From: Phoronis australis
Taxonomy: Eukaryota > Animalia > Phoronida
Direction of reading: 5' to 3'
Length of the DNA stretch: 54,067 bases
Assembly (NCBI GenBank): GCA_002633005.1
Contig: NMRA01000460.1
Span: 58,672-112,738 of the forward strand
Positions 1 through 54,067 of the stretch are shown here, piece by piece. How positions within the stretch are numbered: position 1 is the stretch's first letter; each line of letters starts with the position of its first letter. The notes beneath the pieces are model-generated. The model had not been told where the DNA came from and made no database searches. It was given only the letters and a program-made list of their open reading frames with translations. Position numbers and translations under genes: made by a program.

Positions 1-55
1 ACACATATATAAATCATCATGTTTCAAAACCCTCACATAACCACACATGACTTAC

Positions 56-157
56 CAGTTTCTGCCTTAGGCACTGCAAGTGCCGACAACGTGACAGAAC
101 TTTGTCTGGGCAGCAGCAGCACCTTGTTACCCCCCGCGGACACTGTCAGAGGGATCA
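56..157 (-). CDS. KIAA0319L: KIAA0319/KIAA0319L-like, internal coding exon, start of first PKD repeat (gene continues beyond left edge)
   Basis: Minus strand CAG|...|GTAAG; 102 nt, phase 1-1; encodes (L)IPLTVSAGGNKVLLLPRQSSVTLSALAVPKAET, resembling the LxVSAG..x.LP.....L.A start of PKD1 in this family. Paralogue assignment (KIAA0319 vs KIAA0319L) is not resolvable. Confidence 0.88.
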
Positions 158-777
158 CTGGAACAATACAGAGCTAGCTTGTAGTTCACTAGCTGATCAA
201 GGGTGGGGGGGGGGGTTTCAATGATCATTTTGTACCAAAACCTAAGACCTAAAGTCACTGTGAACACATTGACATGTCAGTTTTGGTCTCATTTAAATTA
301 AATCTTAAATCTCAGAAAGGTAGTAAATAATTAAGTTGACCAGTTTGATCAAAGTTATGTCAGTGACATAATTAAGAGAAGAAATCAGATGAAAATCAAT
401 TCTAAATAATCAGAAAATTAGACAATCGATTTGGCTACTTTGCTGATTTTTCAATGAGACCTTTGTTTATCTTCAAAACAATTAAGTAAAACATGTTCTT
501 TCTTACAACTTACTGAATGTAAAATAATGAAAACTGCAAAGTGCGATGACAGAACAGAATTGGTTAACGTCACATACATCACGTTGCTTTCAGAAAGCTC
601 CATGGATATGAATTAATGTTAACCTACCATGCATCACACTGAAGGGATTGGAAGCAAAAAACAAACCTAACGAAACAACGAATAATATCACCTTTAAAAT
701 GATCTTATCACTCCATAACAACTTTTGTTTATTTCATGTCAATAAATCTTTTCAGTAAGTTGATAATGAAAACTTAC

Positions 778-841
778 GTCTCTTTGTTGTAGTAGTTGAC
801 TTAGTTGGTTTAGGAGTTGTGTCCACTACACTTACTTTTTG
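778..841 (-). CDS. KIAA0319L: KIAA0319-like exon, Thr-rich stalk
   Basis: tttttgCAG|...|GTAAGT; 64 nt, phase 0-1; QKVSVVDTTPKPTKSTTTTKR; joins in frame to 56-157. Confidence 0.8.
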
Positions 842-1927
842 CTGCAAAAAACAGAAACATAATTTCAATCTGCAAACAAGATTACATTGATAATTTTTGG
901 CGAGTTCCTCAAGCCACTGAGCGCATTGTGATGTAATGCGATAGCTTACTTTGAGCCACCAACGCTGCATTAAACTTGCCTCGGCGTTCATGGCTCATTT
1001 TGTGTTGGTAAGGCTATATAACACAATGCCTGATTACTAGCAAGGATCACTCACAGATGGGCAAAAAAATACATACATAGATGTGGTCAAACATTTTCGA
1101 GTCAAATGTACAAAAGATGTATTATTTAGTTTTGAGTTAAAACATCTCTAATGTTTTCCTAAGTTGTGTGTTAAGGAAAGTATTTTCAATAACTGCATGG
1201 TGTCTGAAATAATCGTATTCCACACTATAACTACCGGAAGTTATTTCTGACCGGATTCAAATACCGTGTTCTGTTTATAAACGACATTGGTGTCCAGCTT
1301 CACTGAACAAAAGGTCCATCTGACCAGCAAACCTCTAATCGCCTGATAATTGGCCTCGGGGAATATCTCAAAAGGTCACGATTAAAAAGCCACGTGGCTA
1401 AGATACCCCTGTCGTAACCCACTACAAAGTGAATCCCTACCAAACATTTCTTGAATGCTGATATATTTAAAATGCCCGTGTAGACACAAGTCACTGATCC
1501 ACAGATCAGGATCTATAGGTCAACTGTCCCGTATCTACATTTTTCTAAATTGATCCCAGAGAACGTCAAAGACTATGTTTTTAAAGTGACAAATACAAAA
1601 TAACACACTTTCTGTCAAAAAAACCTTTGAAGAAGGCCATTTACTGTTATAAAAACAGTCTTGTCAATTAATGATTTGTAAGTATACATTCATCGGAGCA
1701 CTGTACGTATCTCTATATTCTTAGTATCTCAACAACTGAAATGTTATTCGGTGAGCTTGGAAATTCAACGATCAAAGCGCAGAGTCGAAGGTACTGTGAC
1801 AAATGAAACGCCAAAGAATTTTAGATGGAAATACAGAGCTTCTTCATCTTAGTAATCCCATTTGAAAAATACAACTGTCATAACATGTACACAGTTACCA
1901 CTCAAGATGTGCATTCATCTCAGACAG

Positions 1928-2321
1928 CTGGGCCCAGGGTCTAATCGTTGTACTTGAAACTGAACTCAAATAACTTTTTGCATTCGCCGCTCTGCTTTTG
2001 TGCGAGCTCAATATAAGTGTCTGTTAGTCCGTGCTTGAGTACATCGTGGTTAACACTGATGAATTTCTAGGCCAAGTTCGCACTTGACGACCCCAGCCTT
2101 AAAGCAATAAGTTTATATCTGAACTCAAAATCTTGAGTTTTAGTTCAGATCCGTAGCTCAAATTCAGGGCACACCAAGTGCGAACATGGAATAAAAGCTT
2201 GCCAGCATTAACCATAATGTACTCAAGCACGGAATAATAGACTCATATCTTGAGTTCGCACAAAAGTAGAGCGAAAACGTCAAAAATAATTTTGAATACA
2301 AAGATTAAAGGCCTGGCCCAG
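1928..2321. mobile_element. Palindromic (foldback) MITE-like element, ~390 bp
   Basis: Ends CTGGGCC...GGCCCAG; arm pairs such as TCCGTGCTTGAGTACAT / ATGTACTCAAGCACGGA and GTTCGCACTTG / CAAGTGCGAAC; central ATCTGAACT...AGTTCAGAT. Confidence 0.8.
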
Positions 2322-2940
2322 ATCAGATGTCTGAGTTGGGTCAGATCAGCTCACTTTTAATGAACGTTCATGAAGCCATCCAACCACACATCTCGTGACA
2401 TAGTTAGCTACACCACTTCCCACCAGTGGATCGTGTGTTAATACTGTACACCATTCAAACATGGGCTGAAAGCTAGAATTCTGGTCAATCACAATTAATT
2501 AGAGTACATGGACAGAACCATATTATGAGAGTTAAGTCTCCTAAAGATGACAAGGCAAATCTGAAGGCTTATTTCTGAGCTAGCTACCAGATGGCCGATT
2601 TGAGATTGTAAGCCTTGATGTATAATTTTTTTTCAAACACACGACCAGACACCTGATTGCTGTCTGATCAGATGCCATGTGTATATATAGTGAATGAGGG
2701 TAGATAGACGCCTAACTTTAATAAATGATGCAAAAAACAAAACCAGGAAATGAAGGTACTGTTTCATGCAAGCCAAATAACATCTTAATGGTCATTTTCA
2801 AAGAAAAGCTGGGAAGCAATTTCACAGCTGTTGGCAAAACCGATGACAAATGAAAATACATTGCTTTGTTTTCTCAACAAGAACCGTTACAGAAGTTTAT
2901 ACGTGTCCTCTTAGAGGAAATCGCAGGACTCTTTACTTAC

Positions 2941-2987
2941 CTCGGTGTTATTTGTGTTGACTGACGTAACCATGGTGGTTATCAACC
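2941..2987 (-). CDS. KIAA0319L: KIAA0319-like exon, Thr-rich stalk
   Basis: tttCAG|...GAG|GTAAGT; 47 nt, phase 1-0; (G)LITTMVTSVNTNNTE; exactly bridges the phases of exons 10305-10661 and 778-841. Confidence 0.75.
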
Positions 2988-3830
2988 CTGAAACAACAAG
3001 CAGACCACACTTATTAACCAATATTACAACCTGGAAGATGTACAGCATTGAGACAATAGCTTTTTCAATTTACGGTATGGGTATATCCCATCAAGAAGCC
3101 AATTGTTCACTGCTCTATAAAGTAGGCTGTACGAAAGCTGCTGTAAACTAATTTTCCGTCAAACAAAAGTCAAACTTTTGTTCAAGAACACTTGCTACAG
3201 CAAATCTGATCTCAACAAGGCGAGAAGTGGTTTGTGAACTTGGAAACAACTGACATCTGGTTATTGCTCAAGACTAAGCTCAGCCTATTAGATGACTGAT
3301 CTCAAGCAGTAACACACTGCCAATTCTTTCCAAGTGCAAAAGCAACACCTTATTTGAATAAGAACATGTTGAGACCAATGTCATAAACACAAGTGTTCTA
3401 AATAAAAGTTAGTTATCAGATACAAGTTGGGTACGTAGCAACTTTAAACAAGATGCTACAGTGTGACTTAACCACCTTCATTGGCTCTCTATCAATCAAC
3501 ATTGTAGTGCTACAAGTTACGTTTTACATAGGACCACGAAACTTAATTAAAACAGGACATTTTATACAGTCATACAAATAGTCCCGAAAATTCGTCTACG
3601 TACAGATATCTTTGAGACCTAAACCTACCCTTTAAGCCTATGAACAACGGGTCACAAGCTCTTGAAAATGTTACAAAAGGCGTTAGGCACACTGGTTAGC
3701 GTGGTATTTAACAAAACTCTAGTTCACAATTAGTGTGAAGTCAAAAATGCAGGATTCCGTGGGCAAAGAAATGAGACATTGATTTGCGTAATCTAAAAGG
3801 AGTCTATTGAGCACACAAAGTTGAATTTTA

Positions 3831-3992
3831 ATCAGCATCACTCAAGTGTGTTTCTCGGCATGGTATAAGGATCAGCCATATCTTAAAGATACCCTTTCCG
3901 CACACAAAATTACATTTCGATCAGCATGACTTAAGTGTGCTTTTTGGCATGATATAAGGATCAGTCATGTCCTAAAGATACCCTTTCCACAT
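3831..3992. repeat. Two-copy direct repeat, period ~89 bp
   Basis: ATCAGCAT..CT.AAGTGTG...GGCATG.TATAAGGATCAG.CAT.TC.TAAAGATACCCTTTCC occurs twice. Confidence 0.85.
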
Positions 3993-6309
3993 CTTTTCAC
4001 GTAACCTCATAAAAGAAATTCGACTGCAAATCAATTTAGATTACAATTCTTCCTCAATGATGCTCTTTCAATAAGCAATCCAAATGTTTTCAAAATTACA
4101 AGAGAGACGTCATTTTCATTTTTTAAATTTCCAGTGGTGCACCTGCAAAATGGCCACCACAGTTGAACAGCATTAGCTACACTTTTTAAGTTCAAAACTG
4201 GCAAAAATGTAGGTATGAGAGTCTTTAAATAAATTCAAATTCACAGGAAAATACACCCAATGAGTACACAAGAGAAAAGACAAGTAGTTCATACAAAATT
4301 TTGTGTCATTTTTTTCTATACCAATTGAATGACATGACTGCAGATATCCAGATACATGGGCAAGGCTTATGCTTGATATTTTTATTTTAATGAAAGAGAT
4401 AATAATCATATACTTAAAAAAAGAAAAAAATTCTCTCATAAAACTAGACTAGGCTGTTTTGAAACTTTCAAACAATTACTCGTACCACAGGTAATACTAA
4501 AACTAAAAAAGAACAGCAAAACTAATGCTACTACTAAGTTGCTACTAACAACAACACTGTTCACACAGAAATAATCTAAATAAAAATGTTTGACAGTACC
4601 ATAATTTTACAACAACCATAACCAATCAGATATTAATACAAAAACCTTTTGTCAGCAACAATTGAAAACCAATAAAATGAGCAAAGTACAATAATTTATT
4701 AGATACAAACGTAACAGCAGAACGATCCTTAATTGCATGAAATTTTAAACCGGATTGATGAGGGTACCAATCTTTCACTCACACACATGAACGATAATGC
4801 CATGTTGCCATGTTTGGAGTATCTCAATGAACCAGTAGCTTCCCACACATAACCCAGATCAGTATTATTAAAGTACAGCTGAGATACAACCTAAATCACT
4901 AGGAGTGCAAAACGAACAACAGCAAATCAGGAGACGAAACAACAGTTGTAAATAATGAACATCAAAATTTTAAGTTTAGATCAAAATTATACATTGAATG
5001 TAAGCTTTCTATAACGGGCCTGGTGACTTTGACAGATGAATGCTAAAGCGGGGAGGGGGGGAGGGGGGGTGTAACAAAACAATCCTGTGATTGACATCTG
5101 CTTTCAACCATGATGGTGTGAAGCTCCTAATCCCACTAGAAGCCAGGAACTCTCATTGATCTCAGGATTTTATTAATGAATTAATATCCAACTGGACAGT
5201 GCTGGACAGTGCTGGACATTTTGGTGTCACTAGTATTCTCAGCCAACCCCTACATGCGGTGCGGCAATTCTTAAATTATTTTGCACATGATGATTCCCAA
5301 GATTGACATTTTTCATAGCAAATTACATTGCCACAAACAATCAAAATTATACAGTAATTCTCCACTTAACTGGCACAAAATAAATTACATATTTTCCTGA
5401 TAGTCAGGGTGTGTCAAATTAAGGTTATCTAGGACCTTAATAAACGACCTCAACTCTATGTCAAATATCGAAGAAACTATACTTTGTCAACCATTAAAAA
5501 TATATATTTTCTGAAAGGAAAAAGATCAAGGAATCGAAAAATATGCTTCTTACTACTGAGTCTTTATTGTTATCAGTTAACCATGTTCTTTAAATTAAAA
5601 GTTTCATGTGCAAGGAAAGTATATTCATAACAAAATAACCCCCGAGACCATTTTACTAAAACTTTTTCAAAAAAAAAATTTACGTTATTCTCAAAAACAC
5701 TGTTGGGATTTTGCTATAAAATGCCTAGTTTTCGCATACCAAGCGATATACAAATAAGACTGCTGTTTTTTCTTTTACAAAAATGCCATGTGTTTTACAA
5801 GCTAATTTGTGTGTAAAATCAACTCAGTAACCAAGCATCACCAACTGCCTGTATGAGAATCGCAAATTTTACGAAATGTGGCCTACGGTTGTTGGCAACG
5901 TGTTCTTATTAACAGTAACTAAATTACTTTATCCTGTTCCATTGGTGAAACACTATTTCAAGCACGTGACCCTAAGTAACAACACACTCATCCAAGTCGC
6001 ATCTTTCACCTGATATTTACAACAGCAAGAGATATCCCATATGATTGCATGAATAATCGTAAGTGGTAAATACACACTGTTCAGATCAGACCTTACCAAC
6101 ATGGTTAAATTGACCAGAATTAATGATTGGGCTTTACGTTGATATTTTCCGAAGAGCAAAACTAACTGTGTGCAAATTAGGTGAGGCAAGAAATTCCCAC
6201 CAAGATATCTCACGTGAAATAAATGAAGGTCAAAATAGTATTTTTCAAAATAATTGTGGATATGCAAAATGAGGTGTGTGTGTGCTAAGTACTTGGAGAC
6301 TTACAGTTT

Positions 6310-6378
6310 AACATGCTGTTCAGCGACAACCATACACTTACAGTATAACATGCTGTTCAGTGAAAACCATACACTACA
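6310..6378. repeat. Two-copy tandem repeat, ~37 bp
   Basis: AACATGCTGTTCAG.GA.AACCATACACT occurs twice. Confidence 0.8.
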
Positions 6379-8600
6379 AACAATGAAGAGGAATTTGCTA
6401 ATCATTTTTAATGAGAAATTAGACACAATGAAATTCTACATTTCTGTCATATCACATTTCAAACAAGAGAACAATTATCGTAATCCAACCCATGCCGTAG
6501 TTCGATCACGGAAAATACTACATCCCTATATTATGGTCATAACATTGATAACCAAGACTTACTTAATACAAGGATAATATTCTCTTGACATTTGACTGAA
6601 AATTCATCCTGCATTGACAAGATACAATGCATTATGCAGCTATTGAATTCCCAACAGTGTCATTTACATGATGTGCCAAACACAGGCAGCATTTTTTCTA
6701 ATGTAACATAACAGTGGTGAACAATGTGCTTAACCAAATACAGTGCAGAGAAACCGAGAAAATCTATCCGCAGTTCTGTAAGAATAACAGCTAACTGATG
6801 AACATTGCTCAGTTTTGCTGTCACCAATCATTCATAACCCACACGAAAAAATTAATACCACCATGCCTGTTATCTCATTTTCCATACTGATTTGAAAGCA
6901 ATTTATAAATGCCAGCAATTCATAGAGTCTGGAGTGCCCGAAGGTTACAGTGCCCACGTGGTGGATCGCTAAGGAATTACTTACACACGATTACGAAGCA
7001 GGACCAGAGTCCCAACGAGATATCCCAGCCACTCATGTTAACAACTGTGTCAGACAAGTGACATTTTAAATAGCATTCTGGAGACAGTTCATAGATAACC
7101 GAAACACTTCACTAGAGCATCTCAAATTAGAACGACGCCATATTCCATAACGCAATTAGACATTAAAGCAACAATTTCCAACACAACATGCGAAGGACAG
7201 AGAATTGCACGCAAAAACTCCAAATCCATGCCATATCCTCCTAATTGTACAGATAAAACAACTCTGCCGATAGCGGACATGAGCGGCCAATGAAACAAAA
7301 TTGTGTGATGCTTGCTCCGGCTTTGGTCTTCATTTCCAAGTGTTGGTGGACAAAATCGCAAATGACAACGTGGTGCAATCCGCAATACAGTTCACACACG
7401 CAAACTGTATTGGTACAGTGAACATGAATCCTGGCATGCCGATATCGCAATAGTCATAACTGGCAAGCGTGACACTGAAGAGTGCAACTACAGTACAAAT
7501 GCAAATGTGATGGGCTAACTACCAGCACGAGTGGCACTTGTGCATGTGTACATCTCTCTGTCAAGACTAAATCTGAACATGCCAGTAACACATTTTAAGT
7601 TTAATGGAATACACACTAGGGGTAATCAATAGTTACCGTGATATTGAGATTGAAGGATTCATTTGTTTACAGTCATAGGGGTTTCAAGCAAGAGTTAATT
7701 ACTAGTTTCATGTACAGAGATATTAATCCAGTGACTTAAAGTTTGTGAGATCAGAGCATGCCATCAAACAATAAACAATCATTAACTGTCACCCATTAAA
7801 ATAACACAAATAAATTAAAAGTGAAACGAGTAGTTAAAACACCAATAAACAGGTAACAAAAAAGAATAATGGAAAACATGATGTCAAATTCATCGACATA
7901 TATAACAATTTGCCTTTATAATGAATTAAAAAACTTCAATTAAATGGTGATAGAATTGGAAGGTTTACGCAACCAAGTCAAAAATAAGCTTTTCAACTAT
8001 TTTTCAATCTACTCATTATACTGCATGAGACATCTATTGGCAGGATCAGGGCTTAGCGATGCCATTTCCAATACAAGGCGATCATGCCGGCTTACCAGCT
8101 GTGATTAAGAGATCAATCAACAACAGTATGGAATACTCAATCTATGGCCAGCAGTATTTACCAAATCCTGTCTTTATAATTAACAGCTATATTATCTAAA
8201 TTATGAGAGCTTGACAGCTTCTTCCACCAGGGATAGATGTCTCGGCAGGCCGTCTGCTCTAGAGTTAAGTTGTAAATCATGCATAAGTACACTTAAGTAG
8301 TCAGTAATACCTGGAACCTAGTGCCACGCATCTTCAATCAAATGAATATTTAAAACAGCAAACCCCATGACCCGGGAGTTCTCTTTCGCATAATGGATAG
8401 GGTGTGGGGGTGTTGGTAAACTCACATTTAAAACCTGGACCAACACAGTGACCATTTATGTGAAAGAATGGGTACAAGAGTCAATACCAAATCCCAACCC
8501 AAGACAATATCACCTGAGATAGGAAAACAACCACTTGGGTTGCTGACATTTTCCTACCAACCTTTTCTACCAGAGAGTGCCCGATCTTCCACAATTAAGT

Positions 8601-9728
8601 ACAAGAGCAATGCAAAGCATTACAATGTGCCCATAACTGCACCATAAACGGTATGCTTTTAGGGGCATTTATCAATATCACAGTATCATTAAAATGACCA
8701 CTAAATTGTGCAGAATACGTCCATCCTGTCCAAAAACAAGAAGGCGCCGTCAACTCCTTAATAGAAAACAGAAAACTGGAAAAGTTCATGGAAATCTGTA
8801 GAATGACTTCAAAGATACAGAGGCAAACGTAAAAAAAAATGAAACTGGCACCAGGTGGTAAATTGGTAGTCAGATTTGTCAGAAACAAGTTGCCATCTGT
8901 CTTAAGCTCATACAATAATTCTAAAAGAGATTCAGGAGATACAGCCACAGATGCAAAAAAAAACCCGCTACAACGATGCACTACAGCAGTCCGACCGATC
9001 TGAAAATCAGCGTCATTTCTGCTCTTGTCAACAGGATCCCAACTGCCGATTTTCATAACGATCTGAGCAGTTTGACGCATAAAGAGGTGAATGACAAAAT
9101 ATTAAAAGTAGCCACTAGGTGGTGCAGAATCAGTCAAATTTACTAGAAAACAAAATGCTGACAAATGCTGTAGTCTCCATTAAAGAAACCTATTGGGCAA
9201 CTTTCATGAAAAAACGCCAAGGAACTTTGAAGATATTAAAACTGACACCAGGGGACACAATGGTAGTAAGTTTGTCCCAAAAGTTCAAGTCATCTGTTGT
9301 CACATTCATAGGAAAAGATCGTGCGAAGAGTTAAGGAGATACAGCTTCAGACACAAAATTGCCAAAACGAGACCACACAATAGTCCGTCTGAAAATAAAT
9401 ACGAGCCGTGGTCTAACATTCATAGTGATAGAGAGGTGAACCCAAAAAAGGACTTCCATATAAATAATAAAAATAGTCACTAGGTGGCGCATAACACAAC
9501 AAGGCGTCGCTGTCTCCTTCATAGAAACCTATTAGCTGAATTTCAGGAAAACCTGTCAAGGAACATGTAAGTTATAGAGGTCAATGTACAAAAAAAAATA
9601 AAATTACGATTAGTGGGCATAACAATGGTAGTCAGATCTGTACGAAATTCGGCGTCATCCATTGTCAGCTTCACGGCCAGACAGATGGCAATATGCACCC
9701 ATGTACGTATATGTGGGCACATCAAAAA
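8601..9728. mobile_element. Non-autonomous Helentron/DINE-like element with internal ~140-bp tandem array
   Basis: Begins ACAAGAGC plus a short hairpin; subterminal inverted repeat ATGTGCCCAT (8625-8634) / GTGGGCACAT (9713-9722); ends in an A-run; termini match those of 39561-41289. Confidence 0.72.
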
Positions 9729-10304
9729 GAACCAAATTTACGGAATCCTAATTCTTCAACATGATTGTTACCCAATTCGAAATTTCAGTAACCGGAATTT
9801 AATAACAGAGGTTGACTCTTTAGGACAATTCTATCAACAACTTCCTTCAGAAGTGCCCTTCTCCCGGTCTCATCTTCACTTTAAGAAACGGGCCGTGTAG
9901 CAAATTGAAATGAAGTTGCCGTGAAAATGCACCAGATTTCTACTTTAAAGAAGTGAAACCAAAGTTTAGGAGCAGATCATATTATAAAAGCCAAAAACAA
10001 GATACAGTTACACACTGTCAAATTTTGGAAAGGCTGTAAAATATTTCCAACTGATACACCGATTTCTTGAAAAAACTTTGACTAACAAATATCTGATTAG
10101 ACATAAGCTTGTCTCTAAACTGACAACTCCAGCCTATTTCTTTTTTTGTATTTTGTGACAGTTTCAGTTAGACAACAAAATTTAGTAGATGGACAACAAT
10201 TTTTCAACTGATTTTGAGGTCTTAGATCTATAGCTTACTATGAAAAATAAAAAATTCTTTCAATAAGCGGTTCAATGAAAATCCTTTACAAAGATATTAC
10301 GTAC

Positions 10305-10661
10305 CTTCTGTTGAAACATCCGTTGTTACCCCAGGTTTTGATTTTGTCGTCATTGTGGTCAAAGGAATCCTCTCGCAGAACTTTGTAGCCGAGTTTCTGC
10401 GAAAACCCTGGATGCAATGACACATCCCATGTCGTCTCCGTGGCAACACTTCCTCTTCATCGTCATCTAATCCTTGCGGGGAATAGTCTTTGACAATACA
10501 TTCCTCATGATCGTATTGCATACAGTCGTATGTCCCTACACTGCAAGACATGTCATCAGGCCTACGAGAGTCCGAGAGATGGAATGCCGTGGACCTCTGT
10601 ACAGTGGATGATTGAGTGGTAGCCACCTCATCCACAGGTGGTTCTGAACTGGAGGTTTCAG
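10305..10661 (-). CDS. KIAA0319L: KIAA0319-like exon, S/T-rich linker plus six-Cys EGF/EB-like module
   Basis: ttTAG|CT...AG|GTACGT; 357 nt, phase 1-1; includes CSVGTYDC...EEC...MCHCIQGFRRNSATKFCE. Confidence 0.85.
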
Positions 10662-10869
10662 CTAAATTAGAAGAAAAAAGCACTTAGATAAAATTTGCAA
10701 CAAGTGAAGGTCTAAGTGACTTCTCGTGCAGATGATGGCAAGAGGCAGTTGGGACATTTGAAGAGCCTAATACAACAGCCTTTTGTTAACACACAGTCTC
10801 TTACAACCTTTCAATTACTGAATTGGACACCCTATTATGCCCAACCCATGTAACCCCTCAATCACTGAC

Positions 10870-11110
10870 GCCTTATTCATCTGAGCCATCCAAAAATCAA
10901 CACAAGCCATGCTGTCCCAAATAGGAACGTATCTGTTAAACTCCATGAAGATTCATCAACATATTTACGCAGAAGCAAAAAATAAAATTACCACAAGGGG
11001 CGCCACAGTAGCCACATCTAACAAAAATTCAACAACACTGGTGCTCTCCTCAATAGGAACACATGTATTAAATTTCATAAAAACGTATCAAAGAAAAACA
11101 TATTTTTGAA
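10870..11110. repeat. Fragment of the same ~140-bp monomer family
   Basis: AATAGGAAC..ATCTG..AAA.T.CAT and CCACAAGGGGCGC motifs; boundaries approximate. Confidence 0.55.
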
Positions 11111-11887
11111 AGTAGAAAACTTCTTGAACTTGGTTTTTAACTTAATACCAATCAGCTGTTAATTGGGTCAGATGGATTTGACTTTTTAGTAAAATTTAGC
11201 AAAAGAGAAAGGTCCATTCATAGGAGCATAATGGTATCAATAACACGGTCAAAGTTCATTCGATAATAATGATCAAGATGAAATCTCAAAAATGATGCAA
11301 GCTTTCTAAATTATAATTTTGTTTTCCCTTTTGAGTGACTTATGTGAATTTTCATATAATCAAAAAGCACAATTTTTTGATAGACTCTCATAAAAAAGTG
11401 GAACATTTTAAAAACCTAACGGCGCTTTGGAGAACAGAGAATAAAGAATAACAGGTGAAAATCTTAAACAAATCTGAACAACCATTTTTAAGGTATGATA
11501 TTCCAAAGTTAACTTAGACATTTTTCCGGGGACCTTCATAACCTTAATACCTGTGGGCATTTTACTGTTGTCTATGTCTATGATAGGACACTCAGCTGCT
11601 CAATGGATCAAATCCAATCACAAAGTTTTATTCCGTTTGGCCTACTTGAACGCAAGTTACTCAAGGTTGTGAACATGACACAGCATCTTGTCATCTATGT
11701 ACATGTGGGTGCACAAACACTGTAATCATGTTAAATTCTTGAATTCTTGAGCGTGTGAATGTAGTAGGGTGTGTTATCTTTATGAGTTGTGAATATGGCG
11801 GGTGTGTTATCTTGAAGATCAACGATTGATTTTATTATAATGTTGTATAAGGAACGTGACAAACTCATAGAAATCGCTGATTTAGAC

Positions 11888-12040
11888 CCCTGATATGACA
11901 CCTCAATCACTAATATGGAACCCCGATATGACACCTCAATCACTAATATGGAACCCTGATATGACCCCTCAATCACTTATATGGAACCCTGATATGACAT
12001 CTCAATTACTTATTTGGATACCCTGTTATGACAATACAAT
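11888..12040. repeat. 33-bp minisatellite, ~4.5 copies
   Basis: CCCTGATATGACACCTCAATCACTAATATGGAA at 11888, 11921, 11954, 11987 and degenerate at 12021. Confidence 0.92.
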
Positions 12041-12117
12041 TACGTAACTTGCATTTTGTTAAGACAGCTCAATTTATATGTTGTTATGACACCTAAATCC
12101 TTGCTTTGACTTTTTAC

Positions 12118-12435
12118 CTATGGAGCGTACGGAGACCATGAAAGAGTCCTTCAACTGGTCTCCATGTGTCCTCTTGGGGTCACAGCCGTGGGGAAGACTA
12201 GTGTTGCAGCTGACTAGATAGCAGGAACGCTCATCATCTTCAGAGTTGCCCAAGATGAGCGCCACATTACAGCTGGGCAGTTGGCAGCACTCTACGACAC
12301 ACTGTACAAACTCTTTGACTCCGTCAACCTTCTCGTAATGTCCCGCCTTCTTGCCCAGAGCAGGCACTGACTGGCGGCTAATGGAGTTTTGTACATTCTC
12401 CTTGGTGATCTCTAGGCAAAGATTACACAACCCAC
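12118..12435 (-). CDS. KIAA0319L: KIAA0319-like exon, MANEC/MANSC domain
   Basis: ttttgCAG|GT...AG|GTAAAA; 318 nt, phase 1-1; CVVECCQLPSCNVALI...CYLVSC...CDP matches the MANEC cysteine pattern. Confidence 0.88.
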
Positions 12436-14404
12436 CTGCAAAATATAGGATGGATTGCTGAACAATACATTTATAGTAAAGCAATATCAACAACAACTTC
12501 CTGAAACCATTGCCAGGAGGTTGATGTGGTGAGCATAGAGAATTATTTATAAATTTCACTATTCAGCTTATTTGCACCTTCCTCACCTGGTTATCAGAGA
12601 CATCCTCACTAGAAATATTGAGAAGGCTCAAATTTAGAGCATGAAGCAAACAGACCAAATTCTGAGAGTTGCCTCTTCTGTGAGAACACTGCTTTTTAAG
12701 ATGGCCCTTATGATACCCAATACCCATACATTGACTACTGCCACCACCAGCCTGACATGGTGTATCTCACACGCCACCTGCTGGCAACAACTGATCACAT
12801 GAAGCCACCAATAGGTGGCATGAAAGAGACCAATACTTTCTCATACCTTTTAGAAGATCCCTCTTATCTTACGGGCTAAATACGAAACTAAAATTTGTAA
12901 CACTATCATTTCTTAGGTTTTTTAAACAAGTTCAAATCATCATACATGCCAACTCTTTTGGGATAATCAGGGTGACTGCAGTATTTCCTAAAATTCTCTC
13001 CACCTTCTAGACAGTTAGTTACCTCACATACATCAAATTCTTCCTCCATTTTATCATTTTACATCGATGCTTTCTGAGCATAATCACTTCATAAGAGGCC
13101 CAACCCTAATGCAAAAACATGGCATTTATTATCAAAGCGAACACAGTTTAGGGCAAGGAACTGGGCTTCAAATGTTAGCTTACTCTTGTGGGAAAAAATC
13201 TTCATTTATGGAATGGAAATAGTGTATTCGATTCCACAATTCAACACTCCAACCTCACCAACCAATCACGCAGTTCTAAAACATACCACACCAGTGATCA
13301 CTTCTCCAATAGTTCGCAGTTTGTTGACCAAGGGGTTTTTTACTATTGAGCAATGAGCTTGTTGAGGAAGTGTATAAGGAAAATATAACATATTTGTATC
13401 GGTGTAGTCATGCTTTTGGATAGACATTACCCACACATATCTCTAAAACATTAAAATCGATGCACAGGAACAAATGAAACGATAAAACAGATTTATGTAA
13501 ACTGTACCAGTAATTCTTCACCAAAGGTTCATCTCAGTTGCTACAAGTGTGGTTAAAGAAGTTGCTTTGTTGCTAAATTGGCTACATGTGCAGAAGTCCA
13601 GTCACTAAAGAGCACGTGCTTTCATTGAGTTGCCGCCATCATTACCACTGCTGTCCAGCGATTGGTGTTTTTTGCTTGTCCCAATTCTAACATTATGCTT
13701 TGACCTCTAACAGCTCGTGCACGCACTAACAATTCAAAGTGATGTTCTCAAGGTATAGTGGCGTACAAAGTATTGCAGAATTGACTGTAAGGGTCCTTCC
13801 GTGTACAACAAATTATCGAGTTACGTTCAAGTCACGTCTGTGTAGCAGCTATGCTGAACATAGGAGCAGACCAGACATTTGACATGGGTACACATTGTCA
13901 AGATTAGACAATGACGCTACTCATTTCAATGAGTCCTAAATGTAAGTTTATTTCAAAAACACGATTTTATAGGTTGACCTTTCCTGACAAATTTTTGAAT
14001 CGAAGATATATTGATTAAAATTTTTACATCGAAAGCACGTCTAACAGGTGATCATTCACACAGATAATTATACACACAGACCCATGAATTACACTGCCAG
14101 TCACGATTCCTCATTCAAAACCACCCAAGCAAGACAAGTGTTCTATTTAGAACGTACAAGCAACAAGCAAACTTTGGAGTGCTTATTTTGGCTATGATAT
14201 GCCCCAGTTGTTCGGGCTAATGTTTTTAAGATATTTTGTTCGGGGACAGTATTCCCACACTATCTAGCTTACTTGTCAGATAGCATTTGAAAAATGGACT
14301 TTACAAAATTCCCACGCACTTGATGAAACGAGAGCAATGTAAAGGGTTTAGATGCGCCCACTATTGCACTGCAAGCAGTGTACTTCTAGGGGTGTTTATT
14401 AGTG

Positions 14405-15115
14405 TTATTTATGGCCACTAGGTAGCAGGGAATATGTTGAACCTGTCCAAATATAGGAGGGCCTCAAAGCCTCCCTAGAAATGCATTTGCTAAATTTCAT
14501 GAAAAGACACCTAGAAACTACAAAGATACGGAGGCAAAAAGTCTATTAGGCACAGCACTGCTATGAGGCGCAGCGATTGTTGGATCTGTCCGAAAGAAAT
14601 TCATTGGAAAACAATGGCCAATTTCACAAAGATCCTGGAAGAGCTTAAGGAGATGAGCTGTGAATAGAAAAATTAAATTGGAACAAGGCAACACCAGAAC
14701 AAACATAGGCTCATTCAAAAATCAACATCAGCTGTTGTCGTCTTGGCAGGAACACATCTGCCAATTTTCATAATGAACCTTCAGGCAGTTTGACAGACAG
14801 CTGTGGACAGGAAAAATGGGCGAAAAAATAATAAAATTGGCTACCATGTAGCACAGAAGACATTGCATCTACCCAAGAATGGAAAGGTGGTGTTGTCTCC
14901 TTAATACAAACCCAAATATGCCAAATTTCATGAAAATCCATCAAGGAACTCAAGAGATACATAACCAAAGGTAAAAAAATAAAATTTCCATTAGAGGGCA
15001 TAGCAAATCAGTTTGAAACTCGAGGTCGATTGTCTTCAGTTTCATAGGACACATCTGCCAAACCACATTAAGATACTGCAAGGGATTTAGGAGATACAGC
15101 ATCAGACGCAGAATG
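14405..15115. repeat. Array of the ~140-bp Helentron-like monomers (termini not recognised)
   Basis: Repeated TGCCAAATTTCATGAAAA, GAGATAC and GCCACTAGG motifs; boundaries approximate. Confidence 0.68.
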
Positions 15116-16564
15116 CCTAGACAACAGTAGTGCCACTTCCCCCAGTTCTATGAAGATTAGATTCATACCAATATTTCAAAATGTTTAGATTGCAGAAATC
15201 CTTGTATTCAAAACTATCCAAAAATACATATGTGAGTGGCTCAATCAGGCAAAAGATAGAAAGTTGCAATTAAGGAAACTAAAGATTACATGTTAAACTT
15301 TACAAGATCGATAGTGGCCAAAGACCAGATTGGTGAATGACGAATAGAGTAAACACATGCCAATGACAATCAATTGAGAGCAAGCAAAACAAGGACATCT
15401 CTTATTGACAAATTGTTGAACGAGTATCAACACATGTTGTTTGAATATTGATTCTAATACGGAGTTCATATGTCTTACTTTTCTCTAAGTACGCAGTATT
15501 ATGTGAGTAAACATGCAACGAAATCCCTCAACTGGAGAGCAGAATTCACAGGCATTACCATAAAAAAACATCAACAACGTGAACCACCGTGGTTTTGACT
15601 TCAAACTACGGTAAGAATTAAAAAGACAATCTTTTTGAAGCTCAAGAAAGCCAAGAAAGCGGTGTTGGGTCTGATTCTTACCCATGTTTTATTTTGAAAA
15701 GCTGCGCAAAGGCACGCAAGCAAGGACAAAGATAATTTGGTAACTATAAAATCTTCGGCAAGGATAAGGAAGGTTTGAAACACCACGATTTTCCAAGCAA
15801 GGAGTAAACAAAGCAAATCCTGCATCATTTTGCTTGTCTGGAGGGGATTTTCGTTTTTGAAAAGTGAGAAACTAACGAATACCACCAGCGACTTGAGTTT
15901 CAAAAAAAACAGATCAGAATAAAAGTATAGGTTTTTGGCCTTATCCACAGGATACTTTAATTGGTGCACATTGCCAATAGCATAACATTAATGATGACAA
16001 CGCTGTCTTGTAATGTGATGTCAGTACATATACCAGATAACGTATGGTAGTCAAATGCTCAGGTGGTTAAACTTCCTTTCAGGGAAGTTGAGAAAAATAA
16101 CAGATAAGGAAATCACGTCCATCAATCAATACGTCTTGTGTTAGAACAGACACGTTTTCCTTGATGCATGCCATAAAAAACAGCACTGGTTTGTGGCGCC
16201 CTGCAGCCAAAACAAATTTAGATCCTCTTGGGGAAACTCATGCCACAAAGATTTTCCTGTGAACAACATCATGCATCACTCTGGTTTGACTGTGTCTGTA
16301 CCATAGGTACTGGCAGATGTTTTGAAAAATTACAGGCATTCATTCACAACATCACTGTAAGTCATTGAATAATGGTAAAACGGCATATTTGGTAATCGTT
16401 TTTATCTGAAATTGCCGAGATCTAATGGTACTTGAAGTCACATTGCAGACACAATCCTGGTGCACAGCTAGTACAACGGTTTTGGGGTGGGGGATTTTCC
16501 CTTCAACCACAGAATTCCCCTTTCAGAAGGCACAGACAACTGAGCAAGAGCCTTGAGTTCTTAC

Positions 16565-16628
16565 CTGTTATTGAAGTTACAAGCACAAACAGAATGCATC
16601 GTCTCCTGTACTCCACGGGAAACGTCAT
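16565..16628 (-). CDS. KIAA0319L: KIAA0319-like first coding exon (signal peptide); whole exon predicted 16565-16711
   Basis: ATG at 16628; MTFPVEYRRRCILFVLVTSIT(G), basic then hydrophobic; CAG|GTAAG donor in phase 1 matches the MANEC exon; ttttCAG acceptor at 16712-16714. Confidence 0.72.
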
Positions 16629-19600
16629 TCTTCAAAACTTTGCACCTGGTCTAGACTTTTATTGATACACATAGTTGCCGAGTCTGCCTAGGTATCATTG
16701 CACACACGCCTCTGAAAATTATAATTACATATATACGTTATAAAGTAATCCAGCAACTGGCAGAAAAAAATTATAATAAAATCTGAACATGCAATAAACT
16801 AGTTGATCTGATTCAAGCACACAAATTTGCACAATCACATCACAGGATAATGAAAAAACAATAAATCAAGTAAAACGTTTGATGAGACTTAAATGAAACC
16901 TGCATTTTCCAAGGTCAGAAAAGCATTTCCTGATGAATGTAATTTATCTGTTTTCCATAATATCTTCAAATCTGCCAGCTCGAAAATCACTACCCATCTG
17001 ACAACAAGTCTGATAAATAAAGATTACGTTTTGAAAAAGAGACGCTCAAAAATCACTCATAGGGAGTCAACTGACTTAGTTTAGCGAGATATGAAAAGGA
17101 ACAAAAATTTTTAAAAATTAATTAAACCGCACAAATTTAAACAGTTTATGGAAGAACCTGTAGGAACTCATAACACCATTGGAAATTTTTGTCAACAGAC
17201 TCAAGAAGGAAATCCTTAAAGTGGTACTTAAACCATGTTTGGTGTAAAAAAGTGAAGTTTTCATTTAGGCCACTTATCCTTATTAACTTGGTCTTGTTCC
17301 TTACTCAGTTTAGAAGAAATCTCTAGGCTCCAAAAGAACTGACAGCTTGTTATTTCTTCAAAATAAACTCCTAAAATTTCAGATCACCTTGTAACCTTAA
17401 GTTCACAAGCTTGGGCTGAAGAAATAGCACACTGTCAATTTTTTTCCAAGCACAGAAATCACACCAACTTTGACTAAGAAACAATTTCAGACCAATTTCA
17501 TGCCGGTATGTTGTCTAAACCAAACCTAGAAAGTACAAGATAAAGGCAGCTTTAACTAACACGGCAGCTGTCATGAAGTTGTGTACAAGTATCACCAAAT
17601 CCAACAGCAATAACTCTCTGTGAAGCAGCAGGTAGGATGAGAAAACTGTTCAGACATGCAGAGAATATTGAAAATGAACATGGGTGTGCTTAATATATAT
17701 ATCAAACTGTAGGCACATGAAATGGAACACTTGCACTGTAATGCTATTAATAAAAACACATCGCGGCATAAAGCATTTTATCGTACATACATAGATGGTA
17801 TGGTCATGTAATACCTATCATCCAACAGTGAACTACAGAAAAAGAATGTTTCCATGTGTCACATGTGAAGTAACTATTCCCCATTAAAACTAAGGCAATA
17901 TGACTAGGAATTACAGCAATTATTTCACAACAATATGTACACTGGCAAGCTGAATCTCCAGGGGACTGTCATCTCTACATGGTGTCACTTGTCACAAAAC
18001 ACAAAATGAAATTCTGAACAACAGTAATACAGTAACCACAAAGAAATAAACTAGTAAACAAGTACACCAAAATCCTGTGCTCCTATATTAACTAAACATT
18101 GGTGAAAGTTGGGATGAAAACTTGCCACAACTTGAAAAATTAATGTTTTAAACAAATGACTACTGCCCGGAGAGCGGAGTATTTAGAGAACAGTGCATTT
18201 AAAGCATAGTGTCTGAAAGATTCATGTAAATCCGATTCACCATATTTTTGAGATATGGTGTTCCGAACATAGCCAAATTTGGATATTTTTATAGTCTTGC
18301 ATAACTATAAAAACATGAGAATGAGCCGGCACCTCAACACACAGGCAACGGCAAATTTTCTAAAGTCCTACATAACGGCAATTGATAAAACCGATGTGCT
18401 AAAAAGATGTCAAGCAACTTTATCACAAATGCAATCTATAGCCTACTTCACAATAGATACAGTAGTAAGAAAATGCCCGCAGTTGAATTTTATCTCTATC
18501 CTTGGTCAGAGAAGCAGACATGTTGTTCCTTTTTCAACCATGTTCTACTGTAGTAATTTTGAATAATAATGACTGTGAGTCTACAGTCAACTAGGCTATA
18601 AGTATTGCTCTTTCAAGAAATTTGTTGAACTTTTAAGACATAAACATCACTGATTAGATCAAACTGAGATCACAAACTTCAAACAGGAGTAAATCACATT
18701 AACAGTGGTGAATCTCTACTTTGAAACAATCAATGAACTCCAGTCTGCCATTCTTTTATCATGCCATCAGAGATCTGCATGGAGGTAACATAATGAGATA
18801 GGATGACACACACAGACAAAAAACAAGAAATGGTGTTCTGACCGACAGTTGGAAAAATTAGTACTAATTTACTGAGAACCTTGAATACAAAATGGGAATT
18901 TCTCATAAAACTTCAAACTTTTTACAAACTGCTCATGTGCTTCAAAGAATCATGGCGTTTTTTAAAAAATTGTGGTCAACACTAGCTTAGTTCAAAATGC
19001 CCTTGGTTTTCCAGCACTTCTGAACGGCTAATCAGAAGTTCACTATGGGCAAATGATCAAAAACATGGCCCAACCAGGCCAGTACCTAAAAACATGCAAA
19101 GTTTTCCACACAAAAAACATGAACCAGAACAATGGCTTTAAATATCTCCCATAAGATGGCATAATGCTATCTACTGTATCACATTTTTGTAGTTTTCTTG
19201 GAAAGCAACGATGAAGTTACATTGGTGGGAAAAAACTTCTTTTGATGTTTGCTTCAATGATGTGTATACTCGTGCTCTCGAGCTTGTATGTAAAAACATT
19301 ATCGACAGATTATTTAGTGTAGTCTTTCATCAATAAACCAGCATGCTAAACACCCACACAGGCCAATAAGATACCTGCAAGGATGTGTCATAGCCAGCAA
19401 CAGCAAACTAAGGAATTGTAGTAACCAAACAATGGAACTTTTAGAGCATCTAGGGAGTGCATAGTTAGGGTTGTAGTAAGGGTGAAATTACAATCTTGAT
19501 AGCAATACACATGATCTCTGTCTCAATACTTCTATCAAAAACTAGATTCGGAAATGTCAACTGGATGGATGTCCCCTTCTTGGCCCAAGACTGAATCACC

Positions 19601-22600
19601 ACCACACACCACTCTATAGATGTAAACCATTAATTAAGATCTTGGACATTCAATTGGTCCTCATTTCTCTGAATACAAATTAATTGACCAATAACAAACC
19701 CCTCAACAGGATAGTAATAATCATACCCTAGCTTCTTAAGGGCAGTTGGGAAGAGCTCTAACAAAATTTGTATGCACGGCATTTTGCCGCAGGGAAAAAA
19801 GACAATACTTGAAAATTGTTATTATAATTATACATTGTGTGGTTCATGAGGACAGAAATCTTTTCGAAATAAGAAGAGAACTACAGTGTATGAGAAAAAA
19901 TAATATTACTCATGACAAAAGAATTGGATTCACAATGACAGACCAAGAGACTAAGGTGTTCCATGATGGAGATACCTTAAACAGTAAATATTCTAAAATC
20001 TGTGCAATTGGTTCTTCAATGTTGCACCACAAGGTTTCAATTCATGGACATAGACGCTAGACGAAGAGTAGAGGACAAGCATTGTTGAAAAGTTGATCTA
20101 TCATGTGCTGAACATGTCACGCAAGTCATTCTTGTCAGATGAAGAATTGATATCTTGTGACTGAGATAACACTTGAGGTCAAAAGTTACTTGGACTCTTC
20201 AGGTTAAAATATCACGGGTAGAACAGTGTTGCAAAAGTACAGACATTAAAACATGACCTTAAGTAACTCAGATAAGTGGACAATCATTTGGTTGTGGAAA
20301 CTGCTACAAATCTATAGCACCTGAAATCTAGCATCTTGAGTCCAAAATGCACATTTTCTCCACCAGTGAATTTTTGCATTTCTAAAACAAGCTCATCACA
20401 TGGTGACCCTTTGTTTGGTTTGAAATTGGTTATATTATATCACCTGGATAGAAATACGATGAACATTTAAATCACCCACAATCCAACCTTCAGAATCAAC
20501 AAGATTCAATTTCGATTTGCATTCCCATGTCCCAAATTTAAGAAACTGCCTCAAACTGGCGATATTTTATTGCAAGTCATACAAGTCAGAAGTGATGGGG
20601 AGCCACATAATTGGCACATCTCCCAACAGCGTGGGATCATAACACATGGTAGAGGAGCTAAAATAATGTCAAACAACCACAGTGTGTGTTTCAGGAACGG
20701 GGTCGGATTGAAGAGTACTTGCAGTGTTGGGAAGGAATAAAAGTACCAGAGTACGGGAAAGCTTGTCGTATGGGATAACTTCATACATAGAATTAAAAGG
20801 ATATTCTCGGTGAGAAAAGTAATTTTACAGAAATTAGCAGCAATGTGAATTCAAACCTACTACTGGGTAGTTGTGCAGTAACAGCCCAATGCTCTGCCAG
20901 TGAGCTAAATCCCACGTATTAAATAACAAAGTAACATTTTAAGTCTATCTCATTGGCATAAACAATGACCTTGATTTCAGCGAATGTCTGGAAGACAATG
21001 CCAACGGCGAGAACTGGCGATTTGTAAAAAGATCACAAAAACACAACTAACTTTGTTGTTTTATACCTTTGGTCAAAAGTAATAACTTCAAGAAGAAAGT
21101 ATATTTTTCAACCATAACATTGACAATGGCCCTTTAAGTCACATACACAGTAGTGCACACGACAAAACAGTTTTAACCAGGAGGATCCTAATGAATTCTG
21201 GCACAAAGGATCTCAAGTAATGCCAGAACAAATCATACTACATCAGGAAGCATTAACCTCAAAGTCAATACCAATCACGAATATCAGCACTTCTTGATCC
21301 CAACTTTTGCTTCGTAGCTTTCAGACTTAAACCAGTCAAACCTCTCTGCTGGCACAAGTTTAAATATTAACAGGGAGTTACAGTTGCATTGCTTGCTCTA
21401 TATGAGCGATGACGTCAGCAACATATAATCACGTTTAGGCTTTATAGACAGTACCACAGTCTCAACTGACCCCAGTAGAGACCGTAGTCATCCGATAGGT
21501 CGACCATACCCCGCAAGCTTTTTGATGAATTATGCCTCACACTAATTAAGCCATCAAAGTCACGGTGCTACACCTTTAGCGCATAGAGGGGACACCTCAG
21601 GAGGCTACTGATTTCTTTAACTCTTCCAAGCTTGAACAAATACTCCCACAATCGAGCTTCTTTGAACAATCCTTCGTTCAGTTGCCCAAATCGACAACTG
21701 GTCATTTTTACATTGCAAGCGCCAGGGGTAACGTCTAGTTTGAGCTATAAGTGGGTGTAAACAGGCATTTGCTCCTGATGATAATTTCTAAAAGAATAGT
21801 ATCTAAAGCAGGTAAATGCACTTAATGTACCTTGTACCTATGGGTGCATGTGCACTTATGATTTTGTCATGGTGGTCCCTTGATTGGAATGAACTAGACA
21901 TGGGGGATTGTAATGCGTGTGCAAAGAAAGAATCCCAAACCCAGGAACAAAGCTGTGTCGATTATGAATATGTTAACTGTAAATAATCAGCCAATGATTT
22001 TCTAGATCTTCATTAAATGATCTCGTCATTACCGTTACTTACAAATAAAAAACATTTCTAACTGTACTGTTTTGATTTGGTGTTGATGAAAAGTGAATCT
22101 GGGTTATAAATGGAGACAAGTTATGCCACTAAATGGGTATTGGAAGTGTTTATTTGTTATCAACTCAAATGCAGAAAAAAAACCTGACAAACTGCAGCAT
22201 ATACGACAACAGGACTGCTCAGAATGAACACACTACCATCCCGATCTAATGTAGCTTTTGACTTACACACATTTTTTTAAAGAGGGCAGCCACCCAAATG
22301 TTAGCCAGAGACCAATTATAACTTTTACAAAAAAAAATAAAATACTGGTCCTTTCCCAGTGTAACACTTAGCAGTGTGATCTAAAAACCTTTCCTTATAT
22401 GATACTTCACGGTCTGATCTTGAACACTAATGCAAAAAATGATGCTACATAGGGTTACTTTTGACGAAAGTCATACGGAAAGCCGAAAACTCCTAGAAAA
22501 TTTTAACTAAAGGAGAATCATTGATGTCTATGATTGAACTGTCCTAGGGCTAGGAGCTAGCACAAACAGACAGTGGCTGCAAATTTCAAATCCTTTTAAC

Positions 22601-22790
22601 AGGGCCAGTTTCAAGAAAAGTGAGTTAAAAGTTAAGACAGAAATTAGAAATTTGGGATTTGATGGTTTACTTCCCGGCTGAGGAAAAGTATGTAGAGGAA
22701 TTTAACAGTTTAATTAATTTACAACACATCAGTCATCAAAACACATGACACAAAACGTGCTTGAAAATGAACATGAATCTCTTTACCAAC

Positions 22791-23306
22791 CTCAATTTCT
22801 TCTCAGATAAGATCTTCCACGATGCTCTTAAAGACAACTCAAGGGAGGGTCAACAAGGAAATCAAGATCAACTCCAATCAAACCAACAACAAAAACAACT
22901 AAACGAACGGAATCTGATAACCAGATAACCGTAACGCACAATACACAGGCCCCCATAGGAATTTCAACGGCGCTGCGTCAAATAACAGCAGGGACTGACA
23001 AGACAAGACAAACTTTGGAAAATACTTACATAGATGTACAATATTATTAAAGAAACTTGATTCTTTTTGTTGGCAAAATAAAATAATTTACATCTTGACG
23101 TTCGCTCTTGATTACAAGTCATGTACATGTGAAGTACGTCATCAGTACGTGCGAACTTGATGCTGGACCTAAAGTACACATTTCCGGTTTCTGACGGCCT
23201 TTGGATGTGGATTAATACTTGTAGAATCCCGATTATACAAGAGAAAAGGACTGCAGCGTTTACCTTTTGTTATAGAAAATTAGTTAGTTTGCAACTACCT
23301 TTCAAT
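22791..23306. promoter_or_regulatory. Probable bidirectional promoter / 5' UTR region of KIAA0319-like and PTRHD1
   Basis: Divergent gene arrangement; local CpG retention; ETS-like TTTCCGGT at 23181-23188; CRE half-sites at 22976, 23096, 23137; candidate minus-strand donor GAG|GTTGGT at 22791/22790 for a non-coding first exon. Start sites are inferred. Confidence 0.45.
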
Positions 23307-23534
23307 ATGAGTCAAGCTGATCAGGATAACTCAATCTCTGGATCGCAGGACAGTCCCCTTGTGCAATACATTCTTGTGCGTTGCGATTTGCAGGAGACGA
23401 TGAAGTGGCCCGCAGGCGCCGTTATTGCGCAAGCGTGTCATGCTTGTACCGCAGCTATTCATTTAAATTATACGGATGAAGACACCAAGAAATACTTGGA
23501 TGATGTTGAGCGAATGCACAAAGTGGTTTTACAG
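23307..23534 (+). CDS. PTRHD1: PTRHD1 (PTH2-family putative peptidyl-tRNA hydrolase), coding exon 1
   Basis: MSQADQ...LVQYILVRCDL...WPAGAVIAQACHACTAAIHL...MHKVVLQ, 76 codons; ends at CAG|GCAAGT (GC donor), phase 0. Confidence 0.93.
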
Positions 23535-26500
23535 GCAAGTTGTCTCTGAAACACTCTACTCTAGACTAATTACAACAATATGTCGGCTTCTACTGTTGAA
23601 TCCAACTTGTTTGGCTGTATGTATAGCACAAGTTGGGCTGACTGCTGTAGCCAATATCGTACACGACTGATGGAGTCCATTATGGCATTTAGGGTTGGAG
23701 GATCAGCTCTCTTTTGTTCGAAAATTTCTCTACTAATAATCTCCGATAAGATCGACCTGACTGGGCTGTGCTGTTAAAAATAAAAGTTAAGGTATAAAAT
23801 GTTTGAACATAAACCAATGACATATCTGAAGTCCTCATCAAATGCTGATCATACTTAAAGTTTTTGAATCACCAAAATCGCCCAACTACAACTGAAATTA
23901 AGGCATGAATTCTGTCTGAACCTACCAACACAAGTGGGTTTGACTGTGTTCACCTGTTGCTGGTAATAAGGCTTTGGCCTGCATGTTGTCATACCAGACA
24001 AAAGACTGTGCTCTGCAATTTACAAAGGAGCTATATGTTATCGCACTGTCACAACCACTCTATGTGTGGTAAAGTCACTGAACTGGAAAATGCCCTGCTG
24101 AAATGTGAATAGTTGATTGGGAGGCATTTCTAGAACTATCCAATATTCATTTTGCTCACGCTCAGTGTTTTTTCATCCAAAAAGCTCTAAGGTGTTCATT
24201 TGGAAAAAACATGGTGTGGCGCAAATCTGCTTACTCCTGATTTTTGTAGTAGTTTTGAATGCCAATTTGTGTTTTATCAATTCTCATGAAAATTTTAAGC
24301 ATATTCCATGGCTGAGGCACCTTGTCTCAGGTTTTTATTTTCTTTTTAGGAATGGTGATGTCATCTTCCAAAATTGACTATTTGAAACCGTTATTGAAGA
24401 GGGTCTTTAATGGCTGTTTTGTGAGTCTTTGTTGTTAGCAGATGAATAAAAAATCGGAGATACACTTCGCTGCCTACAGTAAGCATATAGTCCAAATACC
24501 AAGTTGCCTTTAGTTAGGCATTTTTAGAAATGTGTGGTCTAGGCAAAAATGAGGCTATTTTCACAAAAATAACAGTTATGTGTTAGTTGATGATAAAGCG
24601 ATATTTCACGTCATGAATTGAAATTTTTCAATCATCAAGGATGGGTTGAAAAGGGAAGTTGAAAATTCTTTGACACGTGTGAAAGGACTTCAGGAATTAC
24701 AAAGCTGACTGTGTAACTCAAGAAGACCATTGCATTCCTTAGTGTCAGTCAAGGGTGGGTAACCCAGGGCCCCTGTACTACATCTGACCTGTCCAACAAT
24801 TTTGTGCTGGTTTTAACCTCATGTTAACAAGCTATGTCGGCCAGCATAAATTTTGTACTTTAAATATTAGTATCAAATTTGCTATCTATGCAAGTAAAAC
24901 ATTTGAGGTGGAACAAATTGGTGACACTGGCAATGAAGTACAATAAAAAGTATTTACTGACTTTGGTAGATATACTAGAAAAGGCATTGTTTATAATCAT
25001 GAGCTTGTCATGCGATCTATCATGTGATGACTTGAAAAAAATCTAGAGATTTATATCGAATGGTTTATTTAACATGTCTGAAGATGTAATTTTATCATAA
25101 GAATTTCAAAATGTATTCTCTCGATGATGGTCTTATAATGTGGCTTCAATATTTCAAAATGTTTGAAATTTGATTCCTAACATGTAACTTGATTTTTGAA
25201 TTTTCGTTGCTGCACCAATAAAATGATCACCAGTGTTGAAGAAGATTGAACTTCATTTTTTATGGATTTGAAAAAAAATTAGAAATGCGCCTAACCTATA
25301 TGTAAAGGACTTGTGAACAAAAATATCTGAACAAAATGTTTTTGTTTTAGTGTGACTGAATTCAAGCGACACATTCTGTGTTCTGAAGTTATGAAAGTGA
25401 ACACAATGCGAAGAGCAGTTCTGAATTCCAACTGCAATTTTCTTTTTTGTGAACTATGGTGCCAATAGCCAAGAATGTTGCCAACCAATGGGCTACATAG
25501 TTCCACTGAACTATGAATTTTTTTTTTGACAATTTCTCCATGGCTAAGCAAAGGAAATTTTTCCCTATGTCCTGGTTTTAATGCTTACAGAGAAGTACGT
25601 CTGGTCATGGCCGTGTATGACGGTATGGATGACTATTAGAAGCTGTTTAAAGACACTCTTTCATTTACTTCCACCAATTTGGAAGACGGAAAGAATTTTA
25701 TAAATCAAGAGGTGTCACTAAAATAGGAAGATTTCATGCATTAAAGTCTTCAGTAATTAACATTTTGTTTTACTGGCAACTCGTAAAAAGCGTAATTGAT
25801 GCCATTCATCTGTGGCAGCCATTTTGTTTGTCTGCCACCAGAAATTCAAAAGTTATTTTGAAAATTCCTTAATAGATTTTGTTTTTTGAATGCATTTGAT
25901 TATGTGTTAAAAGAGTACCTTTTAGGATTATGTTTTTCTTGTGTGGCCTGTGGTTAGATGCATCAAGTTTTGACTTTGGTAGGTTTCATCTGTGCCTCTG
26001 CTGATATTTTTCATCACAGATATTACATGGTGATATGTAAACAGTGTGGCAACACTTGTCATCCACATGCACGAGAATTGAGGGCATGGGTCCACTGCAA
26101 CAAACTTTTTGGTGCGAGTGCGACGAAGCAACCATCATAGAAAAAAAGATTGAAAGTGAGCTTCAAAATGCACTAGACTTCTAGAACAGGGGCTTGTTTC
26201 TTGAGAAGTGACTTGGACAGAATTTGAACTTACGCTCCGCACTCTAGTAATTTCTGAAAATTAATGAAATCTCACTTGAGCAAAGTTGCAAAACCTCTGG
26301 GAACATGCACATAACGCTTAGATACTGTAGTGTAACTGAAATTATAAAATTATCTCTTGATTGTGCAGAGCTCATAATTACTTGGCTAAACTTTGTAATT
26401 GGAGGGTACCAGATTACACAACGACACTTGAATCTTGTTGTATTTACCCAGCAATAATGCGATATCAGTCAACCAGTTTTCTAGCCTCATTTTTATACCA

Positions 26501-26999
26501 TTGAAGTATTTCTGCAGGTTATTTGTTGGTGCCTTGCTCTTTTCAAGTTTTTCTGCATGAACTCTATTTGACCTTCTAGCGTCAGCAAAATTTTACTGCT
26601 GTGCTGTTGGATGCAACTCCAAAGGCAGACGTTGGATACACTTGAGAAGTAGTGTGGATGAGATATTTTCTGACATGATTCCTAGAATCAGCCCAACATT
26701 TGTAAAACGAGGCCAATATAACCACGTTTTCCTACCTCCAGGACAAAGGAGATTTATATTTGGGACAGTCCTCTTACAAACTGAGAGCATATGACCCAGT
26801 TTCTTTGTTGTTGTCTTAAACAAAGTTTCATGAAATTGACTCCAGTTTACTTGATGAGTGACAATGTTCTTCATCTAATGTTGAGCATACTGTTCTTGAA
26901 CATTCTACCTCCATGGGGTGTTGAATGTTTAATTCCTGTCTGTCTTACTCAGACCATTTGATCAAACTTAACTTGACAATGTGCATATTCTTGTTTTAG

Positions 27000-27170
27000 G
27001 TAAAAGATGAAGAGCAGTTGAGAAGCTTATCTGAAAAATTGAAGGCAGGGGGTATTCGGCATAAACTGTGGATTGAACAACCAGAGAATATTGCAACCTG
27101 TTTAGCAGTGAAACCGTCTCGTAAGAACGAAGTGCAACAGTATTTTAAAGGACTAAAACTATTCAGGTGA
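27000..27170 (+). CDS. PTRHD1: PTRHD1 coding exon 2 (protein total 132 aa)
   Basis: ttgtttTAG|GTA; VKDEEQLRSLSEKLKAGGIRHKLWIEQPENIATCLAVKPSRKNEVQQYFKGLKLFR-stop; contains the HKLWIEQPENIATC signature. Not in the ORF track. Confidence 0.95.
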   Translation, partial: VKDEEQLRSLSEKLKAGGIRHKLWIEQPENIATCLAVKPSRKNEVQQYFKGLKLFR

Positions 27171-28005
27171 TAGAAGCTGTTGAACTGTGCGATTGAGTAA
27201 CGTATTGAGTCATCAAGTGGCAACCAGTGCAGAAGGACTCACAAATATGAACTATAAGGTGTTTCCATTGGAATCAAACGCGAGTCGTCTTTGAAATATT
27301 ACACTTTGAGATTGAATCAATGCATTAATCATCTAACAACAACACTTGAGTGTGTTAAAGTTTATTTAATTTTCATACACCAACATAATTATACATAATA
27401 TATTTACACACACGCACGCACGCGCGCGTGTGTGTATGTAACAAGTGGAAAAACGACCTTTGATTTACACTGAGCAGCTGTAATTGATGGTCATATCTTG
27501 CATCAGCAGTCATGAGATTGGGACAGTTATGTACAAACTGAAACCTGATACAAAATCTGACTGGCAACAGTTGGAAAACCTGTAAATTGGCTGTTACTTG
27601 CAAATGAAAGGTCCTTTTCAATAGAACATATCTTAAATGTCATACATGTTTACACTTTGGTCAGATCTTGGAAAGATGAACAAGTTTTTTTTGCAAACAA
27701 CAAATGTTGGTTGGGTCAGAAACAAAAGTCATCATGTAATGTTGATAAAGTCATACAAACAAAAATAAATTACTTTGAAAAATGAGCTTACCTGGAGGGA
27801 AGATCTGTGTCTTCTATGTGTCTGCATTTTAGTAGTTTATTTTTAATACTACATACAGTAGAAGTGTAAAGTAACATTTCAATCAATACCGCATGATGAC
27901 AAACAGTCAACATACACTTTTAACCAATGATGACTGAAGAGACTGCAAGCCTGAGAGCAGTTCATCAGCATGAGAGCTCTTGTGGGCTGAGGGTATTAGT
28001 CTAAC

Positions 28006-28283
28006 CATAGATTATAGACAACAGATTCGCAACTCCGATATTTTCTTGCGTAATATCCTAAAGTAGGCACCACACTCCTAAATTATCTGTCCCAGTTTCC
28101 GGTTAATGTATTGTGATGACACAGCAGCCGACCATGATTAGCAGACGACGTACTTGCCGGAAATAAAACCAGATAATTTGGCCAGGTGTTGCTGGTGAAT
28201 AATGACGTCATTGCTTCAATAAGAGCACAGATTTTGTCCACCTAAAGTATACGGAGTTGGCGGTCCATGTACTATAGTCTATG
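28006..28283. mobile_element. MITE with CATAGA...TCTATG termini (superfamily uncertain)
   Basis: Imperfect TIRs CATAGATTATAG..CAACTCCG / CGGAGTTG..CTATAGTCTATG; near-duplicated flank GTCTAA on both sides. Confidence 0.68.
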
Positions 28284-29688
28284 GTCTAAATGAATCATGG
28301 TTTTATTGTATCGTATAAAAGTTCATGATTCAGGTAGTCACACAAGACTCCGCCCCCAAATTCCTCCATAGATAATGAAGTGTTTTCTGCTTTTGGCCTA
28401 TTCAGATATTTCTTTTGTAACACTAACAATGGGACTGAAGAATAAAATTTTACAGGAACACTCACTGCCACCTAACAACCCTAAAGTATACTGCAGATGT
28501 TTTTGAGCAATGAGTTCACTGCTGCTGTAACTGTTTATAAACACTGAGTAAGTGAAAGTACCTAATATATATTGCAAAACTGAGCAGACCAGGCATTGTT
28601 GACTAGCAATGAATAATTTTGAAACTTGCCATGAAGCGTTCTACAAAGTCGTGGCTAAAGAAATATAAAAGTGTACCAAACCCAGTTTTGACATATTAAC
28701 AACAAACATAGTTTTTATTATATACCTGCTTTTATCACTCATGTGGGACGCCAATGATGCATTAGCAGCTGACAGAGGAATGGTTGAAATTCCCAAAACA
28801 GGGTTTAGTATCCTTTTAAAGGTTTATTTGTAATTTTCAACAATTGACTAGGGTGGTGTCAAATTTGAATTTTTGCTTTAGGGTTAAACCATTATCTTGA
28901 ACCCCAATAAACTTTGAAGTGTTTTTTTAGTCGCTGATGGTATCCATGTTCTTGTTGGTAACGGAAGTAAAATCTGATCATGGTAAAGACTCATTATGAG
29001 ATTTACTTTATGAGAGTTTGTTTTCTTAGCCGACTAAACCGGGCAAAATGCAGTTTGAAGTACAAAGCTGATGATTAATGTCATGTCATCTGCTTACAAC
29101 AAAGTTCCATGGTCAAAATGAAATTGCTGAAATAAATCAATGTAGGAGTGGTGAATCTTCATTCAGTTCATGGTTTGATGATGTGTAAACAGGAATCATG
29201 ATTAAAAAACAAAACAAAACAAAAAATGATTACACATAAAACAAGAACCAAAAATGGTTTTCAAAGATCGCACTTTTCGAGGGTTTCTCTCACAGTTAAC
29301 ATTTCACTTGACGTATATTCCGCCACCCTGACTTATAGCTGCGGTAAAACAGGTTAGTTTTAAAAGAAACAAATTTAATTATATCGCATCCTAGTATAAA
29401 ATGAAACTGTTCCTTTGTTGGGTGAGAAAAAAGAGGTGGCACTTGGTTATGGCTTGAGACCATTCTTGGCACATAAAATGACCCATAAAATGACCCACTG
29501 TGACAAGCCAAATTGTCAAGTCTGTTCTCAAGTAACAACAAAATGTTAGTTCTTCCAGATGTCTAACTTGAGTAAGGAACCAGTGGAGACCAATTCCATA
29601 ACTGCAAGTGACCAAAGTCAAAAGTTAGTAGTAAATATATAGACACTGATGTTAGCCAATAGTGAATCCAATGAACACAAACGAATCA

Positions 29689-30050
29689 GGAACCCCAACT
29701 TTGGATCAAAGCACAGGTCTCTATTTTGCTGGTCTAGTGCTCTTACCACTGAGCTATTGAAGACCAGGTATTTGTACAATTACTGTTTGCAGCCAACTGT
29801 TATATCATCCATCCAGTGAGGAGCATTTTGCCTTTTCAAATCAGACTTGGACAATTATATTACCACTGAGGTACTGAGGACCAGATATCTGTACAATTAC
29901 TGTTTGCAGCTAACTTATGTCATTCATCCCACCAGTGACATTTCACATTTTTTTACATGACATTTGGACAATTATATAATCAGCAATTTACCAGACCGGC
30001 TATCAGAGACCAATGGTTCAATTTCCAGTTGGGGTTCCTGATATTTTCTG
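29689..30050. repeat. Inverted pair of tRNA-derived sequences around two ~118-bp units
   Basis: Minus-strand 29689-29756 reads TAGCTCAGTGGTAAGAGCAC... (A box); plus-strand partial copy 29991-30050 has GGTTCAATTTCC (B-box-like); both end AGTTGGGGTTCCTGAT; CAATTACTGTTTGCAGC...TTGGACAATTATAT occurs twice between them. Confidence 0.72.
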
Positions 30051-30185
30051 TATTTATCTGTTTATTTCAATCAAAAGTTATCTTTTAACTGAAGGCTGGT
30101 TTATAGCGGGTTTACACAATCACTTCAGTTTACAGCACCGTTACTTCACCCAATAAAATTTTCCACTGAGAGATTTCACATTTTA

Positions 30186-30737
30186 CTAGTTTTCTTCATG
30201 CTTCACATTTGCTAACTTTAAATCATATGCTAGAAGAGATAGATCTCTTTCTGTGAAGTTGTAATGACCATCTGAATAGTGCTGTCTGAATGCTTTTCCT
30301 AAGTATTTCTCTCTTTTAAAACTTTGGAACCAGACAATGCGATCATCCCATGGATAATTTTCCGGAACAGACATTTGAGCCATGCTATCCCCATCACTAA
30401 ATATCTGTGGCCCAGGACAGCCATAGTGATCTTTACTGGCAAGATGATGCTGGGTCTGCTCCCCATTGGCTTCTCGAACAATGTTTTTGTGAACCTCGTT
30501 GCACACATGACAGCTGAAGCCGTCAATAAAGTTGATCCGATTATCGTCGTCTATACCCCATTCTCGCTTCTTCATGATATTTTTTAATTTCATGTTCGTC
30601 ACGCCAATTGTCTTGTGCTGGAGGAACTTTTCGTATTTTTCATCATCCATATCCAGGTCTTTCAGAAATGAAGCCAGGTCTTTGAATGTCTTGAAACGTT
30701 TAGCAGAGACTACTGAATTGGGGTGGGGAAGCATATC
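30186..30737 (-). CDS. FUT10: FUT10/11-like alternative terminal exon C (183 aa, ends HEEN)
   Basis: tttctgttgaCAG|GAT ATG; phase 0; DMLPHPNSVV...NFIDGFSCHVC...HYGCPGP; open to TAG. Confidence 0.88.
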   Translation of the reverse strand, partial: DMLPHPNSVVSAKRFKTFKDLASFLKDLDMDDEKYEKFLQHKTIGVTNMKLKNIMKKREWGIDDDNRINFIDGFSCHVCNEVHKNIVREANGEQTQHHLASKDHYGCPGPQIFSDGDSMAQMSVPENYPWDDRIVWFQSFKREKYLGKAFRQHYSDGHYNFTERDLSLLAYDLKLANVKHEEN

Positions 30738-31730
30738 CTGTCAACAGAAATAAAATTCACAGGAAAATGTAGTCATTTCGTATTCATAATAACGTGGTGG
30801 GGTTAATTTTGTCTCAGATACATACCCTGACAAACTGACGTGCAATATTCACTGAATATTGTAGTGTCATTATGTAATGTCATATTTGAGACAATTGCCT
30901 TGAGAATGAATTTAAATCATAGAACCTACTTGGTCTATAATGTTCAGGCACTAATTATTATGTTCGATTTCTGAAGTCCCAAGCCAGCTGTCTTGATTTC
31001 CAAATTGATTTGGTTACAGTGAACTTCAATAAGTACAATGAACTTAATATTAGAAATGTCTTGAAGGGTTTGTTATAATGCAGTTCAGAAGTGCTGAAAA
31101 TTTTGTGATTTTTTGCTGCTTTGAACTTTTAATTTCTGGTAAAACGGGTTATATGTCTTTTTAAACATCAGAATATTGATGGACATTCTTTTTTACACCA
31201 AAAACATATGAGAATATTTCTGTTACATATTTCGCTTTCAACATAACCAGTGAAACATTTTTGTACAATGCTCTTCCCCCAAGATTGGTTTTAAAAAAAG
31301 GTGGCTATGAGTCAATTGACCCAAATAGCCTCAAATCCATGGGCCAGTTTTTTTTGAACCCATAGGTCACATTCAGTCTAAGTGACCTTTTTCGAGTGGA
31401 TCAGGTGGCATTTAAATAGGGGTAAGTAGGTTATGTGATTATGGATCACTGCGATTAAAGTAAACACATTACCCTGCTGGGATCTACACTTTCCAAATAT
31501 GCTAGTCTCAATATCGCTTAAATTGTTAGTTTTGATCAGCTGCTTTGCATCATTGCTATATTAAGAGTCTAAATGTAATGCATATTATTCAAGACAAAAT
31601 CAGGCGGAATTTTGACAGTTTTAGCCTGCCCGATAACTTGAGTTAAGTAATCGGAATGTGTCAATGAAATATTTTATGTGAGAATGACCCGTGGCGCACT
31701 CCTAAAATTATCCCTGCCACACACTGCCAT

Positions 31731-32227
31731 GTTACCCCTAGAACAAGTTGCTCCTGGAATATAAGTTATTGCTAGTTTTAGTAGTAGAGTGGATGCCATT
31801 CACACCGGGGCAACTTGACTCATGCGTCCAACTTAACCAACATTATCGGGGTAGGGTAACTTGTTCTAGGACAATTGCCCCAAAGAAGTCATAGTGGGAA
31901 CACAAACCTGTACTCAAAGTGGCAGTTATTAGCAGCTGTGTCGTCAGTCGCTTGTATGCAAGTGTAATTTCTGTATGTGGCATATTTGTCATACTAAAGG
32001 TGTTGGAGTGTGTAGTCTGTAAACGACGTAAGTTAATTGATCTCTGAAGTGACGTCCACTATCTATATATTTTAAACTTGCTATTGTTGTTTTTCCCTAT
32101 GTTGTTCTTCATTGTTATACTGTGACAGTAATACTGTGGAGAGAGTGTGGTCACTTGAACCAAGACAAATTAGTATGGACGCTCATCTAGGGACAAGATG
32201 CTCTAGGGCAAATTGTTCTAGGGTTAC
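31731..32227. mobile_element. MITE-like element with imperfect TIRs
   Basis: GTTACCCCTAGAACAAGTTGC / GCAAATTGTTCTAGGGTTAC, with an internal related copy near 31855. Confidence 0.6.
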
Positions 32228-34755
32228 TCGTTATGCAGTTACCACTTTATTTCTCACAAAAAATCATGCATAATGTGGTTTCAAACAAAAACATGATTCC
32301 CTAGCAAGCACAGAAATTCTGGCAATAGGGCATATGTCAAGAAAACTGCTGAAAACGTATTTTTCAAGATGCTCCAGGTGTGTGCACCACCCATTCAGAA
32401 TTGTTTCCAGACGTTTTAAACAATAATGGGTTGTATAATCTTATGAAATACAAATCCTTTTGACATTCAAACACAAACTCATTTGTTGGAATGCAGTTTC
32501 CAGGAAGCACTACATAATGTTTATGGTAAGTTAACATAACGATGGAGAAAAAAATTCCAGATTTGACCATTTCACTTTCTCAGAATCAAACTTAAAAGAT
32601 TCTTCATTTAAAACTGGGTAAATTTTTGGCATGTCACACAGGGGATTATAAAATACAACTTGATAATATTGAGTTTTTATATAGCATGCATCAAGATTGC
32701 TGTAGATATTATTACTATTGAATAAAAAATGCAAAAATAAACACCAACGTGTGAACCCTTAAAATTTTTATTATGAGATTGAAACAATTAAGAATAGATT
32801 TTATCTAAATATTTCTAAGATACATTTCTGTTAATTTTCATTTCAATTAAGATTTTACTAATAATTATATATTTAATGAAATAACAACACATTTGAAGGA
32901 TAAGTTTAAATGGCACTTACCAGTTATAAACAAGGACTTAAATACACGAAACAGTCTAACCTACGAAAAGTCTCCGAACAAAATGTCCCCGATATCACCT
33001 AAAAAGTTGTATTGACCATTTTATCACAGCAGCAAATCAGATGTGTATGTAACATTTTAGTCAGATCTCAACACAGAAAATAATGCCATCATGATGTTGG
33101 CAATCTACATTACTTGGAAAATTTGAAAATATCCTTTCAAACTCTGCTAAACAAGCAAGCGTGGCCTACCCTTTTAGCGAATTACACGGCAACTGTGGTA
33201 AAAGACCACCTACCAAGGACCATAGTTCAACATGTGACATTTGGAGCATGACTTTTTAGTTGATTCCTACGTTTAACTTGGAAGATTGACACCAATGATG
33301 CATTAGCAGGTGACAGAACGAGTATTGGTGGAAATCATTAAAACAGGTTTAAGTATCTTCTAAGTAAAAATACATTCAATTCTAAGAAAATTTTAAGACC
33401 TTTCAATTTCAGAGTATGTAACTCTTCATTAAGTAACACCGTGAATCAACAATATGTGCACAAGGTGACTTTCATGCACGACCACTGATACTTTTATCCT
33501 CTGGCTGAAACGTGGAACAACACCCTCCGAGATAACGTAATATAGACCACTTTGGTGCCACCCAGATGTCAGACATCGCTATTCACGACCTAAGCAGTGA
33601 GATTCTGCAGAAACCATTACCCCTAACCACGAAGCAAGGAGACAATGTCATTACATCATAGTAAAAAACAAGATAATCTTATAAGAAACGAAAAAAGGAG
33701 AAAGGCATCAGTGGTCATGTAATAAAACAAAGTTAGACCCAATCCCTCAGTGATATGGACCTTGGGAGACCAATATTGGTCACGAGTAATACTTGTCTCA
33801 CTCGGGCATATGACTTAATATCTACCTCAAGATAAGTGTATATCTCCGCCAAGATCTGTCTATATCTCCCTCAGGGTAAGTCTTTAATTTGTAAATACTC
33901 TGTAGCATTCAGCAACTAGTGCACACAGTTTGAGGTAATTCTTCTGTTAAGTCGTACAAAATTATACAATTTTTCAGAGACATGGGGTGACAGAGAAAAA
34001 ATGCACACAATGTATTATACCAATAAACCATCACCAAAACTTGAAGTTGAACAAACTTTTAATATATAGGCAAGATGTCATACAGCAAAAATTTTCAGAT
34101 CTATATAGTAATGCGTGTTCATGTTAAGACTAAACAATGACAACACGTTTGTACTAAACAAAATCACAATATTTAAAAAATAAATGAAAAAATGCAAAAT
34201 TTCGTGTATGCCTGAAAGCTATATTACCACAGCCCAGGAGAGTGTGTATTTAAGTAATGTATTCCACAAGTCACAGTGAAATGTCTATTTATGTACTGAT
34301 CACCTAAAGGCAACAAACAAATGCAACAGCAGCAGTTCTTTCTGACATTAATACACTTACATTTTGAGCAGTTACAGAGTTCACGATTATCCACCAAATA
34401 CTAAAAATATGATTGACGTAAATGGATTAAGCATAAGTGAATAACATATTTCAAGTTCCTTTCCTCACTCAAAAGCATAGTTATTCATGACAGCATCACA
34501 CACCACTGTAGTTCAGGCTAAAAATCTGACTACGGTAATAAAAAACCTGATTGCTGGTTGGTCAAAAAATCATAGGTGGATAACACGATAGCTAAAATTA
34601 CATAGACTAAATGACTATATTTAACTACAGAGCATGTACCAGGAATGTATAATTCTACATAAAAATTAATAAAAAATTAGTAAATACACCACAGTTAATC
34701 AATCAACATGATCCAAACCTACAACCAAATTACAAGCAAAGAAACTGTGGCTAGC

Positions 34756-34889
34756 CTCGATTCACTCTACCTGTTCAGCAGGATCACCAGACTAAGACAT
34801 CTGATTAGATAGCCACTACTGACTTCCAGGTTACAGACCAATCAATGTGTTATCCACTCTATCCCACTGACCTTGTAGAGTGAATTGAG
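34756..34889. mobile_element. Small MITE-like inverted-repeat element
   Basis: CTCGATTCACTCTAC / GTAGAGTGAATTGAG, 15 bp with one mismatch. Confidence 0.55.
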
Positions 34890-36093
34890 AGAAACCAGTG
34901 AGAATGAGTAATTTAAGAACCCATCCCAATAAAATGACAATTGAATCCAAACGTTATCAGATCAAAATGGTTGGCCTATTGGTTGCCATGCACATCCTCA
35001 AAAACAAACGAGATATTTAGTTCCTATGCAACACTCTGAATACGGTAACGACTATTAGTAATTACCAAACTTGTATACAGCAAAAGTGAACACGAAAGAG
35101 TAACTATAAAAATAACAATGAGCATGAAGGAGTAATTTTTTTTATTTAGTACATGATCATTTAAAGGAACTAATTCTTTTACAGTTAGATGAATAGGAAC
35201 ATTGAAAGTACGAGAAGTTTTCAAAACTAATGGCTACCATATCCACATACGCTAAACTGACATTCCTATGCTCAAGAAATTACAGCAGCAGTAAAATTTA
35301 TACCAAATGTGTCAATCTGTTTATTTAGAAAAGTGGAAATTCAAAAAGCTATTAGTTTCAGAGGTTTGACCATTGCCCAGTAAAAGGCAACAGCTAATTC
35401 CCCATGTGTTCTCTTTGAGACCTTTTGTTTACTATTCAAAATGTCTTGTTTCATTCTTGATGGTGTAAAGACTCAAGCTCTATTGCTGGTTTCTCTATTC
35501 ATGCAGTTTATTTTGCCTCCGAGCCCAGCGCATCAGAAGACTCCTGGGGTCTTGATTGTAACCATAAGTTAATTTATGTATTCACAGATATAATGGCATG
35601 CAGCTGCTGTAACCTAATATTCACCAATAGGGGGAACTGGCTAACTGCACGGAATCAAATATGTGTACAATACACCAGTTTTTGCAGCAGCAGGTCTTAG
35701 GATTTTGCCTTATGGTGGTTTTGCTGGTGGTGGTCCCGTTTTGCGTTGACATTTTTTTCTGGTCATGACCTATGAGAGCCGGATTAAACCCCTTAACCTC
35801 CCATAGACCTGCCACTGCCATGATTGTACATGAGACTGCATCTGGTTGAACACATGATAAGCTATGTTTGTCGACCTTGATAGAAAACAACAGGTGGTGA
35901 TCACACGACCTGACAACATCAACAACTTGAAGTTTCTCCATAGCTATAATGTTAAGAAGGAAGACACCTAATTTCCTCAACACCAACATATAACACTCTA
36001 ATTCTGCAACACTAAATTGAAATGTTCAAAAGAACTACTGGGTAATGCATGAGGACAGCTATCGGTCAACATTTTCACCGTAACAAGTTGCTC

Positions 36094-36642
36094 TCAACTT
36101 TCATCATGTATTACAATTCCAGACTTTAAATCAAGTGCTAGGTGAGATAAATCTTCTTCAGTGAACTCATAACGGCCATCTAAAAAATACTTTTTAAATG
36201 CCTTGGCAAAGTATTTGTCTTTCTCAAAAACATGGGCCCAGAAGTGGTGGTCTTCATCTTCAGTGTTTTCTTGGGCGAGGACTTGAGCCATGTTATCCCC
36301 GTCAAATACATGTGGCCCCGGGCAACCATAATGATCTACTGAAGCGTGATGTGGCACGGTTGCCTTTCCGTTAGCTTCTCTACGAAGGTTCTTGTGAATT
36401 TCTTGGCAAACGTGACATGCAAAACCGTCAATGAAATTCATTTGGTCAAAATCATTTATTTGCCATTTCCGATTATCCATTTTTTTTCTCAAGTTCTTGT
36501 TTGTAACTCCAACCTGCTTGTGCTGAAGGAACTTGTCATACTTAGCATCATCCTTATCCAGATCTTCTAGATGCAAAGCTAGTTCTTTGAAAGTGCCAAA
36601 CTGGTTGGCAAAAACTACTGTGTTTGGATGGGGCAGCATATC
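36094..36642 (-). CDS. FUT10: FUT10/11-like alternative terminal exon B (182 aa, ends HDES)
   Basis: ttctcttcgCAG|GAT ATG; phase 0; DMLPHPNTVV...NFIDGFACHVC...HYGCPGP; open to TGA. Confidence 0.88.
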   Translation of the reverse strand, partial: DMLPHPNTVVFANQFGTFKELALHLEDLDKDDAKYDKFLQHKQVGVTNKNLRKKMDNRKWQINDFDQMNFIDGFACHVCQEIHKNLRREANGKATVPHHASVDHYGCPGPHVFDGDNMAQVLAQENTEDEDHHFWAHVFEKDKYFAKAFKKYFLDGRYEFTEEDLSHLALDLKSGIVIHDES

Positions 36643-37224
36643 CTGCGAAGAGAATAAATTACTCCTAAAAAGTGTGACATTAACTTTCTGTATTTCTTCA
36701 CATAAATGTATGAGATAGAATGACATACAGAAAGTGTTCGTACAGAAAGCGTTAACTTAAGCAACAAGATTATTCATACTGACAGACCTGGGATGTCGTA
36801 TGGGTGGGCCCAACTATAATCTTTGAATGAAAAACATTCAGGTAAAGCCAATTGGATAAAGGCATGGCATTTTCCCTCATCGAGACTGTAGGGTCTCCTG
36901 TCTCCCAGAGTCCACCAAAGGTATACAAAAATCATTTGTCTTGAGGTGATACAGGCAGCTAGTTACTTTCATGAAATTTCCCAGGAAATACCACCGAACT
37001 ACACCCCACGTCTTTTCACAATTTGTGTACTTTATAACTTTATGATATTTCGCTAACACTGCTGTTGACAAGAAGTAGATTAATTACAAGTGGCATGTTT
37101 TCTGTTAAACACACCATGTGTAAACAAAACTAATTGTGTTGTCTTTGGACAAAAAATTCTGTACAATAATTGTCCACTTATGTAGCACACTCGCCTCATT
37201 TCGCACACCCAAAATTGCTTTTAA

Positions 37225-38827
37225 AGGAGAATGCCACCTGATTTAATTAGTCTTTTTTACCGTCTTAATCAGTCTATATCCACATCGCCTCTTGTACAGT
37301 CCACCTCACCTTGTCAACCTGTGAGGAAGGTGAGAAATGACGCAGCAATGTCAGTGGTTCGTCTGTAGAGAGAAAACCGCTATATTGCGGTGCATCGTTC
37401 CCGCTTTTTGGAGCTACGAAGCTGCGAAGAAAGCGGACATATCATTTTTTCGACTTTCTCGCGAGCCCGAAATGCTTAGGAAGTGGCTCGCGGTAGTGAA
37501 GAATGAAAGGTACGCTGTTAATAGCAAGTATGAGGCCGTGAAACATCTCCGTGTCCGTGGACGGCATTTCGTCGACAGTGATTTCTCTGACATATAACGG
37601 CTTACCGTTGCCTGTGCATGTTCACGGCGCCTCTCTAGTATTTCTTAATCAGTGTATTCCGGTTCGAACTGATAGCCTGTGAAACCTAACGATACGACCC
37701 ATGAAGTCTTCATCACCTGAGCTCTTGACTAAGTCGGAATTGGCATGAAGCGAGTTGCCATATAGACGTTTATTATTCAGCACTCTGTTTCAAAATGAAT
37801 TATTCTCATCCTAACCAATGCTTATATAAAAATGAAACAAGGTCTGTCTCATTAGATACAATTTGTACAGTATTCGTGAGTGCAAATGTCGAGAAGCCAG
37901 CAATGAATAAACCACTGCGTTACCGGCTTTTGATGCCTGCAATAAAGGTAATTGACTGGGCACTGAGACCGTGTGAGTGCACGCTAATTCAGCGTTTGCT
38001 GACAGGAAGCTGTTGTGAAACAATTACTCGATTTTATATGCTATGGTCACATGTTAGGGGAATCTTTTTTAGAAATACAAATACATTATTCAAATCATTG
38101 TTACTGTACAACCTTTGCCCTGACAGTCTGAGGAATTGGTACCCGACGTCGCGGCCCCGACAAGTAAATAGATTTTCAGTTTTGTTGCTAATTCACATAA
38201 ATAATTACGCGCACATTATTTCTTTGGCTCACTATTATTAGTCTTTTGGTGACTGGAGGTTTAGTTTCCAACTCAAGCTGGTTTACGTTCGTGCCAGTCC
38301 TGGCGTCCGCGACGGGCCTGATTGGGTTCCGAGCCACTGGCCGGGATAACAAGCGTTTTTTGTGTTTAGAACTCAAAAAAATCACTAGTTTAAACAACAC
38401 AGATCTATGTATTCCTGTCTGTATTTCACTGAAGAATATTTCGAATTTATCTCCGAACAGACCCCAAACTCATGCTACGGACCTTGGTAAATTGGCCTGC
38501 TGAACTTTGAAGGTTACAGTGTGTCCAAATACCACTAAATCCGTAACAGCGAAATAAAACAACACGTTTTTATAAGAACTCGGTGTATTTTTAAGGGTTT
38601 TACATCGAAGTTTGATGATCTATTGGTGATGAATTCAAGCGTAAGCTGACACCAGTAACCCGTGTTGTGAACTGCTGAACAGACTGCGTGTGAAACCAAT
38701 GACGTCATTGGATAATTTCAACACCTCCGTCTGCCGTCAGGTAACGCAACTGAATGTGCCGTTGTCGAGTAGAACTACTCGATCTAAATTGATACAAAAT
38801 AGGTTGTTTTTTGGGTGGCATTCTCCT
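37225..38827. mobile_element. Kolobok-like non-autonomous DNA transposon, 1603 bp
   Basis: Perfect 14-bp TIR AGGAGAATGCCACC / GGTGGCATTCTCCT; TTAA on both sides (37221-37224, 38828-38831); RR...YY termini; internal THAP remnant. Confidence 0.85.
37337..37597 (+). pseudogene. Degenerate THAP domain (transposase N-terminal remnant)
   Basis: CIVPAF...ISFFRLSREPEMLRKWLAVVK...LRVRGRHFVDSDF; THAP F/W/HF pattern present, but two zinc-ligand Cys positions read F and R, and an early stop follows. Confidence 0.75.
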
Positions 38828-39560
38828 TTAAGTAAATATGCTTATGCGCGACGCCCCGTCCTGCGAGGTGAGTTTCCAGATTTTGGTGATCGGGAACTCA
38901 GGTTTCACCCGTATCGTTATCAATTTGACAGTGATTGAAGAGGAGAGAGTTGGTGAACCAATGTTAATATAGTCCAGCGCACTCATTGTCTGCATTGATC
39001 TGATAAGGTCACACAATCCAGCAATTATGTTTTACACAGTGTGCCTGACACAAACTGATATTTAAAAAATACTATTTGCAAACAACTTTCAACAAATGAT
39101 GTGACGAATATTTTTTTATGAAATACTACCACCAAAAAAAATTCAAAGGGAGAAAAAGGGTTGACTTTTAGAGAAAGTAGATTTAAGTTTCACCTGCCGA
39201 TTCCTTTTTGCGACTGTTAGCTTTGACCCACTTAACCACAGCAATTTGCACTAAAACAATAGGCGTGTTAGCCAAATTTCTCCTAGTGTGATTCTAGATC
39301 AGGTTGTGATATTCAAGGAATGGTACATAACGAAACAGACACTCTGAACAATATTTATTATTCGAAAATAACAATGAGTCCCAGAAATGAGGATTACTAT
39401 GTATGTACGTATTTATGCCCATGTGGCTATCTTCCAACCTGACTATCGTATATTCAGAATAATTTTTTCTTTGAAAAGAGCATAAGATTGGAAGTAAGTG
39501 CATGGGCCTAAATACAAGCATGTATGGTACAGGAACAAATTTAATAATAACAACAAAAAT

Positions 39561-41289
39561 AACAAGAGCACCGCGGAGCGTTGAAATGGGCCCACGACAG
39601 CACCGCAAAAAGCACGCTTCTATGGGTGTTTTAGTATCATACAAATGGCCATTAGAAGGCACAAAATCCAAATTGAGAAGATGGTGCCGTTTCTGTAATA
39701 CACAACTATTTGCCAAATTTCATGAAAAAGCCAAGGAGCTCCTAAAACAAAACAACTGACACTATGGAGCACAGCTATACTGCGATTATTCTAACTCATC
39801 CTCATCTGTTGCCAAATTTCACAAAGACCATTCAAAGGGTTAAGGAGAAACAGGTGTAGACGCAAAAAAGCAAATTGCCCTAGGGGGTGCCAACACAGCC
39901 GAAACCATCTGAAAATTAACGTCAAAAGGGGTCTTTGCATCAGGGAGACAACCATCAATTTTCATAACGATCCTGAGTGGTTTGGCATATTGAGAGGCAT
40001 ACATCACAAATACGCAAAACTTTTTAAATACCTGCCAAGTGGCACAGAAAACATCAGGTCTGCCCGAAAATGGGAAGGCGTTGTTGTCTCCTTAATACCA
40101 GTGGCGGATTTAGAGGGAGGCAAAGGGGGCCATGACCCCCCTAAAATTCTCCCAAATTTCATTGGGCAGTTCGGAGGTGCAAAATCCTGGCTAATATGCT
40201 GCCCTAGCCCCCACTAACTCAAAAATCCTGGATCCGCCCCTGAATACAGACTTATTTGCCAAATTTCATCGAATAACATTAATGAAATCCGAAGATACAG
40301 ACTCAAATGTAAAAAAAACATTTTGCCACTAGGGGCACAGTGATACTTCAATCAGTTCGATAATAGTTATCATTTGTCGTCGGCTCCATAAGAAACATCT
40401 TTCAAATTTGACAAAGTTCCTTTGAAGGGTTTAAGGAGATTTGGCTACAGACGCAAATAAAACCAAATTGCCACTAGGAGGCGACAAAGTAGTCAGACCC
40501 GTCCAAAGTCAACATCAGTCGAGGCGTAAATTTTCCTTCTAAGGATCCTTTCTGCAGTATGGCAGATAGAAAGGCGATGCCAGAAAACGGATGCAAAAAT
40601 ATCAAAAATGGCCACCAGGTGGCATAGAAAACATAAGAAATCTGTCCAAAAATGGGAAGGTGTTGTCTCCTTAATAAAAACCTATTTGACGAATTTCATG
40701 AAAATACATTGATGAACTCTGAAGACACAAAGGCACAGTGGTATTCGGACCAGTTCGACACTCGTTATGGTTCGTCGTCGCCTCCAGAGCAATACATCTT
40801 TCAAATATCATTAAGTTCCTTCAAACAGTTAAGGAGATTCAGCTCTAAATGCAAAAAAATTCTCACTAGGGGGCGACACAGAAATCAGAACCATCCAACA
40901 GTCATCATCAGTTGTGGACTTCTCATCAGGATCACAATTTTCATAATGATCCTTTGAGCGGTATGGCAGATAGAGAGGTGGATGCCAGAAAACGGACACA
41001 AAAATAGCCACAACGTGGCATAGAATCTGTTGAAATGGTGTCATCGCCTTCTTATTAAAAACATATTTGCCAAGTTTCATGAAAATCCATCAAGGAACTC
41101 TTAAGAAACAGAGGCAAATGTAAAAAACTAAATTTGCCATTAGTAGACATAGCAGTATTCGGATCTGTCCGAAACTCGTCGTCATCCGTTGTGAACCTGC
41201 AACGGGTTTAGGAGATGCAGCAGCGGATGCCTTATGCCCAAACAGAGATGACGGCAATATGCACGCACCCACACGTGGGCACATAAAAA
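39561..41289. mobile_element. Full-length non-autonomous Helentron/DINE-like element with ~11 internal monomers
   Basis: AACAAGAG start, hairpin CACCGC-GGA-GCGTTG, subterminal IR ATGGGCCCACG (39586-39596) / CGTGGGCACAT (41274-41284), terminal AAAAA; no TSD apart from the A-rich context. Confidence 0.78.
40099..40242. mobile_element. 144-bp MITE nested in the Helentron-like array, 5-bp TSD
   Basis: TIR CAGTGGCGGAT / ATCCGCCCCTG; AATAC duplicated at 40094-40098 and 40243-40247; removal restores the host monomer (compare 14893-14930). Confidence 0.88.
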
Positions 41290-44200
41290 CATCATTGCAT
41301 TCACATTTCAATACAATAACATCCTTGCATTTCTATGCCTTTTTAGGTCACGCTCATTCGGTACAAAATTCAGCATTTCCATACGACGTTATATGTATAC
41401 TTTATGTAGTAATGTACAAAATAACGTCACACGGAAATGGAGTCTTCGTATCGAATGAGCATGGTTTAAGTGGAGTTCTTATTGAATGTTGGAAAATTAA
41501 CAATTTGCTTATTTTCTATTACTGTGTGACATGAACATCAGTGCCTCATGCAGCACATCAAATGTAAACAACAGGTGTAACAGTAGATAAAATAACACGA
41601 AACAACAAACTAACTATGAACACTGGAGATCTGTTTCATGAAAATTGACCTGTGACTTGAGCCAGAAATTTCATCTTATGCTCCACACATATATTTCTGA
41701 CAAATATTCCAATTTCATTTCAGAAAAGTACGGAATCCTAAAGAATATACACACACTTTCATATTAATTAAAAATAATTTGCATGAAATATTGCTACAAA
41801 CTACGACGGGCTAAAAATTATACTACAAAAAATACACAATATAGAAAAAAGGAATTTTTGATTACCGGTACTCATTTGGTTTGGTTTAAATGTCAAATTA
41901 ACTCGTAAAATTTAAGGTACTTTTGCGAAAAATATCAGTATTGTACGTACCGTATGCAAAAACTAGGCACTTAAAGCCGAAATTCTTGCATTGTTTTGGA
42001 CACTGATGAATAAAAACTAAAAATGGAAGGTTTCAGCGAAATCCATCAATTCTTTTTCAAGAACTTGAGTTCAAGTTACGTTTGCTGAAGCCGAGAAAAA
42101 GCCGAAAATTTCTTAAGTTGTAAAAATCTCAAGGTTTTTGCTTAACTATTTGGTGAAAACTTGTTTATGGTTAATTCAACCTATATGTAATTATCTTGCT
42201 GTTTATTTCAACATTTAATAGCAGTGTCAACTGAATTTGCAGAGCGTAATTAAGTTAATTGTCACTAAAACATTTTGATGCAGTAAGTCGGGTTTCAAAC
42301 TACGCAAACTAGGTCAGAGGAGGAGTTAACGTAAGTAGGTCAACAGTGCATTGTGGTACACAACATATGATAACTGTGGGAATTTGAATCAATCAACAAA
42401 TCAACTACAAATTGGAGAATAGAAATCAATTATATGTGAACTCGAGATTGAGCAAAACATCAGACTGAATGAATTTCGGCGAGGGAGGAAAAACTCTCAG
42501 GATCAGAAGTTTTTGTCTTTCTTTCTGTGGGGCATCTTTCTATGCTATGTACACCTCGTTGACCCAATATTATGACAACTCTGTGAATGAAAGGTCTATG
42601 AATTGTGGGTACATATGGAACTGCATATGCCTGGTGGGAGATTTGATTTGAATGACAACTCTGTAGCCTTTGAACTTCGACAAAATTCCACGTGGATGAA
42701 GGTTGTGGTTTCACAAAATCTTTTTTCCTCCCTAAATGTTATATATTTTGTATTTGAAGTTCCCTGAGAATGAATGGAGGGTATTTTGCAAGACGTGGAA
42801 TATTGCAAAAACACCAATTTTTGAGAATAAAAAGACAACCTTAAGTTGCTCATCATGAAACAGACTGCTGTTAAAATTGATGAAAACAAAGTTTTATGTC
42901 CAGATGATTAAGCTGAAGTTTTGGAGACACATTAATATATTTACAGTAAATGGTTAAGTTCACCAATTTCTGATGAAACTCTTTCTTAATCTACACTGGT
43001 ATCAAAACGGTAGCAAAACGGCCTGCGCACCTCTATGTCTTTAGTATCATGCAATAAAATAAAAAATAAAATAAAATAAAACACATAATGAATATCATAA
43101 ATACACAGAACAAACAACGTACAATATGGTGTTACTGCATAGAACTTTTTTGTATACATGACAAGTTTATCCAACTCTTAGAGTTGGAATTTCAGCCCAC
43201 AGCACAGCAGTAAAACTTCAATGGCATTACAAGATCGAATACAGTAATGCGGCCAAGAAAAAGTTGTAAAAAGCAAGATACCGGCAAATAACATGAGAAA
43301 CTCCAATGGTGAGAAAATAAGGCCATGAAAGTGCTTGATGAATAATGCAGCATTGAGGGTAAACGGTGCCAGATTCAAGTTTCACTGTGTACTTCAGGAC
43401 TGCCATATTGCACTTACGAAATACGCACTCAACAAAATGGCAAAGTACACCTTCTCTGTTTGAAAATAAGATTCATGGAAGTTTATCAACCATGTTATAA
43501 GTTACAACACCATGAAGCAGCAGTTTAGACTGAAGTAGACGTAATATCCTTTCATATACAACTAAAAAAATCATACCATTTTATCATAACAGCTTATTTT
43601 TACCAATTCTTTCGAATGTTGCTTTAGTATTTCCTCAGTCATGGATTGGCTGATGTAAAAGAAGATTGAACTTCTCAAGTATAAACAACGTAACTCCCTA
43701 CTCTGCATTGTCCCAACACTAACAAAAAAGTAAACGCTAGTTGACTACGCATCTACAGTACAAGACAAAAGTAACCAGACAAAATACCATTTTCAGTTCC
43801 CGTCACTGGCTAATTCTGTTGATAGCAAAAAGGACTAGCAACAACAACTACAGCGGCAAAATCCTAATTAAAAACAATTGTTACCTTATTAACTAACCTG
43901 TTACTTCTTCTTCATTCTCAGTCATGAGAAGACATCTCTGAAGATGAATTTGGCTTCCGCACAGCTGCCATGGCTGGAAATTCTTGGCCATTATGTCTGA
44001 TTACTTTTGGCTTACATTCTACCTCACTTAGCAATTGTGACTGGGCTGCAGGGGTGGTATTCCAGAAGGGGAGGAAGTGAAAGACAGGGGCGAGGGTTGA
44101 ACTACACAAGTCAGGTGCTCAACATTAATTTGCTGCATCGACATCATTGAAGGTGAATATAACCATGTGAGTGGACTGACACTGGTTATAATTCTGTAAG

Positions 44201-44561
44201 CTCTGTTTGGCTGTTCTATTTGTTAACTAGCAGTTAACACTTGATTGAAATGACCTATGGGGTCAGGACACTGATTATGTAATTTTTACCACAGGATATT
44301 TGAGAACATTCTAGTTGGTTCTTCGCCAATTTCTAACCCCTTCTTGAAATTTACCCATTAACTCAGCTCATACATCTTTTCGTTAAACTGGACTGAAAAA
44401 GAACCATGCCGTGGACAGTTCTAGAGCTAGCATATGTTTGTAGAGTGATTGGGCAGATTACAGAAAGTTCCAGTAGGTAATTTTGAATTGGCAAAAAGTT
44501 CTAGAAAAATTGAAACTGACTACAAATACACAGACACACCTTACATTGCTTCAAAAATCCT

Positions 44562-45125
44562 TCAATAAAGTCCACGTTCAACATTCCTTTCAAAAATGTC
44601 TAGCCAACGATTATTTGGAAAATCCTTAAGAATCTTTGGTCTGGCCATCTCAAGGAGTTCAAAGTATGTGAAGTTCTTCCCCAAGCCCCTGTCATACAAA
44701 TGTCTAAACGCTTCTGCCACATACTTGTACCACAGCCATTCCTGTGCAAACCAGTCATCCTCATTTTGTTCTAAAGAGTCACCAGTTTCACCCAAAAAAG
44801 TTTTTGGCATTGGACAGCCATAATGATGCACCGGTGTTATTCTGACTGATTTCTTGTCCGTTGACATTTTTTGCTCTTTGTGGACTAGCTTACACAAGTG
44901 ACACGGGTACGTATTAAACAAGTTGTTTCCTGAGCCAAGTATTGACCATTCACGATGTGCCAGCTCAGACTTTAGCCTAGAATTTGTGACTCCAGTTGTC
45001 TTGAACTTAAGGTACTGATTGTAGAGACCATCGTCTGAGTTCAGTCTAAGCAAGTACGTAGCTAGCTCTTTGAATGTGCGAAACTCCTTAGCTGAGATTA
45101 CTGAGTGGGGGCTGGGGTAGTAGTC
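44562..45125 (-). CDS. FUT10: FUT10/11-like alternative terminal exon A (187 aa, most divergent)
   Basis: ttccctgttttaTAG|GAC; phase 0; DYYPSPHSVISAKEFRTFKELATYLLRLNSDD...CHLC...HYGCPMP; open to TGA. Confidence 0.88.
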   Translation of the reverse strand, partial: DYYPSPHSVISAKEFRTFKELATYLLRLNSDDGLYNQYLKFKTTGVTNSRLKSELAHREWSILGSGNNLFNTYPCHLCKLVHKEQKMSTDKKSVRITPVHHYGCPMPKTFLGETGDSLEQNEDDWFAQEWLWYKYVAEAFRHLYDRGLGKNFTYFELLEMARPKILKDFPNNRWLDIFERNVERGLY

Positions 45126-45489
45126 CTATAAAACAGGGAAAGTCAGTCTTATACTCCTGTTTCGTAATATTTGAACTGAATGAGCACCAGCAACAGAGAT
45201 GTGTTAGCAAAGCATCAAAGTAATTAGGCAAACAATAACCACAATATAATGATAGTTTCTATAAATTATTTCTAGGATGTGGAGTGCTAATAGGAATGTT
45301 TAGCATGACATCATTTTGACATCACCATGACGTTTTGGACCCAGTGTGACGGCATGCCAAACTGTGCCATCTACTGCCATGACACGACACTAAATATCTG
45401 GATAATTACACGGATTATCCTTTATTGAGAAATTGTGAAGTGGGAGGATAAAAACATATTTCAGACTTTTAAAGTCTTAATCCATCTGA

Positions 45490-46720
45490 AAATAGGAAGG
45501 TGTTCTCGTCTCCTGAATAGAATATATCTACCACATTTCATGGAAATTTGTTAAGAAACTCTGAAGATAAAGACAAACGTAAAAAAAATGCCACTAGGCG
45601 GCACAGAGATAGTCAGATCTATCCAAAACTTATCGACACCTGTTGTAAGCAATAGAACACCACTCGCTAAATTTCACACAGATCTTGAAAGGGGTTAAGG
45701 AAATAAAGCCTCTGAGGCAAAAAAAAAATGCCACTAGGGGACACAAGAAACCAACATCAGCTGTGCTATTAACAGGAAGGAATCTGCCAATTTTCATAAT
45801 GATCTTTCAAGCAGTTTGGTGGACAGAACGGTAGACACCAAACGACAAAATTTTAAGTAATAACAAGAGCAATGCCCACCGGATGCATCGGATATAGCGC
45901 AGATATAAGGGATGATTACTATTTTCTAAATTCCCAATAAATGGAACAATGCTAGTAAAGATGAAATAGCCTCTAGGAAGAGCATAACAAGTCTGCAATG
46001 CTCTCCTCAATAGGAACACACTTGTGAAGACCGTAAAAAAATTGAAACAGGCACTGGGGGCACAACGGTAGTCAGATATGTCCAAACGTTGTCATCTGAC
46101 ATCAAGTTCACAGAATGTATCAAATAAACACAGAAAAATTAGGAACCCCAACTGGGAATCGAATCACAGGTCTCTAGATTGCTGGTCTAGTGCTCTTACC
46201 ACTGAGGACCTGATATCATTGCAATTACTGTTTACAGCCGAGTGTTATGTCATACATTCCATGAGCGGCCTTACACCTTTTTCACAGGATATTTGAATAA
46301 TTATATACCATGAGAAAGTTCACAGAAATACACTTTGCAAATTTCGTTCATGCCATTCTAACCATGATAGGAACATATCTTCAAAATTTTATGAACATAG
46401 ATACAGGGGTTTGGAGACACGGCAGTGGACGTCAGGTGGACGGACAGAGCTGATGGCATAAAAATGGCCACTAGCATGCGCAGAGTACGTCGACTCTTTA
46501 CTAGAAACCATTTGCCAAATTTCATGATAATCATGTTGAGGAACTCAGTAGATATTGAGGAGTACTTGAAGAAAACATCAATTGCCAATAGGGGATGCCG
46601 CAGTAGTTGTCCAGCAGCAGCCATGCTCTTCTCAACAGAAACCAAACTGACCTTGGTAGACATTGGGACAGATACATGCAAACAAAACTGGCAAGAGGGT
46701 TGCACCACAGTTTTTTAACC
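45490..46720. repeat. Composite array of ~140-bp monomers with an internal AACAAGAGC end (45862) and a tRNA-derived insertion
   Basis: Same monomer motifs as 39561-41289; boundaries approximate. Confidence 0.65.
46115..46310 (-). repeat. Second locus of the tRNA-derived repeat
   Basis: AGGAACCCCAACT...ACAGGTCTCTA..TTGCTGGTCTAGTGCTCTTACCACTGAG...CAATTACTGTTT.CAGCC matches 29688-29795. Confidence 0.78.
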
Positions 46721-49016
46721 TTATGGAAAATTAACTTCAGCTTTGTGCCATTCAATAAATTTCCATAATAATCTTTTGAGAAACAGATGTCAAAATCTCA
46801 AAAGATAGAAACAAAATCCAAAAAAGGCAGGTAACCTACGAATCTTGCGCCATCAGTATGATGACCATAACCTGTAAAAGGCAAGCTACTGACCCCTCAG
46901 GTGTTGGCGTTCTACAGACTTATATTAGAAGCAACCAAATCAGCATGTGCCATTAAGACAAAGACAATCAGCTGGATGTATTTATGCATGAACAAGTCAC
47001 TGACAGGCTAATAACAATGTAGATATTTGTTTGTCACAAACAATCAACCAAAATCCAGTTACTGCAACTTCTAATCAGATTCGTGTTAAAATTGTGAAAA
47101 CACTTGATGACTAACTTTAACCGAATTGACGAGTCAAAAGTTCTCGCAAAAGTGAAAACATTGTGACATCATTAATGCTAGACAAGTTGAACAGAGCGTG
47201 GACAATGATTTAACTTAATGCCTAAATGCAAGCAACAACTGAGTGTGGATTTTTGGAAGTTTTAAAGCATAGGCTTTGTTAAGAGTATAAATAAACCCTA
47301 TAAATTGTTAAAACCATCATCAATTATTTAGTGTTTCAAAAAATCTATGGCGATATGGCTACCAAATGACACAGTTGAGCCAATTGTTATATGCAAATAA
47401 TGGACCCATGAAAAAACTCCAAGTGACACGAACTAAAATCAGTAGCACTCTGAAGCATATAAAGAGTACAAGCAAGCTATTGTGTTATAAGGAAACCCCA
47501 AAATCCCCGCCATGACAGCTGGGTGGAAGACAAATTCATCGACAGTATAGCCTTGCCGAATGACGGAGAATAGAAGGGAATAAACAAGAGACTGAGCCTT
47601 TCTATCATTAGAATTTTGACGCTGTAATAGTAATTACCAGTCATTTTAGCAGTTACTTAGGCGTCATGATGAGGGAAAAGGTATTTTGTCTGAATACTTT
47701 TGTCATATACATTGTCTCACTCTGGTTGAAGTAAAAATAGATCCAATCCAAGACTGACATTAGGTACATTTTCAAAGGCATCATGAGAATGCCAACATCT
47801 TGATCAAACTTCTTCAGATTTAAGGCTCTTCAGATTGTCATTATTAACAGAGCGCGTTTTTTTTTTGTAAAAAAAGTTGCAACTTCTATTTCCCAAAAAT
47901 CGTGTGAAGATAAATGATGGTTTATTTGTGAACACCTCTGAAAAATCCGGCACAGTAATTAAGGTTGAGACCCAAGGAAATAAATGCCTCAGTTTCACGC
48001 CATAGATACTATTAAATACTACACAGTCACTGTTTACTTAATCAATGAAAGGCACTGTTGGTCAGTAGGGAGTTAGAGTAAAGCTGAAGCAATCCCATAG
48101 GGACATCGAATAGCTTCATTATCAGCACAATTTTGTCTTTTTAATCATACCCTAGTAAAACCATAAAATCAATTATATTTTGCAAATCTTCGCCTAAAAC
48201 TCTTTGTGCATAAAAAAGTATTTCAGAAATTTACAATCAGGTGACCATGTTTTTTCAAAGACCGCATCAACTACTACACGAGCGAAAATTCATGCGTAAA
48301 ACGAGCGAAATCTGCTTCAGTAGCCTAAGAGTCAAAAAACAAAGTGTCCAGGATTTACTATCAAAGCTAGGCAACAAAAAATTTAACCCAATGAAGATTT
48401 TCAAATTTTAACTATTAATTTAAGTTTTTGTTTTTGACAACTGAGATGTCATGCTAATGCCAACCAACAATATTCTCAGACGTGCTCAAATACAGAGGCA
48501 GACTTCACAAAATTTGTGTAAAAAATTTGAAGTGTGTGGAAAAATCTACGTTGCTAAGGAAAGACAGTCAAATAACTACAAGAATCCAGCATTGACCGAA
48601 CACTCATTCGAAAAATGTATGGTTTCACAACCGTTGAGAACAAATTTATGAAGGTGCATTATACACCTATTTAGCTTCAATGATGAATTCAACCGAAGCC
48701 ATAGGCAATGTGCACATGCACCACTTTCAAATTCATAATTTTAGAGTTGGCCAAACCGAATGAACTCTTCAGTGTTTTCTCGAGAAGTTGATGGTTTCTA
48801 TGTTCTTGTTGGCAATGAAAATATAATCCTATCAAGGTAAGGAATATCACGAGACAGAGTTCTTTTACAAATGGAAAAGGTCTAATTTGATTTTAGATCG
48901 CTAAATGGGGTGAAACACAGCTTTATGCAAAATATTTTAAGAGCTGTTGCCCTTAGTAACAAAGGTGTCAAATTGCCTTTACAACCGCAAATAACAAATG
49001 TCAACAACTGTCTCAC

Positions 49017-49191
49017 CTTCAGGGTGTCGGGTGCGTAAACGATGGGCACTGAGCCCAAATGCAGAGGTCGCCAGAACTTTTCTGTGATGTAATCTTCACA
49101 TAGCGCATTTTCTATGGTAATGGTGAATTTATATTTGGCCATTAGCTTGTAAAAATCATCATGGTCCATGCCTTCCAGAGGGTTAACCAAA
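49017..49191 (-). CDS. FUT10: FUT10/11-like shared coding exon 4 (GT10 motif)
   Basis: tttCAG|T...AAG|GTGAGA; 175 nt, phase 2-0; YKFTITIENALCEDYITEKFWRPLHLGSVPIVY is the alpha-1,3-FucT (GT10) motif. Confidence 0.93.
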
Positions 49192-49256
49192 CTGAAATTG
49201 GAAAGGGTCACGTCGACCAAATGATATGCAGTCTTAAATAAAGAAAATTTGTAGCA

Positions 49257-49450
49257 GCAACAGTGTACCCATGATCAACAGTGTACCCGCGATCAACAGT
49301 GTACCTACGATCAACAATGTACTTATGATCAACAGTGCACCCACGATCAACAGTGTACATACCATCAACAGTGTACCCACGATCAACAGAGTACTTATTA
49401 CCAACAGGGTACCCATGATAAACAGTGTACCCTTCATCAGCAGCGTGTAC
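49257..49450. repeat. 18-bp minisatellite, ~10-11 copies
   Basis: Unit close to CAACAGTGTACCCACGAT; it generates the repetitive ORFs on both strands. Confidence 0.92.
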
Positions 49451-50056
49451 TCAGGATCGACAACCCTGCAATTTTTGATGGAACCAATGTTGAACAATCT
49501 TACCAGTTACACTGAATGATGTTCAAAGGCAAGGACACAAACAGCCAGTACTATGTATGTTCCATAATGTTTACTGAACTACATCTGGGCAAAATCCTGC
49601 TTTTTGATGGCGAGTGGTAACAAGTTGAAGCAGCAGGGAAAGCTGGTGAATGGGAAGTTTCCATTTTGGAAAATTCAAAGATTTGGAACAGAAATGTGCA
49701 TTATATAGTAACGAAAATACTTAATTGTTATAGTTAACGTAATTAAATTACAACAAGAAAATCCCAATGACAACTAGACATACATTGAGCTATGGGGTGT
49801 TCATTGTGGGCAAAGTAGACACACCTTTACCCAAGATGTCGATCATCAAGACATTTAGGGTAATGCTAAAACAATTTGTATCCTACCCAGCTTTGAGACC
49901 AATCATCTGAGACCACGTGTGATACTCAGAGACCATAATAATGGCAATTTTGTAATTAATACTGAAGTATTGTTTGAAAAAAATACATCAATCTATAACA
50001 ATGTCCTAGTGAACGTCAGATATGTTGAGTTCATCAGCCATATTAAAACCACTCAC

Positions 50057-50466
50057 TGCTCTGGTAGATCCTTGTTGTGTACACATTTCCCATAGGAGTC
50101 AATGGGAATGTATTTCATCAACTTCTTCACAAACATGTCACGGTCGCTGGGTGCCCCACAGTCACTCTGCACGTAGACAATGGGAGCCAATCCAAGCTCT
50201 TTTTGGTAACGATTCTTGTCTTCTGTCGATACGACATACTTTTTGCTCTCCAGAAACTCGATACTGGAGAGCCATTGTGTGGTAAGGGGATAGTCCGACC
50301 AGCGTCTAAATGTGGCAGTGTGGTTGAACAGTGTTACAATCTCTTCAAAGGAGAACAAGTAGACATTTTTGGGAGATTCCTCGTGAAGTAATGCCCACTC
50401 GTGGTGGGGCTGGCGAGGCAGTGGAAGATCATGAAGCTTGAAGTCGGTGCCATACCAGAGGAACAC
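50057..50466 (-). CDS. FUT10: FUT10/11-like shared coding exon 3
   Basis: ttttcTAG|GTG...CA|GTGAGT; 410 nt, phase 0-2; YGTDF, LPLPR, HEESPKN, YVQSDC..PSDRD, DSYGKC..NKDLP are FUT10/11 hallmarks. Confidence 0.95.
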
Positions 50467-51532
50467 CTAGAAAAATAAAAAGAAACAGTCAATCACGCAC
50501 TTATGTAAAGTATATATATATTTTGGACATAAACGCATGGGCCTTGATATGAAAACATGCAGAATTTTTTAATACACTGTATTACAAAATTAGTAAAACA
50601 TGGCCTGCATTGAAGATACACAAATATGTCCTGCTTACATAAACCATGATTCATCTGTACATTAAATTTATACAATTGCTCTCTCTTGCTCCCATTCGTC
50701 TGTTCCCCTTCCCTCCAACTCTTTTTGCGATGCACCATTATGCAGGCTCTTCCCCTGGTGTCTCCAGCGTGGGCGTGGACCAACAGGAGTTGTAACACAA
50801 CTTACCATGTAAGTGTCCAGTAATAACGAACCAGAACCCCAGAACAATTATGCAAAAGTATTAATTACATCAGCTGCCTTGAAGTGTCAAAGACAATACA
50901 GCAACACATAAGTCACTGAACGTCAGCTGCCAGTAACTTGGAATTAAATTTGTAATCAGTTATGGGCAGCTTTTTTCATCTTCTTTTGATCGAGGTACTA
51001 ATAGAGTAGGGCACTGCTTAAAATACAGTACATGGTGCATTAGTATGCACCCAGACAAATGAGTTCATTCAACAGTTTGTTATGATATGCAAGATGAACA
51101 AGAATACACAACAGTATCTAATCAGCAGACTGACACTACAAGCTGTAAGGCTAGTAAAGTTCATCTTCCCTGAAGACACAACTGGTTTCATGTTGCAGGT
51201 GGGAAAGAACAGCTGTAGATCACCAGAGGCTTAATGTTGAACTACAAGATAAGTTCATATTCAACTCGGCTAAACTAAGGAGATGAGCAAAAGCACTCGC
51301 AAAAAATGCCAGATTTGTCCATGGAATTAAAACTGAACATATACTCAGACTTCACATTGATATTTTTGACAGAAACATGAATTTTTAAATAATAACTCAC
51401 AACATGTAAAGTATTCCACTTGCAATTACTAAACATCTCAGTTTAAAAGCAAGAATCAGAAAAATCAAGTTGTGAAAATTTGCAAAGCTGGTAAATGATA
51501 AGAAGGTGATTTTTGAGTTTTGTAATTTTTAC

Positions 51533-51766
51533 CTTCATTTGTGGATGATTAGCAAACTTTCGATCAATGGTCATGAAACACTCAACATCGCCGCATTGTT
51601 TGATGGCGCCCTTTTCCCCAGTAAATCCGGTCCACCACAAGAGAATTGGCACTTCGATGTCGGGCCGAAAGGAGTTATTGACAGGTGTGGCCCTATTAGG
51701 TCGGAGTTTCAAGGTATTTTTAAACTTTCTCTTCGGACTGCCACTAAGGCTGTAGGAAATGATACA
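51533..51766 (-). CDS. FUT10: FUT10/11-like shared coding exon 2
   Basis: attcCAG|TGT...AAG|GTAAAA; 234 nt, phase 0-0; PILLWWTGFTGEKGAIKQCGDVECFMTIDR, closer to my recollection of FUT10 than FUT11. Confidence 0.9.
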
Positions 51767-52848
51767 CTGGAATATAAAAAAACATGAAAAAATAGATTAG
51801 TTTTGTGGTTTGGCACATCTCAGGTTGGATTGCATATATGCCTATAAAACTTTAAATACAACAACATCTCAAAGTAAAAAATAACCAGCTTCAAACTGGA
51901 CTAAATTACAGAAAAAAATCACAATCTATATTATAGGCAATTCCGTATGAACTAGTTGGTGCTAATAAGCAAATGCCTGCAGAAAGCTGTTTATCAATAC
52001 GGGGACGCTTGTTAGTCAATGGTCCCATGTGACTACTTGAACACATATATTTGCACAGAAAAGACTGAATATACTTAGGTAGTACCATTTCACCACAGAG
52101 GACACTACATTGTAAATTTGACACGGAATTGTTTCCAACTGTGTGTTGTTTAAGTATAGTCGATGGCAATAGTCACTTAAAGGGGTCCCGGATTTTGAGA
52201 ACCAGTTTTTCAGTGAAGAAAACTGGTTCTCAAAATGCAGAACCCTCGTCAGTGGCTATTGCCAAAGCGATGATCAAGGTATGTAGTCTAACATTAATGT
52301 TTCAGGTGTTTGGTACAATGGAACATGGCCCCATCAAATAATAAAGAGGAAATCAAAACCAAAAAACAGGAAAAATCCTCATTAAAAGAGCTAAATTCCA
52401 AGCTCTGAGAAATCATCCAGAAACGCTCTCACACAACGTGACTTAGATGTTTTAGTCAGTGTGAGGCATAATTTGCCGAAAAGCTTCCGGCATATGAAGC
52501 TCTTATAGGATCTAGTCGGCTAGAGATGGTGGTCACTGTCTATCGTTTGCCTAGGCAATGACCATCGCCTCTGTTGGCCCGAAGCCTTGCTTGTTCACCA
52601 CTTTTGACTTTGAAACTCGTAGGCGCTAAACAGGCGTGTTGGTCTACGATCGCAACATGTTAAGCCAATCCCATGAATAGCGACGAGCTCAGGTCATTTG
52701 GTGACGGCGCCGTCAAGCCTTTTATGTGCCGAGGATTTTGTCTGGGGTACACAGTGCACGCTTCTTCGTTCACTTAGGCCTTATACTAGCCCTAAGCTAA
52801 TGTGGTTATCATCAAGTTATTGTCCAAACGACTGTCTTAACAACTCAC

Positions 52849-52920
52849 GTAAGTAACGTAGCAAAGCACCAATCCCAGTGCATATTTAAGAAGTCTCACG
52901 ACCATCCCATAGCCTGCCAT
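52849..52920 (-). CDS. FUT10: FUT10/11-like first coding exon (type II signal anchor)
   Basis: MAGYGMVVRLLKYALGLVLCYVTY|GTGAGT, phase 0, continuing as CIISYSL in the next exon; candidate acceptor ttttCAG at 52949-52951. Confidence 0.78.
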
Positions 52921-53394
52921 CGAAAACACCAACTCATTTGTTGTGCTGCTGAAAAGTAATGATTTATCGCCAGGTCATGACTCCCAGATCCCCTTTGTAG
53001 ACGTAGCAAAGACAAAAATCTAGGCCTACAATACTTTACCACGGGTACCAGAGTTGTAGGTCAACTAGGGGGGACGAGAACCGGTGACTGGACAGCCTGG
53101 TACCCAAGCCTTAAGATGGCGCTGACCGCGCTGACCCGTTTTAACCAGAGTAGAAGTAGAAGTCTCGCATCAAGACCATTACCTTGTTCTAGTCAGTATT
53201 TTCAACAAAAATCAATGGAAAATTTGAATAAATATTGTTTATTATTAACTTCTTTAAAAAATCATTTCTTATAAGCGCTGTTGAAACCAAGTCTCGAAGA
53301 TTCCCGTGTGGACGAGACCTTCTCCATCTTGGGTTTTCGTGAGTGCGAAGCTGCGCGTTACACTCTGCTTTAAAAAGCTTTTGCAGGCAGTGAC
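52921..53394. promoter_or_regulatory. Compact bidirectional promoter / 5' UTR region between FUT10-like and ATP5PD
   Basis: Divergent ATGs 474 bp apart; CpG-retaining; YY1-like AAGATGGCG (+, 53113-53121) and AAGATGG (-, 53324-53330); minus-strand donor AAG|GTAATG at 53183/53182. Confidence 0.6.
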
Positions 53395-53516
53395 ATGGCA
53401 GCGAGAAGGGTTGCCAAGACGGCAATTGACTGGGCAGCTTTTGGAGAGCGAGTTCCAGCTGCTCAAAAAGAGTTTTTACGAGCATTTAAGCACAAACACG
53501 ATACATTTCTGAACAA
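53395..53516 (+). CDS. ATP5PD: Mitochondrial ATP synthase subunit d, first coding exon (gene continues beyond right edge)
   Basis: MAARRVAKTAIDWAAFGERVPAAQKEFLRAFKHKHDTFLN then AA|GTAAGT; the MAARR..IDW..F.ERVP..Q N-terminus is characteristic. Not in the ORF track. Confidence 0.92.
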
Positions 53517-54067
53517 GTAAGTATACTGGGGAACCCAATGGTAGCGAGGACAACATACGTCACCAAATCGCTTCGCGTATCTGTCACCGTGTAAAATTTG
53601 CACATTACAATCGGCAAAAAATCACTCAAAAATGCAATAAATGTGAATAAAAATTAATTCAAAGTATGAAATAATACGTTATTTTACTTAAATGTTAGTC
53701 TTTTTTCGTCGCAAAATCCGTTTAATAATACTTTGCACGAGTTTTTTGCAGCAACGTGACCGACATTTCAAAGCAAAATGGTCGCCGGTAAAAACAACTG
53801 GTATTTGATTTTCAACTCAGGAGAAGACTAAACTCTCGAATTTTGGCGTGAAACTTCGTGAACTTGTAGAGGAAACCCTTGCGCACGTTATTACGTAAGT
53901 ATTTTTCACTTTCGTCGTCTTAAAAGTTGAAAAAGTTGCCAGTTCCCGCGACCTTCAACTTTGACCTGAATTAATTGGTACATTTCCTAATTTGCGCACA
54001 TAATGAATCGTATTGCGCACTAAAGGGTTCATCAATGAACTATTTCAAACACTTGTTGCAAACGGGC

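Follow-up and report, generated by a model that had tools for sequence, protein, structure and literature searches.

A FUT10 gene of Phoronis australis with three homologous last exons, candidates for alternative splicing from a shared donor

The stretch of DNA analyzed here, hereafter the window, covers 54,067 nucleotides of Phoronis australis contig NMRA01000460.1 and holds one minus-strand FUT10/POFUT3 gene, which consists of four constant coding exons followed by three homologous last exons, termed A, B, and C. Coding exon 1 (52849..52920; 72 nt) carries the ATG and the first half of an N-terminal membrane anchor, seen as a single N-terminal hydrophobic peak of 1.76 at residues 10-28. Coding exon 2 (51533..51766; 234 nt) encodes the rest of the anchor, the stem, and the start of the GT-B N-terminal domain, and scores 63.6 bits with the family HMM. 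Coding exon 3 (50057..50466; 410 nt) contains the WYGTD and HEESPKN motifs, while coding exon 4 (49017..49191; 175 nt) contains the GT10 donor-binding motif and ends in the shared phase-0 donor at 49017. Together, the constant exons sum to 891 nt, or 297 codons, and all introns are of the GT-AG type. Downstream on the same strand lie last exon A (44562..45125; 187 codons plus stop), a derived but conserved subtype that lacks the NFIDGF motif and has an additional C-terminal helix; last exon B (36094..36642; 182 codons plus stop), which is canonical-like and retains NFIDGF; and last exon C (30186..30737; 183 codons plus stop), also canonical-like and the sister of B. Each is preceded by an AG at the identical D-x-x-P codon and is free of stops up to its own stop codon, giving predicted products of 484, 479, and 480 amino acids with A, B, and C, respectively. 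No other open frame of at least 150 codons follows an AG on the minus strand from 49016 to 28000. The exon structure, donor, and product sizes of the original prediction were thereby confirmed at every coordinate.

The original prediction also held that no copies of the 5' exons lie between the last exons, and this was borne out by four kinds of search. A tblastn search with the constant part revealed no second copy of exons 1-4 in the 54-kb window (best stray match, E value of 0.17), and HMMs for exons 2-4, built from homologues, detected no stray copy in it either (best score, 0.0 bits). The best stray match of exons 1-4 in sensitive blastn and nhmmer searches (E value of 0.03) was at position ~2400, far outside the gene. 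The weak tblastn match, at 42904-42725, was rejected as a chance similarity that the HMM and DNA searches miss. A convergent PTH2-family gene ends beyond C, indicating that the last-exon cluster stops there. The locus thus has the layout of a 3' variable-region gene, with tandem, homologous, in-phase 3' cassettes behind one set of 5' exons.

Both GT10 Pfam domains were found above cut-off, PF17039 in exon 3 and PF00852 starting in exon 3 and continuing in exon 4 and in each of A, B, and C. This agrees with the proposed membership of the FUT10/11 family, which phylogenetic trees (of 68, 25, 42, and 27 rows, most fetched proteins being left out) narrowed to FUT10: the constant part groups with FUT10 rather than FUT11 with an SH-aLRT support of 98, and the last exons do so with 100/99. 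Judged by its sequence, the gene is therefore FUT10 (POFUT3) and not FUT11. Its placement among spiralian FUT10s is loose (SH-aLRT of 94 for the constant part and 93 for the last exons). The constant part has a short branch (0.25) but carries substitutions at three sites that are otherwise nearly invariant (F119W, G303A, and S304P, numbered as in Lingula). According to the accessible part of one study, FYGTD in FUT10/POFUT3 replaces the lactosamine-acceptor motif (PMC11949838); here YGTD is kept and the leading residue is W, compared with F in 27 of 27 other FUT10 rows. Among the matches listed in protein searches, the window's own products were absent and the best identity was ~70%. For exon 3, identity to the proteins listed does not exceed 67%, and none of them is a close relative.

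B and C are 57% identical, while A is 35% identical to B and 39% to C, close to the earlier estimate of about half for B and C with A more diverged. CxxC and HYGCP are retained in each. Between B and C, dN is 0.29 and dS is 1.64, the identity at codon positions 1, 2, and 3 is 0.78, 0.74, and 0.51, and pN reached or exceeded pS in 0 of 500 resamples; B and C are under purifying selection. The long-term selection originally proposed is thus upheld for this pair, and A is saturated at silent sites in comparisons with B or C (pS, 0.76 to 0.77; pN, 0.45). The DNA likeness of B and C ends ~40 nt into the upstream intron. In simulations of neutral decay (substitutions only, 2,000 draws per setting), a copy stayed open with a probability of 0.06 to 0.12 at 0.1 changes per site and of 0.002 to 0.012 at 0.3. 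Furthermore, 27 FUT10 rows share 35 conserved positions, of which A keeps 26 and B and C 28 each. Collectively, selection, conserved sites, and open frames indicate that A, B, and C have long been kept as protein-coding exons.

The part of the enzyme that would be swapped was located on an AlphaFold model of Lingula FUT10 (P0035; 109-row alignment, pLDDT of 92.8), to which human FUT9 aligns over residues 75-417 (Z score, 21.1; rmsd, 4.3; 282 residues aligned). The last-exon boundary corresponds to D309 of the Lingula protein. By this model, the final third of the GT-B fold is predicted to come from the swapped exon, together with the CxxC helix, HYGCP, and the complete extension from 418 to 479. 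On the 479-residue Lingula model, FUT9 stops at 417, and A, B, and C each contain CxxC, HYGCP, and 74 to 82 further residues. In the available text of Hao et al. 2025 (PMC11949838), the C-terminal extension is described as unique to FUT10/11 and attached through an additional disulfide, and predicted structures suggest that it touches the EMI substrate. A 2026 preprint, as far as its accessible text goes, shows a preference of substrates for POFUT3 over POFUT4 and offers differences in the extension, again on predicted structures, as one explanation (bioRxiv 10.64898/2026.05.13.724420). The C-terminal part that would be swapped under the original prediction thus includes the FUT10/11 extension, predicted in these two sources to contact substrate and possibly to determine specificity. 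The extension is also where A, B, and C are least alike (A/B, 23%; A/C, 25%; B/C, 49%; compared with 36 to 63% for the GT-B part). It is, however, poorly conserved among ordinary orthologues as well (mean, 26%), and its divergence alone thus does not show a new specificity. Provided that all three junctions are used, we consider it somewhat better than an even chance that the A, B, and C arms differ in substrate preference.

Exon A had been taken for the more diverged copy of the three. Its divergence holds, but it is not simply a local copy, as its subtype is conserved in other animals. Searching 1.84 billion representatives with a profile yielded, among the best 150 of 318 matches, five unnamed A-type fragments (P0175, P0254, P0220, P0257, and P0193). 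With exon A, they share the loss of NFIDGF, the motifs AF(R/M/L)(H/Y) and (N/K)(W/F)TY, and a longer tail, at 30 to 38% identity. All are 176 to 220 amino acids long and could be either alternative exons or the ends of separate genes; the first 40 residues of P0254 resemble a read-through intron ending at the same exon boundary. Two of the five share the tail of A closely, and a profile built only from P0175 and P0254, run among 271 proteins, gave 71 bits with the tail of A, 22.9 with Lingula FUT10, and 5.0 with C. No A-type arm was seen in a full-length protein among the five A-type matches (50 of the 144 new representatives have at least 300 amino acids), and a search of the ESM Atlas with the tail of A returned no usable match. 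In a model of A alone (pLDDT of 78.7), the two helices of the extension are retained and an additional one is present at 173-183.

Trees without the A-type proteins join A to B and C (81/93, unstarred; 88 in another). After these proteins were added, a single local clade of A, B, and C was lost, with A grouping with the A-type fragments at 90/88 (unstarred, the bootstrap not having fully settled) and B with C at 100/99; the single clade was not rejected by the AU test (P value, 0.12). In a smaller set, neither A with Lingula (AU P value, 0.53) nor A with two bivalve paralogues (0.48) was rejected. An old split between A and the canonical type is nevertheless the better reading of these sequences because the tail is shared with A-type proteins. 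We therefore regard B and C as canonical-like copies and A as an older, derived class. An A-type arm that distant animals share, yet that was not seen in any full-length protein examined, may point to a form of the enzyme that is not annotated and has another acceptor.

The boundary of the last exon is an old intron position. Among 74 metagenome loci, 39 have a last-exon match, which in at least 9 of them is interrupted there, and a Batillaria gene model breaks at the same boundary. None of the 39 loci contained a second last exon, 8 of them having at least 5 kb of downstream sequence, and a first metagenome scan with A, B, and C patterns confirmed 0 of 66 candidates. Among 124 homologues, no pair was nearly identical in the core and divergent in the tail; this comparison covered the best 120 of 459 matches and comprised 65 pairs with an exact common 30-mer, 80 of the 124 proteins being cut at the junction. 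Full-text literature, in which subscription journals are mostly outside coverage, yielded no report of duplicated last exons in FUT10/11. The accessible text of one review does not mention "isoform" (PMC11990869), and an annelid study, in the part available, states that Platynereis Fut10 has no known substrate (PMC12669781).

At the acceptors, the AG predicted before each last exon was found at the same codon, but the accompanying pyrimidine tracts proved modest, with 60 to 70% pyrimidine for A, B, and C versus 65 to 85% for exons 2-4. The shortest AG-free zone, 17 nt, belongs to the acceptor of B, which also has an AG upstream in frame at 36687. A GT lies 18 nt past the stop of A, at 44544. 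Each last exon is followed on the minus strand by an AATAAA, a kind of hexamer that is common in AT-rich DNA: the first is 2,354 nt past the stop of A (42202..42207, with an ATTAAA 12 nt earlier), 581 nt past that of B (35507..35512), and 119 nt past that of C (30061..30066). An internal promoter ahead of B was considered and rejected, the CpG-rich region at 37-39 kb coinciding with a 1.6-kb element that has 18-bp terminal inverted repeats. A further CpG-rich stretch lies at 41-42 kb.

Intron 4 contains one arm of a 210-nt inverted repeat. This arm (47488..47710, minus strand), with a core at 47547-47488, is a candidate docking site, and its complementary arm (43758..43990, minus strand) starts ~570 nt past the stop of A, such that pairing would enclose exon A together with its acceptor. 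The match, 47710-47501 against 43982-43758, extends over 228 columns at 66% (E value of 4e-19 in the window). Its mismatches favor G-U on the transcribed strand by 14 to 5 (P value, 0.03; 0.09 after base composition is taken into account). The window contains no further full copy of the repeat and has 12 inverted pairs at E values of <0.001. An old repeat pair explains the inverted match around A equally well as pairing does. Pairing between the intron and the 3' untranslated region may loop out A and so help exon choice, a proposal that we make tentatively and with less than even confidence.

For the 60-nt docking core, the best partner on the transcribed strand lies 572 nt past the stop of A, and the second best, at 35553-35512, lies past B. 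The latter (candidate feature 35507..35553, minus strand) is the weaker candidate, suggestive only; it begins 541 nt past the stop of B and runs into the first AATAAA of B. An equally good partner turned up in 2 of 85 further 1.2-kb blocks; among shuffles, this was so for 1 of 300 local ones, 3 of 300 of the dock, and, in a coarser scan, 0 of 74 of blocks; the docking core was chosen from five windows post hoc, and with local folding 6 of 1,185 windows beat the partner past B. There was no partner of the docking core past C (-34.0, compared with a block mean of -34.4), and the sequences past A and past B resemble each other no better than shuffles do (110 of 200 as good). When the first 800 nt of intron 4 were compared with the 400 nt ahead of B and of C, no PGRP-LC-like selectors were found near the acceptors, ~70% of 136 control pairs being as good, and an Rfam search over 28000-54067 gave two sub-threshold hairpin matches only. 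Masking of the poly(A) signal of B by RNA pairing appears unlikely, and both pairings, around A and past B, may be chance or relics of repeats.

Overall, this evidence suggests that the shared donor is likely spliced to A, B, or C, giving three enzymes through alternative last exons. The donor at 49017 would be joined to one of the three, and the resulting enzymes would have the same anchor and donor-binding motif and a different C-terminal arm, a swap that is predicted to alter the choice of folded protein domain for fucosylation. In a tentative mechanism, pairing of the intron-4 arm behind exon A would loop A out of the pre-mRNA, and pairing of the core behind B would loop out both A and B and cover the AATAAA of B. 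A broader version, which we hold to be somewhat unlikely as a whole, is that of an old spiralian system in which an A-type last exon serves as a POFUT3 alternative, with a switchable substrate arm, probably an unknown acceptor domain, and one docking site that would choose the exon by pairing behind A or B.

A two-way switch, in which A and one of B and C are used and the third is rarely used or starting to decay, could account for the short AG-free zone and upstream AG of B, and the evidence for RNA pairing is strong around A only. This is improbable given that B and C both remain open, match the same number of conserved FUT10 positions, and have an AATAAA nearby. Whole-gene tandem FUT10 duplication is common in this region of the tree, with tandem paralogues in Saccostrea and Owenia, and B and C, or another two of the last exons, could be relics of such duplications that recently lost their 5' exons, leaving one junction in use. 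A does group with a separate subtype and not with B and C, as a separate paralogue would, and dN/dS records past rather than present selection. However, under this scenario two deletions, both clean and recent, must have removed every trace of exons 2-4 and yet spared both acceptors at the same codon, and frames decay so fast that under neutral decay B and C would both still be open with a chance of ~0.1 at as little as 0.05 changes per site; we judge it quite improbable. The collapse or loss of near-identical 5' halves of three tandem genes in the assembly is very improbable, as the window has no N, the introns ahead of B and C are alike for ~40 nt only, and with last exons at most 57% alike the 5' halves would have to be homogenized to near identity.

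Alternative use of A, B, and C would bear on a recent question, since POFUT3/4 activity, the O-fucosylation of folded EMI or EMI-like domains in the ER, was assigned in 2025 and the idea that the extension selects the substrate rests on structure predictions. The gene would be a natural swap experiment, with three arms on one core, and would permit a direct test of the substrate arm, while the inverted repeat around A offers a testable way of reaching the distal last exons. To a known gene design, the locus adds a conserved class of exon that is undescribed and a candidate for an RNA switch.

Vertebrate UGT1A is likewise a constant/variable glycosyltransferase, in which the variable first exon sets the acceptor site and is selected by promoter choice. 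The original prediction drew this analogy, which fits the constant/variable design but in mirror image, with first exons and promoters there and last exons with a choice of splice and poly(A) sites here. A closer precedent is provided by the 3' variable regions of Drosophila pip and PGRP-LC, so that the gene design itself is already known. In the accessible parts of two reports, pip, PGRP-LC, and CG42235 have tandem alternative 3' cassettes that are chosen by competing RNA pairing (PMC6191721, PMC9013439). As proposed for Phoronis, common 5' exons are spliced there to a single member of a tandem set of homologous 3' cassettes, and pip (pipe), a sulfotransferase, is a transferase like FUT10. 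The Drosophila cassettes comprise several exons, whereas Phoronis would swap a single exon that encodes part of the fold and the predicted substrate arm, and its candidate pairing partners, unlike those in Drosophila, sit past the stop of the skipped exon, kilobases from the next acceptor. Human FUT10/POFUT3 and FUT11/POFUT4, as described in the available text of three sources, have the same GT10 GT-B fold, N-terminal anchor, YGTD, donor motif, and cysteine-tied C-terminal extension (PMC11949838; bioRxiv 10.64898/2026.05.13.724420; PMC11990869). Humans have two C-terminal arms from two genes, and the Phoronis gene holds three in one. Compared with the human enzymes, it has WYGTD in place of FYGTD, and its exon A lacks NFIDGF and carries the tail helix.

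Exon choice in the FUT10 gene would determine the C-terminal tetrapeptide of its predicted products, which is RGLY for exon A, HDES for exon B (36097-36108), and HEEN for exon C (30189-30200). Several of the invertebrate homologues retrieved by protein searches terminate in HDEL/KDEL-type signals, for example HDEL in P0174 and KDEL in P0190. The HDES of exon B and the HEEN of exon C look like worn versions of such signals, and ER retrieval might vary with the choice of last exon. Among the homologues, the public model of P0001, from Batillaria, contains the exon 3-4 block more than once, with the same exon boundaries; this model is a duplicated or mis-merged FUT10.

On the 3' side of exon A, a donor-like GTAAG is found at 44544 (minus strand), 18 nt beyond the stop codon. 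If this donor were used, exon A could take the 3' end of exon B or C, an arrangement that would fit the distance of 2.35 kb from its stop codon to the first AATAAA. At the other end of the gene, the sequence directly 5' of the start codon (52948-52900, minus strand) contains a tract resembling a splice acceptor, together with a short upstream ATG that is out of frame. Because of these two features, a non-coding first exon is suggested within the 53-54 kb region, which is CpG-rich.

Several repeats lie in and around the gene. Between exons A and B, a CpG-rich 1.6-kb element (37221-38831) has the appearance of a young, non-autonomous DNA transposon; its terminal inverted repeats are perfect, 18 bp long, and start with TTAA. 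Copies of a tRNA-like SINE-type repeat occur at 46314-46116, 29870-29663, and 30060-29990; the copy 3' of exon C is in the opposite orientation to the intron 4 copy and begins just beyond the AATAAA of exon C. A dispersed family of several hundred bases (8600-15100, 39560-41190, and 45480-46600) has copies 58-70% alike, all identically oriented, and a short tandem repeat with a unit of ~20 nt (49252-49462) lies just 5' of the exon 4 acceptor.

Converging on the FUT10 gene is a two-exon PTH2-family gene (23113-23525 and 27003-27170, plus strand), which we take to be PTRHD1-like; its intron apparently begins with GC rather than GT. Exons of a secreted or membrane protein (about 16620-10300, minus strand) include a MANEC/KIAA0319-N domain (12433-12119) and a cysteine-rich EGF-like exon (10683-10300).
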